Source: Candidatus Aenigmatarchaeota archaeon (lineage in GTDB: Archaea; Aenigmatarchaeota; Aenigmatarchaeia; CG10238-14; SCSR01). Taken from it: a stretch of DNA of 64,000 nucleotides. A program made the position numbers and the translations under genes. Under the pieces are notes generated by a model that did no database searches, was not told the DNA's origin, and saw only the letters and a list, made by a program, of their open reading frames with translations. Shown piece by piece: positions 1 through 64,000 of this stretch. Within the stretch, counting starts at the first letter, position 1. The number at the start of each line of letters is the position of its first letter. The DNA is taken from positions 9,684-73,683 of the forward strand of contig JAVZGQ010000001.1 in assembly GCA_038998585.1 (NCBI GenBank), in the 5' to 3' direction.

Positions 1-295
1 TTTTATAATCAAAAATTAAATCAGAAGTTTTATATAATGCAAAATTCTTAACAAACAATTTATATTCCTCCAAATTAAATTTCAAATCCTCACAATCTTT
101 GCTTAAAGCTACGGTCTCTTTTGCCTTTTCAACTATGTTATTGAAAATGAAGAAATCTTCTCTAATTGCAACGGAAGAAGTATCTGTAATTGTGTAAGGC
201 TCAATCCATTGGCTGACATAAAATATCGTGGTAATTATGGCAAAAGCTGAAAGTAAGAAAAACTGGGCCTTATTAGATTTTAATAAATTGTGCAT
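1..295 (-). CDS. partial hypothetical membrane protein; N-terminal part, gene runs off the window start
   Basis: Open minus-strand frame from ATG at 295 (MHNLLKSNKAQFFLLSAFAIITTIFYV...) continuing to position 1; hydrophobic N-terminus; no homology recognised. Confidence 0.3.
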   Translation of the reverse strand, partial: MHNLLKSNKAQFFLLSAFAIITTIFYVSQWIEPYTITDTSSVAIREDFFIFNNIVEKAKETVALSKDCEDLKFNLEEYKLFVKNFALYKTSDLIFDYK

Positions 296-572
296 GCGGT
301 ACGCCATCAATTAAAATTACATTTTCTTTAACGATAAAACCATTATTGCTAGCAAGCTCAACTATATTCTTTCCTATCAAGTTCCCTATAGTGGCTTTAC
401 TTAAAAGCTTTAAAGCAACATTCTCATCTACAAGATTCCCCCCATAAAACTTTTCACTTACATTTACACTTATTTTCTTATCTTTCATCTTTAGCTTTTT
501 CCCCAGAAGTTCCTCATCACACATTACCACAACTATATCTTTTTTATCTGTAAAAACATTACACCAAAACAT
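273..572 (-). CDS. hypothetical protein (99 aa)
   Basis: Clean ORF tightly packed downstream of aIF2-beta; no recognisable motif. Confidence 0.4.
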   Translation of the reverse strand: MFWCNVFTDKKDIVVVMCDEELLGKKLKMKDKKISVNVSEKFYGGNLVDENVALKLLSKATIGNLIGKNIVELASNNGFIVKENVILIDGVPHAQFIKI

Positions 573-581
573 TTTAGACCC

Positions 582-986
582 TCAGACATTTTCTATAGGG
601 TACTTCGTACCACAGGCTTCACAAACTAGGAAGACCAACCTATCTTCTTTCACCACTTTTGTGTCTGGCTCGCCACAAATTTTACAATAAACAAATTTTT
701 TGATATAAGAGTTAAGCTTTTCTTGAAGCAGGCCACTTGGGAGTTTTCTCTGAAAAATCAGATAAGATCCTTGAATTGATCCAGGAGTTGCAAGTTCTTT
801 CAAAAGATATTTAGATAAATGAGTCGGATCCCTTCTCAATATGTCGGCTATTGCCCCAAAGTTTTTGAATATAGTTTTCGTACCACTGAATTCAAGTTCA
901 ACGTTCGGTACCACAAATCTTTTTTTGTCTTCAGTTTTCTTCGGCAATTTTTCTATGGCTTTCTTCAATAATTCTTCATAATTCAT
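582..986 (-). CDS. translation initiation factor aIF2 beta subunit
   Basis: 134 aa; C-terminal CxxC...CxxC zinc ribbon (CKICGEPDT...CEACG) and N-terminal e/aIF2-beta-like region. Confidence 0.8.
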   Translation of the reverse strand: MNYEELLKKAIEKLPKKTEDKKRFVVPNVELEFSGTKTIFKNFGAIADILRRDPTHLSKYLLKELATPGSIQGSYLIFQRKLPSGLLQEKLNSYIKKFVYCKICGEPDTKVVKEDRLVFLVCEACGTKYPIENV

Positions 987-1723
987 ATTTTCACCTTTTT
1001 CAAGAAACCTGGTCTTGGTTCAAACAAATCCCCTGAACTCAAGAGATCATTTATCGCATTTTCGATCACTCTTTCAGGCAGATGTATGACTTCAAATAAT
1101 TTTCCAATTTCCACACCATCGCCCCTGTCCATTTTACATATTATTTCAAGTATTTTTGGCTTATAATCTATATCTTTTACAAATTTTAAATTCTCCCTAA
1201 TAACACTCAAGCCTTCTTCATCCAAACCATATTTTTTCTTTATATATTTTTTCAACTCATCTTCTGACATCTGTTCAACCAAACTTCTTATTTCTTCAAC
1301 CATTTTCTTCTTATCCCTCAATTCCTTCAGTATTTCAAGCTTCCTTAAGTTTTCATAGTTAGGGTCTTCAAGCTTCCTTAAAATCTCTGCGACAACGTAA
1401 ATTTCACCATTATATTCTTTCAGCTTACCTATAACAACCAGCAAATCTCCTTTTGAAATGTTTTTTATAAGTTTAACATTATTTCCAAAAACTTTTACCC
1501 TAATAGAAGATGTACCATCTTCTATTGTAATGCTCCCATAACTCTCGTCTTCTGAAATAAACAAATCAACTAAAGTGCCTACCAAATTCACCCTTGAAAT
1601 TTTTTCTCCAAATTGTGTGATTACATAGCTTGGTTTCATTTCTAACTTGTTGCCGTGAAAAAATACACCATTGACTAAATCAAAAATTCTAACTTTTTTT
1701 GATACAACTCTTTTCTTCTCCAC
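983..1723 (-). CDS. OB-fold plus C-terminal winged-helix protein (RPA32-like ssDNA-binding candidate)
   Basis: N-terminal OB-like beta-rich segment and C-terminal wH ending GDLFEPRPGFLKKV, similar to the MCM C-terminus; sits next to MCM. Confidence 0.4.
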   Translation of the reverse strand: MEKKRVVSKKVRIFDLVNGVFFHGNKLEMKPSYVITQFGEKISRVNLVGTLVDLFISEDESYGSITIEDGTSSIRVKVFGNNVKLIKNISKGDLLVVIGKLKEYNGEIYVVAEILRKLEDPNYENLRKLEILKELRDKKKMVEEIRSLVEQMSEDELKKYIKKKYGLDEEGLSVIRENLKFVKDIDYKPKILEIICKMDRGDGVEIGKLFEVIHLPERVIENAINDLLSSGDLFEPRPGFLKKVKI

Positions 1724-1755
1724 GATTAAAATTAGTTGTTAAAATTAATAATTTA

Positions 1756-4700
1756 TCACATTTTTTGTAAAATTCCTACTTTAGGCTCAAACAAATCTCC
1801 TTTATTTTTTAACTCGTTCAAGATCTTCTCCACATCAAATTCTTTGAGTCCTTTATCTTTTGCAATTCTAAGTATATCTTCTTTTGGGATGGTATTCCCC
1901 ATAGTTTTTGACAATTCTTCTATGATATCCAGAACAACCCTTATCTTACCCCTTTCAGACGCAGTTGTTCTACCTTCAAGCCTATCAACATCAAACTTAC
2001 CAGTTTCGGCCTCAAATCCAAATTCTCTTAATGAGGCTTTCATCAAGTTTATGGCCCTTATGGCGTCTTCTCTTGTCACAACATCTCTTAACTGAACTTT
2101 TGCAGAAGCTTCCGCCAGTCTTATTAAAGCCTCATACTGTCTTAGAGTTATAGGAACAGCGGCCTCTTCAGCGCTGACTTTTTCTCTAAGAGACACAAAA
2201 AAGTTCTTTATTTCTTCCCCAGCTTCTCTAGATAGCTTTGGATGACAATTCTTTCTTGCGTAGGCTATATATTTCTTGAGAAATTCTGAATCTATTAATG
2301 GCCCCACATCTTCTTCTCCATAATGTCTTGATTTCAAAATGTGCTCAGCAACTTTAGCATCAATCTCAGGGTTTGGTATGTCACGTAAGGCAAACTTTAA
2401 ATCAAACCTCGAGAGCAAAGTTTCTGGAACATCTATTTGCTCTTTTATTGGTAAATAAGGGTCGAATCTCCCTAGCTTTGGGTTTCCACCGGCAAGAATC
2501 GAAGTCTGAGCCGGCAGGGTTGCTACTATGCTAGCTTTAGCTATGCTTATAGTTTGCTGCTCCATTGCTTCATGTAAAGCGACCTGATCACTTTTTTCCA
2601 CTTTTTCAAACTCATCTATAGCACAAAGTGATTTGTTACACATGACTAAAGCACCAGCTTCTAGAACCCAACCACCCAAAAATTCTTCATCTCTAACTAC
2701 AGTTGCGGTATTATGAATAATAATGCCATTTGCAACAAAACTGTGTTCATCTTCAACTGTTATATCATACACATACTCATAGTCTTTATTTTCTATTATC
2801 TCTACCTTTTCAATCCTATCCCAAAAAATATCTGATTCAACAAATTTTACAAGATCTTTAATTTGACCAAACTTATTCAACAATTTTTTCAAAAAGCTGC
2901 GTGTGGGTTTTCTTATATTTTTTTCATATTCGTAGCTTTTATATCCATAAAATTCTTTAGCGGATAGACCAAGTTCATTTCTAATTTCTCTTAATAAATT
3001 ACCAATTTCTGGAATTACATCAATATTTGAATTTTCTTTAGAACATTTTTCTATTATTTCGTCTAATTTTTTTGATTTGTATTTATCTCTAAATCCTATT
3101 TTTTTTCTAAAAATTTTAAGATTTTTCAAACCATTGATTACAAGAACATATTTCTTCCCAGAGTTAACCGTCCGACCTCTTAAAGATGTCCTGGGACTTT
3201 TTTCTCTCACTAAAGAAATTATGCCATATCTCAACAAGAGTAATTGCAATACTCTTATGAATTCTTTGCTATTTGACGAGAGCTCCACACGGTTTGATCT
3301 TTTAGAGTTTTTTTCAATTACAGAACCACTGGTATCAAATATTACCTGAAGATAAGTGGCTAAAATATTTTTTGGAAGTAGTGATAATTCTTCTGCGAAT
3401 TTCGACTCATCTGTTTCATATTCCTTCACAGCCCCATATTTACTGAAAGTCATTGGGTTGAAAATAAAATAAGGGACCCTGCTATGGTATGGTTCTATAC
3501 ATAATTCTTTCCAACACACAGTCCTAAAGCCCATTAAAAAATCATCACAGATTTTTAAAAACTTTATATCGAATCCTTCTCGATTGTTTCTTGGTATGCT
3601 TCTATCATTCACCACTGACCCTATCGGGTGTGTCAAATCTGAATTAATAGAAAACAAAGTATTTATTTTATATCCATGACATTTGCTCAAAACTATATTC
3701 TTTGGTAATTCACCCAACGACTTTGTCTGGTTAGATTTATTTTCATTTACAGAACAAATGCGTGGTGTAGCGATATATTCTCCTTGAATTAACTCAGATG
3801 CAGGCTTCCAGCATATTTTAGCATTTTTTATCACCGGAATCGGGTTTTCTGGAGTAACTATAACTTCTTTCCCTGTTTGAGTTACTACTTTAACCATTTT
3901 TTTTGGAGCTTTTAATTTCCAATATCTTGTTATTCTAAGTGGTTTTAACTTTAAATTTTCTTGGTCAAATGAAAGAATCTTTCTTGGGGAACCCTGTGTC
4001 ACAAAACCGTCTTCGATTTTTTCAAAATCTTTTTTTAGTTCCTCTTCCACTAACTTTCCTATTTGTATTAATGACCCATCTTCTAATTGCACTAAGGTCT
4101 CGTAAACTGTACACAGTCCTGCGGCGGTGACACCCTTACCAGACACATATTTCCCCCTGGGAATTAAGGTTGAAACCACTTTCATCAAAGCACTCTTAGC
4201 AGTTGAAGGATCCCCAACCAATAATATGTGAATATCACCCCTTACTCTAGATTTGTCCTTCTGCACGTGCTGCTCCCCACCAAACAACTGTAGTACAATA
4301 GCTTCTTTTATGTGTTCTAGTCCATACAAGCTTGGTGCGATGGATGTCACGAGCTTTGAGTATATTTCAGGATCTTTTGAAAATTCCACAATCATTTTCT
4401 CATCTTCAGGAGTTATTTCTAGCTCCTCCCACTCAACTTCCACACTTTCGACAGAATTAGCGTCAATGTAAATTTCAAGCTGCCTGGATCTTGTACCCTT
4501 AACTCTTCTTGGAATTTGCTTCAACACACCTACAACTTTTATCCTATTTCCAGGATCAGTTTTGTTCTGCATTTTTGGTGAAGTTAAATCTTCTTTTAAG
4601 AAGATCATTATCTCAGAAGGTCTTTCACCGCTTGTTATTTCGAAAGGCTCTTCAATTGTTATCCACCTAGCATCGTAAAGTTTTTGATCTATTAACTTGA

Positions 4701-5169
4701 AATTCCTTCTGTTTCCACATTGACAATCATTTGGTGGTATTATGAATCTTTCAGTTTGAATAACATTTATCTTAGCTCCACACTCAAGACATTGAAAAAT
4801 AGCTTCTGAGACCTCTGGTCTAATTTCACTCGCTCTTTTAACAATACCATCAACAGATATCAGCTTGCCTATGTGTTCTGCTCTTATGTTCCTTATCCTT
4901 ATTTGTCTTTCTTCTGGTAAGTTAAAAAACCTTATTCTTATGTTCGTGCTGCTCGGCAAATCTATTTGCTTCAGAGAATCTTCTATTGCTGTTAAAACTT
5001 CATCGGGATTTTCAAGCAAGTAGTCTGCAAGCTCAGGGTCGAATTTATCTAAAACTGAAAAATCAACTAGCAAGGATTTTTTGCCTTCGATTGTAGTTGC
5101 GACTAATTCATTGTAGAAATATTCTTTAAAAAATTCAGCAAACTTTTCAACTATTTCTCCTCTTTCCAT
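1756..5169 (-). CDS. mcm: MCM replicative helicase, intein-containing
   Basis: Walker A GDPSTAKS, Zn finger CxxC..CQC, arginine finger region, C-terminal wH; intein inserted after GKGVTAAGL and before TATVVRD; likely start is MERGEIVEKF at 5169 (the track's 5259 start overlaps TBP). Confidence 0.9.
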   Translation of the reverse strand: MERGEIVEKFAEFFKEYFYNELVATTIEGKKSLLVDFSVLDKFDPELADYLLENPDEVLTAIEDSLKQIDLPSSTNIRIRFFNLPEERQIRIRNIRAEHIGKLISVDGIVKRASEIRPEVSEAIFQCLECGAKINVIQTERFIIPPNDCQCGNRRNFKLIDQKLYDARWITIEEPFEITSGERPSEIMIFLKEDLTSPKMQNKTDPGNRIKVVGVLKQIPRRVKGTRSRQLEIYIDANSVESVEVEWEELEITPEDEKMIVEFSKDPEIYSKLVTSIAPSLYGLEHIKEAIVLQLFGGEQHVQKDKSRVRGDIHILLVGDPSTAKSALMKVVSTLIPRGKYVSGKGVTAAGLCTVYETLVQLEDGSLIQIGKLVEEELKKDFEKIEDGFVTQGSPRKILSFDQENLKLKPLRITRYWKLKAPKKMVKVVTQTGKEVIVTPENPIPVIKNAKICWKPASELIQGEYIATPRICSVNENKSNQTKSLGELPKNIVLSKCHGYKINTLFSINSDLTHPIGSVVNDRSIPRNNREGFDIKFLKICDDFLMGFRTVCWKELCIEPYHSRVPYFIFNPMTFSKYGAVKEYETDESKFAEELSLLPKNILATYLQVIFDTSGSVIEKNSKRSNRVELSSNSKEFIRVLQLLLLRYGIISLVREKSPRTSLRGRTVNSGKKYVLVINGLKNLKIFRKKIGFRDKYKSKKLDEIIEKCSKENSNIDVIPEIGNLLREIRNELGLSAKEFYGYKSYEYEKNIRKPTRSFLKKLLNKFGQIKDLVKFVESDIFWDRIEKVEIIENKDYEYVYDITVEDEHSFVANGIIIHNTATVVRDEEFLGGWVLEAGALVMCNKSLCAIDEFEKVEKSDQVALHEAMEQQTISIAKASIVATLPAQTSILAGGNPKLGRFDPYLPIKEQIDVPETLLSRFDLKFALRDIPNPEIDAKVAEHILKSRHYGEEDVGPLIDSEFLKKYIAYARKNCHPKLSREAGEEIKNFFVSLREKVSAEEAAVPITLRQYEALIRLAEASAKVQLRDVVTREDAIRAINLMKASLREFGFEAETGKFDVDRLEGRTTASERGKIRVVLDIIEELSKTMGNTIPKEDILRIAKDKGLKEFDVEKILNELKNKGDLFEPKVGILQKM
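2710..4113 (-). other. intein (468 aa) in the MCM ATPase domain, with a putative LAGLIDADG-type homing endonuclease core
   Basis: Begins with Cys after AAGL (CTVYETL...) and ends ...IIHN followed by T; removing it restores the conserved MCM sequence KGVTAAGLTATVVRD. Confidence 0.85.
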
Positions 5170-5251
5170 GACAATTATTTCTACGCACTTATTAATTTTA
5201 AGTTTTTTGGAATGATGAAAAAAATTAAAAAGTAAGTAAAATGTTCGCAGT

Positions 5252-5806
5252 TTATTCATTGATTATTGCTTTGATTTCCTTCAGCCTCTTGTAAACTTTA
5301 TCCAGGGCATTCTTCACATCTTTTACGCTTCTACCCCCAGTGCAAACTATTTTACCAGATCCAAAGAGCAAGAAAGCAACCTTCGGCTCATCCATCCTAT
5401 AAACCAATCCTGGAAACTGCTCTGGTTCATATTCTGAATTTTCAAGTTTGAGGGCAATTGTATCTAAGTTAAGATTTCCTTCTATCTTAGCTGAGGCCAC
5501 TATGTTTTCAACTTGTATTTTAAAATTTTTTGGGACTTGAACTCCCACACTTTTGATCACAGAAACAATTTTTTTAAAGACAGCGTTAACATCCTCTATG
5601 TTTCTTGCCCCGGTACATACTATCTTTCCAGAACTAAAGATTAGAGCAGCTGCTTTCGGCTCATCCATCCTATAAACCAATCCTGGAAACTGCTCTGGTT
5701 CATATTCCATTCCTTCAAGCTTTGAAACTATTTTTTCAAGAGGCACTTCCACATGTAAAGAAGCTGATGCAACTATATTTTCGATTTTTATTTTGAAATC
5801 TGACAT
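5252..5806 (-). CDS. tbp: TATA-box binding protein
   Basis: 184 aa with two internal direct repeats (…PEQFPGLVYRMDEPK…SGKIVCTG…, twice). Confidence 0.9.
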   Translation of the reverse strand: MSDFKIKIENIVASASLHVEVPLEKIVSKLEGMEYEPEQFPGLVYRMDEPKAAALIFSSGKIVCTGARNIEDVNAVFKKIVSVIKSVGVQVPKNFKIQVENIVASAKIEGNLNLDTIALKLENSEYEPEQFPGLVYRMDEPKVAFLLFGSGKIVCTGGRSVKDVKNALDKVYKRLKEIKAIINE

Positions 5807-5882
5807 GGTATCACTACTTATATTTATATTTTACTAAAAGTATTTAAAGGGTTTTAAATAAAAGCTCTTAAATATTTTTATT

Positions 5883-6362
5883 ATGATAGATTTTCTTTTC
5901 TCTTTTCTCCGGGAATATGGTTTGTTTGCCCTTTTTCTAAGTTCACTCTCTTCTAATTTTTTGCTTTTCCCAGCTTTTGTAGAACTTTCTTGTATAGTCT
6001 TTCTCAGTCTCGGTTTTACACCATTTTCTATATTTATTTCATTAATTACCGGCTCAGTTTTAGGCGGGTTGTTGAGCTATTTTTTTGGTTTTTTTGGCTC
6101 TGCAAGTTTGTTAAAATACAAGGAAAGAATAAGAGATATGGAAAAAATAATAGAGAGATATGGAAATTTTTCAGTTTTTTTGGTGTCTTTTTTACCCGTT
6201 CCATTCCCCTTTACACTTTTTGCTATGTTGGTTGGTTTTTTAAAGATGAATGTAAAAACTTTTTTGCTTGCAATGACTGCTGGGAAAGCTTTGAGAGTAT
6301 GTCTTTCGCTTTTTGTTCTTACTTGGGGCTTTAGAGTTTTGAGTTTTTATCATCTGGTTTAG
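5883..6362 (+). CDS. DedA/TVP38-like membrane protein
   Basis: Polytopic; motif YG.F.VFLVSFLPVPFP resembling the DedA family signature. Confidence 0.45.
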   Translation: MIDFLFSFLREYGLFALFLSSLSSNFLLFPAFVELSCIVFLSLGFTPFSIFISLITGSVLGGLLSYFFGFFGSASLLKYKERIRDMEKIIERYGNFSVFLVSFLPVPFPFTLFAMLVGFLKMNVKTFLLAMTAGKALRVCLSLFVLTWGFRVLSFYHLV

Positions 6363-6974
6363 ATGTAATTTTATAGCAAAAATGAGCTAAATCCTAACAA
6401 TGGAAATATGAATTTTTTGTACAAATCTTCTCACACCAACACTAAAATCAAAGCTATGGCCTCAAATTCTTTTCCAAACAAGAATTTTTTAAATAAAATA
6501 TTCTACAAAAATCTTAGTCTCTCCTGTATTTTTTCCCTTGATTTTCTGCGCTTCTTTTAATTTCAAATTTCTTATAATGTCACTTAACCACTCTTTGCAG
6601 TCAACACGGATAATCTAAATTCTTAATAAGAAATCATGACTAGTGAAAATTCAACAAAGACCCCTTAAACCCCATAGAGTTATTTTTTATTTTTTATTGG
6701 TTCTTGTATTGTTTTTTCTCTAAATTTTTCTATTTCTTCTAAATCTATCGTCACAAATTAATTATAGCCTATTTAAAGTGAAAGAAATTGTTTAGTTCCC
6801 TAGATTTTATTTTGTGTAAATTCTATATCTTCATTTAGAAAAATGTTCTGGCGGGGTAATAAATGAATTCAAAAAACCGGTTGTTTACAAATACTTAAAG
6901 AATTATAAAAAATTAATTTAGTAAAGTGTTCAAATGATTTATAACATAAAATACTGACTAAAAGGGGTGATTTA

Positions 6975-7708
6975 ATGTTAATAGCAGGTATCGATGAGGC
7001 TGGTAGAAAACGATAAGTCTGGAGGATTTTCGTTTGCCATAAGGTGCTCTCATCGGTCCGATGGTCATAGCTGGAGTTGTGATAGACGATAAAGACGAGA
7101 AGAAACTTAAAAAAATAGGAGTGAAGGATTCTAAGCTTTTATCTCCAAGAAGAAGGGAAGAACTTGCCAAAAAAATAGAAGAAATAGCAAAGAATATTGT
7201 TGTTTTAAGAGTCCAGCCTTGCAAAATAGATTCTTATCGTGCTAAAGGTATAAATTTGGATAAAATAGAAGCCATGAAGATGGCAGAAATAATTGGGATG
7301 TTTGGTGCAAAAAAAGTTTTCATCGATTCTTTGGAACAAAATGCAAAAAAATTCGAAAATCTAATCAGGAGTTTTTTAAATGAAAGAGATCTTGAGCTAA
7401 TTGTTAAAAATTATTTGGACGAATCAATACCAGTCGTATCTGCAGCTAGTATAATTGCCAAAGTTGAACGCGATGCTGCAATAGAAGAGATAAAGAAAAA
7501 AGAGGGAACAGATTTTGGAGTGGGGTACAGTCATGATCCTAGAACTATAGAATTTGTTGAGAGATTGATAAAAGAAGGAAAAGGAAAACTTCCCTCTTAT
7601 GTTAGGCAATCGTGGATAACAACCCAAGAATTAAAGAAGAGATCTCTTCAACAAAAAATTAAAGATTTCTTTAAAAAAGACGAAAAAATTAAAAGGGAAA
7701 AAGTATGA
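6975..7708 (+). CDS. rnhB: ribonuclease HII, coding sequence interrupted by a 35-nt insertion (frame shifts after DEAGR)
   Basis: ATG at 6975 with an SD-like aggggtga; encodes MLIAGIDEAGR then KR-stop; the downstream frame resumes at 7043 with GALIGPMVIAGVV...; removing 7008-7042 restores the canonical DEAGRG-xx-IGP motif. Confidence 0.7.
7008..7042 (+). other. 35-nt insertion in rnhB forming a hairpin (aaacga-16nt-tcgttt) with an in-frame TAA
   Basis: 6-bp perfect stem aaacga/tcgttt; 35 nt is not a multiple of 3; flanking codons match conserved RNase HII residues. Confidence 0.6.
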
Positions 7709-7956
7709 AAATTGAGCAAAAAATAGTGACAGTTTACACAATCCTGGGTTTAATTTTAGGATTCTTGACAAATTATTTACATAAAATTTTTGGGTTGGCT
7801 GCCGCAGTAGCAATTTCATTTGCCATTTATTTTTCTTCTTTAACTCTTCTCTCCACTTTTGTGAATAAGAGAACCATGCTATTTTATAACAGTTTCATCA
7901 CTTTCTTTTTACTTTGGTTGACAATATGGATTTTATTTTATAATTTGGGTGTTTGA
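7705..7956 (+). CDS. small membrane protein (83 aa)
   Basis: Two predicted TM helices; start overlaps the rnhB stop (ATGA) and its stop abuts the aspS start. Confidence 0.4.
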   Translation: MKIEQKIVTVYTILGLILGFLTNYLHKIFGLAAAVAISFAIYFSSLTLLSTFVNKRTMLFYNSFITFFLLWLTIWILFYNLGV

Positions 7957-9261
7957 ATGAGAAGAATTTTCACTAAAGAGCTGGCGAAGTTTGTTGGAAA
8001 AAGGGTAAATATTTTTGGTTGGGTCCACGATGTCAGATTTTTAGGTAAAATTAATTTTTTAATTCTAAGAGATAGGGAAGGGATGGTTCAAGTTATTGCT
8101 CAAAAGGATAAAATCTCAGAAGAGGCTTTCAATTCTATAAAAAAACTTCATCAAGAAGACGTTGTTTCAATTCAAGGGAAAGTCGTGGAGAGTAAAGTAA
8201 AAAAGGGAGTTGAAGTTTTGCTAGAGAGTATAGAGGTTGTAAGCAAAGCACATGTTCCATTGCCTCTAGATCCAAGATGGGTGACACCAGCAAACTTGGA
8301 TACGAGGTTAGAGTGGAGACCATTAGACTTGAGGAGAAAAGATAACATTGCCATATTTAGAATACAGGCAAAAATTGTTGAAGGAATGACAGAATTTTTA
8401 AGAAAGAAAGGCTTCTTACAAGTTTTCACACCATCTCTAATTGGTGGGATTTCTGAAGGTGGTGCGGATGTTTTCAAAATAAATTTTTTTGGTAAGGAAG
8501 CTTTCCTAAGGCAAGATCCACAACTACATAGACAACTGTTGATATTAGCAGGATTTGAAAAAATTTTTGATGTTGGTGCAAACTGGAGGGCAGAGCCTTC
8601 CGACACACCATACCATTTAGCAGAACACAGAAGCATAGCTCCTGAGCTTGTGTTGAAGGATGAAAGTGATATGATGAAATTGGAAGAAGAGATGGTAAGA
8701 TATGGGATAAAAAAAATTATAGAGGAATGTGGTGACGAGCTCAAAACCCTTGGTAAAGAAATAGAAATTCCTAAAAAATCTTTCCCAGAGCTGAGATTCC
8801 CAAAAATCTATGATATATTGAAAGAATATGGTAAAGAACTACCTTTTGGTTCAGATGTAGATAAGGAAGCTGAAAAAATACTATTGAAATATGTTAAAGA
8901 AAAATTCAAGCATGATTTCTTTTTCATAAACAGATTTCCATCAAAAATTAAGCCTTTTTATGTCATGCGTGTAGATGATGAACCTGAATGGGCTAGAAGT
9001 GTTGACCTGATTTTTAAAGGGCTGGAAGTGTCTTCAGGGGGTCAGAGAGAACATAGGTACGAAAAAATAATTCAACAGGTGAAAGAAAAGGGCATGAATC
9101 TAGAGCATATAAAATGGTTTACAGAACATTTTAAGTATGGCGCTCCTCCCCATGGAGGCTTTAGCTTGGGTTTAGAAAGGTTTACTATGCAGCTCCTTGA
9201 TATAGTGAATATAAAAGAGGCAGTTCTTTTCCCCAGATATTTAACAAGAATATTACCATAA
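7957..9261 (+). CDS. aspS: aspartyl-tRNA synthetase (archaeal type)
   Basis: 434 aa class IIb aaRS: N-terminal OB anticodon-binding domain, motifs 1-3, C-terminal GGFSLGLERFTMQLL...LFPR. Confidence 0.75.
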   Translation: MRRIFTKELAKFVGKRVNIFGWVHDVRFLGKINFLILRDREGMVQVIAQKDKISEEAFNSIKKLHQEDVVSIQGKVVESKVKKGVEVLLESIEVVSKAHVPLPLDPRWVTPANLDTRLEWRPLDLRRKDNIAIFRIQAKIVEGMTEFLRKKGFLQVFTPSLIGGISEGGADVFKINFFGKEAFLRQDPQLHRQLLILAGFEKIFDVGANWRAEPSDTPYHLAEHRSIAPELVLKDESDMMKLEEEMVRYGIKKIIEECGDELKTLGKEIEIPKKSFPELRFPKIYDILKEYGKELPFGSDVDKEAEKILLKYVKEKFKHDFFFINRFPSKIKPFYVMRVDDEPEWARSVDLIFKGLEVSSGGQREHRYEKIIQQVKEKGMNLEHIKWFTEHFKYGAPPHGGFSLGLERFTMQLLDIVNIKEAVLFPRYLTRILP

Positions 9262-9503
9262 GAATTTCTTTCTCAAAAATAGTTTTACAGCCTCAACATG
9301 GGAGCAATACTTTCCTTTTAGAGTGAAATAAGCACAATCACAAAGAAACTTTCTACTCCTTTTTTCAAAAATCACAGAATGTTCTTCAGATTCCCCACGA
9401 ACCTTAAAATGAATTCTTTTATCGGTTTCTAGTTCTTTCCCAACCATTCCTCCTTCAAACAATTTTTTTGCTTTAGTTTTGATCTCGCTTGAGATTTTCA
9501 TCA
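9253..9503 (-). CDS. SWIM-type zinc finger protein (~83 aa; likely start is the internal Met)
   Basis: CDCAYFTLKGKYCSHVEAV fits the CxCxnCxH SWIM signature; the N-terminal 59 aa of the called ORF are low-complexity and probably not coding. Confidence 0.45.
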
Positions 9504-9554
9504 ATTGAATATTGAGCTCAAGATTTAAATTGATGAAAAAATAAAAAGAAATTG

Positions 9555-9680
9555 ATGAAAAAGTTTTGTGATATTTGTAAAAAACCTGTTCGTGAGGTAG
9601 GAAGACTTTATCGCCATCGTTTTCTCGATGTTTGTAAGAAGTGTAGGGAAAAACTGAAAAAGAATAGGAGATTAACATAA
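9555..9680 (+). CDS. small zinc-ribbon protein (41 aa), not in the ORF track
   Basis: MKKFCDICKKPVREVGRLYRHRFLDVCKKCREKLKKNRRLT; CxxC...CxxC; ends 3 nt before the dph2 start. Confidence 0.3.
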   Translation: MKKFCDICKKPVREVGRLYRHRFLDVCKKCREKLKKNRRLT

Positions 9681-9683
9681 ATT

Positions 9684-10616
9684 ATGGAAATTCCCGATGA
9701 AATTTTTAAAAGACTTGAAAAACTTAAAACAAAGAGAGTTTTTCTTCAATTTCCTGAAGGCTTAAGACTTAGAGTACAAAATATGGTTAAAGAACTTGAG
9801 GCCAAGGGCTTTCAAGTATTTTTATGTTTGGAAAAGTGTTTTGGCGCGTGTGATGTAAGAGAAGATGAAGCTTTAAGGCTTGGTTGTAGTGTTATTCTTC
9901 ACATAGGCCATGAGAAATTTTTGCCCAGAACTAAAATTCCAGTTGTTTATTGGGAATATTTTCTTGAGGCCGATGTAATACCAATTCTAGAAAAGGAGTT
10001 TGATAAGTTGAAGGAATTCGATAGCATAGGATTAATAACGAGTATTCAGTTTGTCAAGATTTTGCCTCTGGTAAAAGAATATCTAGAGAAAAAAGGAAAG
10101 AAAGTTTTTATGCACAAGGCATTACAATACACGGGGCAAGTTCTTGGTTGTAACCTGAAAGCAGCTATGTCTATAGAAAAAGAGGTTGAGTGCTTTCTTG
10201 CTGTTTCTGCTGGCGAATTTTATGCTGCCGGCCTAGTGCTCCAAACAGAAAAGCCTGTTTTGAATTTGGATTTGGAAAAGGGCGAGATAAGGAGATTGGA
10301 AGAATTCAAGAGAAGAACTCAAAAAATTTTGGTTTGGAATAAAGCCCAATTGAAAGAAGCTAGGAGAATTGGTTTGATTGTGAGTTGGAAGAGAGGTCAA
10401 ATGTTTGGAGACCCGCTAGATATAAAAGAAAAATTGGAGAAAAAAGGAAAAGAAGTTTTTCTTCTTGTTATGGACGAAATCTCGCCTGAAAAATTGGAGG
10501 GGCTTAATCTAGACTTACTCATAAGCTTTGGATGTCCAAGAATAGCTATCGATGATCAAGCTAAATTTTCAATCCCGATTTTAAACTATAGCTGGATCAA
10601 TGAGAAAGAAATTTAA
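9684..10616 (+). CDS. dph2: diphthamide biosynthesis enzyme Dph2 (2-(3-amino-3-carboxypropyl)histidine synthase)
   Basis: 310 aa; VFLQFPEGL start and conserved Cys spacing typical of archaeal Dph2. Confidence 0.75.
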   Translation: MEIPDEIFKRLEKLKTKRVFLQFPEGLRLRVQNMVKELEAKGFQVFLCLEKCFGACDVREDEALRLGCSVILHIGHEKFLPRTKIPVVYWEYFLEADVIPILEKEFDKLKEFDSIGLITSIQFVKILPLVKEYLEKKGKKVFMHKALQYTGQVLGCNLKAAMSIEKEVECFLAVSAGEFYAAGLVLQTEKPVLNLDLEKGEIRRLEEFKRRTQKILVWNKAQLKEARRIGLIVSWKRGQMFGDPLDIKEKLEKKGKEVFLLVMDEISPEKLEGLNLDLLISFGCPRIAIDDQAKFSIPILNYSWINEKEI

Positions 10617-10641
10617 ATATCAGCGATCCAAATTAATTTAA

Positions 10642-10920
10642 ATGCAGCTTAAAGTTATAAAAGAAGATGATAAAACCCTTTTCATAGAGTGTGGTGGGGA
10701 AACACACACACTAACTAATACAATTAGAGAAGCTTTGTGGGAAGATAAAAATGTTTCTGAATCGGCCGATGTTAAAGAGCATCCATACTTAAGCCAACCA
10801 AAGATTTTTGTCAGGGTCTCTAAAGGTTCCCCGAAGGAAGCTTTAGAAAAAGCCGCTGAAAGAATAGCTGAAAAGGCAAAAGAATTTGAGGAAGAATTCA
10901 AGAAGGCCTTGAAGGGTTAA
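10642..10920 (+). CDS. rpoL: DNA-directed RNA polymerase subunit L (Rpo11)
   Basis: 92 aa; ETHTLTNTIREAL matches the EDHTLGNLLR-type motif of RpoL/Rpb11. Confidence 0.75.
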   Translation: MQLKVIKEDDKTLFIECGGETHTLTNTIREALWEDKNVSESADVKEHPYLSQPKIFVRVSKGSPKEALEKAAERIAEKAKEFEEEFKKALKG

Positions 10921-10922
10921 AT

Positions 10923-11489
10923 TTAACAGATTTTTCTTCCAACTTCTTTCAGGAGTGTAGAATTTACATAAATTGAAGAATTTGTTCTTAATGCTATTGC
11001 TATAGCATCGCTTGGTCTTGCATCTAGGCTTAAAATAGTATTGCCTTGCCTCAAAATTAGCTTGGAATAGAAAGAATTTTCTTTTAGCTCTGTTATTTTA
11101 ACCATCAGGACCTCTATTCCCAAAGAATTGAAAGCATCAGCAACTATATCGTGGGCATTTGGTCTTGCTACATATATATTTTCAATTCCTCTTTGGACAG
11201 ACTCTGCTTGGCTAGTTTCAACAGTTGCAATCAAGTCATAACAGTCTGTTTTAATGCTTATGATACCAATATTCCCAAGAATGTTTGTTTCAATATTTTT
11301 GACTTTTGAAAAGCCAGAAGTTGAAAGCTCGGGTAAAAGAATCGATTGAAAAGTTCGCTCGATTTCTTTTGGCCAGAAAGTGTAGATTGCCAAAAAAGCG
11401 ATGGCAAACAAGAGTATTATAGAAAGGATTTTATATTGCCCAGAATATTTTTTCCATCTGTATTTCATATTTATTCCTTTTTTTACCAA
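10923..11489 (-). CDS. bifunctional nuclease (BFN/DUF151) domain protein with N-terminal TM anchor
   Basis: DARPSDAIAIALR motif characteristic of the BFN family. Confidence 0.6.
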   Translation of the reverse strand: MVKKGINMKYRWKKYSGQYKILSIILLFAIAFLAIYTFWPKEIERTFQSILLPELSTSGFSKVKNIETNILGNIGIISIKTDCYDLIATVETSQAESVQRGIENIYVARPNAHDIVADAFNSLGIEVLMVKITELKENSFYSKLILRQGNTILSLDARPSDAIAIALRTNSSIYVNSTLLKEVGRKIC

Positions 11490-11530
11490 AATAAAAAGCT
11501 TTTATATTAAAAAAAAAATAATTAAATATT

Positions 11531-11941
11531 ATGAGTTCAAAAGCCGTAAGCCCTATGATAGCTACTATTCTCCTTATAGCTTTTACTGTGGCAGTAGGTG
11601 GTATAATAAGTGTTTGGCTAACAACCTACACAAGAACAACAGGGGCTTCTGTTTCAACAGCAACAGAAGATCAAATAAAGTGCTCTGGAACTTATCCATA
11701 TATATATTCTGTCACAGGCACAGCAATCTTCGTGACAAATCCTGGTAGTGAGAACATAACCAACATCACATGTTTGGCCGGTGACGGATCTAATCTTGGT
11801 AGCGTTTCAGATCTTACTCCAGGAGCTTTGGCTTCTAAACTCTGGACAAGAGGAAGCAACACTTCAGTTATTTGCACTGGTAAATGCAGATCAATAGGAG
11901 TTTCAGGAGAATGTAGAACAGGGCAAACTTGTTGGAGTTAG
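11531..11941 (+). CDS. archaeal type IV pilin (class III signal peptide)
   Basis: N-terminus KAVSPMIATILLIAFTVAVGG (prepilin peptidase-type motif); multiple N-x-S/T sequons and Cys pairs. Confidence 0.7.
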   Translation: MSSKAVSPMIATILLIAFTVAVGGIISVWLTTYTRTTGASVSTATEDQIKCSGTYPYIYSVTGTAIFVTNPGSENITNITCLAGDGSNLGSVSDLTPGALASKLWTRGSNTSVICTGKCRSIGVSGECRTGQTCWS

Positions 11942-12006
11942 TAAAATCTTTAAAATTTGATCAAAGCCAACAAATGGTCCGATAAATTTGACTTTGATTA
12001 GTTTTT

Positions 12007-13224
12007 TTAACAAGAAAATATTTTTATTAAGGGCTTGTTGTCAAGCTCACCAATTTTTTCTATACATAGCTTATGAGTTCCTTTACCAATCCTAAGATTT
12101 CCTGTCAGGATGATTTTGCTATATTCAAGAAGAACTTGATAGTTCGAGGCTTTAGTATTAAAGTTCTCTTTGATTTCTTCTTCACTTAAAGCTCTGTTGT
12201 AAATTCTAACTTCATCAATTATCAAATCTCCATATCGATTACCCCAGGATACTGCTAAATAAATTCCAAGAAATCCCATTTCTTTACCTGTTCTTTTGTC
12301 ATCACATTGGTAAATCAACTTACCATCTTGATAAATTTTATGGGAGTTATAATCCCAAACCCAAACTATATGATACCATCTCATTAAATCTGGTGCAGAA
12401 TTTGTTGGAGGGAATGGCCATATGCCTTCACCTGTATCCGTGCTTCGCGTTCCTAATTCAAATCTCTTATAACTACCTGAATAATATATAATAATATATG
12501 CACTCAAGTTTCCTCCTGGTTTAATATTTTTATGGAAAAAGATATATGTTGCATTTTGTGGATATGTAGTTATATATTTTCTAGGAAAAGCCCAAAGCGA
12601 TATAGTGAAAGAATTAGATATATATTTTTGCCAATCAAAGGAATTTGGAACTTCAACATAATCATCCACACCATCAAAACTCAAAGCCTTTCCAAACTTT
12701 CCATCAACCCACTCAGGACATCCCACCTCAGCTAGAGGTGGGTTAGAGCAGCTCAAGCTCCCATTGTAAAGTGTACCATGATTTCCATAACCAGAGCTGT
12801 CTTCAGCTTTTGTCCCATTCCTCTCATTTAAATTCCAATATCCAACCAAGCCGGCAGAACTCATTCCTGCACTATACTTCAAATTCCCCACTCTTTTAAG
12901 CATAGGTGCATCAAAAGGACTATGTTTCAAGTCTATCTTAAATTGAAGTGCTCCAGTAAAATTTCCACTAGTGTTAACTATTCTATAATTACCATCACTG
13001 ACTTTCAACACTACGCTCCTCAAACTTCCTGTCCCTTCCGAGGCAACCTCCCTTATCAAGTTGTCCAAAAGACGCATGTTCTGCTCAGCCTCGTTTATTA
13101 CACCAAACTCATAAGCCCTTTCTACAGTAGGTTTTGCTACATTCATCACAATATAAACTGCAGATACAGTGATCAATATCAATAGAACCGTTGAAACTAT
13201 AGGTGAAATCCCCTTTCTCATCAA
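12007..13224 (-). CDS. pilin-like protein with class III signal peptide and C-terminal LamG/concanavalin-like domain (putative pilus tip adhesin)
   Basis: RKGISPIVSTVLLILITV N-terminus; GKALSFDGVDDYVEVPN LamG-like motif. Confidence 0.6.
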   Translation of the reverse strand: MMRKGISPIVSTVLLILITVSAVYIVMNVAKPTVERAYEFGVINEAEQNMRLLDNLIREVASEGTGSLRSVVLKVSDGNYRIVNTSGNFTGALQFKIDLKHSPFDAPMLKRVGNLKYSAGMSSAGLVGYWNLNERNGTKAEDSSGYGNHGTLYNGSLSCSNPPLAEVGCPEWVDGKFGKALSFDGVDDYVEVPNSFDWQKYISNSFTISLWAFPRKYITTYPQNATYIFFHKNIKPGGNLSAYIIIYYSGSYKRFELGTRSTDTGEGIWPFPPTNSAPDLMRWYHIVWVWDYNSHKIYQDGKLIYQCDDKRTGKEMGFLGIYLAVSWGNRYGDLIIDEVRIYNRALSEEEIKENFNTKASNYQVLLEYSKIILTGNLRIGKGTHKLCIEKIGELDNKPLIKIFSC

Positions 13225-13301
13225 ATAGAAATTGTTTTTCTTTGGTTTATTTTTATTCTATGGTCCAGACACAATTATGAGTTAGAGCTTGATATGTAAA
13301 A

Positions 13302-13931
13302 TCAAACGATTTCAACAATTTTTGAAAATTCGTCTCTATTTTCGGCTGTAAAACTTTTCATTCTCAAATCAAAGAATCCGACAAATTTACTTTTTCCAAG
13401 TTCAACATGAATTACAATCCTATACTGCTTAATTTCTTTAGATGTGGTATAATTCACGCTTAAAATGTAGTTTGCATTTGAAGCAGTATTGAATAGAAAG
13501 CTACTACTCACACTCTTCCCGTCTTCAACATTATAATGTTGCTCTACACTACCATTGAAATCCAGTGTTAAATTTTTTATAGTTTCTCCAAGAAAATTGT
13601 AGACAGTAACATTCAAGTTAGAATCAGCAGAAGCTGTAACATTTTTATAGATAGATTCAACAGCTATTCCATTTAGTTCTATTGTTCTACTTTTAAGCCT
13701 TTCCCTAACATATTTCAAATAATTCTCAATTTTTTCACTCTCATTTTTATTGTAAGAATATTCTACTGTTTTGATGAGGGCATTCTTCACATTCAAGAAT
13801 TCTTCCCTTTCTACACTTGTCTCAAGATTGCGCTTGTCTTCAATTATCCTAGAAAGGCTTAAGCTACTTTTAATCAGGAAAAGAACAATCACGATTACGA
13901 TCCCTGAAATCAAGAAAAATTGTCCTTTCAT
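13302..13931 (-). CDS. minor pilin-like protein
   Basis: MKG-QFFLISGIVIVIVLF (KG|Q prepilin cleavage motif), then a beta-rich glycosylatable domain. Confidence 0.4.
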   Translation of the reverse strand: MKGQFFLISGIVIVIVLFLIKSSLSLSRIIEDKRNLETSVEREEFLNVKNALIKTVEYSYNKNESEKIENYLKYVRERLKSRTIELNGIAVESIYKNVTASADSNLNVTVYNFLGETIKNLTLDFNGSVEQHYNVEDGKSVSSSFLFNTASNANYILSVNYTTSKEIKQYRIVIHVELGKSKFVGFFDLRMKSFTAENRDEFSKIVEIV

Positions 13932-14311
13932 ACCCCTCTCCACAAATAGAGCCAAACTTCTCTGGGTTCAACATGCGTAACATTACCGCTAACAAAATAT
14001 CCCACAGAGACGACTTTTTCTGATTCTATATTTGGCCTAGGACAAGTCTGATTACATATCACAATTTTGTAATCAAGACCAATTGGTAAATTCTTGATTA
14101 AACAGCTTTCGATTTTTTCACTCTGATTTGCTAAAACATAGTTTGCAAGCTGGTTTGAGTCGTCTAAAGCTTTTAAGGCCTCAATTCCCCTAAGCTTCCA
14201 TATCACAGTTTCCATCTCCGGAACTTTTTCTCCGACAAAGAGTGCAAAATAAGCAGCTAGAACAAAAAGTATTGCAACTAATGCTTCAAAACTTTTAAGT
14301 ATACCCTTCAT
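13928..14311 (-). CDS. pilin-like small protein
   Basis: MKG-ILKSFEALVAILFVLAAY hydrophobic N-terminus; overlapping start/stop within the pilus operon. Confidence 0.35.
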   Translation of the reverse strand: MKGILKSFEALVAILFVLAAYFALFVGEKVPEMETVIWKLRGIEALKALDDSNQLANYVLANQSEKIESCLIKNLPIGLDYKIVICNQTCPRPNIESEKVVSVGYFVSGNVTHVEPREVWLYLWRGV

Positions 14312-15006
14312 GATATCTCCACTTTAAATTCATATCCTTTAGGTATAGTTTGTATAGCTCCAATATAACTCAAATTCCTTAATGCAAGAAGTTTGTCTAC
14401 TGATATAATCTGAAACTCTTGAATAGGGTAGGTTTGAAATGTGTAATTGCTCGCATTTACAGGGAATTCTACTGAATAATTTGGTGGTAAGATATTTTTT
14501 TCAGAAGAAAAATACAAGAAGAAGAATTCGGATTGGTATGGTTCAAGGCTGAGATTGAAAGCAATCTCACCTTTTTTAAGAAAGCCCTCACAAAAGCTTT
14601 GGTTGTAAAGCTGGAAAGGAATTTGGGAGTTGTTTGAATTATATAGCCTTACACTACTGTTTGTAATTCCTCTTACACAACTTGAGTCAAATTCAACACT
14701 TCCATTTATAGTTATATTATTTCTGTAGCTACCATTTGTTTCCGTAACATTTATTACCATCATGTAAAGCTTGCCCATCAAACCAATTTTAACAGGCGCC
14801 AAGTTACTTTCTTCCCAGTTGCTAGGCACACCCTCATCCGTGAAAAAAATGTTAAAAAGGTCTGATGCTATGCTTCTTACTTCAGAATTCTCTGCTATGC
14901 CCCTATAATTAATAAGATAACTGATAACATAACCAAAAAGTATGCCAATAAAAACAAAAAAAATGCCGGCAGCTATTGCAAAATCAACATGTGAAATGGC
15001 CATCAA
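14308..15006 (-). CDS. pilus-associated membrane-anchored protein
   Basis: N-terminal TM helix, N-glycosylation sequon-rich ectodomain; operon member. Confidence 0.35.
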   Translation of the reverse strand: MMAISHVDFAIAAGIFFVFIGILFGYVISYLINYRGIAENSEVRSIASDLFNIFFTDEGVPSNWEESNLAPVKIGLMGKLYMMVINVTETNGSYRNNITINGSVEFDSSCVRGITNSSVRLYNSNNSQIPFQLYNQSFCEGFLKKGEIAFNLSLEPYQSEFFFLYFSSEKNILPPNYSVEFPVNASNYTFQTYPIQEFQIISVDKLLALRNLSYIGAIQTIPKGYEFKVEIS

Positions 15007-15593
15007 CTCACCTTCAATATATTTATAATTATTTCCTGTTTACCAAGTGTTATGAAATCTTTTATTGTGTTATTAATGTTCGCTCTATAATAGCTGAGAG
15101 TGCTATTTAAACCGTTCTCAATTCTTCCTTGAAATAGAACATCTACATTTGGAACTTCCTGCTCAACCATAACTTCAGGAGACTGCGTTGTCTTTAAGAT
15201 GATTTTTGCACCAGGAGAAGTAATTATAGGTGCTGCTGGTGATCTCCCCCCAACGGTTAGATTTGAGATTTGGATCCAGATTGGACTAGAGGAAATCAAA
15301 AAAATCTCATAATTTCTGCCCGAAATTCTAGGCGGCAAATTCAAATTAACTTCAGCGAGTTTAGCACTCTCGCCCAACATCGGATAATATTTAGAATTTT
15401 TTCCAGTCTCGTAAATTTTTAGAATATTGTTTGAGACTTCAAGAGCTAATTGCCTGAGATTGTTTTCAATTTCAGCTTTAAGTTGATTTGTGTAGAGATT
15501 GTAAACCATAACAGAAATTGCAGACAAAATTACAATACCAAAGAGAATTGTAAACACATTTTCAACAACTTCAGCTTGACCCTTCCCCATCAA
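15003..15593 (-). CDS. pilin-like protein
   Basis: MMGKG-QAEVVENVFTILFGIVIL class III-like N-terminus. Confidence 0.4.
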   Translation of the reverse strand: MMGKGQAEVVENVFTILFGIVILSAISVMVYNLYTNQLKAEIENNLRQLALEVSNNILKIYETGKNSKYYPMLGESAKLAEVNLNLPPRISGRNYEIFLISSSPIWIQISNLTVGGRSPAAPIITSPGAKIILKTTQSPEVMVEQEVPNVDVLFQGRIENGLNSTLSYYRANINNTIKDFITLGKQEIIINILKVS

Positions 15594-15646
15594 TTAAATT
15601 TTCTCATCTACAATATATTTATTAGTCTAAATACAAATTTAGATTA

Positions 15647-16090
15647 ATGAAAGGAATTTCCCCTCTTGTAGCAACCGTTCTTTTGATAGCGATAACAATG
15701 TCCGTGGCAGGTATATTGGCCTTCTGGGTCTCGAGTTTTACTAGCCAAACTTTGCCAAAATACAACAGGACAGAAGAATGTAGGTTCTCAAATTTTGAAA
15801 TATATAGTTGTACTCTAGATAGGGCTACAGGAACACTAACCTTTATACTCAGAAACACAGGTCAGTATGATATTCAAGGTCTTACAGCTTTTATTATATT
15901 AAAAAATAACATAGTAACACCAACCATAAATTTGAATCCTAGCTCTCTTATGGTCGGTGAGTATAAAAGTTTCATTCTTCCAAACTCCACAACCAATGTT
16001 CCAGCCGAACAATTCTCAAAGCTTATAGTCGGAACTTCGGTATGCCCTGATTTGAGCAAAGAATCTACTTGTGGTGTATATGGTGTATAA
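15647..16090 (+). CDS. archaeal type IV pilin
   Basis: MKGISPLVATVLLIAITMSVAGILAFWV class III signal peptide. Confidence 0.7.
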   Translation: MKGISPLVATVLLIAITMSVAGILAFWVSSFTSQTLPKYNRTEECRFSNFEIYSCTLDRATGTLTFILRNTGQYDIQGLTAFIILKNNIVTPTINLNPSSLMVGEYKSFILPNSTTNVPAEQFSKLIVGTSVCPDLSKESTCGVYGV

Positions 16091-16091
16091 A

Positions 16092-16565
16092 ATGAAAGGA
16101 ATCTCCCCCCTCATCGCAACTATTCTCTTAATTGCAATAACTGTTGCGGTTGGTGGTTTGGTCGGAAGTTGGGTTTTTAGTTTCACAAGAAGCTCTACGC
16201 AAACTGTAAGGCAACAAGCGGATATAGAAATAATTTGTAATCAAGGCAGAATTTCTCTTTCAGATGTCTGTTATTCAAACAACTACATTTTAGGCTACAT
16301 TACCAACACAGGCAACATACCACTAGGGGATATAACCCTTACGATATTTTACTCAAATGCATCAACACAGAGATATTACCTTTCTTTTGCTAATGGGGCT
16401 GTCGTGCCTGAGACATCTTGTTGCGGCAACTTAACTATACTTGTAAATGAAAAATATATGTTTAATATTTCTGCAAATCAAAATTACAATAAAGTTTACG
16501 TTTCTACTAACTGTACATCAATAGTAACAGATGAGGTGGAGGCTTCAGATATTTCGAGTTGTTAG
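16092..16565 (+). CDS. archaeal type IV pilin
   Basis: MKGISPLIATILLIAITVAVGG (internal Met of the called ORF); many N-x-S/T sequons. Confidence 0.7.
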   Translation: MKGISPLIATILLIAITVAVGGLVGSWVFSFTRSSTQTVRQQADIEIICNQGRISLSDVCYSNNYILGYITNTGNIPLGDITLTIFYSNASTQRYYLSFANGAVVPETSCCGNLTILVNEKYMFNISANQNYNKVYVSTNCTSIVTDEVEASDISSC

Positions 16566-17383
16566 CCTAAAATTGTGAACACGACTAGACCGACGACAAT
16601 CATTACCAAACTATGTTTTATGCCGCTTACGATTCTACCTTCAGCCATTTTTCCAACACTTAGGCCAGCGAAACCACCTTGAAGCAGGATTAGATTCCTG
16701 AAGAGATTTTTATATTCGCTGCTAAAATTTTGTTGTGGAGAAGTCACACCCTCAACATTAATATTCATCAAACTTGGAATCAAAAATCTACCCATCGCAA
16801 TTATTACACCCAGAAAAACAAAGAAAATTATATAGCCTGTGGTTACTTGAGAATACAAGTACATCATTCTTTCAGCTTTAATTCTTTCTACTTCTATGCT
16901 AGCATTGCCAAGTGCTTCCAGGGTATCTGTGAGATTACCACCAAATCTATGACTTTCAATCACAGAAGATATAGTTCTATTTATCATCCTGGATTTTGTT
17001 GATTTGGCAAAGTTGAGTAAAACTTTTTCTACAGGTATACCCCAATCAAGCTGTGCTGCCATCTTTTTCACATACTGGTTAAGCTCTTTGTAGTCATTCT
17101 TTTTCAAATTTTCCATAGCCTGTTCTACAGTCATTCCACCTCTCGTTAATTCTATGAAATCTCTGAGAAATGCCGGAAACATATTTTCAATAATTTTAAG
17201 CTTCCTGTATTTTAGATATTCAAGCAGTACTATTGGCATAACAAACATTATGCAGGCAAGGATGTTTATGGTGGAAAAAATGTTTGGTATTTCCCTCAAG
17301 AATAGAAAGTTAATAGCTATTATTCCCAGTACTATAAAACCATTCAAAATTACCAGTATCAAATACTTCTTTTCTATCTTCAT
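16562..17383 (-). CDS. TadC/FlaJ-like pilus assembly membrane protein (T2SSF domain), second half of a split pair
   Basis: Polytopic membrane protein downstream of and overlapping the other TadC-like gene and the pilus ATPase. Confidence 0.55.
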   Translation of the reverse strand: MKIEKKYLILVILNGFIVLGIIAINFLFLREIPNIFSTINILACIMFVMPIVLLEYLKYRKLKIIENMFPAFLRDFIELTRGGMTVEQAMENLKKNDYKELNQYVKKMAAQLDWGIPVEKVLLNFAKSTKSRMINRTISSVIESHRFGGNLTDTLEALGNASIEVERIKAERMMYLYSQVTTGYIIFFVFLGVIIAMGRFLIPSLMNINVEGVTSPQQNFSSEYKNLFRNLILLQGGFAGLSVGKMAEGRIVSGIKHSLVMIVVGLVVFTILG

Positions 17384-18255
17384 ATTTGAACCTCAATTCC
17401 TCCCAAGAACAGTAAGAAACCTATGTTGATTGTGGGTATGAGGAGATATACGCTAAGCTTCATCAAATCGAAGATTCCGAAGCCACCTAAGGTGGGTTGG
17501 ATCATATTCATCACAGCGAACAAAGAAATAATGAAAAGGGGTGCGGCTATCAATATACCTGTGTAAAATTCTGCAATTGTGCTTAGTTGTTGAATAAATT
17601 TTTCTCTTTTAATTCTCCACTCAAAAAGTGCTTGCTCTCCCATGGTCTTCAAGAAGGTCTTTATATTACCACCTGCTTCTATTGTTGTAGCAAACCCTAA
17701 AAGGACTTGTTTGAATTGATCGCTTGGAGATCTGTTCGCGCACTCTTTAACGGCAGTTAACGGATCTACACCAAACTCATCGATATTTTTAACTATTTTA
17801 TCCATTTCTTTTGAAATTTCCCCATATTCACCAAACTGGCTAAGGAGCCTAAAAACCACATACGGAGGGATTCCAGATTCTGCTATTGCTCCCATATGTG
17901 TTAGAGCAAAAGGTAAGTTAGCTTCTATATCTTTTTTTCTTCTTTCAGCTTTTTGAGATGGGTAAAAAGTGAAAACAATTAAATTAACCGCAGCTATCAA
18001 GAAAGAAGCAAAAAAAGAATAGAAAATTCTTAAAATAAATTGAAGTTGGATTGCTGTTAAAGCTGTGAAAGAAACTATGAAGCTTAAGATGAAAATTATT
18101 AAGGAAAAGAGGATCACCAGACTGGCATAAGTCCTATAACCAATTCTTATATCTGCTTTTGGTAGATTGTCCTTTATGATAGAAAAAAATTCTGGGTATT
18201 TGTCTACAATCCAACCAAAATTTGAATTTGCCAAACCTTTAACAAATTCCAACAT
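17380..18255 (-). CDS. TadC/FlaJ-like pilus assembly membrane protein (T2SSF domain), first half
   Basis: Same operon; TM-cytoplasmic-TM layout typical of T2SS F domains. Confidence 0.55.
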   Translation of the reverse strand: MLEFVKGLANSNFGWIVDKYPEFFSIIKDNLPKADIRIGYRTYASLVILFSLIIFILSFIVSFTALTAIQLQFILRIFYSFFASFLIAAVNLIVFTFYPSQKAERRKKDIEANLPFALTHMGAIAESGIPPYVVFRLLSQFGEYGEISKEMDKIVKNIDEFGVDPLTAVKECANRSPSDQFKQVLLGFATTIEAGGNIKTFLKTMGEQALFEWRIKREKFIQQLSTIAEFYTGILIAAPLFIISLFAVMNMIQPTLGGFGIFDLMKLSVYLLIPTINIGFLLFLGGIEVQI

Positions 18256-20030
18256 TACCTTTCCCTTAAGATTTTAAATCCTAGGATTTCTAATATAGGT
18301 ACTCTTTTCTTTTCCTTCTCACGCTTTTCGGTTTTGATTAAAGGAGTTTCAATTTCTGGTTTTTGTGACACCTTTTCTTCGTATACAATATCTTCCAATT
18401 CTTTCCCAGCAATCTCGAAAAATTTTTTCTTATCTTTATGATAAAGATTTATGATCTTGACAACTTCTGTGTAATCTTTTATACCTTTTTTTCTCATCCA
18501 TTCTAAGATTTTCTCCCTTCTTTTAATTTCTTCCCATGCATCCTCTATTTTTCCACCTTTTGCCAGTGTAATATTTTTAACTTTTATACTATCTTCGACT
18601 TTTTTATACTCATCTCTTTCAGGATCCCATTTGAAGATAGTTCTGTATTTCACCTCTCCAGTCTTAGGGTCAACAGATTCTATTTCTACCACTTCTCTTA
18701 TCCTTCTTGCAGACTTCCCCCTTTCCCTTGCATGAATCATCACCACTATAACATCAAGTCCCTCAATTAGAGTTGGCGAAAGTTCAATAGGCGGGCTTGT
18801 CAACCTCTTTATCAAAGTTTCTACAGATCCTGCGTGTATTGTGCTAAGGCTTGGATGACCTGAGCTTATTCCCTGGAACATAACATAAGCTTCTTCACCT
18901 CTTGTCTCCCCGACAATCACATAATCAGGGTTTTGTCTGAAACTCTCTTTCAACAAATCAAAAAGGCTCACACCACCATATTTTTCTCCAGATGGCATTG
19001 GTATTCCAAACCCAGGTCTTGCTAAAGTCGGGACCCAATGTTCGTTAGGAATCCTAAGCTCCCTAGTGTCTTCTATACTTACTATCTTTGCTTCTGGTGG
19101 GATGAACATACATAATGTGTTCAGAAAGCTTGTTTTACCTGTAGCAACCCCACCAATTATAAGTGCTGAAATACCATGCTCCATAAGATACCAAAAGTAT
19201 GCTAAGATTTGGGGGGAGGCTGTTTTAACTTCAATCTGCTCAATGGGAGAGAGAGGTCTTTCACCGAATTTTCTTATTGTTATCACTGGCCCACGAGTTG
19301 CTACGTCAGGTGCTAGAGTTGCCGCGACTCTTGAACCATCTGGCAGAGTCCCATCAAGAATAGGTTCAGCGTAACTAACATATCTACCACATCTTTCCGA
19401 AAGCTTAACAACAAGTTCTCTTAATTTCCCTAAATCCTTAAAGATAACATTGGTCTTAAGAGTACCATATTTTCTATGAACGACATAAAAAGGAATGTTT
19501 ACTCCATCACAGCTTATGTCCTCTATATTTGGGTCCTGCATGAAAGGTTCAATTTCATTCAAACCTACAAAATTCCTATAAATGTAATACATTATTTTGA
19601 TGTATTGTTCTTGAGTGAGCTTAATTCCCAACTCTTTTATCACTTTTACTACATTTTTTTCTAGATATTCTATGATTTTTGAAGGTTGCTTTATGCTTGA
19701 AAGCTCGACATCAACAAGCTCAATCAAACTTTCTGAAACTTTTTTAAGAATTTCCTCATCTTTTTCACTTAGCTTTGGCTCTAGTACATTATAAACCAAT
19801 TCTTTGTTTTCTGGGTTCCATTTAATTTGTGCATACGCAAAGGGTTCAAGTAGAGGGTAGATAACATTAACTTTTGTTGTTTCTACATCGGGAAATTCAA
19901 CTATTCTCTTGGGTTTTCTCACACCAAATCCAGGCAAGATTTCATCAAGAATCGTACCTTCCTTTTTTTTCTCAGATTCCTTGATTTTCCTGTACAAGAT
20001 TCCTCTTATACCCCATATTTTTTTAAGCAT
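18255..20030 (-). CDS. type IV pilus assembly ATPase (TadA/CpaF/FlaI-VirB11 family)
   Basis: Walker A GGVATGKTSFLN, Asp box, Walker B DYVIVGETRGEE, His box. Confidence 0.8.
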   Translation of the reverse strand: MLKKIWGIRGILYRKIKESEKKKEGTILDEILPGFGVRKPKRIVEFPDVETTKVNVIYPLLEPFAYAQIKWNPENKELVYNVLEPKLSEKDEEILKKVSESLIELVDVELSSIKQPSKIIEYLEKNVVKVIKELGIKLTQEQYIKIMYYIYRNFVGLNEIEPFMQDPNIEDISCDGVNIPFYVVHRKYGTLKTNVIFKDLGKLRELVVKLSERCGRYVSYAEPILDGTLPDGSRVAATLAPDVATRGPVITIRKFGERPLSPIEQIEVKTASPQILAYFWYLMEHGISALIIGGVATGKTSFLNTLCMFIPPEAKIVSIEDTRELRIPNEHWVPTLARPGFGIPMPSGEKYGGVSLFDLLKESFRQNPDYVIVGETRGEEAYVMFQGISSGHPSLSTIHAGSVETLIKRLTSPPIELSPTLIEGLDVIVVMIHARERGKSARRIREVVEIESVDPKTGEVKYRTIFKWDPERDEYKKVEDSIKVKNITLAKGGKIEDAWEEIKRREKILEWMRKKGIKDYTEVVKIINLYHKDKKKFFEIAGKELEDIVYEEKVSQKPEIETPLIKTEKREKEKKRVPILEILGFKILRER

Positions 20031-20032
20031 AT

Positions 20033-20317
20033 TTATCTTGCCATATGTTTTTTTCTAACACTCTTCCCAGGTTTAACCACTCCATGGAATCTTGCACAAG
20101 CAGGACATATTCTTATCATCCTTGTCATTGTATGGATGAATCTCCTATCAACTTGCTGAAGGATCGTTGGATCCGTGATTCTGAAACTCTTTCTCACTAC
20201 AAAGGTCTTGTATCTTGGCACCTGTCTACCACACACACCACATATAACTGTTGTCTCCCTTCCTCTAGATTTGGTGTGGGCATACTTTCTCCTGTAAGGT
20301 ACAGTGCTGATCGGCAT
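20033..20317 (-). CDS. rps26e: 30S ribosomal protein S26e
   Basis: 94 aa basic protein; CGVCGRQVP...VVR and CPACARFHGVV resemble the eS26 zinc-binding pattern. Confidence 0.6.
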   Translation of the reverse strand: MPISTVPYRRKYAHTKSRGRETTVICGVCGRQVPRYKTFVVRKSFRITDPTILQQVDRRFIHTMTRMIRICPACARFHGVVKPGKSVRKKHMAR

Positions 20318-20356
20318 ATTCTCTAATAAATAGTTAGAATTTAGGAAATATTAAGG

Positions 20357-21424
20357 TTAAAACAGTTCCAATATTTTCGAAGGATCTGCCTCCTCAAGCA
20401 AGAACTCGTTGCCTCTTTTTTTGAATTTTTCTAAAACTTTTTCTATGTTTGCATCCCCAGGCTCAAATTTTTTCAATTCTTTCATTTTTAGGGGTAAAGA
20501 TATAAGTCCGGTTTTAGAGTGTAAACCATAGGGGGTACGAACTAGACCCATAGGCTTCATACTCGAAGAATCTAGCAAAATTTTATCCCCTCTTTTTTCT
20601 TTGGGCAGGGTTTCAGAGGTTGTTACTTTCGGGATTTCTTTATCAACTTCTTTTTGAATTAATCTGACAAAATCTGCGAATAATGAGAAATAATTTTTTT
20701 CTCTCTTGTTTTCCCCTCTTAAGATCAAAGGCTGATATTTTTCAGGCATTTCAAATTTTTTTATTAAAGACCAAATCTGAAAGCCACGGGAGCCAGAAAA
20801 CTTCATGGCAGGCTTAAGCTTAAATCTTTCAAAAATTTTGTAAACTACTTCAGCAATTTCTTTTGTTTGTTGCCAAGAAACTTTTGGCCCAGGATCAATA
20901 TCAACAATAAGCCAATCAGGCCTATTCACGCCTATGCGATGTACGCATGGAATTACATCTATGCAATGGATGTTCACAAAAAACAACAGATCTTTTGGCG
21001 ACTTCAAAACAATTTTCTTGCCACGAAAATCTCTTCTGAAGAATCTCTGCTCTGTAAACAAACAATAAAATCCTACATAGCGATCTTTACAAAATTCAAA
21101 AACCGTTTCAGCAACATTTGGATAATACTCCTTAGCTTTATAAACAATTATCCAAGGTTGGTTAACTTTTTTCAACTCATCTTCAATTTTTGGCAACAGT
21201 TTAGCAAAATGTCCTTTTCCTTCTTGAGTCACACCATACAAACCTTTAACTTCTTCTAAAAAACCTTTTTGAATCAAACCATTCAAAATCTTTTGAATTT
21301 CTTCTTCTGAAGAAATTTTCAAATCTCTAGAGAGTTTTTCTTTCACATGCTTAAAATCAACCCTTTTGCCAACACCTTTCATTGAAAACATCAAAAGGAG
21401 ATAATCTTCCGGCTTAGCTACCAT
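20357..21424 (-). CDS. archaeo-eukaryotic primase (AEP) family protein, PriS-like catalytic core with N-terminal winged helix
   Basis: AEP motifs: DWLIVDIDP (DxD), FSGSRGFQ (sG.RG.H-like), RTPYGLHSKTGL. Confidence 0.5.
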   Translation of the reverse strand: MVAKPEDYLLLMFSMKGVGKRVDFKHVKEKLSRDLKISSEEEIQKILNGLIQKGFLEEVKGLYGVTQEGKGHFAKLLPKIEDELKKVNQPWIIVYKAKEYYPNVAETVFEFCKDRYVGFYCLFTEQRFFRRDFRGKKIVLKSPKDLLFFVNIHCIDVIPCVHRIGVNRPDWLIVDIDPGPKVSWQQTKEIAEVVYKIFERFKLKPAMKFSGSRGFQIWSLIKKFEMPEKYQPLILRGENKREKNYFSLFADFVRLIQKEVDKEIPKVTTSETLPKEKRGDKILLDSSSMKPMGLVRTPYGLHSKTGLISLPLKMKELKKFEPGDANIEKVLEKFKKRGNEFLLEEADPSKILELF

Positions 21425-21508
21425 AATTTAAGATTGGAAAAAAATTTAAATATAAAACATTAAGTTCTGAAAGTTCTTTAGGATTATTCCTAGTTTTGAA
21501 AATTAAAT

Positions 21509-22348
21509 TTGCTAGTAAAAATTATTTCCTTACAGTGTTTTTGCCCGACAAACTTTGGTTTAAATAGTAAAATGGTCAAATTAAAAACTGTGAAATTTAA
21601 CCAGAATTTAGCAACTATATATGGATATCTTTGCACAGATGGTTATGTAATAACTAATCCACCAAGTCAAAAACATAAGTATTATTGTATTGGTTTAAGA
21701 AATAAGAATGAAATAATTTTACAAGATTTTCAGAAGAATTTTGAAAAAGCATTTGGGATAAAACCAATAAAAGAAAAAGATAGATGTAAACTCCAAAATA
21801 AAAACTTATTTTTACAACTTACAAAAAATTTTTCATTCTATTCTGTATTCTATTCTGATAAGTGGGGTATGTCAAAACTTTCTTTAGAAGAATTAAAATG
21901 TCGGCTAAGAGCTTATTTTGATTGTGATGCATGAGTTGAGTTTCAAAAAGGTAAAAGTAGATCAATAAGATTAGAATCTATTAACAAAAATGGTCTAGAA
22001 CAAATTAGAACCTTTTTATTAAAGTTTGGGATTAAACCCTCTGATGCGAAGAAAATAAAGAATAGAAATATTTGGCATATTTATATTTGTAGTAAAGATA
22101 ATCTTCTAAGATTCAAAGAAAATATAGGATTTTTACATCAAGATAAAAATAAAAAAATCTTAGAAACTATCAACTCATATAAAACTTATGAATGGATAAT
22201 ACCAAATAAAAGAGAAGAATTTATCGAATTTATAAATAAAAAAGATAGGTTGAGAAACGACACTAAAGATATTAGATTCTTTTCAATACTCAAAACTAAT
22301 TTAATAAAATTAAGAGATAAGCTAATGGATTACAACTTTAATGTATAA
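21509..22348 (+). pseudogene. free-standing LAGLIDADG homing endonuclease gene interrupted by an in-frame TGA (21932-21934)
   Basis: First motif LATIYGYLCTDGYV; second motif LRAYFDCDA-stop-VEFQKGK; the same frame stays open 137 more codons to TAA at 22346. Confidence 0.6.
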
Positions 22349-22431
22349 ATATATGGCCCATGGAAGAATAATAGAGGGAGAATTTATTATTGTTTATCTT
22401 TTAAACAAAAAGAACTAATTAAATTAAGGAG

Positions 22432-23927
22432 GTGAGAGAGATAAGTCTAAAAGAAAAATTGAGAAAAATTAGGCCTTGCATATGGGAATTGCCAAAAGAA
22501 GCCAAGCAAGGTATGAAAGTACCAGCATGGCTTTTCTTGTCAGAAAAACTTTTAAAAGAAGTAGAAGACGGAGCAATAGAACAAGCAGCCAATGTTGCTT
22601 TTCTACCAGGAATTTACAAGCATAGCATAGCACTCCCCGATATGCATTTTGGATATGGATAGAGCTTAGCTTCCCAGAATTCCAATAGGGGGAGTGGCAG
22701 CATTAGACTACAAAGAAGGCGGCTTGAGCCCCGGTGGCATCGGATTGGATTTAGATCCACGAAATTGACATAAATTGTGGGGTTCGCCTCCTTCGCACAA
22801 ATCTAACAGTAGATCAAATTAGACCAAGGCTTAAAGATTTGCTAGAATCGATTTTCAACAATGTTCCCTCTGGAGTTGGTGAATTTGGTAAGATTAAGTT
22901 AAGCTTTTCTGAGCTTGATGAAGTTCTGTTTAAAGGAGCAAGGTGGGCTGTTGAAAAAGGCTATGGGACTGAAAAAGATTTGGAACATTTAGAGGAAAAC
23001 GGTTGTATTAAAGGCGCAAACCCAGAAAGAGTTTCTATCCAAGCTAAAAAGAGAGGTGCTCCTCAGCTTGGTACTTTAGGAGCAGGGAATCATTTTCTTG
23101 AAATTCAAGTTGTGAATAAAATATTTTTACCAGAAGTTGCGAAAGTTTTTGGAATAGAAAGAGAAGGACAGGTGTTTGTAGAAATCCATACAGGGTCAAG
23201 AGGGTTGGGACATCAAGTTTGTGCAGATTACCTAAAAATTTTAGAATCAAGGTTTAGAGATGAATTGAGAAAATTACCTGATCGTGAACTAGTTTATGCC
23301 CCTGCTGGAACTCAAGAATGTGAGGATTATTTTTCTGCAATGGCTTGTGCTGCAAACTATGCTTACACCAATCGACAAGTGATAACTCATTGGGTAAGAG
23401 AAAGTTTAGTTAAGGTATTAAAAATGAAACTAGAAGATATAGGGCTTGAAATAGTTTATGATCAAGCACACAATCGTGGATTTATCGAGGAACATAAAAT
23501 TAACGGTGAAAAGAGAAAAGTCTTTGTGCATAGAAAAGGTGCTAGTCTTGCCTTACCACCAAATCATCCCAATCTACCTCCAGAATATAGGAAGACAGGT
23601 CAGCCGGTATTAATTCCAGGTTCTATGGGGAGTGCATCATATGTATTGGTAGGTCAGGAAACAGGAGAAATAACATTTTATTCTACTGCTCATGGTGCAG
23701 GAAGAGTCGAATCAAGATCGAGAGCACTTAAACAAATAAGAGGAGAAGAAGTTGCGAAAATGCTCGAACAAAGAGGTATACTAACAAGGGCGGCAAGTTG
23801 GAAAGTTCTTGCAGAAGAAAGGCCAGAGGCATACAAGGAAATAGACGAAGTAGCACGAGTTAGCGATGAAGCTGGGATAGGAAAGCGTGTAGCTCGTTTT
23901 GTTCCTCTTGGAGTTGTAAAAGGTTAG
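22432..23927 (+). CDS. rtcB: tRNA-splicing ligase RtcB, coding sequence interrupted by two 19-nt insertions
   Basis: GTG start preceded by aggagg; N-terminal 76 aa end at ...DMHFGYG; the middle segment [22 protein letters not shown] is in the +1 frame; the C-terminal 362 aa ([10 protein letters not shown]...GAGNHFLEIQ...) are in the next frame. Confidence 0.75.
22660..22678 (+). other. 19-nt insertion #1 in rtcB (tagagcttagcttcccaga)
   Basis: Starts with an in-frame TAG; removal gives [11 protein letters not shown], matching the conserved RtcB sequence. Confidence 0.65.
22745..22763 (+). other. 19-nt insertion #2 in rtcB (ttggatttagatccacgaa), contains hairpin ggat-ttag-atcc
   Basis: Removal gives [14 protein letters not shown], matching conserved RtcB; the insert carries stops in both adjacent frames. 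Confidence 0.65.
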
Positions 23928-24339
23928 CTAAAGACAAAAACAGCTTTTTCTTAAATAATTTTTCTTTAATAGTTAATAGGTAACTTACTAAGCAAATGAC
24001 AGATATCTTTTTTACTTTTAATTTTTACAGCATACAAATTAATTCCTGCAGCAAATGGCTCAGCATTTTCTTTTAAGTCTGTGAAGAAGTCAAAGTTATC
24101 ATAAATGGAAAAACACTTATGGTAAAAAATAGATTTAGAACTCATTTGGTTTGGGTAGGAGTGATTAAAGTTTTAGAGATATGTGGGATTTCGAATGGAA
24201 AATAGACCTTTAATTTTTTGTATTCTTCAAAAAGTAGGATAAATCTCTTATTTTGGATGATAATGAAGTGTTTTAGAAAAGACTCTAGTTGACTACTATT
24301 TTTTTGAATTTATAAATTAAAAGTTTAAGCTCTAGAGTA

Positions 24340-24477
24340 TTATCTAAAACTAGCTTCCATTTTTTTCATCAATTTTTTAGAATGGTATTCGCACTCATAG
24401 CAAACCCACTCATCTAAAATTTTAGTTAAGCTTTTGTTTCCACAATTTGGACATCTCTTTATTTTAAATTCACACAT
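24340..24477 (-). CDS. small zinc-ribbon protein (45 aa), not in the ORF track
   Basis: MCEFKIKRCPNCGNKSLTKILDEWVCYECEYHSKK...; immediately downstream of archease. Confidence 0.3.
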   Translation of the reverse strand: MCEFKIKRCPNCGNKSLTKILDEWVCYECEYHSKKLMKKMEASFR

Positions 24478-24523
24478 AATATTAACCCACTATAAGAAAA
24501 TTAATTTGAAAAATTTAACAATT

Positions 24524-24943
24524 TTAAATGTCCAGAATAACTCTAGCTTTCCAAATTTCGTTCTTTTTGATTTCCATTTTATGATATGTGCAGGCTTTAA
24601 CATGAGTTCTTGTTTCATGTTTTTCTCTATCCATAAATTCTCCTTTACATTTAGCTTTTAAGCTTAAATTTTTTTCATCAACTTTTACACTAAATTTTGA
24701 GAAGGCCAAATTTTCTGCATCTACAAAAACCAACAATTCATTCAACCAATTGAAGAGAAGTGATTGGAGGTCTTTCCCGTTCAATTCAATACTTCTTTCT
24801 ATTCTCGCTTTTACTTGTTTTGTGTTTATTATGACCTCAAACATCGCTAGTGCTGCATTGGTAAATAATTCATCCAGATTTTTACCATAAGCTTCAAAAG
24901 CAACATCACTCGTTGTTATGTCAACAAACTTAAATTTCTTCAT
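24524..24943 (-). CDS. archease (RtcB ligase cofactor)
   Basis: 139 aa; HTADI-type N-terminus (VDITTSDVAFEAYGKNLDELFTNAALAMFEVI) typical of archease. Confidence 0.8.
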   Translation of the reverse strand: MKKFKFVDITTSDVAFEAYGKNLDELFTNAALAMFEVIINTKQVKARIERSIELNGKDLQSLLFNWLNELLVFVDAENLAFSKFSVKVDEKNLSLKAKCKGEFMDREKHETRTHVKACTYHKMEIKKNEIWKARVILDI

Positions 24944-25240
24944 ATTAAATATTTTTTCATTAAAAAATTAAATTCAAAAGAAATGAAAAATGATTTATAT
25001 GGTCTTTAGAGCATAGATTTCGAAAAAGCTTTTATTCAAAAATATTAGGTAAGTCTTGAGAATTTCACCAGAAAATTGTAAAAAAGTTTAAATAGGTTTT
25101 GTTAGAATTATAAATGATTCTTCTTCATAAAGCAAATTGATAAAAAATCGAAAAGATTAAATATTTTGAATTAAATAAGTTTTTTGAATTGGTTGATGAC
25201 TTTTTCTTTTTAAAGGAAACTTGGGTGAAGAGGTGAGAAT

Positions 25241-26812
25241 TTGGTAGAAGAGAAAGAGAGTTTTTTATTGACTGAAATACGAAGAGAGAATGAAGCAAGG
25301 ATAAGGGCCTTGGGAAGTGGTGATATTAATCATATTGATTTTAATAAAATTTTTATATGGTCATATGTTGACGATGTCTATGAACAATTTTTGGATGCCG
25401 TGGAGAAGAAGAATGAAATTGAGGCTAAAAACTTAATTGAAACAAAAAAACAAATTCTCCATTATTTTTACGATCAACTTCATAAATTATATGAAATAAT
25501 CAATCTTTCAAGTGTTTCTGTGACAGGAGAATTAAAAGAAAAAGATGAGACAGAAGAATCGAGGGTAAATAGCTTAAAAGAAAAAAGAAGAGGACAAATA
25601 GATAAGGCACGTAAGATGATTTCACAATACTTAAAGTATGTTGAAGAATTAGAGAAAAATTTAGACACAGATCCTGAGGCTTTAAAACATTTGGGCACTT
25701 TCCTTTATTTGGCAAATGAGAGGGCTTATGCTTCTTCTCAAATAATAGATGCTACTTTGGACAGAACTTGTAGAATTCTAGAAATGACTAAAGAAAAGGG
25801 ACCAGACGAATACCCGAGACAAATTGAAGAGTTGAGAAGAAAAGCCATTTCAGCGTTAACCCGCTATATATCCTCACTCGAAGCTTCAAAAGAATTTGAT
25901 AGGATTCATTCTTCCGAAGGAGAGGTCTTCGGTGTACACGGAGAGTATTATCATGATTATCTTGGAGAAGGTAATTTAACATTGGGTTTTTGTGAGCCAA
26001 TAATCTTTAACATAACACTCATGGATTTAGGTGAAAAAGACTTAGAGAATTTGAATAAAAAGATAGAAGATGTGGCGAAGGAGTATAAATTAAGTGATGA
26101 AATGAAAAATAAAATTTTAGGTAAAGTTAAAGGAGCAACCGATTTGCTGAAAGATTTTTATGGGTTGAGCAATATAGACTCTATTCTAATCGATGCAAAT
26201 ATGCTTTACATTATAGCAAAAGAGAGGGGGAAATATATAAAAGAATTCTTTAAAAGGGGGAAGTGTCATGCCATTCCTCTATTTCTAATCCACACCTATG
26301 AAGAGCCATATTTTTATCAAATAGTTGACATATTAGTTAGATTTGAAAGTGAGAGGCTGGGCTCTCCAATAACATTAAAAGAGCAAGTGGAATTGGCCGG
26401 AAGTTGGTATCTGAGCAAATATTCTTCAGTCATTAACGAAATGGCAAAAGCGGTCGTTGATTTAAAAGATTCGATAAAATTGACAAAAGACGTAATACAA
26501 TATCAAACTCTTCTCAATTATTTGGAAAAAATTGACAAAGCCTCAAAAGAATTCTTAACCCCTTCAGGAATTTTATTAATTGCTGAAGATGGCAAACCAT
26601 ATAAAATAACAAGGGAAGAGTTTCGGAAAATTATAAAGAATATAAAATCTGGCGTCGAGGAGTACAGGAAGAATCGAATTTTCCCAGATGGAATGGAAGA
26701 AGATATCAATAGAGCATTAGAGTATACAAAAAGAGCCTTTAATCGAGCTAAAGAAGCCTATTTTAAATTAAAAACACCAAAGAAGACTGAGGAAACTCTT
26801 TTATACTTGTAG
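25241..26812 (+). CDS. hypothetical protein (523 aa, alpha-helical)
   Basis: Long ORF with TTG start; no recognisable catalytic motif. Confidence 0.45.
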   Translation: MVEEKESFLLTEIRRENEARIRALGSGDINHIDFNKIFIWSYVDDVYEQFLDAVEKKNEIEAKNLIETKKQILHYFYDQLHKLYEIINLSSVSVTGELKEKDETEESRVNSLKEKRRGQIDKARKMISQYLKYVEELEKNLDTDPEALKHLGTFLYLANERAYASSQIIDATLDRTCRILEMTKEKGPDEYPRQIEELRRKAISALTRYISSLEASKEFDRIHSSEGEVFGVHGEYYHDYLGEGNLTLGFCEPIIFNITLMDLGEKDLENLNKKIEDVAKEYKLSDEMKNKILGKVKGATDLLKDFYGLSNIDSILIDANMLYIIAKERGKYIKEFFKRGKCHAIPLFLIHTYEEPYFYQIVDILVRFESERLGSPITLKEQVELAGSWYLSKYSSVINEMAKAVVDLKDSIKLTKDVIQYQTLLNYLEKIDKASKEFLTPSGILLIAEDGKPYKITREEFRKIIKNIKSGVEEYRKNRIFPDGMEEDINRALEYTKRAFNRAKEAYFKLKTPKKTEETLLYL

Positions 26813-26834
26813 ATTGTCGACCAACTCGGTCTTT

Positions 26835-27140
26835 TTATATGTATCTATATTTTTCTATTTGTACTTTTTTTCCTGATTTGAGGGCATCAATAGCGGCAAT
26901 TAAGACCATTTCTGCTTCCTCTAAGCAGTTTTCTATAGCTATGCTGTTATGATCAAAGCGAGGTGAATAAGCGATAGCTCCTGTTTTATTTTCTTCATCT
27001 ATACTCAAGCATATCATTGGACTCTTTGACTTTAGATTGACTTTTTCTAAAATTTTACTAATTTCCTCAAAGTCTCCTGAAATCACGTAGTTTGGTGGGT
27101 ATGCCACATATTCCCCGTTTCTTTTTAGTAGTTGCGCCAT
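26835..27140 (-). CDS. hypothetical protein (101 aa)
   Basis: Clean ORF, no motif recognised. Confidence 0.35.
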   Translation of the reverse strand: MAQLLKRNGEYVAYPPNYVISGDFEEISKILEKVNLKSKSPMICLSIDEENKTGAIAYSPRFDHNSIAIENCLEEAEMVLIAAIDALKSGKKVQIEKYRYI

Positions 27141-27321
27141 AATAATTAATTAATTCGAAAAGTTTATAAATATTTATTTATTAGAAATTTTACAAAAATT
27201 TTTTATTGAAAATACAAAATTCACACCCTTTATTTTTACATTATCTTTTAATTTCTCATGGCGGTTCATCATTTGAAGTTTAGTTATTTAATTAAGAATT
27301 ACTAACATATTTTAGAATCAT

Positions 27322-27975
27322 ATGTTTAAAAGCAGGAAAGGTCAATTTTTTCCCTATCTAGACACAGCACCAAGAAAGAGCTATCCTATTTTAACAACCT
27401 CCCTTATAGTCTTGAATGTTCTAATCTTCTTTTGGAGCTTAACAGACTATGAAAAAATAATCTATACTTTTGGTTTCATTCCAATTAAATTTTCTGTTCT
27501 AACGCTTTTCACTTCCATGTTCTTACACGGTGGTTTAGACCACTTGTTTGGAAATATGTGGTATCTCTGGATTTTTGGCGATAATGTTGAGGATAGATTG
27601 GGTAGGATTAAGTTCATTTTGCTCTATTTTCTTTCGGGCCTTTCAGCAGCCTTTTTCCAATTCTTAACAGATCCTTATTCCACCATCCCAAGCATAGGAG
27701 CTTCTGGGGCAATTTCAGGCATACTTGGAGCTTACTTATTTCTATTCCCAAAAGAGAAAATTTTGACAAATGTCCAATACGTTCTTATAAGAGTCCCGGC
27801 TTATGTTGTCATAGGGGTTTGGTTTTTGATTCAATTTATCTTTGGTACAGCTAGTTTGCTTGGAGGAATAGGGAGCAATATAGCTTTCTGGGCCCACATA
27901 GGCGGCTTTTTGTTCGGCCTAGCTTTTACTAAACTCATTGTAAAAAAGAGAAGAAATCTAAAGCTTGAATTTTAA
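27322..27975 (+). CDS. rhomboid family intramembrane serine protease
   Basis: GASGAISG (GxSG) motif and the downstream catalytic His in HIGGFLFG; six TM helices. Confidence 0.75.
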   Translation: MFKSRKGQFFPYLDTAPRKSYPILTTSLIVLNVLIFFWSLTDYEKIIYTFGFIPIKFSVLTLFTSMFLHGGLDHLFGNMWYLWIFGDNVEDRLGRIKFILLYFLSGLSAAFFQFLTDPYSTIPSIGASGAISGILGAYLFLFPKEKILTNVQYVLIRVPAYVVIGVWFLIQFIFGTASLLGGIGSNIAFWAHIGGFLFGLAFTKLIVKKRRNLKLEF

Positions 27976-28788
27976 ATCTATTTTTTTGAAAGTCTGAAGC
28001 ATCTTCAAGCTATCTTGTTCAAGAATGGGGGATTCAGAAATTATTGTTATGTTAACCCTTCTTTTCAAAATTTCTTCAGCCAAAGGTTTAAATGGAGGAT
28101 GAGAATTTACGGGTATGTGAACATCTAAAAATTTTTTTGTATTGAGATTGTATTTGGCGTTTGAAAAGTGGGAATAGATATGGTCAAAATCTTTCAGCTT
28201 TTCCAGAATTCCTACATAATCAATTTTCCCATTATTTCTCACAAACAAATGAGCAAAATCGACGTTAATTGTGAGTTGTTTAGAGTTAACTTTTTTCACG
28301 AGCTGGAGCAGCCCATCTAGATCAGCAAACTGGCTTTCTTTTGCCATGGTTTCGTAGGCTAGTAAAGGATTTTTTATCCCATTTTTTCTAGCCTCTTCCA
28401 ATATTTCTTCTGTTATATTTACCATCCTTTCCATAGCATCTTCTTTCGATAAGCCCCCATAGTAAGCGGCATGTACCACAATGGCTTTAGCTCCCATTCT
28501 ATCTGCTCTATCTAAAGATTCTAAAATCCTTTTCTTAGAAGCTTCCACCGTCGTTTTCTTGTCTGAGAGCAAATTTATGAAATAGGGTGCATGGACAGTA
28601 AGGCTTATTCCATAGTCTTTGGCGATCTTTCCGATTTCTTCTGCTTTTTTTTGATTCATATAAATATTTTTCACAAATTCAACTTCCATCGCATTTAACC
28701 CAAGCTCAGAAATTTTTCTTATTCCACCTTCTGTTGTTCTATCTTCAGCCACAGTCGGAATTCCAGCAGGGCCGAGAAATATCCTCAT
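27958..28788 (-). CDS. AP endonuclease family 2 / xylose-isomerase-like TIM-barrel protein (endonuclease IV-like)
   Basis: TIM-barrel sugar-phosphate isomerase/epimerase-like pattern with conserved His/Glu/Asp. Confidence 0.5.
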   Translation of the reverse strand: MRIFLGPAGIPTVAEDRTTEGGIRKISELGLNAMEVEFVKNIYMNQKKAEEIGKIAKDYGISLTVHAPYFINLLSDKKTTVEASKKRILESLDRADRMGAKAIVVHAAYYGGLSKEDAMERMVNITEEILEEARKNGIKNPLLAYETMAKESQFADLDGLLQLVKKVNSKQLTINVDFAHLFVRNNGKIDYVGILEKLKDFDHIYSHFSNAKYNLNTKKFLDVHIPVNSHPPFKPLAEEILKRRVNITIISESPILEQDSLKMLQTFKKIDLKFKL

Positions 28789-28820
28789 AAATTATAGATG
28801 AATTTGAAAAGAAAAATACC

Positions 28821-28976
28821 TTAGCCAAAAAATTTGAGCAAGAGTTCCAAAGCTATTATTCCAACAACAATAATTACAACGTGTTCAGGCTTTATAGTAA
28901 GCATCTCTTCCTCTTCTTGATACCTAAGTAAACCACCTGTACCCATAGGCATGTAAATTCTATCTCTTCTCGCCAT
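28821..28976 (-). CDS. preprotein translocase subunit Sec61-beta (SecG-like), not in the ORF track
   Basis: 51 aa: MARRDRIYMPMGTGGLLRYQEEEEMLTIKPEHVVIIVVGIIALELLLKFFG; GGLLRY motif plus a C-terminal TM helix. Confidence 0.55.
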   Translation of the reverse strand: MARRDRIYMPMGTGGLLRYQEEEEMLTIKPEHVVIIVVGIIALELLLKFFG

Positions 28977-29006
28977 AATTTATCTTACTCATTTTAAAAA
29001 TAAAAA

Positions 29007-29263
29007 GGCGTGCTGGTTATAGCCCGTCTTTTGTTTAAGGTAGCATTTGTCTAAGCGTATCAAACTTGCACCTCACAGGGGCACCGATCCGTTTCATCTT
29101 TCTCTACCCCAACTCCGTTTTCTTCATCGTTACCGAGGTAGGAAAGTCTCGTTTCTGATATCGGTGCTACCTTCTCAGGTAGGCAGAGCCACCCTCTCAA
29201 GGTGGACGGAACTTCCTCAGCCTTTCTTTGATAGAAAGGCCGAAGCTACCCAACCAGCTCGCC
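29007..29263 (-). ncRNA. rnpB: RNase P RNA candidate (compact, ~257 nt)
   Basis: GC-rich island in AT-rich DNA; 10-bp terminal helix GGCGAGCUGG/CCAGCACGCC (P1); P2 GGUAGC/GCUACC; a 9-bp P3-like hairpin; CR-I-like GAGGAAGUUCCGUCC; CR-II-like UGAAACGG; CR-V-like AAAAGACGGGCUAUAA with P4 pairing UCCGUC/GACGGG; element order P1-P2-P3-P4 ... P2'-P4'-P1'; TATA-like tttataa ~30 nt upstream. Confidence 0.6.
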
Positions 29264-29303
29264 TAATAATTTACTGAGAAAAAGTATTTATAAGATTTAT
29301 GGT

Positions 29304-29894
29304 TCACTCTTTTTCAAAATCTTCAACTTTAATTTTGTAGTCTTTTTCTGATTTTATTTCTTGCCTTTCTTTCAATATCTCACGAGTGAGTAACCAAAGC
29401 AAAGTTGCCAAGGCCCTTTTCCCTTTGTTGTTAGCGGGAATTACGAGGTCTATGTTTCTTGTTTCATTGAAACTATTGCACACGGCTATCACAGGAACCC
29501 TTGCTTTTACAGCTTCCTCCACAGCCTGTTTATCAATCATAGGGTCTATAACAAAAACAACATCAGCCTCCATGTATTTTTCAAAAGAGGGATTTGTTAG
29601 AGTGCCTGGCAAAAATCTCCCGACAAAAGCCTTGGCCTTTATTAGTTCAGCAAATTTCTCCACACCTTTTTGTACTTGGCTTTTCTTGCTCGCCACAACT
29701 ATATTTTTTGACCTTGCCAAAAATTTTGAAGCAATTCTTATTCTTTCATCAATCTTCCTAAGGTTTAAAACAGCTAGACCATCGGGTCTTATCTTGAAGA
29801 TGAACTCTCTCATGTTTTTGGTCCTTAGCTTCATTCCCATATGTATTCCAGACGACAAATATTGTTGCCTAGGGATTAAAAGTTTTGTCGGCAT
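29304..29894 (-). CDS. rps2: 30S ribosomal protein S2
   Basis: 196 aa uS2: ...IHMGMKLRTKNM..., VVFVIDP..., conserved core. Confidence 0.85.
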   Translation of the reverse strand: MPTKLLIPRQQYLSSGIHMGMKLRTKNMREFIFKIRPDGLAVLNLRKIDERIRIASKFLARSKNIVVASKKSQVQKGVEKFAELIKAKAFVGRFLPGTLTNPSFEKYMEADVVFVIDPMIDKQAVEEAVKARVPVIAVCNSFNETRNIDLVIPANNKGKRALATLLWLLTREILKERQEIKSEKDYKIKVEDFEKE

Positions 29895-29898
29895 TTGC

Positions 29899-30693
29899 TC
29901 AACCTATGTAAGTTAGTTCTTCCTTCTTTCCAACTTTTTCAGGTGGTGCTAGAAGCTGACTCAAAGCTCTTTTTTGTACATCCTCAACCTTCTTTATCAA
30001 TTCTTCCATTTCTTCTACTTTTTTCCCAAGTCTTGAAGTATCAATGTTTAAATTCAAAATCTTTATCAGGATCGTGAGAACAGATTCAGCACTCTTCGGG
30101 TCCGGAATTATCGGGAAGCCCATAGTTTCACCCAGAAGGCAAACACCCTTCATTTTTCTCATCTTCCCGAGTCCTATGAAAAGACCGGAGGCTCCGACTA
30201 TAGTACCAACTTTATTCACAGACTGGAAGTCTATTCCATATTTCTCATATTTTTTTATGAGTTCGGGGTCGCTTACAGCACCAATAACTTTAGGCTTTGC
30301 TTTTTCTTCACCTATGCTCAGTCCTGCCAAAGCAAAAATTTCTTTCACCCCAAACTTCTGAATATAATCAAGAATAGTTTCAACTATTTCATAATGTCCT
30401 TCAGGATCTATGCTTTGGCTGTCCCCGATTAACAAAATCAAGTCTCTCTGGGTTTTCTTTTTTGCCTTCCAATAATAGAACTCATTTTTAAGCATATGGA
30501 CGGAAGAATTTTCATGTAATAAAACAAATGGCATAAAATGGGAAGAAAAGAGTTCAGCAAACTTTTTTGCTTTTAATTCTTCCACCAAATAGCCAGCAGC
30601 AATTCTACCGACATTTCCAATCCCGGGTAGACCTTCAATGAATATAGGATCCTTTAGCTTAGGTCTTTCAAGTTCAATTATTTTTGTTGTCAT
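29899..30693 (-). CDS. proteasome assembly chaperone family protein (PAC2/ATP-grasp-like)
   Basis: 264 aa; PFIEGLPGIGNVGRIAAGYL N-terminus typical of the PAC2 family. Confidence 0.55.
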   Translation of the reverse strand: MTTKIIELERPKLKDPIFIEGLPGIGNVGRIAAGYLVEELKAKKFAELFSSHFMPFVLLHENSSVHMLKNEFYYWKAKKKTQRDLILLIGDSQSIDPEGHYEIVETILDYIQKFGVKEIFALAGLSIGEEKAKPKVIGAVSDPELIKKYEKYGIDFQSVNKVGTIVGASGLFIGLGKMRKMKGVCLLGETMGFPIIPDPKSAESVLTILIKILNLNIDTSRLGKKVEEMEELIKKVEDVQKRALSQLLAPPEKVGKKEELTYIG

Positions 30694-30759
30694 GTGCTCA
30701 CATATAGATTATCTTGTTTATCTTTTAAATTTATGTATTTTAAAATGTCTTGAAACTTC

Positions 30760-30921
30760 TTAAGGATTTTTAGTCTTTTTTATCGCCATTCTTCTCAATT
30801 CACCATATCTATCTTGTAATGAAAATTTTGGTGGTTGTGGGGGAATAGTCTCAATCCCACACCTGACACACTTATCTTTAAAGGTGTAGGTTTTACAAAC
30901 AGAACATTTCCTCATCTTCAT
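30760..30921 (-). CDS. nop10: H/ACA ribonucleoprotein subunit Nop10, not in the ORF track
   Basis: 53 aa: MKMRKCSVCKTYTFKDKCVRCGIETIPPQPPKFSLQDRYGELRRMAIKK; Zn ribbon plus PP..F motif; adjacent to aIF2-alpha as in many archaea. Confidence 0.7.
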   Translation of the reverse strand: MKMRKCSVCKTYTFKDKCVRCGIETIPPQPPKFSLQDRYGELRRMAIKKTKNP

Positions 30922-30946
30922 ATTATTTATTTTTAATTTCTAAAAA

Positions 30947-31270
30947 ATGAAAAATATGAATTTATTGCTGTTATTTTTAGGAGTGCTTGATTTCTGTGGT
31001 GCTATGATTATCTACTTTGGGCCAAGCTTTCCGATAATTGGAGCCTATACTCTTTATTTTGCCTATATTCTTTTGGTTAAAGGTATTTTGTCGGTCTTCA
31101 CAAGCTTTTCGATTGGAATTTTTGATTGGATGGGGATTCTTGATGTTCTAGCGGGATTAGTCTTACTTTTAATTTCATTTGGTGCAAATTTTAATTTTTT
31201 TCACATATTTGCAATTTTATATGTGTTTAAAGTAGCTTATGTGCTTTTTAGAACAATCTTCAACTTTTAA
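30947..31270 (+). CDS. hypothetical membrane protein (107 aa)
   Basis: Three predicted TM helices. Confidence 0.35.
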   Translation: MKNMNLLLLFLGVLDFCGAMIIYFGPSFPIIGAYTLYFAYILLVKGILSVFTSFSIGIFDWMGILDVLAGLVLLLISFGANFNFFHIFAILYVFKVAYVLFRTIFNF

Positions 31271-32036
31271 GGAATTTGAACTTTCCCTCTCCGTCAAATT
31301 TTTCAATTTGTTTGCACATGGCTTCAAGCTCTTGAGTGAGCCTTCTTTCCAAAGTTTTTGGATCTTTACTTTTAATCTCAATTCTATATTTAGGAGCAGA
31401 GATATACTTAACCTTGCACCCAGTTTTTTTCTCAAATTCAGAGAGTAACTCCTTTATCTTCTTCACACCATCTTTAGCAAAACATTTCAGCTCAATCTCA
31501 GCTTTTATTTCGAATTCTTTTTCTTGAATACTCTCTTCAGCAATTCCGGCTATGGCTTCGGCCCACTCTTTGCTCACACCTGCTTTAATTAACTCTTCTT
31601 TACATTTTTTTGCTAATTCAAAGGCTGTTGATAAATTACCAAATTTTTCTTGGATCAGAAAGCCGATTTCATCATAAGCCTGATTCAAATTTTTTCCGAG
31701 AGATTTTGCCGCCTGTTCCATGAGCTTTTCAGCTCTCTGCTCTTTTCTAAACTCATTCATCTTTTCCTTTTCATCAACCCTACTTACTCTTTTCAAGCTC
31801 AAATTCACAAAGTTTTTCTGATAGTCTATCTTGATAACTTTAGCCACATACTGTTTTTTAATTTTAACAAAGTCACGAATGTCATGAACCCATTTTCCAG
31901 CAACTTCTGTTACATGAATCATGCCCTCAGCTTCAGGATATTCTACAAGCCTACACCAAGCAGCATATGGAGTAATTTTTTCAACTGTAACTAAAACAAA
32001 CTCACCCCATTGAGGCAGTCCTTTTTTCCTGACCAT
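31260..32036 (-). CDS. translation initiation factor aIF2 alpha subunit
   Basis: 258 aa; N-terminal S1 domain (LPQWGEFVLVTVEKITPYAAWCRLVEYP...GMIHVTEV) and conserved alpha-helical and C-terminal domains. Confidence 0.85.
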   Translation of the reverse strand: MVRKKGLPQWGEFVLVTVEKITPYAAWCRLVEYPEAEGMIHVTEVAGKWVHDIRDFVKIKKQYVAKVIKIDYQKNFVNLSLKRVSRVDEKEKMNEFRKEQRAEKLMEQAAKSLGKNLNQAYDEIGFLIQEKFGNLSTAFELAKKCKEELIKAGVSKEWAEAIAGIAEESIQEKEFEIKAEIELKCFAKDGVKKIKELLSEFEKKTGCKVKYISAPKYRIEIKSKDPKTLERRLTQELEAMCKQIEKFDGEGKFKFLKS

Positions 32037-32553
32037 ACTAATACTAAATAATAATAAAGTAATTAAAGTTTGTTGTTAGTGCAAATAAGTTGATGTGAAT
32101 AATATAGGACAAGAAAAGAAAAAAAAGAAAGTTTGCCTATAAAAATTAGGCATATTAGACGTGGTTTTTAGGCAGAAGGAGTTGTTTGTTCCTCAGGTTT
32201 TGGCTCCTCTTTCTTTTTCTTTGCCATTCTCTCACCCCTTTATATTTTTTCATCCTTCTTGGACGAAGGAATCATCTTTATTAACAGCATAAAAAATAGG
32301 TAAGATAAAGATGACCGATAACTTTAAGTAGAAGTTCTACCATCTTCTTACTCTTAAGCTTTTCGGATAAGCTTAAATTTAAGGAATACAATAAAAAAGA
32401 CCTTATTTTTAGATTCCATTACAATATTAATTTGTTCTTTTAGATGGACATCAATAAGTTTCTTTATGACTTTTTAATTAAGGCCCATATTTTTAAGGAT
32501 ATGTCAGGAATTCATCTGAGAATCTGGCCATCAAAAATAAAAAATAGGAAACT

Positions 32554-32651
32554 TGCAGGGGGTGGGATTCGAACCCACGAAGGCACTAAGCCACTAGGTT
32601 TCCTCTTAACACCTAAGCCTAGCCCGATTGACCAGACTACGGGACCCCTGC
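32554..32651 (-). tRNA. tRNA-Leu(UAG) with ~12-nt intron in the anticodon loop
   Basis: Acceptor GCAGGGG/CCCCUGC-A, T-arm GUGGG-UUCGAAU-CCCAC, long variable arm; anticodon stem CUAGG/CCUAG encloses 19 nt (CUUAGG + 12-nt intron + A). Confidence 0.7.
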
Positions 32652-32711
32652 AATATTTGAGATAAGTTTTCTAGAAATTAAATCTTTGTTGTTTTTTATT
32701 TCAGGGACTAA

Positions 32712-33710
32712 ATGCTATTTATGAAAACTCTGATCAAAATACCAAAAGATGCCGAGCTTCCTTTAATAGGCCTAGTTCAAGTTGGTATGATAGACAGAGG
32801 GACAAATCTTTTACAGATAAGACCAACCACCATTTGTAATTTGAACTGTGTTTTTTGTAGTACTGATGCTGGGGGCCTTTCGAGGTATCACACTACCGAG
32901 TATGTTGTGGAAAAAGACTATTTGTTAGATTGGTTGAAAAATATCATTAAATTCAAAGGAAGTGTGCACGCCTTTTTCGACTCTGTTGGTGAAGTATTAA
33001 CCTACCCAAAGATTTTGGATCTATTATCTGAAGTTTCTCAACTCAAAGGAATTAAGAGTTTGGCTTTTGAAACAAATGGCACATTACTGACAGAAGAAAT
33101 AATTAAAGAGCTTGAAGAGATTAAGATCGATAGAATCAATTTGTCTTTACATGCTTTAGACGAGGAAATTAACAAAAAGCTCACAGGCTGTACGGAATAC
33201 AACACGAAGAGGATTGTTGAGCTATTAAAATTTATAACAAGAAGTAAAATAGAAATTTGTCTCACACCAGTTTGGGTTCCGGGCTTGAATGACCAAGAGA
33301 TACCAAAACTGATAGAGTTAGCTAAAGCTGAAATAAAGAACAAAAGATTTCCAATTCTTGGGATTCAGAAATACGAAGTCCATAGATTTGGAAGAAAGCC
33401 TAAAGGAGCTAGACCAATTTCTTGGTACAAATTTTTCGGACAACTGAAAAAATGGGAGGATGAATTTAAGGTCAAGCTAAAAATTTCACCTTCTGAATTT
33501 GGGATAGAAAAAGCCAGACATTTGCCGTTCGCTTTCAAGATTGGTGAAAGGGTTATGGTCGAAATTAGATCTCAAGGGTGGATGTTGAATGAAATGATAG
33601 GTGTTGCAAGACAAAGGAGTATAACAATAGTTGATTGTAAAGAAAGCTTAAACAAGTTGGTAAAAGTAAGGATTTTAAGAAATAGGGATAATATCTACAT
33701 TGCGAGATGA
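32712..33710 (+). CDS. radical SAM domain protein
   Basis: CNLNCVFC (Cx3Cx2C) near the N-terminus; 332 aa. Confidence 0.6.
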   Translation: MLFMKTLIKIPKDAELPLIGLVQVGMIDRGTNLLQIRPTTICNLNCVFCSTDAGGLSRYHTTEYVVEKDYLLDWLKNIIKFKGSVHAFFDSVGEVLTYPKILDLLSEVSQLKGIKSLAFETNGTLLTEEIIKELEEIKIDRINLSLHALDEEINKKLTGCTEYNTKRIVELLKFITRSKIEICLTPVWVPGLNDQEIPKLIELAKAEIKNKRFPILGIQKYEVHRFGRKPKGARPISWYKFFGQLKKWEDEFKVKLKISPSEFGIEKARHLPFAFKIGERVMVEIRSQGWMLNEMIGVARQRSITIVDCKESLNKLVKVRILRNRDNIYIAR

Positions 33711-34331
33711 ATGAAAAAAGAGCTCGAGTTTTTGCTTTCTCGGCTTAGACCATTGGAAAGACCAAAAATTAAGCTTGAGCAATACACCATACCGCCAGAC
33801 TTGGCAGCAGAGATTTTAAATCTTGCTTTTTTGTCAAAAGACATTAAGGACAAGTATGTGGCAGACTTTGGTTGCGGAAGTGGAAGGCTTGCAATAGGAG
33901 CGGCTTTACTTGAAGCTAAGAAAGTTATAGGAATAGATTTGGATGAAGAGGCAATAAAGCAAGCAAAAGAAAATTTGAAAATTGCTGAGGATTTGATTGG
34001 AAGAAAGCTAAAAGTTAAATTTATTTATTGTGATATAGCAAAATGGAAAGGAAAGTGTGATACAATTTTACAAAATCCACCTTTTGGTATAAAAGGAATT
34101 TATACTGATAAGATTTTTCTAGAGAAAGCTTTAACTTGTGCGAAAAAGATTTACTCTCTCCACAGGAATGGAAGAAAAGAGACAAGGAATTTCCTCATAA
34201 ATTTTATTTCTGCTCGAGGAGGCAAAATTGAAAACATAATTAAACTTAAATTTTTCTTACCATACACTTTTAAGTTTCACAAGAAGCCGAAAATAAGATA
34301 TGATGTTGATCTTTTTGTAATAAGATGTTAG
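33711..34331 (+). CDS. class I SAM-dependent methyltransferase with NPPF motif (HemK/METTL5-like RNA or protein methylase)
   Basis: DFGCGSGRL (motif I) and QNPPFG (motif IV). Confidence 0.6.
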
Positions 34332-34462
34332 TTTCATTGTAAGTTATAATCCTTTTAAAAAATTCTCTGTCACATTTTTAAATCCATACAAGTTTTTTGA
34401 TCATATTTAGTAGAGAAAACAATCCAATATTAGAAAACATATTTTTTAAAAAAATAAATTTA

Positions 34463-34558
34463 TGCCCCCTCAGGGATTTGAACCCTGGTTCACAGCCCGA
34501 GAAGCTGTTGTCCTATCGATTTTACATAGTTCAATTAACCGGGCTAGACGAAGGGGGC
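34463..34558 (-). tRNA. tRNA-Glu(CUC) with ~19-nt insertion (intron) in the D-loop
   Basis: Acceptor GCCCCCU/AGGGGGC-A, T-arm CAGGG-UUCAAAU-CCCUG, anticodon arm ACAGC-UUCUCGG-GCUGU; D-stem GUCU/GGAC encloses 31 nt beginning AGCCCGGUUAAU (Glu-like D-loop). Confidence 0.55.
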
Positions 34559-34872
34559 TTATTAAATTTATGCAATATATTATTGGTATTTTTAAATTGT
34601 TAAATTTTATTTCATCAAAGAAATTAAATACATTTTTACATCTATCGACACCAATACCATCTCTCATTACTATCCATTTAGAAAGTTTTAGGTCCAAAAT
34701 CAGATAAAAGATATTTATTCAAAGTTTAAACCAAATCTTTACTTTGTTTCTCTTTCTAATAATATTTTCCTCATCCATATGTCCTATGAGTTATAACCAT
34801 AGGATAGACAACTGACCTCTTAAAATTTCTTTTTAACATAAAAAATTTAAAGAAAGTGGAAAGAACAAAGTT

Positions 34873-35136
34873 TTATACAAGGATTTTGTAAACGGAATCC
34901 CCTTCTCTAACTTTATCAACAACTTTCAAACCAATTGCGTTTCCTGCTTTTGCTGTTTTTATTTGATTGTGCTCCATTTCCATACTTTCAACAGTTTGTT
35001 GGAAATTTGTGACATTACCTTCTATTGAGATCTTGTCGCCTACCGAAATCTCGTCTGTAACTTCAATTACAGCAACTCCAATCTTTCCATAGTAATGGGT
35101 AACTTTTCCAACTAACTTTTTTTCTTGATCTGCCAT
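34873..35136 (-). CDS. small beta-barrel protein (EF-Tu domain-2-like), hypothetical
   Basis: 87 aa; GKIGVAVIEV...VGDKISIEG pattern. Confidence 0.35.
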   Translation of the reverse strand: MADQEKKLVGKVTHYYGKIGVAVIEVTDEISVGDKISIEGNVTNFQQTVESMEMEHNQIKTAKAGNAIGLKVVDKVREGDSVYKILV

Positions 35137-35241
35137 AATTTATCTTTAGTTGGCTACTATTTAAATATTGCTTTTGTTCCTTTTGTTATTCCATATTCTG
35201 ATCAATAGGGTGTAATCTGATAGATTCATAAAAGAAATGTA

Positions 35242-35327
35242 TGGGCCTGGAGGGATTCGAACCCCCAACTCGAGGTTTCACCAAAAAACCGAAGCCTCGC
35301 CGGATATCCAAGTTTCCACACAGGCCC
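35242..35327 (-). tRNA. tRNA-Arg(UCG) with 12-nt intron after position 37
   Basis: Acceptor GGGCCUG/CAGGCCC-A, D-arm UGGA/UCCG, anticodon stem CGAGG/CCUCG enclosing CUUCGG + UUUUUUGGUGAA + A, T-arm GGGGG-UUCGAAU-CCCUC. Confidence 0.65.
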
Positions 35328-35606
35328 AATAATAGGTTGTCTTTTATTTAAAAAAAACTTGTGAGTATAAAAAATCAATTCTATCAATAAAATTAAAAAA
35401 TAAAAAAAGAGCGGGGATCAGAATTCTTCTGATTCCTCTTCCCCTATAAAGAGGTCTTCATCTTCGAAGGGATCCCACAGGTCTTCATTATCTTCTTTCA
35501 TCAGCCTCTCCTCCGCAAACCCATTTCTCCCAGGTCTAGAGTGTGAAACATAAAGCTAAGAGAGAAATAAGTTTTCCTGAACAAAGTGGGTTTGCTTATG
35601 GATAGA

Positions 35607-36773
35607 CTATCTGATTATATCTATCCCTAATGTTTGGCTGATTTCTCTTGACACTGGCGTTTCATAACTTACTGGCCCCAAGATATATGGCGACTTTACT
35701 CCTGTAACTATTACTATCACCTGTACTCTTCCCTCAAATTCTGGTAAAATCCTTGCTCCCCAGAAAACTTGTGCTGAAGGATCTAGATATTGTGAGACAG
35801 TTTCTCCAATCAGGTTTACTTCATCTAGTCTGAGATCAGGTCCACCTGTTATATGTACCAAAGCACCCTGAGCTCCTGTGTAGTCTACTTCGAGCAGTGG
35901 ATTCTCCAAGGCTCTTGTTATCGCGTCTTTGGCCCTGTCCGAGCTGTTACTCTCCCCAACTCCAATTGCTGCAACCCCTCCACCTGTGTGCATGACAGAC
36001 TTAACATCAGCATAATCCAGGTTGACAAGCGAGGGTAAGGTTATAGTTTCAGTTATTCCCTTCACCATCGAAGCTATCAACTCGTCCGCTACTGCAAAGG
36101 CCTGTTGGATTGAAAGATTGCCAGCATATTTCAAAAGCTTGTCATTCTCGATTACTATAACAGTATCACAAACTTGCCTCAGCCTTGCAAGACCATCTTC
36201 AGCCTTGGCAACTCTCGCCCCTTCTAGCTTGAAAGGCATTGTAGCAACAGCTATCACTATTGCCCCCGTTGATTTTGCTAGCTCACAAACAACTGGTATA
36301 CTCCCTGTCCCTGTTCCCTTTCCTAAGCCAGCTATTGCGAAAAGTAAGTCAACACCTTCCAAACATTCTTTTATTTCGTTTCTGCTTTCCTCGGCGGCCT
36401 TTCTTCCAACTTCCGGATAACCTCCACAGCCTAGACCTTTGGTCAATTCTTTACCTATCAAGATTTTCTTATCTGCTTTTGTAACAGCTAAAGCTTTAGC
36501 ATCTGTGTTCAGAGCTATTGTTGTAGCACCCTCAATTCCCATTTCTGTTAACCTAGTGACTGCATTGCTTCCCGCACCTCCACATCCAACCACAGCAATC
36601 TTAGCCTTTCTTACAGAAAATCCAAATTCTTGCTCAGCGAGCTTGTAGTAGTCTACATTACTGAAAGTTGCCCCACTTGTTGGTTCAAGCCTGAATCTTG
36701 TTTCTGGTCTATCTTCTCTCTGATTGCCAGTTGTTCTTGCTAAAGCGCTCTTTATGAGCGAATCCATTTGCAT
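35607..36773 (-). CDS. ftsZ: cell division protein FtsZ
   Basis: 388 aa; tubulin signature GLGKGTGTGS, GTP-binding AVVGCGGAGSN, T7 loop. Confidence 0.9.
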   Translation of the reverse strand: MQMDSLIKSALARTTGNQREDRPETRFRLEPTSGATFSNVDYYKLAEQEFGFSVRKAKIAVVGCGGAGSNAVTRLTEMGIEGATTIALNTDAKALAVTKADKKILIGKELTKGLGCGGYPEVGRKAAEESRNEIKECLEGVDLLFAIAGLGKGTGTGSIPVVCELAKSTGAIVIAVATMPFKLEGARVAKAEDGLARLRQVCDTVIVIENDKLLKYAGNLSIQQAFAVADELIASMVKGITETITLPSLVNLDYADVKSVMHTGGGVAAIGVGESNSSDRAKDAITRALENPLLEVDYTGAQGALVHITGGPDLRLDEVNLIGETVSQYLDPSAQVFWGARILPEFEGRVQVIVIVTGVKSPYILGPVSYETPVSREISQTLGIDIIR

Positions 36774-36883
36774 TTTTCATCCTCCTATATTCAACAAAAT
36801 ATATTTTGTTTCATCGAAAACCCTTTATTAAAGGTTTTCAATATTTTTCTTTAGAAATAGGTTGTGTGTAAAAAACACTACCT

Positions 36884-36920
36884 AGAACGAAACCCGAATT
36901 CTAACCCGACTTTAACCCGA
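36884..36920. repeat. three tandem copies of AACCCGA at 11-bp period upstream of ftsZ
   Basis: aaacccgaattct aacccgacttt aacccgaacta, about 110-150 nt upstream of the ftsZ start codon. Confidence 0.4.
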
Positions 36921-37122
36921 ACTAAATTAAATTTTAACAAACTCCGTGTAAATTTTTTGATAAAATAGATTTAAATACATTTTTTGTGTTTAAAATATAT
37001 GATGAAAATTGTATGATGGTGAATTTAAATTGTATAAAATATTTTTTTAATAATATATTTTTTAAATCAATCTTAATTATATTATAAAATTGATAAGATC
37101 TTTTTTTTGATTTCCAACCTTT

Positions 37123-37599
37123 TTAAAATTTTTTCATTTCAATAAAAATCCTTCTTGATTTTGGTAAAACATTTTCTATATAATTTTCTCTTAAAATTCC
37201 TGTGCCTACAAAATCTTTATCAAATTTTACAAGTACAAAGGAATTTATTTCGCAATTTATCAGTTTATGAGCCGAAAAATCAAGACCTTGTAAGAATTTT
37301 TTCAAATTTTCCTCATTGATAATAACAATATTTTTATTCGCCTTCTTTCCAACAAGTTGGACTCCTTCAACAGAAAGATGAATTTCCTCATTTTTCTTTA
37401 ACTTTCCAAAGTATAGGCCTAAAGCATTTATCCTTAGTTTAGAAGTATCCAATTCAAAAGCTTCATCTGATATAACCCAAATTTTATCTCCAGGAGTTTT
37501 GAACAATCTTTCTTTGAATTTAATTCTAGCCCCATAATTTTTTTCTAACAAATTCTCAAGATATACAATTTCTTCTAAGCCCATTTCTTCAACTTGCAT
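37123..37599 (-). CDS. hypothetical protein (158 aa), overlaps the Nsun gene by 25 nt in another frame; possibly an accessory or C-terminal domain partner
   Basis: Clean ORF directly downstream of the Nsun methyltransferase gene. Confidence 0.35.
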   Translation of the reverse strand: MQVEEMGLEEIVYLENLLEKNYGARIKFKERLFKTPGDKIWVISDEAFELDTSKLRINALGLYFGKLKKNEEIHLSVEGVQLVGKKANKNIVIINEENLKKFLQGLDFSAHKLINCEINSFVLVKFDKDFVGTGILRENYIENVLPKSRRIFIEMKKF

Positions 37600-38501
37600 A
37601 TAAAAAACCCCTCTGTGAAATTTTCAAATGGAAAGATTCGGATAGCATTTCTTATGCTTTCATCAAACTTTTTCCCGTTCCACTCCAAGATGCCTTCTCT
37701 ATATTTCAAATTCTTAATTTCAATCTTTTCAACACTTAGGCCAAGGTTTTTCACGCAGAAGTCAATTATTTCTTCATTTTCTTCTGGATCCAAAGAACAA
37801 GTTGAATAAACCAATGTTCCTTTTTCTTTCAAACATTTTGAGGCTGAGTATATAAGTTTTTTCTGCAAACTACTTAATTTTTCTACATTTGACTGTGACC
37901 AAAGTTTAAGTGAAGAGAACGTGCTTATAATTTTTCCACTTCCACTGCAAGGGGCGTCAACTAAAACTTTATCAAATTTTATTCCGTATTTCCAGAAATT
38001 TTCTCCTTTTTCATAAGTTAAAATACAATTTTTGACGCCCATTTTTTGCAAGTTAATCCGTAGGGCTTTTATTCTGTTCAGATTGTTATCATTAGCGACT
38101 ATTACTCCAGAATTTCTCATGATCATTGCGATTTGTGTTGTTTTTGAGCCAGGAGCTGCACATAAATCCAAGACTTTATCTTTCGGACTTGGGCTAAGGA
38201 TTAAGGGAGGAATCATTGAAGACGCTTCTTGAATATAATAGTATCCTAAAAAATATTCAAGAGTCTTTACAACATCTTTCTCATTTTCAACAAAAAACCC
38301 GTCCTTGTACCAAGGGATTTGTTTTAACTTCATCCCATTTTTTTCTAATCTTTTGACCAATTTTTCACTAGAAATTTTTATTGTGTTAACTCTTATCGAT
38401 TTTTTTGGTTTAAAAAATAAACAGGCTTCTAATTTTTCATATTCTTTACTTAAAAGTTTCTTATATTTTTCTTCAAAAGGTTTCGGTATTTTAATTTCCA
38501 T
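37575..38501 (-). CDS. RNA (cytosine-C5)-methyltransferase, NOL1/NOP2/Sun family
   Basis: LDLCAAPGSKTTQ (motif I), DAPCSGSG (motif IV with catalytic Cys), TCSL (motif VI Cys). Confidence 0.8.
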   Translation of the reverse strand: MEIKIPKPFEEKYKKLLSKEYEKLEACLFFKPKKSIRVNTIKISSEKLVKRLEKNGMKLKQIPWYKDGFFVENEKDVVKTLEYFLGYYYIQEASSMIPPLILSPSPKDKVLDLCAAPGSKTTQIAMIMRNSGVIVANDNNLNRIKALRINLQKMGVKNCILTYEKGENFWKYGIKFDKVLVDAPCSGSGKIISTFSSLKLWSQSNVEKLSSLQKKLIYSASKCLKEKGTLVYSTCSLDPEENEEIIDFCVKNLGLSVEKIEIKNLKYREGILEWNGKKFDESIRNAIRIFPFENFTEGFFICKLKKWA

Positions 38502-38555
38502 AATTAAATGGAAGTAAAATAAAAAGAATATTTTTTTCTATTAGCAAGGATATAT

Positions 38556-38858
38556 TTAATATGATTCAGATGATTTTATATTTTTCGAGTATTCAATTTT
38601 AATCCCATATAAATTTGCTAAGTTTCTAGCATTTTCATTCAGAGGCTTTTGTATTCTGAGTACACCTTCTTTATTTTCAACATCAGCGTCGAGCACTTTT
38701 ACATAAAGTTTCATCACAACTATCTCATCAGAAGAAGATTCGGTTTTTCTTATGATTTCTGAATAATCTTCGATTAGTCTAGTTTTTTCACGCGATTCAT
38801 CATATTCTATTGATGAAAACTCGTGTTCTATTCCAGATTTACCAATCTTTTTAACCAT
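38556..38858 (-). CDS. hypothetical protein (100 aa)
   Basis: ORF only. Confidence 0.3.
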   Translation of the reverse strand: MVKKIGKSGIEHEFSSIEYDESREKTRLIEDYSEIIRKTESSSDEIVVMKLYVKVLDADVENKEGVLRIQKPLNENARNLANLYGIKIEYSKNIKSSESY

Positions 38859-39306
38859 ATTATTATGATATTTGACTGACTATTTAAGCATTCTCATTCT
38901 CTGAGATACGAATCGATAGGATTTATTAATTCTTTAAAACACGCCATCGGTGGGACATTCAAAGAATTAGACTCCTACCCTTATTTTAAAATTACAGGTT
39001 GAAATTAAAAAACCTATTGGTTTCCAATATTTTTATTCTTTCAACATTTCTTAACAATTGTGAAGAAGAAATCCGAATGGCAAACAACTCCGATAAGAAG
39101 TTATAAGTATGCCTTCACTCCTGAAGAGATCAAAAAGATACTAGAAGTTGCAAAACCACACAGTTTCAGGTATACTGCTTATTGCTGACTCTCTTACTTA
39201 TTTCAAACATTTGAAAAATTATGATTCGATAAATAATGTTCTGTATAGTTTTAATAGTTTTAAAAGTTTTTTATAAATTTTATTGTTAAGATTTAATTAG
39301 AACTAT

Positions 39307-40017
39307 ATGCCTCAATTATTAAAAAAGTATGATGAAACATTAATAGAAACCATAAAAAGATACAATGAAATAGCTCCTCATTACAGTAGAGATGAGAGAG
39401 GAAAACTAGATAATGACCAAATTTTTCACTTAAAAAAGTTTATAAATTTTGTAGGATCACCCCCAAGAAAAATTTTAGATGCAGGTTGTGGCACAGGGAA
39501 AGACATTCTTTATCTTTCTTCATATGGATACGAACTTTTTGGAATAGATTTATCTTCTGGTATGTTAGAGGAGGCATTAAAAGTTGTGTATAACAAGAAT
39601 AACATACATTTACTAAGAGAAGATTTTAGGTATATGAGTTTTAGTAATTTTGTATTTGATGGTATATGGTGTAGTGCATCTCTGGTTCATTTGCCATATA
39701 AAGATAAACAAATAGCTCTTCAAGAATTTAATAGGGTTTTGAAAAAAGGGGAAATACTTTCCATAGGAATTCAAAATCTTTTATGTATAGATCGCTTAAT
39801 TCGTATTTTCAAATCTTATATAAGAAGGCCTATATATTCGTTAACCAAAACCTTCCTTTATAAAATGGAACTCGGATATGCCTACTATGATAAACGTCAT
39901 TGGTTCTTTCCGACAAAACCGTCTTTAATAAGGCTCGTAGAAGATGCGGGTTTTGAGATCATAGAAAGCAATAATGTTTTTTCAAAAAGGTTAAGAATCT
40001 ATGCTATAAAAAAATAA
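39307..40017 (+). CDS. class I SAM-dependent methyltransferase
   Basis: LDAGCGTGKD motif I; Methyltransf_11-like. Confidence 0.6.
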   Translation: MPQLLKKYDETLIETIKRYNEIAPHYSRDERGKLDNDQIFHLKKFINFVGSPPRKILDAGCGTGKDILYLSSYGYELFGIDLSSGMLEEALKVVYNKNNIHLLREDFRYMSFSNFVFDGIWCSASLVHLPYKDKQIALQEFNRVLKKGEILSIGIQNLLCIDRLIRIFKSYIRRPIYSLTKTFLYKMELGYAYYDKRHWFFPTKPSLIRLVEDAGFEIIESNNVFSKRLRIYAIKK

Positions 40018-40019
40018 AT

Positions 40020-40511
40020 ATGGATGTAGCAATTAAATTCGTATACTTATTAAAAAATATGGGAATTAATTTCGCTTCAGGTGTTCCTTGCGCTGTTCAA
40101 AAAGAAATAATTAAATATCTTTCAAATGATCCGGATATCATTCATATTCCAGCTACAAGAGAAGAAGAGGCAATAGGTATAACGGCAGGCGCATATTTGG
40201 GAGGAAAAAAACCTGTGTTTTATATGCAAAACTCAGGGCTTGGAAATTCTATAAATGCTATTACCTCATTATTAATAGCTTACAAAATTCCAGTCTTACT
40301 TTTAATTACATGGAGAGGATGTCCTGGAGAAGATGCACCACAACACTTACCTATGGGGGAAGCTACTCCAATGATTTTAAATAGTCTAAAAATACCCTTT
40401 CAAGTTATTACTAAAGAAAACATGGAAAAAGTAGTTTCCTTATCATTTGAATATATGAAAAAAAATTCATTACCTGTGGCTATTCTTTTTATAAGAGGCT
40501 TCTCTTTATGA
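40020..40511 (+). CDS. sulfopyruvate/phosphonopyruvate decarboxylase-like TPP enzyme, alpha (N-terminal pyrimidine-binding) subunit
   Basis: 163 aa ComD/Ppd-N-like; GVPCAV, TREEEAIGITAGAYLGGKKP. Confidence 0.6.
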   Translation: MDVAIKFVYLLKNMGINFASGVPCAVQKEIIKYLSNDPDIIHIPATREEEAIGITAGAYLGGKKPVFYMQNSGLGNSINAITSLLIAYKIPVLLLITWRGCPGEDAPQHLPMGEATPMILNSLKIPFQVITKENMEKVVSLSFEYMKKNSLPVAILFIRGFSL

Positions 40512-41074
40512 AAAGAGAAGATGCAGTCAAGTTAATATCTAAGGTATTGAAAGATAGGGAAAATGTTACAATAATTTCTTCTACAGGATTGATAAGTAGA
40601 GAATTATTTAGAATAAACGATAGTCCTCAAAATTTTTATATGACCGGATCTATGGGATTGGCATCTTCGATAGGATTGGGTTTAGCAATAGCACATACTA
40701 ATAGAAAAATCATTATCATCGAAGGAGACGGAAGTTTATTAATGAACATGGGTTCACTTGCAACAATTGGACACATTTCACCTAAAAATTTAATTCACAT
40801 TGTTTTAGATAACAATTCTTATGAGTCTAGTGGCGGTGAATGTACTGTTTCTAACACGGCTAACCTTGATAGTGTAGCAAAAATAGTTGGATATAAAAAT
40901 ACAGCAAAAGTTATTTGTGAAAAAGAATTAGAAAAAACTTTGATAGAATCACTTGATATAGATGGTCCTACATTTATACTTGTTAAAATCGAAAAAAGTG
41001 ATAAAAAAGATTTACCTAGAATACTAAATTTGGTGGAAATAAAAAATCGATTTATGAAATATTTATCTTCTTAG
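40508..41074 (+). CDS. sulfopyruvate/phosphonopyruvate decarboxylase-like TPP enzyme, beta (TPP-binding) subunit
   Basis: GSMGLASSIGLGLA...IIEGDGSLLMNMGSLATIG (the GDG...N TPP motif); start overlaps the alpha-subunit stop. Confidence 0.6.
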   Translation: MKREDAVKLISKVLKDRENVTIISSTGLISRELFRINDSPQNFYMTGSMGLASSIGLGLAIAHTNRKIIIIEGDGSLLMNMGSLATIGHISPKNLIHIVLDNNSYESSGGECTVSNTANLDSVAKIVGYKNTAKVICEKELEKTLIESLDIDGPTFILVKIEKSDKKDLPRILNLVEIKNRFMKYLSS

Positions 41075-41727
41075 TACTTTTTTTGTCCTAACAAGCAATA
41101 ATAGTTTTCTGAATCTACCCAAAAGTCTACAACATCAAAATTTTTGAACACATCTAGCAAAATCTTTTTGTTGAATCTATAATGCGGCATATTTTTTTCT
41201 GGACCACCTAAAATTACATAAGTTCGAGGCCCAATCCATTTGATTCCATAGAGTTTTTCCTTCGGTATATATTTTTTAGATAGATGTTTATGCACAGTTA
41301 TAAAAATGAAGCCTTTTGGTTTTAGAATTCTTTCCATTTCTCTTACACATCTCTTTATCCATCTAATTCTCCCATGATTAAGAGTTCTAATACTTATTAT
41401 TGCATCAAAAAAATCAGTTAGATAGGGCAATTTCTTGTATATGTCACCAATTTGTAAATTAGCCTTTAATTTCTCTTTTTTAAGCCATTCTTTTGCTATT
41501 TTTATACCATAATAAGCTATGTCAATCCCGTAAGCTTCAAAACCATTTTTGAGTAGATAGATTAAGTGTCTTCCAGAACCACAACCTAAATCTAGTACTC
41601 TTTTAACTTTATGTTTTTTAAAAAAATTTACAACCTTTGGTATATCTTCTTGTGGGGTTCTAAATATTTTCCCTTTTTCTTTAAAAATTTTATTCCAAGC
41701 ATTTTTATTTAATTTTTCCATTTTCAA
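41071..41727 (-). CDS. class I SAM-dependent methyltransferase
   Basis: VLDLGCGSGRH motif I. Confidence 0.6.
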   Translation of the reverse strand: MKMEKLNKNAWNKIFKEKGKIFRTPQEDIPKVVNFFKKHKVKRVLDLGCGSGRHLIYLLKNGFEAYGIDIAYYGIKIAKEWLKKEKLKANLQIGDIYKKLPYLTDFFDAIISIRTLNHGRIRWIKRCVREMERILKPKGFIFITVHKHLSKKYIPKEKLYGIKWIGPRTYVILGGPEKNMPHYRFNKKILLDVFKNFDVVDFWVDSENYYCLLGQKKY

Positions 41728-41740
41728 AATATTTTTTATC

Positions 41741-42193
41741 TCAAACTTTATAAACTTTACCTTTTTTGAAATAATATGTTTTTTTATCTGCAGTTAAAAT
41801 ACCAACAAGAATAATACCCTTTATATACGATCCTAAAAGAGCAGCATGATATCTCACACCCTGAGATTTATTGATTTTTATTTTTCGTATAGGGGGCACA
41901 AAATATTGTGATACATGTGTAAGATCTCCGGTTTCATTAATAAAATGAAACCCATCGTGGAGAGTGTTATTTTTTCTTGAAATCTTTAAAAGAAAATCTA
42001 TTGCTGAAGAGTTTTTTATGTTTATCTTATTTTTTGGTAATTTATACATTGGTCGCAAACTAAAATGTGGTATGTTTGAGAAATATCTCGAGTTATATAA
42101 TATTAGTCCCATCCCTGAAAAGTTGTTTATTTCCTTTGATTTTAATTTTATTTCCTTGAGTAATTTTATAAACAGATTAATTATAAATCTCAT
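41741..42193 (-). CDS. minimal stand-alone diadenylate cyclase (DAC/DisA_N) domain protein
   Basis: 150 aa; GMGLILY (GALIVI-like), LHDGFHFI (HDGAVII-like), GVRYHAAL (GTRHRAA-like). Confidence 0.5.
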   Translation of the reverse strand: MRFIINLFIKLLKEIKLKSKEINNFSGMGLILYNSRYFSNIPHFSLRPMYKLPKNKINIKNSSAIDFLLKISRKNNTLHDGFHFINETGDLTHVSQYFVPPIRKIKINKSQGVRYHAALLGSYIKGIILVGILTADKKTYYFKKGKVYKV

Positions 42194-42245
42194 GGTACTT
42201 TATGCTATAATAATGTTTTTGTATTTATTTTTATTATAACAAATT

Positions 42246-43322
42246 GTGTTAAAAAACATAGCACATGCTAAAGAACTTTCAAAAAAATTTAAAATCCCAG
42301 TAGAGGATATTTTACTTATTGCTCTTAACTGTTCAGGTATTAACACAAACCTACCTTTTAAAAGAATCAGATTTAGATTAAGGTTAAATAGTATTCCTTC
42401 AGAAGAATTTTATCTTGGTTTGCCTGTTCATTCAGATTCACCATTTTACTTGTCACAAGAAAAATCTCAATTATTTTTCAATAATAATTTAATTGGCTTT
42501 GTAAATGAAGTAGAAAATGATACTTGTGATTCGACTTATTTTAGAAGAAATAAAACCTACTTAACACTAAACTCAAATTCAAGAAGCAAATGTTATGGAT
42601 GTAAGTTTTGTGGGGTGATTAATCAAGACCCTAACGATGAATATAACTTAATAACTAAAAGCAGGCTCATTAATTTTCTTAAAAAATTTTTGAAGAGCAA
42701 CAACCTAAAAGATTTTTCTCATTTAGTAGGAGTTGGTATTTGTACAGGTTGTTTTGAAAATGAAGAAAAAACTCTAGAGCATATACTGCTAGTAAGGAAA
42801 GTTATGAGAAAATTTAAATTTGATAAGGAGTTAATCTACATTGGTTCTCAAATCACATCTAGAAGTAGTTTAGATATAATTAAAGAAAATGCAACTCCAT
42901 TTTCACTATCTCTTGCTTTAGAATGTTTTATGAGGCGTAAAGAGTTATTAAAATCAATTAAATCTAAAATAACTTTAAGGATGGGTAGAAAAATCCTTAA
43001 GGAATCTATAGAAAGGGGTTTTTATTCTACAATATTTTATATTATAGGCTTAGACTCACTAGAAGTAGTTATTAAAGAGTTTGAAAAATTTTTACCATAC
43101 ATGAATAGGTTCCCAGTGATAAATCTATTTCAACCTTACACTTCATACCAAAAAAATTTAAGGGATCCTGATGCTTGGAGCATTGAATATTATTTAGAAA
43201 TTCGGAAGAAATTAGAAGAATTATTTCTTCCCACATCTCTTAGACCAAGACCTTGGGAAAATTATAGACCTTTATGGTATCTAACATTTGGAAACGAACG
43301 TATAAACGACATAAGAATATAA
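42246..43322 (+). CDS. putative Fe-S enzyme (atypical CYGCKFC cysteine cluster; radical-SAM-like?)
   Basis: 358 aa; cluster C-x2-C-x2-C, not the canonical Cx3Cx2C; no other homology recognised. Confidence 0.35.
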   Translation: MLKNIAHAKELSKKFKIPVEDILLIALNCSGINTNLPFKRIRFRLRLNSIPSEEFYLGLPVHSDSPFYLSQEKSQLFFNNNLIGFVNEVENDTCDSTYFRRNKTYLTLNSNSRSKCYGCKFCGVINQDPNDEYNLITKSRLINFLKKFLKSNNLKDFSHLVGVGICTGCFENEEKTLEHILLVRKVMRKFKFDKELIYIGSQITSRSSLDIIKENATPFSLSLALECFMRRKELLKSIKSKITLRMGRKILKESIERGFYSTIFYIIGLDSLEVVIKEFEKFLPYMNRFPVINLFQPYTSYQKNLRDPDAWSIEYYLEIRKKLEELFLPTSLRPRPWENYRPLWYLTFGNERINDIRI

Positions 43323-43336
43323 CACCGAGTGATTAA

Positions 43337-43954
43337 ATGGGTAGGGACTTTTTACAAAAAACAATTAATGAATTATTTGAGTTATGGACTAGTAACTTGG
43401 ATACAAAAAGAAGTAGAATTAATATTTTTGAAAAAATAAGAGACATGCCTTTTGAAGTAATGCCCAATATATCTTTAGATTATGAAAAAAGTATAGAGTC
43501 AATTCTTGTTTATAAAAAGGGTTCTTGTACTTCAAAACACTTTCTTTTAGGAGAGTTATACAAAAGATTATACATTCCAATTAAATATGTGACGTATGTA
43601 TTTTACTGGTATGACTTAGAAGTTTCATATCCAATTAAATTAAAAAAACTTGCCTCAAAATTACCAGAACAGTATCACCTTGCATGTATAGCATATATTG
43701 AAGAGCGAAATGTGCTAATCGATGCTACATGGGACTTAGCTTTAAAGAAAGTAGGTTTTACTGTAAATGAGCAGTGGGATGGTATAAATGATACATTAAA
43801 TTCAATCAAACCTATAGATATGATTGTTCATGATACTCCAGAAGAAAGAATAGATTATCTTAAAGCAAAAATAAAAAATAATACAAACCCCTTGATTAGT
43901 AAATTTTATTGTGAGCTGAATAGATGGTTAAATGAAATTAGAAGTGGTAAGTAA
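43337..43954 (+). CDS. transglutaminase-like superfamily protein (putative cysteine protease fold)
   Basis: KKGSCTSKHFLLGELYKRLYIP resembles the G.C...A.L...LLR..GIP transglutaminase-core motif. Confidence 0.4.
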   Translation: MGRDFLQKTINELFELWTSNLDTKRSRINIFEKIRDMPFEVMPNISLDYEKSIESILVYKKGSCTSKHFLLGELYKRLYIPIKYVTYVFYWYDLEVSYPIKLKKLASKLPEQYHLACIAYIEERNVLIDATWDLALKKVGFTVNEQWDGINDTLNSIKPIDMIVHDTPEERIDYLKAKIKNNTNPLISKFYCELNRWLNEIRSGK

Positions 43955-44173
43955 AACTGGTTTTATGAACAATATTTGTAATTTGTATCCGTAGACTCTG
44001 TTTATTAAAATTTAAAGTATATTCTTTTACTCCCGGGAATATATTTAAAGTATGGGTTAGATTAAAATATTTTTGACTACGATTATGTAATTAGAAACCC
44101 CTTTAACAACTATATATTTTAGAGCTATAATCAAAAAAGTTTGAAATATTTGTCCTAAAAGTTTTCTAAAAAT

Positions 44174-44395
44174 TTAAAAAAAACATAAATATTTTTCTAT
44201 CCTTCTTTTTGAATAGTTGTTCGCTTCAAGCTTTCTCCAAAACTCTAACACACTTTCATAAGTTTTGACATCTATTTGTCTGAGAACCTCTAAGTTTGAT
44301 TTGATTCTGTGTTCTCGAGTATACAGGATCTTCCATGTTTTTAGCCTTATTCTACTTGCTAATAAATGCCAAAATGGGAATTGAAGAAATAAGCA
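44174..44395 (-). pseudogene. tyrosine-recombinase (integrase) N-terminal-domain fragment abutting tRNA-Asn
   Basis: ...NLEVLRQIDVKTYESVLEFWRKLEANNYSKRRIEKYLCFF resembles the SAM-like N-terminal domain of integrases; the called ORF's first 16 codons are tRNA sequence; there is no catalytic domain. Confidence 0.35.
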
Positions 44396-44500
44396 CGCCC
44401 TCGGTGGGATTTGAACCCACGACCTACCGGTTAACAGCCTCACCTTCCTTCTGGAATCGGGTGCTCTACCACTGAGCTTCCCCCGTATAACTACGAGGGC
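44396..44500 (-). tRNA. tRNA-Asn(GUU) with two short insertions (putative introns: ~14 nt after position 9, ~20 nt at 29/30)
   Basis: Acceptor GCCCUCG/CGAGGGC-G, D-arm GCUC-AGUGGUA-GAGC, loop CUGUUAA, 3' anticodon stem CCGGU, T-arm GUGGG-UUCAAAU-CCCAC; the 5' anticodon stem ACC..GG is split by CGAUUCCAGAAGGAAGGUGA; GUUAUACGGGGGAA lies between U8A9 and the D-stem; the leader carries a GCCCUCG-AGAGA-GCCCUCG direct repeat. Confidence 0.5.
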
Positions 44501-44569
44501 TCTCTCGAGGGCCCAACTAAATTAATATCTTATTTTTATTATATCTTATTTTCTTACATATTTTCAACT

Positions 44570-45856
44570 TCAGGGATACACTCTGTTTACTAGTCTTGGA
44601 AAAGCAATCGCATCCCTTATATGTTTGAGCTTACAAATCCACATCACAAATCTTTCAATTCCCAAACCAAACCCTGCATGTCGAACAGAGCCATATTTTC
44701 TCAAGTCCAAATACCATTTATAGGCAGAGACGTCGAGCTTCTCCTCTTCTATCCTTTTCATCAACTCTTCAAAACTTTCAATCCTTTCCCCAGAACCAAT
44801 TATTTCTCCATAGCCTTCTGGAGCCAGCATATCAACACTTAAAGTTACATTTGGGTTTTGTGGATCAGGTTTGTGATAGAATGCCTTTATTCCCTTTGGG
44901 AAATGTGTGACAAAAAAAGGAGTTTTAAACTCAAGTGCTAAAACTTTTTCTTCATCTGCCCCGAGATCATCCCCATATTTTACCTTCACCCCTTTTTCTT
45001 GCAGAATTTTTATCGCTTCTTCATATTTTATTCTTGGGAAAGGGGGCACCATCTTCAAAAAATCTTCAGGATTTCTTCCCAATTCTTTCAACTCAATTTC
45101 ACACTCTCTAGCAACTTTTTGTAAGATATGGACCACCAATTCTTCTTCAATCTTTACTAATTCTTCAAAGCCACAAAAAGGCATCTCAGCCTCAAGATGC
45201 CAGAATTCTGTTAAATGTCTTCTCGTCCTAGACTTCTCTGCCCTGAATGATGGAGCTATCGTGTAACATCTTCCAAAACCAAAAATCATTGCTTCTCCAT
45301 ACAATTGCCAAGACTGGGTCAAGTAGGCTTTAGAATCAAAGTACTTTAGTTCAAACAAGGTTGACCCACCTTCGCAAGCAGCCCCAACTATTATCGGCAC
45401 CTGGACTTCCAGGTAGCCATGCTCTTTAAACCATTCTCTTGCAGCTTCTAAGACTTTGGCCCTAATTTTTATTATTCTGTTCATCTTCTTACTTCTTATC
45501 CAAAAATGACGGTTGTCTAATAGAAATTCAGGACCATGATATTTTTTTCCAATCGGGAAATCTTCCATTGCTCTACTCAAAACTTTAACTTTTTCCACTA
45601 CTATTTCGTATCCATAGGGTGCTCTTTGATCTTTCTTTACTTTACCAAAAATTTCTATCGCAGATTCCAGGGGCAATTTTTCAATTTCATCAAAAGTTTT
45701 TTCATCTAACTGATCTTTCTTTAAAGTGCATTGGATGAAGCCTGTACCATCTCTTACTATCAAGAATAGAATACCGCCTGAGCTACGTTTGTTGTGAAGC
45801 CAACCTTTAATTTCAACTTCCCCTTCCAATTTCTTAAATATCTCAGCTATATCCAT
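44570..45856 (-). CDS. asnS: asparaginyl-tRNA synthetase
   Basis: 428 aa class IIb aaRS (OB domain, motifs 1-3, C-terminal AGFGLGIERFVMW...AFPR); assigned Asn rather than Asp because it is flanked by two tRNA-Asn genes and an asnA/asnC-like pair, and a distinct AspRS is at 7957. Confidence 0.65.
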   Translation of the reverse strand: MDIAEIFKKLEGEVEIKGWLHNKRSSGGILFLIVRDGTGFIQCTLKKDQLDEKTFDEIEKLPLESAIEIFGKVKKDQRAPYGYEIVVEKVKVLSRAMEDFPIGKKYHGPEFLLDNRHFWIRSKKMNRIIKIRAKVLEAAREWFKEHGYLEVQVPIIVGAACEGGSTLFELKYFDSKAYLTQSWQLYGEAMIFGFGRCYTIAPSFRAEKSRTRRHLTEFWHLEAEMPFCGFEELVKIEEELVVHILQKVARECEIELKELGRNPEDFLKMVPPFPRIKYEEAIKILQEKGVKVKYGDDLGADEEKVLALEFKTPFFVTHFPKGIKAFYHKPDPQNPNVTLSVDMLAPEGYGEIIGSGERIESFEELMKRIEEEKLDVSAYKWYLDLRKYGSVRHAGFGLGIERFVMWICKLKHIRDAIAFPRLVNRVYP

Positions 45857-45890
45857 ATAATCACATATTTTATTTTATAAAAATAAAATA

Positions 45891-45963
45891 CTGCGGCGGG
45901 GAGAATCGAACTCCCATCACCAGGTTAACAGCCTGGTATGCTAGCCTTTAGCACCACGCCGCT
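45891..45963 (-). tRNA. tRNA-Asn(GUU), intronless
   Basis: Clean cloverleaf: D-arm GUGC-UAAAGGCUA-GCAU, anticodon arm CCAGG-CUGUUAA-CCUGG, T-arm GGGAG-UUCGAUU-CUCCC, discriminator G; the 1:72 pair is an A-A mismatch. Confidence 0.75.
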
Positions 45964-46121
45964 ATAGCTCAAGCTAGGAATAAAAACAAATTCAAGGATT
46001 TTTTTATTTTGATAAAAACTGACCAAAAATTAGAACAAGTCTCGCTAAATATCGTTTTGGCAATCACCCTTCACTTTACCACCTTATAATTTTTCCCTCT
46101 TTTGTATTTAAATAATTAGCT

Positions 46122-47108
46122 CTATGGCGAAACGATTCCGGGAACTTTAGGGAAAGGAACAGCTTCCCAAATTTTTTCTATACCACAAACCCATCTTGTC
46201 AGTCTTTCCACACCAATTCCAAATCCAGAAGATGGTGGTATACCGGCCTTCAACATACCTAAATACCATTTGTACTTCTTGGGGTTTTCTCCAGTTTTTT
46301 TCATTCTTTCAACAACTTTTTGATATTCGTGTTCTCTTTCCCCTCCAGAAATAACTTCACCAAAGCCTTCTGGTAAAATCAAGTCAAAATCCCTCAATCT
46401 TTTCGTTTTTGGATCTTCAAGATAATAGAATCCTCTTGCCTTAAGAGGATAGTCGGTTATCCAGAATGGCTCAGAGTTTTGAGCTGAAAGAGCTTCTTCA
46501 GCCTCCCAAGGAATTTCTTCTTCGTCTCCCATCTTGAACCCAAGCTTCCTCACCGCCTCTACTGCTTGATGGTGAGTTAATCTTTTGAAAGGAGTTTTAG
46601 GAATTTTTATATTCCTGTTGAAAATTTTCAGCTCTTTGAAACATTTTTTCTTCAGATCTTTTAATACATAAACAATCATTTTTTCTCCTAAATACATAGA
46701 ATCTTCATAAGTGGCGTAAGCTTCTTCCAAATCAATTTGCCTGAATTCGGCCAAATGTCTTCCCGTCTGTGCAGACTTAATGGGTTCAATCCTTATGTTT
46801 GGCGAAAGAGAAAAAATTTTGTTAATAGAGGAAATTGCCATCTGCTTGTATAAGATCATACTGCTCATGAGTCTAAATTTCTGTCCATAAAAATTTATCA
46901 TCACTTGTTTCGCACCCCTTATTCCTGGGTCAGTAGCAGGACCAATTATTGGGGCAAGAATTTCTATGAACCCATGTTTTCTTAAAAATTCTCTTATGGC
47001 TGTTAAAATTTCATCTTGAATTTTAAGCATTGCTACCATTTTAGGATGTTTTAAAGTTATGTATCTATACTTGATTGAATCGAGTTTGTCAAGCTTCATA
47101 TTCATCAA
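46122..47108 (-). CDS. asnA: AsnRS-paralogous asparagine synthetase A-like protein (class II aaRS catalytic core without anticodon-binding domain)
   Basis: 328 aa; class II motifs (FRAE..., GFGIGVERL) but no N-terminal OB domain; resembles the archaeal AS-AR type. Confidence 0.5.
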   Translation of the reverse strand: MMNMKLDKLDSIKYRYITLKHPKMVAMLKIQDEILTAIREFLRKHGFIEILAPIIGPATDPGIRGAKQVMINFYGQKFRLMSSMILYKQMAISSINKIFSLSPNIRIEPIKSAQTGRHLAEFRQIDLEEAYATYEDSMYLGEKMIVYVLKDLKKKCFKELKIFNRNIKIPKTPFKRLTHHQAVEAVRKLGFKMGDEEEIPWEAEEALSAQNSEPFWITDYPLKARGFYYLEDPKTKRLRDFDLILPEGFGEVISGGEREHEYQKVVERMKKTGENPKKYKWYLGMLKAGIPPSSGFGIGVERLTRWVCGIEKIWEAVPFPKVPGIVSP

Positions 47109-47142
47109 ACTTTTTATATACTTAAGCTAATAAATTAAATTT

Positions 47143-47421
47143 ATGCAACAAAAGCTAAAAAAGGTTAAGGCATTTATATTGGCTTCTTTCACCTATACAC
47201 AAAAAGGAAAAATATTGGATCAAAAAGAAATCTTAAATCAGATTTCAAAATTCTCAGAAGTTGAAGAGGCTCATATCATAAGCGGGAATTGGGATATTTT
47301 GATAAAAGTAGCTATGAGTAGCGTGGATGAAATAGGAGAGTTTGTGGTTAACAAGCTTAGGAAGATAAAAGGAATAGAGAAAACAATAACCTGCATGGTC
47401 TTCCATACTGCAAAAGAGTGA
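47143..47421 (+). CDS. Lrp/AsnC-family C-terminal (RAM) ligand-binding domain protein
   Basis: 92 aa stand-alone RAM domain (EEAHIISGNWDILIKV...); divergent from the asnA-like gene. Confidence 0.6.
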   Translation: MQQKLKKVKAFILASFTYTQKGKILDQKEILNQISKFSEVEEAHIISGNWDILIKVAMSSVDEIGEFVVNKLRKIKGIEKTITCMVFHTAKE

Positions 47422-47423
47422 AT

Positions 47424-47729
47424 TTAAACTTCTTCTCCCACTTCTTCTGTAGTTTCTCCCACTTCTTCTGACATCTCAGGCACATTTATATGTTTGATTA
47501 TTACTATGTCGCCAACAGCCTGAACTACAGGATAAGGAACTATAACCCCCTTTTTACCTCCTAAAGTTTTACCTAAGAAGCCTTCCCTTGCGGCTTCTAC
47601 CACCAGGCTTCTTATTTTGAATCTCGCTAGGTCAAACTCGACATCAGAAACCCTACCACAGTAAAAGCCTTTTGCAGTGAAGACATCCTTACCGAATAAG
47701 TCAGCCACATCTCTGACATTGATTGGCAT
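47424..47729 (-). CDS. PRC-barrel domain protein
   Basis: 101 aa; glycine-rich beta-barrel pattern with an acidic tail. Confidence 0.5.
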   Translation of the reverse strand: MPINVRDVADLFGKDVFTAKGFYCGRVSDVEFDLARFKIRSLVVEAAREGFLGKTLGGKKGVIVPYPVVQAVGDIVIIKHINVPEMSEEVGETTEEVGEEV

Positions 47730-47795
47730 TTGTATTCCTCCTTAATAGAATTATGTTTTAATATTAAATAAACTTTTGTTTATAAATTAATTATT

Positions 47796-47894
47796 GCCTA
47801 GGTGGCCGAAATTTTAGTCGGTATTCCGGTCAAGGCGCCAGTCTGCTAAGCTGGTGGTCGAAAGACCGTGTGGGTTCAAATCCCACCCTAGGCG
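47796..47894 (+). tRNA. tRNA-Ser(GCU) with ~17-nt insertion (intron) in the D-loop
   Basis: Acceptor GCCUAGG/CCUAGGC-G, anticodon arm CCAGU-CUGCUAA-GCUGG, long variable arm GGUCGAAAGACC, T-arm GUGGG-UUCAAAU-CCCAC; the D region GUGGCCGA[AAUUUUAGUCGGUAUUC]CGGUCAAGGCG is interrupted relative to canonical Ser D-arms. Confidence 0.6.
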
Positions 47895-48243
47895 TGCCCA
47901 TTTATTCAATTCTCATTTTGGAAAATAGCTATTGTTTTAAAAATCTTTATTTGAATCTGATAAAAGAAAAATTGATGAAAACCAAAAGCATTAGAAAGTA
48001 TTTTCTTGAAAAGATGATTTGTAGATTAGTTTTTAAAAAATTACTTTCTGGTTACCTTTCTTTCTTGTCAAAAAGAACATGTATAATAAGAGAAAAGGTA
48101 AAAAATTAGAAAATCAGTTCTTTCAATGTTAGATCAAATATTCCTATAAAATAGATTTGGTTTGCGAAGAATAAAATGTTCTTTAGTTTTTGAGGAATGG
48201 AAAGGCTTAAATAATTAATTGTTTCTATTCTTACATAGATAAA

Positions 48244-49125
48244 ATGGTGAATAAGAAAACAAAGCATGCAAATTCCAATAAGAAAATACTCTCTTATGAA
48301 GATGAGATCTTAATTCCAATTACCTTAGAAGAAACCCCGTATGAAGCTTATATTTTAATTAAAAAGAGAGAGGATTTAGAAAAACCCTCTTCTAGGCAAG
48401 TGTATGTCCCTGCTATAATCCCCAAATACTATATGGGGGGAAAAGACTATGTTGTAGATGAAATTAAAAAAATTAATAAGCAGTTAAAAATTAATAATCG
48501 GTCAGTTCTAGAAAATAAACCTTCACAAGATCCACCAAACGAGCCTGAGTACAAGAAAACCATTTTGGATATTATAAATAAAAAAGGCAAAGAGATAAAA
48601 AGAGAGATTCAAAACGAGGTTCAAAATGCTTTAAAAGATCTTGAGAAGAAAATGGATGAGAAAATAAATTTAATCTTGGAAGAAATTAAAAAACAAAAAG
48701 TTTTAGAAGAGTCACAAAATTCTCTTAAATCTCAAACAGGAACACAACAATCTCAAGAAGAATTTGAAAAAATTGCATCAGAATATGTGGTTAGTAAAAA
48801 AATTATAGAGAGTGACGAGGATTTTAAGGAGTATTTGGATAAAACTAAAAAAATAATTGAAGATGTAAAAAGTGGAAAAATAGATATTAAAAAACTTTTA
48901 GAATATATGAGGAATAAAATTCCATGCTACGATTTTTCTGAGGTACAACCTTATATGCCCATAATAATCGCAGCTGTAAAGAATTCTATAGAGCTTAAAG
49001 AAGAAGAATCTGATATATATCCTAGTTTTTGTAATATCTTATATAATCTCTCAACTTCAGATGCTGAAAATTTTAAGAATTGTTCAGAACTTTACAAAAT
49101 ATGTAGTGAGGGAGAAGAAAATTAA
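48244..49125 (+). CDS. hypothetical lysine/glutamate-rich protein (293 aa, coiled-coil)
   Basis: ORF only. Confidence 0.35.
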   Translation: MVNKKTKHANSNKKILSYEDEILIPITLEETPYEAYILIKKREDLEKPSSRQVYVPAIIPKYYMGGKDYVVDEIKKINKQLKINNRSVLENKPSQDPPNEPEYKKTILDIINKKGKEIKREIQNEVQNALKDLEKKMDEKINLILEEIKKQKVLEESQNSLKSQTGTQQSQEEFEKIASEYVVSKKIIESDEDFKEYLDKTKKIIEDVKSGKIDIKKLLEYMRNKIPCYDFSEVQPYMPIIIAAVKNSIELKEEESDIYPSFCNILYNLSTSDAENFKNCSELYKICSEGEEN

Positions 49126-49129
49126 AGAG

Positions 49130-50107
49130 TTATTTGAGTAGTTTTATTAAATCATTTATATTTTTTTTACCGCTTATAATCTCATTTATTATTCTATCCA
49201 CTTCTCCTTGAAGCACAAAACCTAAATTTGAATACGCTTGATACTGTGGCGATCCTTTGCTACCTTTTATGCTCAGCAATGCATTATTTAGTACTGCCCC
49301 CTTGTAACCTTTTATTTTATTAATATAAGTGAGAAGTGCTGCCTTTGCATTTTTTTCAATCTCTAATCCTGTTTTTATAGCATCTTGCAAGTTTTTTGTA
49401 TATTCCTCAAGCTTGAACCAATTTTCTACCATATATTGCAGAGCTTTAACGAATAGGACTGCCCCAAATACTCCAATCAACCCCCACACACCATATCCAT
49501 ACATATCTAGTAAGAAAAACCCAAATAATTGTCTAGAAGCATACATAGAAATTATAAAAGAGAGAATGAGTGTGACTGATCTTCCCACATTGCCTAGCAA
49601 ATCTTCAACTCCCACTTTGCTCATTATCCCATACATAAAAGTAAAGACAAATGCGAATGGTAAAATTAGATAAAATACTGCAAAGACAGTCCAACCCAAG
49701 TCTCCTACTTCTATTGGAAAGTAACCATTTGTCGTACAAGACCAAATAGCAATTGCATCAGTTATTTTTGTTGGGGTTTCTTTTGTCCCGAATAGACTCG
49801 TACATTTTTCCAACATAATTTGTGATGAAGGGTATTGTTGAATGAAAGTTTTGAGCAAGTTTATTTCCAACAACAAAACAAAAATGAAGAGAAAAAAGTA
49901 GCCAACATATCTTAATATCTTGCCCCATATGAAAGGTAAGAAAGTACTAATCATAAAAAGAAGTGCTGTAGAAACAATTGCCACAAAAATCATTGGATGA
50001 GCGAAGAAATCAAGTTGATTCCCAAAAAGCTTTAAAATAGCAAATTGGGCAATAAAATAAAACAATATAATTCCTAAGCCAACACCAAATACTTTAAAAT
50101 TTGGCAT
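49130..50107 (-). CDS. hypothetical polytopic membrane protein (325 aa)
   Basis: About 8 predicted TM helices. Confidence 0.4.
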   Translation of the reverse strand: MPNFKVFGVGLGIILFYFIAQFAILKLFGNQLDFFAHPMIFVAIVSTALLFMISTFLPFIWGKILRYVGYFFLFIFVLLLEINLLKTFIQQYPSSQIMLEKCTSLFGTKETPTKITDAIAIWSCTTNGYFPIEVGDLGWTVFAVFYLILPFAFVFTFMYGIMSKVGVEDLLGNVGRSVTLILSFIISMYASRQLFGFFLLDMYGYGVWGLIGVFGAVLFVKALQYMVENWFKLEEYTKNLQDAIKTGLEIEKNAKAALLTYINKIKGYKGAVLNNALLSIKGSKGSPQYQAYSNLGFVLQGEVDRIINEIISGKKNINDLIKLLK

Positions 50108-50482
50108 AATAACTATTTAGAAACATAAGCTTAAAAATGTTAAGAAAGAATTCTTGATGCGCTATTTCTACTATTTAGATTCTGTAAGAAAAATTAGGTC
50201 AGTCTTAGATTTTAAATTAAAGAATGTTTACATACTATGAATAGTCTTTTTCTATTGTATAATATGAATTATTTTGGCTTAACATCAAACATCAAAAGAT
50301 AGTTTTCCTGCTTTTGAATAATTTTGCTGTAGTCAACTTCCGAGGTCAATCAATAAAGTTAATGAAAATTAGATTTAAGTAGCTGTGGCTAAAGGTTTTT
50401 AAATTTAAAAAGAAATAATATTAGTGAGAATTGAAGAAAAGCACTTTACCACACTGGGAGTGTTTATACTTAAAGTGTTTGA

Positions 50483-50992
50483 ATGGACATTACGCTTTTG
50501 CTGATACTTTTCATACTTCTCTATTTTTGGGTAAAATTAATTTTGAACGAAGCGATTTACATTCCTTTACCAGGTTCAACAATAAGAAAAATGTTAAAGC
50601 TCGCTAAAGTGAATAAAAAAGATTTGGTTTATGATTTGGGCGCCGGTGACGGGAGAGTTGTGATAATTGCAGCAAAAGAATTTGGTTGTAAAGCTGTAGG
50701 GATTGAGAGAAGTGCTTTGCTTGCTGCTATTTGTAGATGGAAAATAAAAAGAGCCAGGCTTCAAGGCAAAGTTAAAATTATTAATAAAAATTACTTTAAT
50801 GTCAATCTGAGCAAGGCCACAGTAATAACAGCCTACCTTTCTAAAAGACAAAATGAAAGACTTGTACCCAAGCTGAAAAAAGAATTGAGAAGTGGGACAA
50901 GAATAGTTTCTGCATCTCACATTTTTCCAGGTTTAAAAGAAATGAAAAGAATAAAAACAGGGCATTTTTATTCTTATTTATATAAAATCTAA
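50483..50992 (+). CDS. small class I SAM-dependent methyltransferase with N-terminal TM helix
   Basis: VYDLGAGDGRV motif I. Confidence 0.5.
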   Translation: MDITLLLILFILLYFWVKLILNEAIYIPLPGSTIRKMLKLAKVNKKDLVYDLGAGDGRVVIIAAKEFGCKAVGIERSALLAAICRWKIKRARLQGKVKIINKNYFNVNLSKATVITAYLSKRQNERLVPKLKKELRSGTRIVSASHIFPGLKEMKRIKTGHFYSYLYKI

Positions 50993-51006
50993 ATTTTATT
51001 GAAAAA

Positions 51007-51088
51007 GGGTCCGTAGTCTAACGGTAGGACGTCAAGTTTGCGGAACCCTGACACGGTGAAGAAAGGAGTTCAATTCTCCTCGGACCCA
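51007..51088 (+). tRNA. tRNA-Val(GAC) with 11-nt intron at position 29/30
   Basis: Acceptor GGGUCCG/CGGACCC-A, D-arm GUCU-AACGGUA-GGAC, 5' anticodon stem UCA[AGUUUGCGGAA]CC pairing with GGUGA, loop CUGACAC, T-arm AGGAG-UUCAAUU-CUCCU. Confidence 0.6.
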
Positions 51089-51096
51089 CTTTCTAA

Positions 51097-51183
51097 AGCC
51101 CCAGGCGGGATTTGCACCCGCGACCTCATGCTTACCATGCTTACGCAGATCTTATGCGCTCTAGCTAGCTGAGCTACTGGGGC
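51097..51183 (-). tRNA. tRNA-Thr(GGU) with 13-nt intron at position 29/30; unusual T-loop (G at position 55)
   Basis: Acceptor GCCCCAG/CUGGGGC-U, D-arm GCUC-AGCUAGCUA-GAGC, 5' anticodon stem CAU[AAGAUCUGCGUAA]GC pairing with GCAUG, loop AUGGUAA, T-arm GCGGG-UGCAAAU-CCCGC; tandem 9-nt GUAAGCAUG repeat. Confidence 0.5.
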
Positions 51184-51472
51184 ATAATCTTATAATATGA
51201 TTTAAGTTAGAAAAATCAATTTCTTTTTTCATTTATCAAGAGACTTTTACCATAGATATCTATAAAAAGAATTTGATATGAAATGTTATTTTTATAGTTA
51301 TCTCCAATTAAATGAAATAAGGCTGAGCTTAGTGTATAAAGAATATAAGTTGGTAAGAGCATAATTTTGGAAATAATTTCACTGTTGATAATAATAAGAG
51401 CAAAAAAAGTTTTTAAGAACAATGGGATAAGTTAAGAAAATTCTTTTATTCTGAAAAATCAAATTAATTTTT

Positions 51473-52705
51473 ATGGTTGAAGAAATTTTTTTGAAAATAA
51501 TTCTTTCTCTCTCTATAGGAGCTTTAATTGGGATAGAAAGAGAGCAAAGGGCTAGAGGAGAGGTTGCCCAAGGAATAAGAACTTTCATGCTTTCTTCTCT
51601 CCTAGGTTTCCTCTCAATTCATTTTTCCTTTCTTTTCCAGTCTTTCTTACCTTTTTATATTGCTTTCATCTTTGTAGGTATTTTGACGGCATTGGCTTAT
51701 TTAAGAAAAACAAAAGAGCATGTGGGTCAAACCACAAATTTTGCCTTTCTTTTGACATTCCTTCTTGGAACTTTGGTCTTTTTTGATAAATTTCCTTTTT
51801 ATCTTTCTATCTCTCTTGCTATCCTACTGACTTTTATTCTTGCTTCAAAAGAAATCCTACACACATTTTCCAAACATTTGACAAAAAAAGAAATTTGGAA
51901 TGCTGTTTTTTTTGCAGTACTTTCTTTTGTTGTGTTGCCAATACTTCCAAATTACCCAATAGACCCACTCAATTCAATAAATCCTTTTTTGATTTGGTCA
52001 AGTGTCGTGATAGTTCTTTCTTTAAGCTTTGCCGCTTACATAATAATGAAAATTTTTGGTCCTAAGAAAGGAATAATTATTTCAGGGATTTTGGGTGGTA
52101 TAATCTCGTCTGTAGCTGTAACTATATCTATGTCAAGCAATACCAAGAAAAACAAAAGAATTTTTTATTCCGCAATGTTTTCAATCATTTTAGCATCTTC
52201 AACCATGTTCTTAAGGATGTTTTTCCTATCAACCGTCTTCAATTATAGTTTAATCTTAATGCTTTTACCACTTGTAGTTCTGAGTATTTTGGGCTACTTT
52301 TTTGCTTTTACTTTTATAGAAAAAATTAGAAAGGAAAAATCCAGCCTAGTTCTAAAATCTCCTCTCGATTTAAAAACGGCTTTAAGGTTTGGCGTGTTTT
52401 TCACGCTAACAATGGTTTTGATAAATATAACTAAGAACTATTTCAACGAGTCAATCGTCTATCCAATAGCATTCATAACAGGATTAGCTGATGTTGACGC
52501 GGTTGTAATTTCACTCTCTTCTTTAGCTTTTAATACAATCTCTCCTTCAATTGCAGCGAAAGGTATAATAATAGCAGCTATTTCAAACACTTTGTCAAAA
52601 TGGTTTTTGGCTCTGTGGTTTGGCACTAGAAAAATGGTCTTTTATTTAGGTAAAGTGTTTTTGGCTTTAGTTTTAGTCGGGATGGTGACACTATTTTTCA
52701 TTTAA
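51473..52705 (+). CDS. MgtC/SapB-family membrane protein with DUF4010-like C-terminal region
   Basis: N-terminus GIEREQRARGEVAQGIRTFML typical of MgtC; polytopic. Confidence 0.55.
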   Translation: MVEEIFLKIILSLSIGALIGIEREQRARGEVAQGIRTFMLSSLLGFLSIHFSFLFQSFLPFYIAFIFVGILTALAYLRKTKEHVGQTTNFAFLLTFLLGTLVFFDKFPFYLSISLAILLTFILASKEILHTFSKHLTKKEIWNAVFFAVLSFVVLPILPNYPIDPLNSINPFLIWSSVVIVLSLSFAAYIIMKIFGPKKGIIISGILGGIISSVAVTISMSSNTKKNKRIFYSAMFSIILASSTMFLRMFFLSTVFNYSLILMLLPLVVLSILGYFFAFTFIEKIRKEKSSLVLKSPLDLKTALRFGVFFTLTMVLINITKNYFNESIVYPIAFITGLADVDAVVISLSSLAFNTISPSIAAKGIIIAAISNTLSKWFLALWFGTRKMVFYLGKVFLALVLVGMVTLFFI

Positions 52706-52763
52706 ACATATATTGTAAAAAGATTTTTTAGAAAAAACACTTGTAAGATACAGAAAAAAATTA

Positions 52764-55565
52764 TCAACCACTCCAATATTTTCTTGTTCTTATGAACCTT
52801 CTCTCTTCTTCCAAAATATCTCTCAAGAAATCGTTTTCATCTTTATGGAATCTTGCCAATATTCTCTTTGCTGTTTCAGGCCCGACCCCTCTCGCTGCTA
52901 GAGCTATAGCAGCTTTTTTGCCATAAACGAGGAAAAGATCAGCAGATTGCCTTATTTTTTCAAATTTCTTCTTCTCCCCTTCAGCCAGAGTTCCTCCCAA
53001 TTTTTTCTTAACAATCTTGATCGCTTCCATATTTTTTGGGTGAACTATTGCTAAAAGCTTAGCTTCACACTTCTTACATCTCACTTTATCTGAAATTTCT
53101 TTAGCCAAAAAGCTTTGTTGCCACTGCCCGCAATTCACGCAAACAAGCTTAATGTTAGTGTTCAAAAGTCTTTTCTTGAAAAGCTCAAAGATTTCGATTT
53201 CTGGTCTTGTCGGGCCAACAAGCTCTGAAAAGTCGTGTTTAAGACCAATTTTTCCTAAAGGTGAGATACCAGCTTTGAATATAACCCCAATTTCTTTGTT
53301 TTGGATTTTTTTCAAAATTTCTGTAGCTTTTTCTATATCAAGCTTTTCAGTTTCAAGTTCTTTTAAAGTTTCCTTGAAAATAGGCGTGTCTGTATAAATC
53401 TCAACAATTTTCCCAAGTCTCACTTTACTATAGTCAGCATCTTTGGCTATAGCCCCAAACCTTTTTGCGACATGAACAAACTTCCACTCAAACAAATTAC
53501 TTTTGCTCAAGTACATCTCTATATAATTTTTTAAATATTCTGGATTTGTTTTCATTAGAATTTCTTTCAAAATTTCTATGGCTTTGAATTGAAACTTTAA
53601 AATTATCCTGTAGGGATCTACTCTCAAACCAACAGAACCTATTCTTGTTGTTAGCAGAGAAGACAAAAGTCTACCTAGGGTTTCATTCACTAGAGAACCA
53701 AAACAAGCATGAATTATCACGGAATTTTCATGATCTTCTATCAGTATTGTTTTTTCGTCTGGTACTATTCCATACTTCTTCTGCTGTTTTATTATCTTAA
53801 TCATCTTCTTGGCACAATATTCGTCTATAGGATAATATGACAAAAGCCAGTTAGCAATTTCACCTTCACTTTTTTCTTCTAAATCTTTTGACAAAATTCC
53901 TCTCAATCTTCCAACTTCTTGTGCAACTTCAAAAGGAACCGGAATTAGCTCACCTTCCCATCCTGGTATAGCAGCTTCTATATCTTCGATGGGCTCTACA
54001 AAAATTTTGTCTTCTTCAATCGATGCTATTTTGTAAGCTTCACCTTTCAAGATGAAAGTTGTTCCTGGCTCAGCATTTAGAGCTACGAACTCTTCATCCA
54101 ACACGCCAACAAAAGAATCGTCTAAGCTATTGAAAACTTTGAACTGTTTTGTGTCAGGGATCGTGGAAAGCTGGGTGAAATAGTACTCAAAGCCTCTCCT
54201 TTTCTTTTTTATTTGACCATTTAAGAAAATTTGTCCGAGCTGCTGCAACTGCCTACAAACTTCGAGGAATTCTGAAAAGCTAAGTTTTTGATAAGGATAA
54301 GCTTTTTTCACGAGCTCGTAAGCTTTTTGAAGATCAATTTTCCAATTATCTAATGTAAGGCCAACAAGCTGATGAGCCAAAACATCAAAAGAATTTTCAT
54401 GCAACTTTAAAGTTTCTATTTCTTCTTTCAAAGCTTTTCTTGCTATAATCGCTGACTCAAAAACATCGTCTTCATCTGTCGCTATTATTATTCCTCTGCT
54501 TATTTTTTCAACACCGTGCCCACTTCTTCCTATTCTCTGGATGCATTGTGTTACAGTACGAGGAGACATGTACTGAAGTACAAGGTCAACACTTCCAATA
54601 TCAATTCCCAATTGAAGGGATGAAGTTGCTATTATGCTTTTTATTTTTTCCTCCTTAAATTCTTTTTCAGCTTTTATTCTAACTTCTTTGCTCAAGCTTG
54701 AATGGTGAACGGCTATTGGAAAATCTTTATCCAAAGCTTTAATCCTTGAAGCTAAGATTTCGGCAAATTCCCTTGTATTAGTAAAAGCTAGAACAGAGCG
54801 AGATTTTTTTATAAGCTCCATTATCATCCTAAGTCTTGCAGCAGTTTCTGGTGAGACAAAAAGCTTTTTAGCTATTTTTATGTCTTCAGCTCCAGGCTCT
54901 GGGCTCATTACTTTTATTTCCATGGTTTTTGATTGGATTGCTTTAATTGTTTCAATATTCCCATTTGGGCAGATAAACTTTGCAACTTTTTCAGGCGAAC
55001 CAACTGTTGCTGATAAACCAATGATTTGAAAATCGTGGCCAGCAAGTGCCTTCAATCTTTCTAGTGCCAAAGCCAGCTGAGTACCACGCTTGCTGTCAAC
55101 AAGCTCGTGAATTTCGTCAATCACAATATACTTCACGTTCTTCAAATGCTCTCTTATTACTTTTCCTGGCAAAATTGCCTGCAAAGTTTCTGGAGTTGTT
55201 ATCAATAGCTGGGGAGGAAATTCGGCTTGCTGCTTTCTCTCATAGGCTGAAGTGTCACCATGCCTTACAGAAGCTTCCATTCCAATTTCATTACACCACC
55301 AAAGCAATCTGCTTAGAAGATTTCGGTTGAGTGCACGGAGTGGTGTGAGATAAAGGATTGCTATAGGCTTGGAGTTTTCTTGCATAACAAGATGGAATAA
55401 AGGAAGCATGCAACTTTCTGTTTTTCCTAAGCCTGTGGGGGCAATTATCAAAACATTCTTTCCCTCCAAGATTGGTTTGAAAGCCAGCTCTTGGACTAAG
55501 GTTGGTTTAGAAAACCTTTTCTTTACCAGCTTTTGAAGCTCTGGGTTCAAAAGTTCGAAGACCAT
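52764..55565 (-). CDS. lhr: Lhr-like large ATP-dependent DNA helicase (superfamily 2)
   Basis: 933 aa; Walker A APTGLGKTE, DEIH box, helicase C domain followed by an Lhr-core-like extension. Confidence 0.7.
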   Translation of the reverse strand: MVFELLNPELQKLVKKRFSKPTLVQELAFKPILEGKNVLIIAPTGLGKTESCMLPLFHLVMQENSKPIAILYLTPLRALNRNLLSRLLWWCNEIGMEASVRHGDTSAYERKQQAEFPPQLLITTPETLQAILPGKVIREHLKNVKYIVIDEIHELVDSKRGTQLALALERLKALAGHDFQIIGLSATVGSPEKVAKFICPNGNIETIKAIQSKTMEIKVMSPEPGAEDIKIAKKLFVSPETAARLRMIMELIKKSRSVLAFTNTREFAEILASRIKALDKDFPIAVHHSSLSKEVRIKAEKEFKEEKIKSIIATSSLQLGIDIGSVDLVLQYMSPRTVTQCIQRIGRSGHGVEKISRGIIIATDEDDVFESAIIARKALKEEIETLKLHENSFDVLAHQLVGLTLDNWKIDLQKAYELVKKAYPYQKLSFSEFLEVCRQLQQLGQIFLNGQIKKKRRGFEYYFTQLSTIPDTKQFKVFNSLDDSFVGVLDEEFVALNAEPGTTFILKGEAYKIASIEEDKIFVEPIEDIEAAIPGWEGELIPVPFEVAQEVGRLRGILSKDLEEKSEGEIANWLLSYYPIDEYCAKKMIKIIKQQKKYGIVPDEKTILIEDHENSVIIHACFGSLVNETLGRLLSSLLTTRIGSVGLRVDPYRIILKFQFKAIEILKEILMKTNPEYLKNYIEMYLSKSNLFEWKFVHVAKRFGAIAKDADYSKVRLGKIVEIYTDTPIFKETLKELETEKLDIEKATEILKKIQNKEIGVIFKAGISPLGKIGLKHDFSELVGPTRPEIEIFELFKKRLLNTNIKLVCVNCGQWQQSFLAKEISDKVRCKKCEAKLLAIVHPKNMEAIKIVKKKLGGTLAEGEKKKFEKIRQSADLFLVYGKKAAIALAARGVGPETAKRILARFHKDENDFLRDILEEERRFIRTRKYWSG

Positions 55566-55633
55566 GATATCACCTATAGCTTACGCTAACAATAAGAGGA
55601 GTATATATTAAATGCTTCACTTGCATAAGTGAA

Positions 55634-56332
55634 ATGCTAATACTAATTACTTATTATGTTTTAAATAATTTTGTGGGTAAGAAGCAAAATATGAAATTGG
55701 TATTGAAATTCTTGAAGAAAAAATACGGCAAAGAAATAAAAGAATTCCTCAAGCTCAAGAAAAATGTTTTCAAGCTTTTGGTAACAACGATCCTCTCTCA
55801 AAGAACTAGAGACGAAAACACGAGGAAAGCTTCCGAAAAATTGTTTTCAATTGCTTCAACTCCAGAAGAGATCTTAAAACTTTCAGACGAAAAACTGCAA
55901 GAGTTGATAAAACCTTCAGGCATGTACAAGCAAAAAGCCGAGAAAATAAAAAAGCTTTGCAAAATTTTGGTTGAAAAGCTTGAAGGGAAAATTCCAAAGA
56001 AAAGGGAAGAGCTACTGAAGCTTCCTGGAGTTGGAAATAAAACTGCAGATATTGTTTTGTCTTACGGTTTTGGTCTTCCTATTATAGCTGTGGATGTGCA
56101 TGTTGAAGTTTGTAGCAAAAGGCTTGGTTTGGTTGAGAAAAAAGCTAAATATATGGAAATAAGGAAGAGGCTTGAAGAAATTACCTCTGAAAAAGAAAGG
56201 TATTTTGTGAATTTGGGCTTTGTCAAGTTTGGGCAAGAGATTTGTTTAACAAGAAACCCTAAGTGTTACGCTTGCCCTTTCTTTGAATTTTGTGAGTACG
56301 AGAAGAAAAATCTTTATAAGCTTAAAAATTAG
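55634..56332 (+). CDS. nth: endonuclease III (Nth), HhH-GPD with 4Fe-4S cluster
   Basis: LVTTILSQRTRDENT, LPGVGNKTADIV, C-x6-C-x2-C-x5-C at the C-terminus; start probably MKLVLKF (55694). Confidence 0.75.
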   Translation: MLILITYYVLNNFVGKKQNMKLVLKFLKKKYGKEIKEFLKLKKNVFKLLVTTILSQRTRDENTRKASEKLFSIASTPEEILKLSDEKLQELIKPSGMYKQKAEKIKKLCKILVEKLEGKIPKKREELLKLPGVGNKTADIVLSYGFGLPIIAVDVHVEVCSKRLGLVEKKAKYMEIRKRLEEITSEKERYFVNLGFVKFGQEICLTRNPKCYACPFFEFCEYEKKNLYKLKN

Positions 56333-56335
56333 TTT

Positions 56336-56826
56336 ATGGTGTTTGAAGAAATTGAGATAAGAGAAGCAAGGAAAGAAGATTTGAAGATATTGTAAGGCTT
56401 TGGAAGAAGCTAACGGATTATCATCATAAGCTTAATAGCAAAAGATACTTATCTGGAGAAGAGGGGGAAGAAAAAATAAGGCAAAGCTTGGAAAAATTTT
56501 TTGAAAAGAATAGAAGGAATAGAAAATTTTTGGTGGCTGTTAAAAAAGGAAAGCTAATTGCAATGATGCTTGGTCTAATTCGCAAATCTCCAAGCTATTT
56601 GTATGGAAAGAGATTTGGTGAAATAGATGTAGCTTTCATTGAAGAAAAATTCAGGAGAAAGGGAATAGGAAGAAAGTTTTTTGAAGAATTGTTGAAATGG
56701 TTTAAGAAAAGAAAAATAAAGCTTATTGAAGTTTTGGTGGATTCTAAAAATGAGATAGGAATTTCAGCTTACAAAAATTATGGTTTTTCAGAAGTTTCGA
56801 AAAGAATGGCTCTTGAAGAAAGTTAA
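56336..56826 (+). pseudogene. GNAT family N-acetyltransferase with 1-nt frameshift near 56390
   Basis: The ATG frame gives MVFEEIEIREARKEDLKIL-stop; the +2 frame continues DIVRLWKKLTDYHH...RRKGIGRKFFEEL (acetyl-CoA binding motif). Confidence 0.5.
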
Positions 56827-56856
56827 AGGATATTTTGATAAAAAGCTAAATTAAGT

Positions 56857-59544
56857 TTGATGGATCAAATCAAGTGGCATACTTTGGAAAAAGAAGAAGT
56901 TTTAAATGCTCTTGAAAGTGACGAAAAAGGGTTGAGCGAAGAAGAAGCAAAAAAGAGGCTTGAAAAATTCGGCTTCAATAGAATCGAGGAAAAAAAGAAA
57001 ATCTCTCCTCTCAAAATTTTCTTAAGGCAATTCAAAAGTTTTTTAATAGCTATATTGATTGTTGCTGCAATAGTTTCTTTTTTGTTGAAAGAATTGCTCG
57101 ATGCTTCAGCAATTTTTGCTATTTTAATCCTTAACGCTTTCCTCGGCTTTTACCAAGAATACAAAGCAGAAAAAGCTATGGAAGCTTTGAAGAAGATGAT
57201 GGTGAAAAAAATCAAGGTGTTGAGAGAAGGTAAGCAAACGGAAATTTCTTCAGAAGAGATTGTCCCAGGAGACATAATAGTTTTAGAAGAAGGTGAAGGA
57301 GTTCCTGCCGATGCTCGTTTAATAGAAAATTTCAATTTAGCTACGGACGAATCAACTTTAACTGGAGAATCAACTCCAGTTGAAAAGCAAACCAAACCAA
57401 TTCAAGATTTGTCGATAGCCGAAAGGAGCAACATGGTCTTTATGGGGACTTATGTTGCTAGAGGAATGGGAAAAGCAGTGGTTGTTCAAACAGGCATGAA
57501 CACAGAACTGGGGAAAATAGCAAAAGAGATTGAAGAAGAGGAAGAAGAAACTCCTTTGCAGAAAAAACTTGACAAATTTGGAAAATGGCTTGGTTTTTTA
57601 GTTCTTTTAATTTGTTTGTTCGTTTTCATTTTAGGTTATCTGGAAGATTTGAATATCGTTGATGACTTCTTCACGGCAGTGGCTTTAGCAGTTTCAGCAG
57701 TTCCCGAAGGCTTGCCAGCAGTTGTTACAATAGCTTTAGCTTTAGGAGTTAACAAGATGGCCAAAAGAAATTCTTTGGTTAGAAAGCTTTCTGCAGTTGA
57801 AACTTTAGGATGCACGACTGTGATTTGCGCTGATAAAACAGGGACTATGACAGCCAATGAAATGTGTGTTAGAAAAATTTGGTGTTCGAGCAAAGTTTAC
57901 GAAGTTTCCGGCACAGGCTTTGAGCCAAAAGGAGAATTTTTGTTAGGAGGAAATAAAATAGATGTTTCGAAAAACAAAGATCTCATGCTCTTGATCAAAG
58001 CAGGAGTTTATTGCAATCACACAACTCTTGAATTGAAAGAATGGAAGTGGCATGTCGTTGGAGACCCAACTGAGGGCTCTTTGGTTGTTTTGGCTTCAAA
58101 AGCTGGTCTTGCTAGGAAAGAAGAGCCTGTGTTTGAAATTCCATTTTCTTCTGAAAGGAAGCTTATGACAACAGTTTACAAAGAAGGGGAAGAGTTTGTA
58201 GTTTTCACGAAAGGTGCTCCTGAAAAAGTGCTTAAAATTTCTTCTTTTTTGCTTAGAGACGGCAAAAAAGAAAATTTGAGTGAAGAAAAAAAAGCAAAAA
58301 TAAACTTGGAAATGGAAGAAATGGCAAAACAAGGCTTTAGAGTTCTAGCTTTAGCTTACAAGAAAATTAAGAAAGTTGAAGAGAGCAATTTAGAAAAAAA
58401 TTTAACTTTTCTCGGATTTGTTGGGATGATAGATCCTCCTAGACCAGAAGTTAAAAAGGCAATAGAAACTTGCAAAGAAGCTGGGATAAAGGTTGTTATG
58501 GTAACTGGCGACCACAAACTCACAGCTTTGGCAATAGCAAGAGAAATAGGATTGACAGAAGACCAAGAAGTTTTAACTGGAGAAGAACTGGATAAAATGA
58601 GCGATGGAGAGCTTGAAGAAAAAATCGAAAAAATTTCAATATACGCAAGAGTTTCACCTCAACACAAATCAAGAATAGTTAAAGTTCTGAAGAAGAAAGG
58701 TCATGTAGTTGCTGTTACTGGCGATGGAATAAACGATGCTCCTGCTTTGAAAAAATCAGATATCGGAGTTGCGATGGGGATTAAAGGAACAGATGTTGCA
58801 AAAGAAGCAAGCGACATGATTTTGCTTGACGACAATTTTGCTACAATAGTTAATGCTGTGGAAGAAGGAAGAGGAATTTACGATAACATAAGGAAGTTTG
58901 TTAGGTTTTTGCTTTGTATCAATTTTGATGAAATAGCTTTAATAACGGCTGCAACTCTTTTATCAACATTAATACCAAATTTACCTTTGCCTTTATTGCC
59001 TTTGCAAATTCTCTGGATCAACCTTGTCACAGATGGTTTACCAGCTCTGACTTTGGCTACAGATCCTTACGAAGAAGGTTTGATGAAAAAGAAGCCAAGA
59101 AATCCAAAACAAGGGATTTTACATGGCATGCTCCTCTTCATATTAACAGCAAGCTTAGTAAATTTCATCTCAACTTTCACGATTTTCATCTGGAGCTTTA
59201 ATTCAGGCTACAGCCCAAAAGAAATAAGGAGTATGGTTTTCTGCACAGCGGTTTTCTTCGAGCTTTTCTTCGTTTTCAATTGCCGCTCAGAAAACAAATC
59301 AGTTTTCAAGAAAGGCTTTTTAGACAACAAAAAGCTTTTGGTAGCTGTTTTGATTTCTTTCTTCTTACAGTTGATGGTAGTTTATATTCCGTTCTTCCAA
59401 CAAGTTTTTGAAACATCCCCAATTGGGATGAAGGAAATGTTTTTAGTTCTTGCAATGAGCTCTTTGGCCTTTTTAGTCTTACCCGAAATTTTCATGAATA
59501 GAGATTTGAGATTCAGAAAGGAGGAAGTTAAAACTACTTTCTAA
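56857..59544 (+). CDS. cation-transporting P-type ATPase (P2-type, Ca2+/Na+-like)
   Basis: 895 aa; DKTGTMT phosphorylation site, TGES actuator motif, VTGDHKLTA, GDGINDAPALKKSDIGVAMG hinge, 10 TM helices. Confidence 0.85.
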   Translation: MMDQIKWHTLEKEEVLNALESDEKGLSEEEAKKRLEKFGFNRIEEKKKISPLKIFLRQFKSFLIAILIVAAIVSFLLKELLDASAIFAILILNAFLGFYQEYKAEKAMEALKKMMVKKIKVLREGKQTEISSEEIVPGDIIVLEEGEGVPADARLIENFNLATDESTLTGESTPVEKQTKPIQDLSIAERSNMVFMGTYVARGMGKAVVVQTGMNTELGKIAKEIEEEEEETPLQKKLDKFGKWLGFLVLLICLFVFILGYLEDLNIVDDFFTAVALAVSAVPEGLPAVVTIALALGVNKMAKRNSLVRKLSAVETLGCTTVICADKTGTMTANEMCVRKIWCSSKVYEVSGTGFEPKGEFLLGGNKIDVSKNKDLMLLIKAGVYCNHTTLELKEWKWHVVGDPTEGSLVVLASKAGLARKEEPVFEIPFSSERKLMTTVYKEGEEFVVFTKGAPEKVLKISSFLLRDGKKENLSEEKKAKINLEMEEMAKQGFRVLALAYKKIKKVEESNLEKNLTFLGFVGMIDPPRPEVKKAIETCKEAGIKVVMVTGDHKLTALAIAREIGLTEDQEVLTGEELDKMSDGELEEKIEKISIYARVSPQHKSRIVKVLKKKGHVVAVTGDGINDAPALKKSDIGVAMGIKGTDVAKEASDMILLDDNFATIVNAVEEGRGIYDNIRKFVRFLLCINFDEIALITAATLLSTLIPNLPLPLLPLQILWINLVTDGLPALTLATDPYEEGLMKKKPRNPKQGILHGMLLFILTASLVNFISTFTIFIWSFNSGYSPKEIRSMVFCTAVFFELFFVFNCRSENKSVFKKGFLDNKKLLVAVLISFFLQLMVVYIPFFQQVFETSPIGMKEMFLVLAMSSLAFLVLPEIFMNRDLRFRKEEVKTTF

Positions 59545-59809
59545 AAACAAAAATAAGAAGGATAATCAAAATTGAGAAAATCAAAAGTAAAGATATGGAA
59601 GAGGCTACAAGAACAAATGCACCTGTAAAAGGAGTTGAAAATACGGCTGTAGATGGTGTATATTCTGGGATTGGAAGTTGGATGTAAGATGATATACTCT
59701 TTACTTCTATGTAAGCACCGTAGCTAAGAATACATGCAAAAAAGGAGAGTGTTAATGAAATGGTGGTAATGATGATTAATGAAAGCAACAATTTATTATA
59801 TTTCATCAT
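59534..59809 (-). CDS. small hypothetical membrane protein (91 aa)
   Basis: Two TM helices; ORF only. Confidence 0.3.
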   Translation of the reverse strand: MMKYNKLLLSLIIITTISLTLSFFACILSYGAYIEVKSISSYIQLPIPEYTPSTAVFSTPFTGAFVLVASSISLLLIFSILIILLIFVFRK

Positions 59810-60365
59810 TTCCTTTCATTTTTAGTTTTAAAAAATCTACTACATAAGGTATTAGTGGTGCAAGCGTGAGTGCTATCAATAAATTGAATGGGTAGACATT
59901 GGGTGGTTCGAACGGATTTCCTCCAGATGGCCATTGAATTTTTAGCATATCACACAAAACATACCCACAATATTGTATGGAAGTCCAAACAGTTGTTGTA
60001 ACTACAGACCCCATAACTCTGCTCACATACTTTTCAAATTTTTCAGTTGTCTTAAATTTTTTGATAAAAGTTTCACCAATTACAGCACCTACACCTCCAG
60101 GAGCAATTGGGTTAACTATTAATTTCTCTGGCAGGTTAACAGGTATGTATTCATTCGGGCTTAATATAAGTGGTATATAAGGCAAGTCTGGATTTCTTGT
60201 AATGGCTCTGTAAAAAGCTGGTAAGCCATAAGTGACAATACCACAAACTGCCCACTTTTGGACCCTCTTATCTTTAAGAGTTTCTTTTGTAGTATAAAGA
60301 GCTCTATCAACAAAATATTTGATCTCATACAACCTTTTTGTGAGACTTTTCTTATCTAATTCCAT
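59796..60365 (-). CDS. hypothetical protein (189 aa)
   Basis: ORF only. Confidence 0.35.
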   Translation of the reverse strand: MELDKKSLTKRLYEIKYFVDRALYTTKETLKDKRVQKWAVCGIVTYGLPAFYRAITRNPDLPYIPLILSPNEYIPVNLPEKLIVNPIAPGGVGAVIGETFIKKFKTTEKFEKYVSRVMGSVVTTTVWTSIQYCGYVLCDMLKIQWPSGGNPFEPPNVYPFNLLIALTLAPLIPYVVDFLKLKMKGNDEI

Positions 60366-60467
60366 ATGAAGTTAATTTTTTCGTAAACATAATTTATTTG
60401 ATTGAAAGTTAGCTACACCTCAAGGAGTTAAAAATCTTTATACTGAGCTTCATTTCAAAAGCTTTCC

Positions 60468-60878
60468 ATGAAAATGGAAAAATTTTTGGTAGGAATAATT
60501 GCAGTAGCTCTGCTCGCTTGTTCAGCCCAAGCTATAAGCGTAAACATAAGAGAAGGCGAAATATCGCAACTTGAATCTCAAGAAATTTTGGTAAATTTTG
60601 GCATGCTTACAGGAACAATAAATTTTAAGCTCGGTAATTACACATGGCCTGCTAGTGAAATCTGGCTTGTGCCACTTGGAACTGAGCCAAGCCAATTTAA
60701 ATCAAGTAGTATTTACCTTCAAATCCCAGAAAACATAACCTATTCTACCTGTAAGACAAGCGTTTATTACAATTCAACTTATGGCTTTGCTTTCAAGGCT
60801 TTAACTCAAATCTTACCAAACGGAACTTTTTGCATTTTAGCTTACAATGGAAGCTATGATGTCATTGCAAAATACTAG
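60468..60878 (+). CDS. hypothetical secreted protein (signal peptide, N-glycosylation sequons)
   Basis: MKMEKFLVGIIAVALLACSAQA signal peptide. Confidence 0.35.
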   Translation: MKMEKFLVGIIAVALLACSAQAISVNIREGEISQLESQEILVNFGMLTGTINFKLGNYTWPASEIWLVPLGTEPSQFKSSSIYLQIPENITYSTCKTSVYYNSTYGFAFKALTQILPNGTFCILAYNGSYDVIAKY

Positions 60879-61131
60879 TGGTGTTATGAAGACTTTCCTT
60901 TTGATTTTCTTTCTTTCTTTCTTATTTATAGTTTTTTTGTTTGTTATAAATTCAAAAATTCCCCAGACAGGTAAACTTATTGATCCCCTTGGTAAACAAA
61001 ATGAGAAGTGGAGAGTTGTGGCAAGAGTAGAAATAATGAATGGAAGGATAGTTAGTATAGTAAAAAATTTTACCATACCTTAGCCAGAAATTTTTATTTA
61101 AATCCCATAAGACAAATTATAAAAAGAGAGA

Positions 61132-61761
61132 ATGAAGTTTATTGGATTTTTGAATTGGATCTATAGAATTTTAGGAGTGAGAAAAAATCTTAAGATAGGG
61201 CTTTATGGTGAAACTGGAGTAGGTAAAACAACATTGGCCAATAGAATTTCTTTAGACTGGGCTGGTGAGGAAATCGGTAAAGTTACGGGTATACCACATG
61301 AAACTAGAGCCGTACAGAAAAAAGAGAAGATTGAGATAAAGGTTAATAGGAAGAAGATTTTACTAAGCATCTTAGATATGCCAGGTCTATCAACAAAAGT
61401 CGATTATCGAAGCTTCCTGAAATACGGGCTTTCAAAGAAAAAGGCAAGGGAGAGAGCAAGAGAGGCCACAGACGGTGTGATAGAGGCAATAAAGTGGTTA
61501 AGCAATGTGGATGCCGTATTGGCTGTTATGGACGCAACACGCGATCCTTTGACGCAAGTCAATATTACTTTACTTGGAAATTTAGAGGCTAGAAAAATTC
61601 CGGTGATAATAGTTGCAAACAAGATTGACAAGAAAGGGGCGAACCCGAAGCTGATAAGGGAAGCCTTTCCTACTTATCCTGTTGTTGAAATTTCTGCTCT
61701 TAAGGGCAGAAACATGGAGTCTCTTTATAAAGCTATAGCAAAATATGTGGGGGGAGGATGA
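61132..61761 (+). CDS. Ras-like small GTPase (archaeal COG2229-type)
   Basis: G1 GETGVGKTT, G3 DMPG, G4 NKID. Confidence 0.6.
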   Translation: MKFIGFLNWIYRILGVRKNLKIGLYGETGVGKTTLANRISLDWAGEEIGKVTGIPHETRAVQKKEKIEIKVNRKKILLSILDMPGLSTKVDYRSFLKYGLSKKKARERAREATDGVIEAIKWLSNVDAVLAVMDATRDPLTQVNITLLGNLEARKIPVIIVANKIDKKGANPKLIREAFPTYPVVEISALKGRNMESLYKAIAKYVGGG

Positions 61762-62171
61762 TGAAGCTAAAGTTCGATTTCGTTTCTTCTGCAATTTTGG
61801 AGGGGAAACCAAAAGAAAAGAGGATAAACTTTATTCTAAACAAAGTTAAAGATGGAACAATTCTTGTGACAGATGGTGTGATGAGTCCTGAAGAAGAAAT
61901 GGAATTGATAAAAGAGACGATGCGGAGAGTTGACGATGGTTTTCCTGGTATAGAAGTTGCGAGTTTAAAAAAACCTACTAGCGGATTAGTAAAAATTATG
62001 GAGAAATTTTCTGAACAAAAAGACAAGATAAAGATTTTTTTTGCTAGCTTGAGTGGAGGAAAAGTTTCAACAAGTCTGAAGACGGGTCTTACTTTGATAG
62101 GACCTGCAAAGTATATAAGAAAAGTGAAGAAGAATCCAAACTCTTTTTCAATTTTAACAGAGGTTAAATAA
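61758..62171 (+). CDS. hypothetical protein co-operonic with the GTPase (DUF2073-like partner)
   Basis: Start overlaps the GTPase stop; conserved GTPase/partner/Zn-ribbon gene triad. Confidence 0.4.
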   Translation: MMKLKFDFVSSAILEGKPKEKRINFILNKVKDGTILVTDGVMSPEEEMELIKETMRRVDDGFPGIEVASLKKPTSGLVKIMEKFSEQKDKIKIFFASLSGGKVSTSLKTGLTLIGPAKYIRKVKKNPNSFSILTEVK

Positions 62172-62572
62172 TGCACAAGTGTGTGCGATGCGGCACAACT
62201 TATGAAGATGATGATTCTTCTATACTTAGAGGATGTACGAACTGTGGCTCGATATTTTTTATCTATTTAAGAAATCAACAAGATGTAGTTCAAGTAAAAG
62301 AGATAGAAAAAGAGCTTGAAGCCAAAGACACGACTCTTGAAAAAGAGATAGCTAAGAAGATAGAAGAGAATAAAGAAAAAGTTGAGAAAAGAACTAAAAA
62401 GAAGGAGGAAAAGAAGATTAAATTCGGTATCGAGACTGTAAAAATACCGAAAGAAGGGATTTACGAAATCAATCTTGATGCTTTAATGCAGAAGAAACCT
62501 CTGATAATTCTGGAAAGAGGAAAAGTTTATTTCATTCATCTTCCCTCTGTTTTTGATATTGGAAAAGAATAA
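62171..62572 (+). CDS. zinc-ribbon protein (DUF2072-like) co-operonic with the GTPase
   Basis: CVRCGTTY...CTNCGS zinc ribbon at the N-terminus, K/E-rich tail. Confidence 0.45.
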   Translation: MHKCVRCGTTYEDDDSSILRGCTNCGSIFFIYLRNQQDVVQVKEIEKELEAKDTTLEKEIAKKIEENKEKVEKRTKKKEEKKIKFGIETVKIPKEGIYEINLDALMQKKPLIILERGKVYFIHLPSVFDIGKE

Positions 62573-62757
62573 CAGAAAAATATTTAAGTTAGTTTTACCA
62601 ATAAAATATAAGAAGGACATGCAATCTCTACCCTTGTGGTTGCATTGTAATCTTGTAAATCTTTCTATTAGTTTTTATACCACAAAGGGTTAGTTTGGGA
62701 TGATTCCTTCTTTTTGCTTCTAAAGGATGACCAAAAAATTGCTCTTGTTTTTCACAA

Positions 62758-62928
62758 ATCTGGTCAATGAGAAAGGACGAGACAAACCCCTAAGAGGTTT
62801 CTGATAGATCGACACCGGTTTTTAAGGTCTCTTGTCCCTCAACATTGAGAATGAATGGAAAGAATTAAAATCGACACCGGTATGTAAGAATAATTCTTCT
62901 ATTCCTCGAAATTTCTCATTGACCAGAT
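62758..62928. repeat. 17-bp perfect inverted repeat (atctggtcaatgagaaa) flanking a ~137-nt spacer that contains a 12-nt direct repeat (atcgacaccggt x2)
   Basis: Left arm 62758-62774; right arm 62912-62928 is the exact reverse complement; direct repeats at 62808-62819 and 62870-62881; lies between convergent gene ends. Confidence 0.55.
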
Positions 62929-62961
62929 GTAAAAAATGAAAATTTAGATTTGAAAGAAGGT

Positions 62962-63321
62962 CTAGATTAATCCCCTTATTTTATCTTCTCTTGCTTTTTT
63001 TTCAATTTCTGGCTTAATTTTTATTAATCCTTCGAATAGCTTTTCATAATATTCTTCACATATAAACCCATCATCTTTCAATTGCTTCAATAGGATGAAG
63101 GCATCCATAGTCAATTCATCTTTCTTATTCATGCTTTCTGGTTTACAGTCATCTTTTTTACCATATTCTCTTTTACAAGCTTCACATAAAACTCTTGAAA
63201 CAACATCATAGATTTTTGCTACAACAATTTGTTCGGGATAGGGAATTTGTTGATTTTTTGATATTTCTTCTTTCATTTTTTTGATCATTTCTTGCACAGC
63301 ACTAAGGACACAATCCTTCAT
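62962..63321 (-). CDS. hypothetical protein (119 aa)
   Basis: ORF only. Confidence 0.35.
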   Translation of the reverse strand: MKDCVLSAVQEMIKKMKEEISKNQQIPYPEQIVVAKIYDVVSRVLCEACKREYGKKDDCKPESMNKKDELTMDAFILLKQLKDDGFICEEYYEKLFEGLIKIKPEIEKKAREDKIRGLI

Positions 63322-63412
63322 GATTAGTTTTTAATTTTTAGTTAAATATTTTTTTTATCATTTTCGTCAAAATAACTCTACACTCATAAAAGATAATCAA
63401 TTTATAATATCT

Positions 63413-63682
63413 TTGTCCAAATATTTCATAGGTAAAATGAAAGAAGAGAACAAAATTGTTAAAGAAATAATAACCGGAAACGCTGTACCAAAGAGCATAA
63501 GTTTAATAGAGCTTGAAAAAAACTATGCTTTATTAGCTGAAATGTTTGCGCGTTTGCTCGATAGAATTAAAGTTATAGAAGATGATATAGATAAGCTTGA
63601 AAAAAAGGTTGCATCCCTTCTAATAGAAAGAGAAAACAAGAAAATCAAGAAAAATGATAATAACAAAGAGTATGGTAATTAA
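63413..63682 (+). CDS. hypothetical coiled-coil protein (89 aa)
   Basis: ORF only. Confidence 0.3.
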   Translation: MSKYFIGKMKEENKIVKEIITGNAVPKSISLIELEKNYALLAEMFARLLDRIKVIEDDIDKLEKKVASLLIERENKKIKKNDNNKEYGN

Positions 63683-63686
63683 ATTT

Positions 63687-63890
63687 TTATAAATGTTTAT
63701 ATTTATCAACTTTTACAAGTTTGTATTCTAAAACTAGGCGATCCTCGTTAAGACAAATTTTTTCAAGCTCCCATTCTTCACAATATCCATCATAACATCC
63801 AAATTCTTTGCAAACACTAACCTCAATTATTTTTTGAATAAACTTTTTTCTTGTTTCCATAAATTCATCGCTTCTATCCAATTCACTCAT
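63687..63890 (-). CDS. hypothetical protein (67 aa)
   Basis: ORF only. Confidence 0.25.
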   Translation of the reverse strand: MSELDRSDEFMETRKKFIQKIIEVSVCKEFGCYDGYCEEWELEKICLNEDRLVLEYKLVKVDKYKHL

Positions 63891-64000
63891 AAATTTTTAA
63901 AATGAAAATAAAATTATTTAAAGTTTCCCTCAATGAGATAAGTTCAAAATTACATAGAAGTATAAAGTTTTTGACGGATTTTATTAATTTAGTCAAGATC

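Follow-up and report, generated by a model that had tools for sequence, protein, structure and literature searches.

A probable integrative-element remnant behind a tRNA-Asn gene of an Aenigmatarchaeota archaeon, and its conserved seven-gene cargo

Introduction

The window, that is the whole 64-kb stretch of DNA analysed here, belongs to Candidatus Aenigmatarchaeota archaeon, a hot-spring DPANN archaeon. Behind its tRNA-Asn gene lie 5.4 kb of DNA that an earlier note, made from the sequence alone, had described as a degenerate integrated element bounded by an att-like repeat. How did this DNA reach the site, and what may its genes do together? The reading favored here, with a probability of roughly 0.78, is that the foreign DNA derives from a site-specific integrative element, of which it is a fixed remnant, and carries one conserved seven-gene cluster, for which a small-molecule pathway is the best fit. 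The element itself is of an ordinary kind, and the interest lies in the cargo cluster.

The tRNA-Asn gene and the att repeat

44396..44500, minus strand: tRNA-Asn(GTT) with two non-canonical introns (Rfam tRNA, 32.3 bits; spliced form called by ARAGORN)
44391..44409, no strand assigned: proximal att core, the final 14 nt of the tRNA and the 5 nt that follow; the minus strand reads TCCCACCGAGGGCGTGCTT
38937..38955, no strand assigned: distal att remnant, an orphan tRNA-Asn 3' end, 17/19 nt identical; the minus strand reads TCCCACCGATGGCGTGTTT
44369..44390, minus strand: 22-nt motif ATTTCTTCAATTCCCATTTTGG between the att core and the integrase start, recurring after tRNA-Ser at 47900-47921

The tRNA-Asn gene is the integration target, and has been left intact. 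It is interrupted by introns of 14 nt in the D arm (44477-44490) and 19 nt in the anticodon stem (44439-44457). Because both are non-canonical, the unspliced gene is missed by ARAGORN and reaches only 32 bits with Rfam; once they are removed, ARAGORN returns a canonical 72-nt tRNA-Asn at 44396-44500 on the minus strand. The analysis by Rfam, and by ARAGORN on the spliced sequence, confirmed that the right copy of the repeat is the 3' end of this gene. The 15-nt copies are ACGCCATCGGTGGGA at 38941-38955 and ACGCCCTCGGTGGGA at 44395-44409; the repeat exists as formerly described, one base away from the positions then given. With up to 2 mismatches allowed, the window contains no other match, where the chance expectation is 0.02. 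The repeat can be lengthened to 19 nt at the cost of 2 mismatches (38937-38955 and 44391-44409), and no further into the T arm. The 22-nt motif occurs exactly twice in the window, with 0.00 copies expected by chance.

The GC content is 28.7% in the island and 33.5% in the window as a whole, and a lower value is found in just 1.7% of windows of the same size; by tetranucleotide deviation the island ranks among the top 2%. The left flank (36.6-38.9 kb, 29.0% GC) is as AT-rich as the island, so that the GC step occurs on the right side only.

The same site in related genomes

An empty tRNA-Asn site, which the earlier note had proposed to look for, was found in genome L168, where AsnRS is followed by tRNA-Asn with the same two introns, 230 bp, and Nop2-PUA. 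L168 is a different species, about 72% identical at the nucleotide level in the AsnRS region, and its downstream order differs, with no FtsZ there. L166 and L167 each have an orphan copy of the core, TCTCACCGAGGGCGTGTTT, upstream of Nop2; in L166 it sits 150 bp from Nop2, and other DNA and cargo are found beyond it. Nop2 is 85% identical in L166, where the Nop2-PUA-FtsZ order is the same, and it is a host gene passed on by vertical descent. Small cassettes lacking an integrase follow tRNA-Asn in about ten closer relatives, and no repeat is found, hence the site may also vary by other routes.

Integrase remnants

A profile HMM of DPANN tyrosine integrases of ~400 aa, along with sub-HMMs, was run on the six-frame translation of the window.

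44141..44336, minus strand: integrase pseudogene, N-terminal remnant, residues 1 to ~68 of ~400 aa (tblastn, family HMM, N-terminal sub-HMM)
39117..39173, plus strand: possible internal integrase remnant (top window match of the 'mid' and 'boxII' sub-HMMs, E 2.3 and 5.6; weak)

The right remnant is the sole significant match of the family HMM in the six-frame window (22 bits, E 1.3e-6), scores 35.9 bits with the N-terminal sub-HMM (E 1.2e-10), and is also the best window match of the L166 integrase in tblastn (E 7e-4). The pseudogene starts with an ATG at 44336-44334, 59 nt past the tRNA, is shifted by 1 nt after codon 3, and meets an in-frame TAA at 44176-44174, with no catalytic domain downstream. 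The ORF had been described as an integrase N-terminal domain continuing out of the tRNA: the identity stands, the continuation does not, as the sequence has its own ATG and the frame through the tRNA is incidental. The intact L166 integrase, of the same family, starts 77 nt after a tRNA-Leu, with att outside the gene, and the layout of integrase and tRNA at the window locus is the same.

In the left fragment, TPEEIKKILEVAK (~residues 135-147) is joined to KPHSFRY (box II HxxR, ~residues 258-264), which implies an internal deletion of ~111 aa. Its orientation is opposite to that of the N-terminal remnant. Taken alone, the fragment is not significant, and the inversion model is for this reason unproven; yet two independent sub-profiles both have their best match in the window here, in one frame and in colinear order, which weakly suggests a piece of the integrase catalytic domain, as had been proposed.

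In the scenario envisaged, an element encoding a ~400-aa DPANN-type tyrosine integrase would have recombined into the 3' end of the chromosomal tRNA-Asn via a ~19-bp core, keeping the tRNA intact and producing a second core copy at the far end, where it would abut the host genes Nop2-PUA-FtsZ. The integrase gene would at first have begun ~60 nt past the tRNA, pointing away from it. It would later have been wrecked, leaving ~68 N-terminal codons with a frameshift and a stop and, probably inverted at the opposite end, a short stretch of the catalytic domain with an internal deletion. A single inversion of the element interior, plus deletions, would account for remnants facing each other. It is the simplest account, and the former description of the element as rearranged or composite was right. 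Self-excision would no longer be possible; neither an excision product or circular form of the element nor, in the window, an intact integrase was seen.

Alternatively, two successive elements may have integrated at tRNA-Asn, each leaving one integrase remnant, and have been fused by later deletions. The opposite orientation of the remnants is compatible with this view, as is the different cargo at the same scar in L166, which implies that the site was used or turned over more than once. The hypothesis is nevertheless improbable, since the remnants are complementary and non-overlapping (residues 1 to ~68; ~135-147 plus 258-264), as expected from one gene cut once, a single internal att copy is present, and the cargo in between is one coherent cluster. 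Much less credit can be given to the idea that no mobile element was involved, the space downstream of tRNA-Asn being a hot spot where genes gather through recombination, homologous or illegitimate, and the 19-nt repeat a coincidence. Relatives do carry each a different small cassette after tRNA-Asn (wHTH ORFs, GNAT, KaiC-like protein), with no integrase or repeat, but the chance expectation of the repeat in the window is at most 0.02, the same orphan core recurs in L166 and L167, and the N-terminal remnant (E 1e-10) sits exactly at the usual gene position of the family.

An SSV-type 'suicidal' element, whose integration would have divided the integrase gene into an int(N) at one end and an int(C) at the other, could explain the open frame running from the tRNA into integrase-like sequence and the presence of remnants at both ends, but is already contradicted and was rejected: homology begins at integrase residue 5, right after the ATG 59 nt past the tRNA, and the tRNA-proximal piece is therefore an N terminus with its own start, not int(C); att lies outside the gene in the intact L166 relative; the remnants are oppositely oriented; and box II is HxxR, whereas that of SSV1-type integrases is KxxR (PMC8371274). 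As to the SSV-type versus pNOB8-type distinction raised in the earlier note, the integrase is of neither type, with att outside the gene and HxxR in box II.

The inverted single-element remnant remains the preferred reading. Archaeal integrative elements that target tRNA genes with tyrosine integrases have been reviewed (PMC8371274). Similarly to these, the island is located at the 3' end of an intact tRNA, has a distal direct repeat and an integrase by att, deviates in composition, and corresponds to an empty site in relatives. It differs in having an integrase cut to ~68 codons and one further, doubtful piece, a probably inverted interior, a metabolic-looking cargo in place of viral or plasmid genes, and a DPANN archaeon as host. 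On the whole, an integrated element at tRNA-Asn is supported by the empty site in L168, the orphan core in L166, the two-copy repeat and the integrase remnant beside the tRNA.

The cargo genes

39307..40017, plus strand: MT1, class I SAM-dependent methyltransferase (Pfam Methyltransf_25, E 4e-19)
40020..40511, plus strand: TPPa, TPP-dependent decarboxylase alpha subunit, ComD / phosphonopyruvate decarboxylase N-terminal-half type (TIGR03845, Ppyr-DeCO2ase)
40508..41074, plus strand: TPPb, TPP-dependent decarboxylase beta subunit, ComE / Ppd C-terminal-half type (TIGR03297, TIGR03846)
41071..41727, minus strand: MT2, class I SAM-dependent methyltransferase (Pfam; L082 identity)
41741..42193, minus strand: mDAC, PanS-type minimal diadenylate-cyclase-fold protein, 150 aa (PDB 37jy, profile search)
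42246..43322, plus strand: FeS, divergent radical-SAM-fold Fe-S enzyme (alignment, AlphaFold2, Foldseek)
43337..43954, plus strand: TGL, transglutaminase / arylamine-N-acetyltransferase-like protein, Cys-His-Asp (C64, H114, D129) (AlphaFold2, Foldseek)

MT1 is 46-55% identical to the methyltransferase of the L082 and L170 clusters. MT2 is 50% identical to residues 157-367 of L082 2607-3713, and is the counterpart of the C-terminal half of an mDAC-methyltransferase fusion protein found in bacterial homologues. The DAC domain gene and the separate methyltransferase previously noticed are both present, and match this one fused protein.

Like ComDE and Ppd, the decarboxylase is a TPP enzyme made of two subunits. 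Alpha exceeds the cutoff of TIGR03845 (169 bits, cutoff 148) and scores 143 bits with Ppyr-DeCO2ase; the best models for beta are those of Ppd and ComE (TIGR03297, 199 bits; TIGR03846, 181 bits), each below its cutoff. In contrast to the known systems, no PEP mutase or ComA/B/C genes accompany the decarboxylase in the five cluster contexts seen.

The 'atypical Fe-S protein' of the earlier note keeps its Fe-S character, and can now be set as a divergent enzyme of predicted radical-SAM fold. The AlphaFold2 model (pLDDT 93) matches LipA, HydE, NosL and BioB in Foldseek (E 3e-5), and the alignment of homologues, of which there are >300, reveals invariant C116-x2-C119-x2-C122 and C169. Features in common with the superfamily are the partial TIM-barrel and a Cys triad situated where the cluster-binding loop lies; the triad is however CX2CX2C rather than CX3CX2C, an additional N-terminal domain of ~100 aa is present, TM-scores are only ~0.45, and no Pfam match, PF04055 included, was obtained. 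The transglutaminase/NAT-fold protein (309 cluster representatives) similarly has no Pfam match; its AlphaFold2 model (pLDDT 97) matches 3isr, TglA 9crn and NATs in Foldseek (E 4e-4).

The mDAC aligns over its full length to PDB 37jy, the 'Panoptoo PanS synthase' (E 9e-18; profile search E 8e-23), while Pfam DAC gives just E 9e-5, under cutoff. It carries HDGFH, a motif of the PanS clade, at residues 79-83, together with the conserved G-x-R (G112-x-R114), F and S positions. Judged by sequence, it clearly falls in the PanS clade: it is an archaeal protein related to the recently described mini nucleotide cyclase PanS.

A conserved cluster and its plausible function

The cargo had been viewed as assorted accessory genes. 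Instead, counterparts of all seven proteins, with identities of 41-76%, occur in the same cluster in four further contexts (L081-83, L084, L170 and L171-173), and the genes are one co-inherited seven-gene cluster, made up of a radical-SAM-fold enzyme, a split TPP decarboxylase, mDAC, two methyltransferases and a transglutaminase/NAT-fold protein. The cluster recurs in DPANN and CPR genomes. As a point against the element reading, its surroundings elsewhere are ordinary chromosomal DNA with no integrases.

The Panoptoo/PanDA anti-phage system consists of the minimal DAC PanS and the 2TM-beta effector PanE (bioRxiv 10.64898/2026.08.10.743927; PMC13640721), and genes of the PanS clade are overrepresented in defence islands and mobile elements and low in GC (PMC13640721). 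The cargo could hence be a variant anti-phage system, in which mDAC makes a decoy or regulatory cyclic dinucleotide and the other proteins are effector or signal-modifying modules. The PanS-clade membership, the location on a decayed, mobile, low-GC element and a prophage PanS-TM pair (L174) 36% identical to mDAC go in this direction. The defence hypothesis is all the same unlikely. The island has no PanE, no other 2TM-beta or beta-PNP effector, and no membrane or beta-barrel partner; PADLOC yields generic methyltransferase matches only; and the cluster was not found on viral contigs. The constant partners (TPP decarboxylase, radical-SAM enzyme, methyltransferases, often a HAD phosphatase) are biosynthetic in make-up. 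The cluster also differs from the Panoptoo system in that mDAC adjoins or is fused to a SAM methyltransferase across cluster homologues, and is always found with the radical-SAM-fold enzyme and the split TPP decarboxylase. It occurs in an archaeon and in CPR bacteria, while most of the published clade comes from Pseudomonadota.

The cluster is best read as encoding a small-molecule pathway, whose product would probably be nucleotide-derived or of the sulfo-/phosphono-type. The mDAC would supply or activate a nucleotide moiety, to be tailored by the methyltransferases, the radical-SAM enzyme and the decarboxylase.

The closest cluster, that of L170 (identity 75.6% for MT2 and 70.4% for TPPa), begins 160 bp after a tRNA. 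The order of its blocks is FeS-TGL, then MT1-TPPa-TPPb-(MT2), the contig ending inside MT2; in the window, MT1-TPPa-TPPb-(MT2-mDAC) comes before FeS-TGL.

The island at tRNA-Asn and its empty site

The 5.4-kb island is a decayed, now immobile integrative element of the known tRNA-targeting kind. It starts immediately past the 3' end of a tRNA-Asn gene which is intact, as the spliced form folds canonically. As a decayed island next to a tRNA, the element is of textbook type; its value lies mainly in recording a clean, bounded acquisition of genes by an ultra-small DPANN genome, whose relatives have the same site either empty or alternatively filled. The features involved are:

37575-38501, Nop2-type methyltransferase, host
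38556-38858, 100-aa ORF between the scar and Nop2
38937-38955, orphan att repeat, distal border of the island
44396-44500 (-), two-intron tRNA-Asn(GTT), target
44570-45856, asparaginyl-tRNA synthetase (AsnRS), host
45890-45964, intron-less tRNA-Asn(GTT)

ARAGORN calls a tRNA-Asn at the last of these sites only, and Rfam reports a weak tRNA at 44403-44480. Without its two inserts, of 14 nt (44477-44490) and of 19 nt (44439-44457), the target gene yields a canonical 72-nt tRNA-Asn(GTT), and the right repeat therefore corresponds to the final 14 nt of a genuine tRNA-Asn and the 5 nt beyond. The 15-mer pair described in the earlier note is present, though shifted by one base (38941-38955 and 44395-44409). 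With up to 2 mismatches allowed, the window contains the 15-mer exactly twice, chance expectation being 0.02, and the repeat reaches 19 nt with 2 mismatches, the sole such pair in the window. Neither an extension of the repeat into the T arm, nor a longer tRNA-derived stretch, nor a third att copy was found at the borders. An exact-match search of viral contigs with the att 16-mer returned 12 GC-rich chance hits and no integrase.

The window derives from the MAG of a Candidatus Aenigmatarchaeota (DPANN) archaeon, and all genomes used for comparison belong to other species. AsnRS is 86-88% identical to its homologues in hot-spring Aenigmatarchaeota MAGs, and a metagenome scan for conspecific contigs found none exceeding 87% AsnRS identity. 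In four comparators (L002, L003, L005 and L006) and seven metagenome contigs, FtsZ lies 0.4-1.6 kb after AsnRS/tRNA-Asn. An insert of 7.3 kb (37.1-44.4 kb) including the Nop2-PUA genes, first estimated from L002, L003 and L005, was rejected because two related genomes, L166 and L168, show Nop2-PUA as host backbone adjoining tRNA-Asn. In L168, AsnRS is followed by a tRNA-Asn with the same two introns and, after 230 bp, by Nop2-PUA; window positions 45226-44394 align with L168 7-854, and 38481-37124 with L168 1103-2460. L166 (GCA_038999725.1) has the order Nop2-PUA-FtsZ as in the window, and an orphan TCTCACCGAGGGCGTGTTT about 150 bp upstream of Nop2, preceded by unrelated ORFs. In L107, a more distant relative, AsnRS, tRNA-Asn, a KaiC-like gene and a 157-aa ORF precede Nop2. 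Taken together, the three contexts imply that tRNA-Asn followed by Nop2-PUA is the host backbone, and the borders originally drawn for the island are essentially right. L168 provides the empty tRNA-Asn site sought among related genomes, and L166 is an alternatively filled site carrying the same scar. The missing Nop2-PUA beside tRNA-Asn in L001-L006 is a separate rearrangement. The Nop2-type methyltransferase is vertically inherited, and its sister-genome homologues are 79-85% identical. The 100-aa ORF next to the scar has no counterpart in L166 or L168.

The GC content of the island is 28.7%, among the lowest 1.7% of equal-sized windows, and its tetranucleotide deviation ranks within the top 2%. 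The notion that it is more AT-rich than its surroundings holds against the window as a whole (33.5% GC), but not against the Nop2 flank, which is equally AT-rich. Elsewhere in the window, tetranucleotide usage deviates strongly at one place only, 53-55.5 kb, where a 933-aa ORF is located (52764-55565).

A few peculiarities of the flanks deserve mention. The RsmF/Nop2-type RNA m5C methyltransferase (37123-38501) is split into a 308-aa catalytic ORF and an overlapping 158-aa C-terminal PUA-like ORF. The split is kept in L166, L168 and in the comparator L169, where an IS240-type DDE transposase lies just upstream. On the opposite side, AsnRS is flanked by the two tRNA-Asn(GTT) genes, intron-less and two-intron, and is followed by a 328-aa class-II aminoacyl-tRNA synthetase catalytic-core paralogue devoid of anticodon-binding domain (46122-47108), which may be an asparagine synthetase similar to AsnA. 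Introns of tRNA-Asn differ among relatives, being both present in the window and L168, reduced to the anticodon-stem intron in L003, and missing in L001 and L005. In L002, tRNA-Asn carries a D-arm insert and a duplicated 5' fragment (GCCCTCGTAGCTCAG...), and a ~500-bp insertion encoding a ~155-aa ORF is found upstream of it.

Integrase remnants

Pfam and PHROG scans of the integrase-like fragments just inside the two repeats returned nothing, even at E up to 10. An intact relative is found in L166, where a 401-aa tyrosine integrase with a C-terminal zinc ribbon (L166 6692-8064) begins 77 nt after tRNA-Leu(TAG). With this protein as query, tblastn places the best match of the whole window at 44326-44141 (-), covering residues 5-66 (E 7e-4). 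A family HMM built from 113 DPANN homologues of this integrase gave exactly one significant hit in the six-frame window, the right fragment (22 bits, E 1.3e-6), which the N-terminal sub-model recognized at 35.9 bits (E 1.2e-10). The presence of an integrase N-terminal-like sequence just inside the right repeat is thereby confirmed. The remnant has its own ATG (44336-44334), 59 nt beyond the tRNA, and its first residues are M-E-D (M-E-V-D in L166). The start is followed by a 1-nt frameshift, an in-frame TAA is found at 44176-44174, and homology stops near residue 68. The integrase beside att is present as a pseudogene only, with no catalytic domain. Since the remnant starts at its own ATG, the ORF running through the tRNA is incidental, and the earlier proposal that the integrase continues out of the tRNA has to be abandoned. 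Derivation of the right fragment from the small wHTH ORF which follows the tRNA in L001 and L002 was discarded, the two having no similarity.

The left fragment had been taken for the start of a tyrosine-recombinase catalytic domain. The sub-model covering residues 108-150 has indeed its top window hit at 39117-39155 (TPEEIKKILEVAK), and that covering residues 250-290 at 39153-39173 (KPHSFRY, an HxxR box II), but the E values, 2.3 and 5.6, are individually not significant. They adjoin each other, share one frame and are colinear. Judging from these matches, the fragment is probably an internally deleted integrase scrap. The right and left remnants cover complementary parts of one protein, and face each other. 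Such an arrangement would be accounted for by a single inversion of the island interior, if this broke the gene between codons ~68 and 135 and had its second breakpoint close to the distal att. A search for inverted repeats marking the breakpoints revealed AT-rich noise only.

In SSV-type elements the att core resides within the integrase ORF, and the gene is thus cut upon integration into int(N) and int(C) moieties of like orientation (PMC8371274). An element of this suicidal type is rejected here, because att, here as in L166, is external to the integrase gene; moreover, the start codon is located past the tRNA, and the remnants are oppositely oriented. Box II reads KxxR in SSV1-type and YxxR in pNOB8-type integrases (PMC8371274). 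The alternative between the two types, as posed in the earlier note, finds neither motif, as box II is HxxR both in L166 (PHSFRH) and in the window scrap (PHSFRY). The window homologue of the L166 tRNA-Leu (32553-32652) has no adjoining integrase. In the comparator L086, an integrase pseudogene (HMM positions 13-115) follows tRNA-Ser.

The cargo is a portable gene cluster

The cargo is more valuable than the element, being a seven-gene cluster common to DPANN archaea and CPR bacteria. In the window it comprises two methyltransferases (MT1, MT2), a split TPP decarboxylase (TPPa, TPPb), a minimal DAC protein (mDAC), an Fe-S protein (FeS; NCBI QW423_00340, on a 140-kb contig) and a transglutaminase-like protein (TGL). 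Homologues of FeS, over 300 in number, occur in DPANN, CPR bacteria (Nealsonbacteria), Clostridium and Butyricimonas. The family is absent from viral contigs. Homologous clusters are organized as follows:

L170 (closest, 67% identity): tRNA, 160 bp, FeS, TGL, MT1, TPPa, TPPb; MT2 on the other strand
L081-83: FeS, TPP_N, TPP_C, 368-aa protein, HAD, two methyltransferases; 223-aa protein on the other strand
L084 (genome with bacterial-type RecO and HicA): same core as L081-83
L171-172 (archaeon with Alba and TFIIB): separate 165-aa mDAC, divergent from FeS, TPP_N, TPP_C, methyltransferase

BLAST comparisons identified counterparts of all seven island genes in these clusters, and the cargo is thus one co-inherited cluster. 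The 368-aa protein of L081-83 is a fusion corresponding to the window mDAC and MT2 genes together. The window cluster is without the HAD gene and the third methyltransferase, and the order of the FeS-TGL and MT1-TPPa-TPPb-MT2 blocks is opposite to that of L170. A tRNA adjoins the cluster in three of the five contexts; that of L170 (Rfam, 62 bits) contains an intron, and its anticodon is read as TGT (Thr). The cluster is clearly modular, and moves between DPANN and CPR genomes. A literature search for this gene combination found none.

TPPa passes the curated sulfopyruvate decarboxylase alpha model (TIGR03845, 169 bits, cutoff 148), whereas TPPb scores below cutoff with both the ComE (181 bits, cutoff 221.5) and the Ppd (199 bits, cutoff 312.5) models. 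Pathway partners of sulfopyruvate and phosphonopyruvate decarboxylases are missing: neither ComA/B/C nor PEP mutase was found among the Pfam families of neighbours in the five cluster contexts. FeS has no Pfam hit in its window version; PF04055 is precomputed for a minority of the homologues, with a weak hit in one of them (P0002). The alignment shows invariant residues C116-x2-C119-x2-C122 and C169. The predicted structure (pLDDT 93) retrieves LipA, LIAS, HydE, NosL and BioB by Foldseek (E 3e-5 to 1e-3, TM ~0.40-0.45), and features an additional N-terminal domain beside a radical-SAM-like barrel. According to the model, FeS shares the partial TIM-barrel fold of the radical SAM superfamily, from which it departs in having CX2CX2C rather than CX3CX2C, and in the lack of PF04055. 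TGL (205 aa) belongs to a family of 309 cluster representatives, with D129 invariant, and conservation of C64 and H114 reaching 90% or more. Its model (pLDDT 97) retrieves 3isr, TglA and arylamine N-acetyltransferases (E 4e-4), and the protein is predicted to share fold and Cys-His-Asp triad with transglutaminase-like cysteine proteases and NATs; Pfam reaches only E 0.21, in one homologue.

A 41%-identical CX2CX2C radical-SAM-fold homologue resides in Clostridium beijerinckii (JAQCRM010000017) in a natural-product-like neighbourhood, including PHP, carbamoyltransferase, two canonical radical-SAM genes and UDP-glycosyltransferase. Both TPP decarboxylase and mDAC are absent from this neighbourhood.

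A PanS-type minimal DAC with different partners

PanS proteins were described in August 2026 as bacterial anti-phage decoy-signal synthases (bioRxiv 10.64898/2026.08.10.743927; PMC13640721). Hallmarks of this minimal-DAC clade are HDGFH, G-x-R and conserved F and S positions, and more than 90% of its members are in operon with a predicted 2TM-beta effector, PanE (PMC13640721; bioRxiv 10.64898/2026.08.10.743927). The window mDAC (150 aa) carries HDGFH at residues 79-83, G112-x-R114 and the F and S positions of the clade, and matches the Panoptoo PanS synthase (PDB 37jy) over residues 8-146 at E 9e-18, CdaA-type DACs scoring ~0.4. Pfam DAC gave E 9e-5 only, and a profile search E 8e-23. The protein conforms therefore to PanS, DAC-only, ~150 aa long, with HDGFH and conserved D, G, G and R residues.

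Such likeness would favour a Panoptoo-like defence role, in which constitutive synthesis of 3'3'-cUA or c-di-AMP represses the effector. The operonic partner in Panoptoo/PanDA is PanE, a 2TM-beta protein, rarely replaced by beta-PNP, whereas mDAC here neighbours a methyltransferase and a radical-SAM enzyme. A PanE-type or membrane partner is absent both in the island and in the homologous clusters (L081-84, L170-172); 19-aa Kyte-Doolittle windows above 1.6 are found among island proteins only in TPPa and mDAC, known soluble folds. PADLOC returned generic methyltransferase matches only. From gene content, we favour over defence a putative tailoring pathway around a nucleotide-derived, or sulfo-/phosphono-type, intermediate, because the constant partners in the cluster are biosynthetic enzymes.

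More specifically, the cluster may be an undescribed mDAC-based system of DPANN and CPR organisms, its product being a new modified nucleotide signal, or an antiviral/antimicrobial nucleotide. The proposal is tentative, and we would give it about three chances in ten. Its core would consist of a PanS-type mDAC fused to, or beside, a SAM methyltransferase, together with the radical-SAM-fold enzyme bearing CX2CX2C and the split TPP decarboxylase; HAD, extra methyltransferases and the transglutaminase/NAT-fold protein would be optional parts. The DAC-fold enzyme would make a nucleotide or dinucleotide, to be methylated, radical-modified and conjugated to a decarboxylated 2-oxo-acid unit. If true, the PanS clade would extend beyond decoy signalling and beyond bacteria. 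In any case, the window shows a PanS-type minimal DAC in an archaeon, among entirely different partners, a testable lead to the role of minimal DACs outside Panoptoo/PanDA, and to that of the CX2CX2C radical-SAM family.

A 162-aa mDAC, 36% identical to that of the window, was found in a proteobacterial IMG/VR contig (L174 2196-3356), where a TM-helix protein and then a beta-rich ORF come after it, and a 458-aa integrase is adjacent. This mDAC and the TM protein look like a classical PanS/PanE pair on a prophage.

Other tRNA-linked features

A tRNA-Ser(GCT)-like gene at 47796-47895 (+) was missed by ARAGORN and Rfam, probably because of an intron. A 22-nt motif, ATTT[A/C]TTCAATTC[C/T]CATTTTGG, is found 5 nt past its 3' end (to 47921), and follows tRNA-Asn as well; just these 2 copies occur in the window, 0.00 being expected by chance. 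A 2.6-kb stretch separates tRNA-Ser from a DOT1-like methyltransferase gene (50483), and includes two ORFs, 48244-49125 and 49130-50107, the latter encoding a membrane protein. In L003 the homologue of the 50483 gene is within ~90 bp of tRNA-Ser, and L001-L003 have no match to either ORF. The region 47896-50480 is probably a second tRNA-linked insertion, for which no distal repeat was found. Variants of the 22-nt motif lie directly after two other tRNAs in L019, an 8-kb Aenigmatarchaeota-like contig (332-353 and 7741-7762), and the assembly breaks right past them at both contig ends. The motif may be either an element end or integrase arm site, or else a tRNA trailer specific to the lineage. 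Finally, another tRNA-like gene, whose anticodon region contains an insert, is located at ~51098-51186 (-); passed over by ARAGORN, it is recognized by its T arm and acceptor stem only.

Follow-up and report, generated by a model that had tools for sequence, protein, structure and literature searches.

A 150-amino-acid protein with a diadenylate cyclase (DAC) fold, encoded in a 64-kb stretch of Candidatus Aenigmatarchaeota DNA (the window; 64,000 nucleotides), is part of a seven-gene enzyme cassette that extends from DPANN archaea to gut Firmicutes. The conserved partners of this protein are enzymes typical of small-molecule biosynthesis. Its location in an enzyme cassette, and not beside a membrane-killing effector, suggests a hitherto undescribed nucleotide-linked small-molecule pathway. 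Before August 2026, c-di-AMP signaling was the only activity for which DAC domains were known. Minimal DACs (PanS) work in phage defense together with a membrane effector, PanE (bioRxiv 10.64898/2026.08.10.743927; PMC13640721). We report that the minimal-DAC lineage has a second, undescribed branch, tied to a radical-SAM enzyme with a noncanonical motif, thiamine-dependent enzymes and methyltransferases. This branch occurs in both prokaryotic domains, in ultra-small DPANN and CPR organisms as well as in cultured human-gut bacteria such as Sellimonas intestinalis.

The features of the window are listed in Table 1. The start codon of the DAC gene is the most upstream ATG in its frame, and the product is identical to a hypothetical protein recorded for a Candidatus Aenigmatarchaeota MAG (QW423_00335). 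No other ORF in the 64-kb window carries DAC motifs. The match to the Pfam DAC family (PF02457) spans model positions 30 to 118 of 119 and falls below the gathering score (22.5 bits versus 27; E = 8.8e-5). However, the AF2 model was good (pLDDT 87.6, pTM 0.85), and Foldseek matched it to CdaA, DacA, CdaM and DisA in the PDB with a probability of 1.0 and TM values of 0.58 to 0.67. Thus, judged by its predicted structure, the protein is unambiguously a genuine DAC fold despite the sub-threshold Pfam score. The model consists of a single DAC domain preceded by an N-terminal helix, with no further extension. This agrees with the original prediction, made from the sequence, of a stand-alone minimal DAC protein lacking any sensor or regulatory part; the domain was recovered by structure comparison and not at the Pfam gathering score.

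The three DAC signatures named in that prediction are present (FSGMGLILY, LHDGFHFI and QGVRYHAA). The key motifs of the protein are F25-S-G-x-G29, H79-D80-G81-F82-H83, Q96-Y-F-V-P-P-I102, G112-V-R114 and S122. Because F25, H79, D80, G81, Q96, G112 and R114 were 100% conserved among 35 distinct clade members, the motifs are not a matter of chance. They include the catalytic DG (D80-G81) and the arginine of the RHR motif (R114), both kept in 35/35 members, and on these grounds the protein is predicted to be a catalytically competent minimal nucleotidyltransferase or cyclase.

Table 1. Features of the DAC cassette and its boundaries in the window
Coordinates	Strand	Feature	Basis
38937..38955		Distal islet boundary: second, decayed copy of the tRNA 3' end	17/19 bases
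38956..44390		5.4-kb islet holding exactly the seven-gene cassette	GC content, flanking repeat
39039..39185	+	Short ORF fragment (...RSYKYAFTPEEIKKILEVAKPH...) resembling part of a recombinase	Sequence reading
39307..40017	+	Second class I SAM-dependent methyltransferase (MT_A), UbiE/MenG-like	Profile
40020..40511	+	Alpha subunit of the ComDE/Ppd-like decarboxylase	NCBIfam TIGR03845
40508..41074	+	Beta subunit of the TPP-dependent decarboxylase, ComE/Ppd C-terminal type	Profile
41071..41727	-	Class I SAM-dependent methyltransferase (MT_B)	Profile; 13 nt downstream of DAC, same strand
41741..42193	-	Minimal DAC-fold protein, 150 aa, PanS-like, radical-SAM-associated clade	ORF, profile, AF2/Foldseek, alignment, tree
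42194..42245		AT-rich intergenic region of 52 bp that separates the divergent DAC and radical-SAM-like genes	Sequence only
42246..43322	+	Divergent radical-SAM-fold enzyme, 358 aa (CYGCKFC protein)	AF2/Foldseek, alignment
43337..43954	+	Transglutaminase-like (TGase-like) protein, 205 aa	Invariant triad; weak Pfam matches in relatives
44174..44380	-	ORF fragment lying just downstream of the tRNA, resembling a tyrosine recombinase N-terminus	Sequence reading
44391..44487	-	tRNA gene; its 3' end (44391-44409) is one flanking direct-repeat copy	Rfam match 44403-44480; missed by ARAGORN

The closest characterized relative of the DAC protein is PanS (PDB chain printed as 37jy_A), with 37% identity and E values of 9.2e-18 for the single sequence and 6.2e-24 for the family profile. 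In the Panoptoo/PanDA anti-phage system, PanS serves as the minimal DAC synthase (Ragucci et al., bioRxiv 10.64898/2026.08.10.743927; Nabhani et al., PMC13640721). According to these PanS preprints, it is found mainly in Pseudomonadota and constitutively synthesizes cUA or c-di-AMP, which represses its partner; the partner, PanE, is an S2TM-beta (Cap15-like) effector encoded in the same operon, often with CBASS adjacent. A D, a G, a G-x-R motif, two Phe residues, a Ser and HDGFH are 100% or about 99% conserved in PanS, and the signature residues of EcPanS are D68, G69, G103, R105, F22, F70 and S113 (PMC13640721). These signatures are matched by D80, G81, G112, R114, F25, F82 and S122 of the window protein, which are invariant or nearly so in the 35 distinct members, and the equivalents of D80, G81, G112 and R114 are needed for PanS activity (PanS preprints).

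The likeness extends to overall architecture. Both proteins are about 150 aa long, consist of the DAC domain alone, and share HDGFH, G-x-R, FSGxG, the conserved Ser and the clade variants DGF and G-V-R-Y-H. Both also have an extended lid loop, QYF(S/V)PPI, that is absent from canonical DACs; SQYFVPPI of the window protein aligns to AQYFSPPI of RePanS. The two differ in that the equivalent of RePanS S90 in the lid is Val or Ala in the window clade, and position 136, mostly Asp in the PanE-linked group, is N, D or K among the 35 distinct members of the radical-SAM-linked clade. Members of the window clade come from archaea, CPR and Firmicutes and have a radical-SAM-fold enzyme, TPP enzymes and methyltransferases as constant partners. 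The window DAC itself has no PanE/S2TM-beta partner, and PADLOC showed no CBASS component among six islet-region proteins. The nearest neighbor of each context-labeled DAC belonged to the same context class in 43/43 cases, and the split between PanE-linked and radical-SAM-linked DACs had a bootstrap of 52/60 in an analysis confined to NJ trees of a limited sample. In these sequence comparisons, the window DAC falls in a clade sister to the PanE-linked PanS proteins and outside them.

Canonical DACs (CdaA/DacA, DisA, CdaS and archaeal DacZ) have the same fold, and their DG(A) motif and first RHR arginine are kept in the window DAC. However, identity is only 13 to 20%, DGF and GVRYH stand in place of the canonical DGA and RHR, and sequence searches with the window DAC reached canonical DACs at E of about 0.4 at best. 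The window DAC further differs from them in its longer lid loop, its lack of a membrane, sensor or DNA-binding extension and its non-housekeeping context. Panoptes (mCpol OptS with OptE) resembles the window locus in logic only: it is likewise described as having a sensor-less minimal nucleotide cyclase on accessory DNA, but the cyclase is of another fold and has a membrane effector partner, OptE, that is absent from the window.

In the window, the DAC and radical-SAM genes are divergently transcribed, and the region between them is a putative promoter region common to both. Pfam gave no match for the 358-aa protein, and weak PF04055 matches were obtained for some of its relatives only. PDB sequence-profile searches with the radical-SAM-like and TGase-like families returned nothing; for the radical-SAM-like family, information came from the fold search alone. 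The AF2 model of the 358-aa protein (pLDDT 95.1) displays a partial TIM-barrel radical-SAM fold (Foldseek probability 1.0), with matches to LipA, RlmN, BioB, LAM, HydE, MqnE and viperin-like enzymes. The Cys triad lies at the place expected in this superfamily, after beta-1, but its spacing, C116-x2-C119-x2-C122, is invariant in 52 sequences and departs from the canonical CX3CX2C, which is absent. An additional N-terminal domain, beta-rich and about 110 aa long, is also present, and the family of this protein has no characterized member.

The split alpha/beta organization of the TPP-dependent decarboxylase is that of ComDE and Ppd. The alpha subunit exceeds the NCBIfam cut-off for sulfopyruvate decarboxylase alpha, ComD (TIGR03845; 169.3 bits versus 147.95), whereas the beta subunit falls below the cut-offs for both ComE (TIGR03846; 181.1 versus 221.5) and Ppd (TIGR03297; 198.6 versus 312.5). 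There are no coenzyme M genes nearby, and the islet contains no gene for PEP mutase or for a sulfopyruvate-forming enzyme. This decarboxylase (40020-41074) went unmentioned in the original prediction and belongs to the same conserved cassette. In the TGase-like protein, the C64/H114/D129 triad is invariant across 12 sequences; Pfam Transglut_core gave weak matches in 5/12 relatives (best E = 4.4e-4) and none in the window protein.

Members of the window DAC clade always lie next to the radical-SAM-fold enzyme, their most constant partner, usually together with a thiamine-dependent enzyme and methyltransferases. Besides DAC, the radical-SAM enzyme and the thiamine-dependent enzyme, the conserved cassette comprises two or three SAM methyltransferases and a TGase-like protein. 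Despite a rearrangement, all seven window genes are shared with a related archaeon; at L006 and L033 the set is complete, with the radical-SAM/TGase block on the opposite side. MAGs of Candidatus Falkowbacteria, Candidatus Parvarchaeota and Gammaproteobacteria contain the same cassette, and the DAC gene directly adjoins a 360-aa radical-SAM-fold gene in Clostridia, Sellimonas and Firmicutes MAGs. A census centered on the radical-SAM gene yielded 33 loci with adequate flanks, 11 of the TPP-alpha/beta type, in which the TGase-like protein is kept, and 22 of the XFP type; a phosphoketolase-family TPP enzyme thus replaces the ComDE/Ppd-like decarboxylase in two thirds of the related clusters. A TPP enzyme adjoined the radical-SAM gene in 33/33 loci and DAC was present in 16/33, including 8/11 of the TPP-alpha/beta type, while the PanE HMM found PanE in 0/33. 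DAC was missing from 3/11 TPP-alpha/beta-type and 14/22 XFP-type loci. At one such site (L011, C. beijerinckii), the 926 nt that precede the radical-SAM-like gene on its upstream side contained nothing resembling DAC, nor any ORF of at least 30 aa. Since cassettes without DAC exist, the core chemistry does not require it, and DAC may serve as a regulator or add an optional tailoring step.

In several genomes, DAC is fused to enzymes of the cassette. The TPP beta subunit is joined to the DAC N-terminus at six loci (L017, L020, L041, L051, P0144 and P0145), an orthologue of MT_B to the DAC C-terminus at four (L012, L034, L036 and P0143), and a HAD phosphatase to DAC at three (L037, L038 and L062). 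The last three had been considered as DAC::DAC tandem fusions, a reading rejected on inspection of the sequences, which are HAD::DAC. PanE::PanS fusions, of a cyclase with its receptor, are seen in the sister clade.

The core of radical-SAM and TPP enzymes occurs in varied surroundings. On C. perfringens plasmids it lies beside adenylation enzymes, ACP, BtrH-N and ABC exporters; on a Streptomyces plasmid, beside enolase-like, HAD, PhyH and methyltransferase genes; and in Sellimonas, beside DegT, a glycosyltransferase, PHP, a carrier protein and a Tmk-like kinase. In a third context (L019), DAC adjoins a 2H phosphoesterase, an FkbM methyltransferase, a distant radical-SAM-like gene and an EamA exporter. 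At L013, an AbiEii gene lies about 7 kb from the cassette. Viral contigs gave one DAC match (L032), in a PanE-type context; the radical-SAM-like family was not found on them. Our literature searches (DAC with radical SAM and sulfopyruvate/phosphonopyruvate decarboxylase; phosphoketolase with radical SAM, PHP and ACP) found no description of the cassette. The PanS preprints mention neither radical SAM enzymes nor methyltransferases, and archaea appear in one of them only, in another context.

In the window, the islet has a GC content of 28.4% versus 33.3 to 33.7% in its flanks, where the annotated genes are housekeeping genes. The distal copy of the tRNA 3' end, a 17/19 match where 0 are expected by chance, is followed by weaker similarity for about 45 nt. 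Pfam and PHROG scans of the two putative recombinase fragments gave no match. We suppose that a tRNA-targeted integrative element, now decayed, carried the cassette into this archaeon. The mobile-element remnant proposed in the original prediction thus corresponds to a low-GC, tRNA-flanked islet, and the genes proposed to flank DAC are there as described: two methyltransferases, the CYGCKFC protein, now assigned a radical-SAM fold, and the TGase-like protein. The gene-neighborhood search suggested in the original prediction was positive: the association of DAC with the methyltransferases, the CYGCKFC protein and the TGase-like protein is conserved across genomes. Synteny in relatives had been taken in advance as a mark of a housekeeping gene; the cassette does show it, but its occurrence across genomes is patchy and it looks horizontally acquired, and it is therefore cargo, not housekeeping.

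We slightly favor a reading in which DAC performs a catalytic nucleotidyl-transfer or cyclase step in an uncharacterized small-molecule pathway. The mechanism would follow that of PanS, CdaA and DisA: two DAC protomers would position nucleoside triphosphates opposite each other, and the DG motif, a metal and the conserved Arg would catalyze attack of the 3'-OH on the alpha-phosphate. The product may be a dinucleotide, either cyclic or linear, or a pathway intermediate that has been nucleotidylated. It would then be tailored by the radical-SAM enzyme, methyltransferases and phosphoesterases into a small molecule or a surface modification, which is probably exported in some genomes. A bolder version, possible but doubtful, has the DAC fold recruited from signaling to the biosynthesis of a natural product or surface decoration that derives from nucleotides and is exported, with the unusual CX2CX2C radical-SAM enzyme, the TPP-dependent C2-handling enzyme and the methyltransferases converting a dinucleotide or nucleotidylated scaffold; or else the cassette is a guard whose effector is a factory for a toxic metabolite. 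Coenzyme M/taurine-type sulfonates, PEP-mutase-independent phosphonates, organo-arsenic or organo-selenium compounds and 5'-deoxyadenosine-derived deoxy-sugars were the specific chemistries weighed and dropped for lack of evidence.

The original prediction had placed the DAC gene in a cyclic-nucleotide signaling and defense module. That intuition was sound, because minimal DACs (PanS) are now known to act in defense, but for this locus the reading is not supported: there is no known cyclic-nucleotide effector, and the partners, fusions and contexts are those of biosynthetic enzymes. An HMM for PanE, built from five Cap15::DAC fusions, found PanE beside 7 proteobacterial DAC homologues and nothing in the whole 64-kb window at E ≤ 10. 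PADLOC detected no CBASS component among six islet-region proteins; its matches (mad2 and type II MTases) reflected generic methyltransferase similarity and were rejected as evidence of defense. Since the PanE/S2TM-beta effector is absent from the window, the window DAC is not part of a Panoptoo system. A true archaeal Panoptoo/PanDA, pairing PanS with PanE to guard against cyclic-nucleotide sponges, is scarcely credible: the 37% identity to RePanS, the PanS signature residues and the minimal size of a protein on an islet would suit it, but besides the lack of the defining effector, none of the islet proteins shows two convincing transmembrane helices, and the window DAC lies outside the PanE-linked clade. 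Very improbable, too, is a housekeeping c-di-AMP synthase, a stripped-down equivalent of DacZ or CdaA for osmoregulation. DPANN genomes are reduced and this is the sole DAC-motif ORF in the 64-kb window, yet it sits on a low-GC, tRNA-flanked islet, its match to canonical DACs is poor, and its orthologues travel with the cassette over archaea, CPR, Proteobacteria and Firmicutes, the last of which generally already possess CdaA.

The main rival to the biosynthetic reading is a cyclic-dinucleotide regulator of the cassette, which we regard as unlikely though worth serious attention. DAC would then generate a constitutive signal, c-di-AMP or cUA, that restrains or activates the neighboring enzymes, and the cassette would be a Panoptoo-like guard, again with some but no great likelihood, having a metabolite-making enzyme module as its effector. 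The closest characterized relatives are constitutive signal synthases and negative regulators of a partner, the window DAC retains the lid loop and the full set of PanS catalytic residues, and DAC is optional in the cassette, as expected of a regulatory add-on; the mobile islet here and the AbiEii gene near the L013 cassette point the same way. Because cyclase-receptor fusions exist in the sister clade, the DAC-enzyme fusions leave a regulatory role possible. However, fusion to three enzymes (TPP beta, HAD and methyltransferase) fits pathway neighbors better than a single receptor, cassettes lacking DAC would go unregulated, and no known cyclic-nucleotide-binding domain (Cap15 barrel, SAVED, CARF, etc.) was detected in the cassette proteins. 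Moreover, the radical-SAM/TPP core occurs in ordinary BGC-like contexts with exporters, and the viral contigs did not yield its radical-SAM-like gene. It is improbable that DAC has lost phosphodiester formation while retaining its nucleotide pocket and acts as a non-catalytic nucleotide-binding subunit, presenting substrate to, or serving as a scaffold for, the radical-SAM enzyme or a methyltransferase. Nucleotide-handling partners of radical-SAM enzymes do exist, for example, OxsA with OxsB; DAC is tightly coupled, overlapping or fused to enzymes; and one acidic position conserved in the PanE-linked group varies in the window clade. Nevertheless, D80, G81, G112 and R114 are absolute in 35/35 sequences, and these are the residues whose equivalents PanS requires.

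If the DAC fold has indeed been recruited to biosynthesis, this would be its first non-signaling role and would define a new family of nucleotide-derived metabolites, made by a pathway common to DPANN archaea, CPR bacteria, Gammaproteobacteria and gut Firmicutes. The second DAC branch offers a tractable test of whether the fold makes products besides c-di-AMP and cUA, and the cassette bears on which accessory chemistry symbionts with reduced genomes gain horizontally. It also gives an experimental route into the function of a large radical-SAM family, which comprises at least 301 clusters at 90% identity and is also found on Clostridium perfringens plasmids of the pCPF5603 type.

The DAC open reading frame begins at the most upstream in-frame ATG, and an identical protein is on deposit as a hypothetical protein (QW423_00335) from a 140-kb contig of a Candidatus Aenigmatarchaeota MAG. 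The Pfam DAC model (PF02457) matched it below threshold (E = 8.8e-5, 22.5 bits versus a gathering score of 27, model positions 30 to 118 of 119), and the NCBIfam CdaA and DacZ models gave marginal matches only. The fold was nevertheless clear. An AlphaFold2 model built with 15 homologues as input (mean pLDDT 87.6, pTM 0.85) was matched by Foldseek to CdaA, DacA, CdaM, and DisA in the PDB with probability 1.0 (TM 0.58 to 0.67, 13 to 20% identity). Since the model shows one DAC domain plus an N-terminal helix, the original prediction of a minimal stand-alone DAC is upheld. Homologues with 38 to 57% identity were all approximately 150 aa long, and an exhaustive representative-library search returned 295 cluster representatives of the family at E ≤ 1e-3.

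The sole strong sequence match in the PDB was the "Panoptoo PanS synthase" (147 aa; chain printed as 37jy_A), which was 37% identical over 145 residues, with E values of 9.2e-18 for the single sequence and 6.2e-24 for the family profile; canonical CdaA chains reached about 0.4 at best. PanS was reported in August 2026 in two preprints, by Ragucci, Haley and Kranzusch (10.64898/2026.08.10.743927) and by Nabhani et al. (PMC13640721), as a DAC of ~150 aa with constitutive synthesis of 3'3'-cUA or 3'3'-c-di-AMP. This signal keeps PanE, a two-transmembrane beta-barrel effector, repressed until phage sponges sequester it; over 90% of minimal-DAC clade members share an operon with a PanE-type effector, and about half lie near CBASS (10.64898/2026.08.10.743927; PMC13640721). 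In PanS, D, G, G-x-R, two Phe, and Ser are 99 to 100% conserved, and HDGFH in about 94% of sequences; their lid loop (AQYFSPPI, A86-I93 of RePanS) is longer than that of DisA and CdaA (10.64898/2026.08.10.743927; PMC13640721). The DAC protein likewise keeps F25, H79-D80-G81-F82-H83, G112-V-R114, S122, and a lid loop, SQYFVPPI.

Unlike the PanS systems, the window DAC has no PanE partner; the constant neighbor on contigs with DAC homologues was instead a protein of ~360 aa, homologous to the CYGCKFC protein of the window (44% identity, E = 2e-105). The representative-library search supplied five Cap15_CD_rec::DAC fusions, whose N-terminal halves were used to build a PanE HMM. It recovered a PanE-like ORF directly downstream of DAC in seven proteobacterial genomes (Thiohalobacter, Polaromonas, two Acinetobacter, Achromobacter, Gilvimarinus, and Ramlibacter), whereas a scan of the 64-kb window with a cutoff as loose as E ≤ 10 gave no match. 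With no PanE-like ORF in the window and no convincing transmembrane segment in any islet protein, the reading of the DAC locus as a canonical Panoptoo system was rejected as extremely improbable. PADLOC reported generic methyltransferase similarity only among the islet proteins. The proposed signaling or defense module is partly supported: the PanS-type active-site residues are retained, but a PanE effector is missing from the window and the partners are enzymatic. PanS-like minimal DACs were already known; new here is their conserved, cross-domain enzymatic context. The literature searched, both PanS preprints included, gives no account of a minimal DAC with a radical-SAM/TPP/methyltransferase cassette; the DAC fusions may have been mentioned before.

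Coordinates of the features discussed
Feature	Source	Position	Strand	Basis or content
Islet	Window	38956-44390		Between tRNA 3' end and its repeat copy
MT_A	Window	39307-40017		Class I SAM methyltransferase
TPP-alpha	Window	40020-40511		Split ComDE/Ppd-like decarboxylase
TPP-beta	Window	40508-41074		Split ComDE/Ppd-like decarboxylase
MT_B	Window	41071-41727		Class I SAM methyltransferase
DAC	Window	41741-42193	-	150 aa
Radical-SAM-like	Window	42246-43322		CYGCKFC protein
TGase-like	Window	43337-43954
tRNA	Window	about 44391-44487	-	Rfam; missed by ARAGORN
tRNA 3' end	Window	44391-44409
Repeat copy	Window	38937-38955
Recombinase-like ORF fragment	Window	39039-39185	+	Reading of sequence; islet boundary
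Recombinase-like ORF fragment	Window	44174-44380	-	Reading of sequence; other islet boundary
AsnRS/AspRS-type synthetase	Window	44570-45856	-	Full length
tRNA-Asn	Window	45890-45964
Class II aaRS core	Window	46122-47108	-	328 aa, tRNA-synt_2
tRNA	Window	32553-32652		ARAGORN
tRNA	Window	35241-35328		ARAGORN
Third DAC context	L019, Gammaproteobacteria MAG	2665-8367		LuxR/PAS regulator, distant radical-SAM-like (395 aa), FkbM methyltransferase, DUF5662, 2H phosphoesterase, DAC, then EamA exporter
C. perfringens plasmid cluster	L113, NZ_CP075936.1	28454-47518
Cassette copy without DAC, with AbiEii and EamA genes	L013	1-363, 12862-13770
Stretch without ORF of ≥30 aa	L011, Clostridium beijerinckii	7075-8001		926 nt
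Intein-split ATPase gene	L005, related archaeal contig	3210-6257	-	T2SSE/FlaI type

The model of the constant neighbor (pLDDT 95.1, pTM 0.92) contained the partial TIM barrel of radical SAM enzymes, matching LipA, RlmN, BioB, lysine aminomutase, HydE, MqnE, and viperin-like enzymes with probability 1.0, together with an additional beta-rich N-terminal domain of ~110 aa. Its invariant motif is C116-x2-C119-x2-C122, rather than the CX3CX2C of the superfamily. A sequence search of the family against the PDB found no relative, and the window protein had no Pfam match; only some family members matched PF04055, weakly. Clustered at 90% identity, the family forms at least 301 groups. One member (P0124, 518 aa) is fused to a GrpB domain, a frequent neighbor in the Firmicutes-type cluster. 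Members occur on ~30 Clostridium perfringens plasmids of 70 to 75 kb, including NC_007773.1, and on Streptomyces, Nocardia, and Mycobacterium plasmids. The viral contigs searched yielded no copy. In the C. perfringens cluster (L113), the protein is 43% identical to that of the window and is accompanied by ABC-2 exporters, BtrH-N, adenylate-forming and adenylation enzymes, ACP, HAD, a phosphoketolase-family protein, PHP, and a methyltransferase, all annotated generically only, and no DAC. Streptomyces plasmid neighbors were enolase-like, HAD, phosphoketolase, PhyH dioxygenase, methyltransferase, and NUDIX proteins. These are typical small-molecule biosynthetic contexts.

All seven window genes were present in L006, a related archaeal contig, and in locus L033, so that the suggested grouping of DAC with the CYGCKFC protein, the TGase-like protein, and methyltransferases recurs. 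In both, the radical-SAM-like and TGase-like genes sit together at the opposite side of the cluster, and the linkage has thus outlived a rearrangement. On the related archaeal contig L005, a LAGLIDADG-containing intein splits the T2SSE/FlaI-type ATPase gene. The cassette was also found in Candidatus Falkowbacteria (L018), Candidatus Parvarchaeota (L020), and Gammaproteobacteria MAGs (L017). In Firmicutes (Sellimonas intestinalis BR72, Clostridium MAGs, UBA4845), DAC directly precedes the radical-SAM-like gene in a cluster with a phosphoketolase-family TPP enzyme, HAD, glycosyltransferase, DegT aminotransferase, PHP, carrier protein, GrpB, and Tmk-like kinase. Where related Firmicutes clusters have DAC, C. 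beijerinckii has a stretch without any ORF of ≥30 aa, which could be the remains of a gene or a noncoding element. The third context (L019) has no TPP enzyme, and its 2H phosphoesterase belongs to the 2',5' RNA ligase superfamily; loci L022 and L023 resemble it.

Context samples carry the bias of the search patterns used; for a census without bias towards DAC, metagenome contigs were scanned with the radical-SAM-like family, yielding 33 loci with adequate flanks. Every one had a TPP-dependent enzyme next door, of the ComDE/Ppd-like alpha/beta type in 11 and of the phosphoketolase-like (XFP) type in 22, and none had PanE. A DAC-like gene was present in 16 of the 33 (8/11 alpha/beta and 8/22 XFP loci), and the TGase-like protein accompanied 6 of the 11 alpha/beta loci. 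Where both were present, DAC and radical-SAM-like genes often overlapped or lay <60 nt apart. DAC was also fused to the C terminus of TPP-beta (P0144, P0145, L017, L020, L041, L051), to a HAD-like domain (L037, L038, L062), and to the N terminus of MT_B-type methyltransferases (L012, L034, L036, P0143). These partners are also its gene-order neighbors, which suggests that DAC and its fusion partners act together. One DAC-less cassette copy (L013) has three consecutive methyltransferases, lies ~7 kb downstream of an AbiEii toxin gene, and is directly followed by an EamA transporter gene.

In neighbor-joining trees of modest samples, the window DAC grouped with the TPP::DAC and DAC::methyltransferase fusions, with RePanS elsewhere; the split between PanE-linked and radical-SAM-linked DACs had bootstrap support of 52/60. 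Among 46 distinct context-labeled sequences, the nearest neighbor was of the same context class in 43 of 43 cases. The radical-SAM-linked clade differs from the PanE-linked one by Gly89, Pro48, and a Val or Ala where RePanS has S90; position 136, mostly Asp in PanE-linked DACs, is variable in it. In 35 radical-SAM-linked DACs, F25, H79, D80, G81, Q96, G112, and R114 were 100% conserved, and S122 was kept in 33. At the sequence level this invariance argues for a retained active site; a noncatalytic nucleotide-binding subunit is accordingly improbable.

With moderate confidence, we propose that DAC is an active enzyme making a 3'-5' phosphodiester from NTPs and that its product is then processed by the cassette enzymes. 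Candidate products are dinucleotides, cyclic or linear, and nucleotidylated intermediates, which would be modified by the radical-SAM enzyme, methyltransferases, and phosphoesterases (HAD, PHP, or 2H by variant). The role of the TPP enzyme would be to provide or convert a unit derived from a C2/C3 keto acid. EamA and ABC transporters adjoining several variants suggest export of the product. Clostridia as a rule already carry CdaA. Because the radical-SAM-linked clade occurs in Clostridia, whereas PanS is reported never to occur together with non-immune DACs (PMC13640721), free c-di-AMP is unlikely to be its end product. A housekeeping c-di-AMP synthase is very unlikely; the search for a housekeeping DAC covered 64 kb of the genome.

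The main rival, which we regard as possible though doubtful, is that DAC makes a cyclic dinucleotide controlling the cassette, which would then resemble a Panoptoo guard whose effector is enzymatic. DAC is indeed an optional part of the cassette, and the sister clade has cyclase-receptor fusions; Cap15::DAC (PanE::PanS) fusions lie in the lower-scoring part of the DAC family. However, no receptor domain was found in the cassette proteins, the fusion partners of DAC are three different enzymes, and cassettes exist without DAC.

The islet is flanked by housekeeping genes (FtsZ, an RsmB/F-type methyltransferase, and AsnRS). The tRNA 3' end is repeated at its far side with 17/19 matches (chance expectation 0 at up to 3 mismatches), and weaker similarity runs on for about 45 nt. 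The 5.4 kb between the repeats has a GC content of 28.4%, versus 33.3 to 33.7% on either side, and contains exactly the seven cassette genes. Together with the recombinase-like fragments at its ends, these features bear out the predicted mobile-element remnant: a decayed tRNA-targeted integrative element, without a verified integrase, is well supported. Profile searches of both fragments gave no confirmation, and related cassette loci are generally not beside a tRNA. The two fragments face inward in opposite orientations, which, with the block moved relative to L006 and L033, suggests internal rearrangement after integration.

Next to the full-length synthetase and tRNA-Asn lies a class II aaRS catalytic core without an anticodon-binding domain, which may be an AsnA-like paralogue. 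The two ARAGORN tRNAs have four-base "anticodons"; they and the tRNA at the islet are probably intron-containing archaeal tRNAs.
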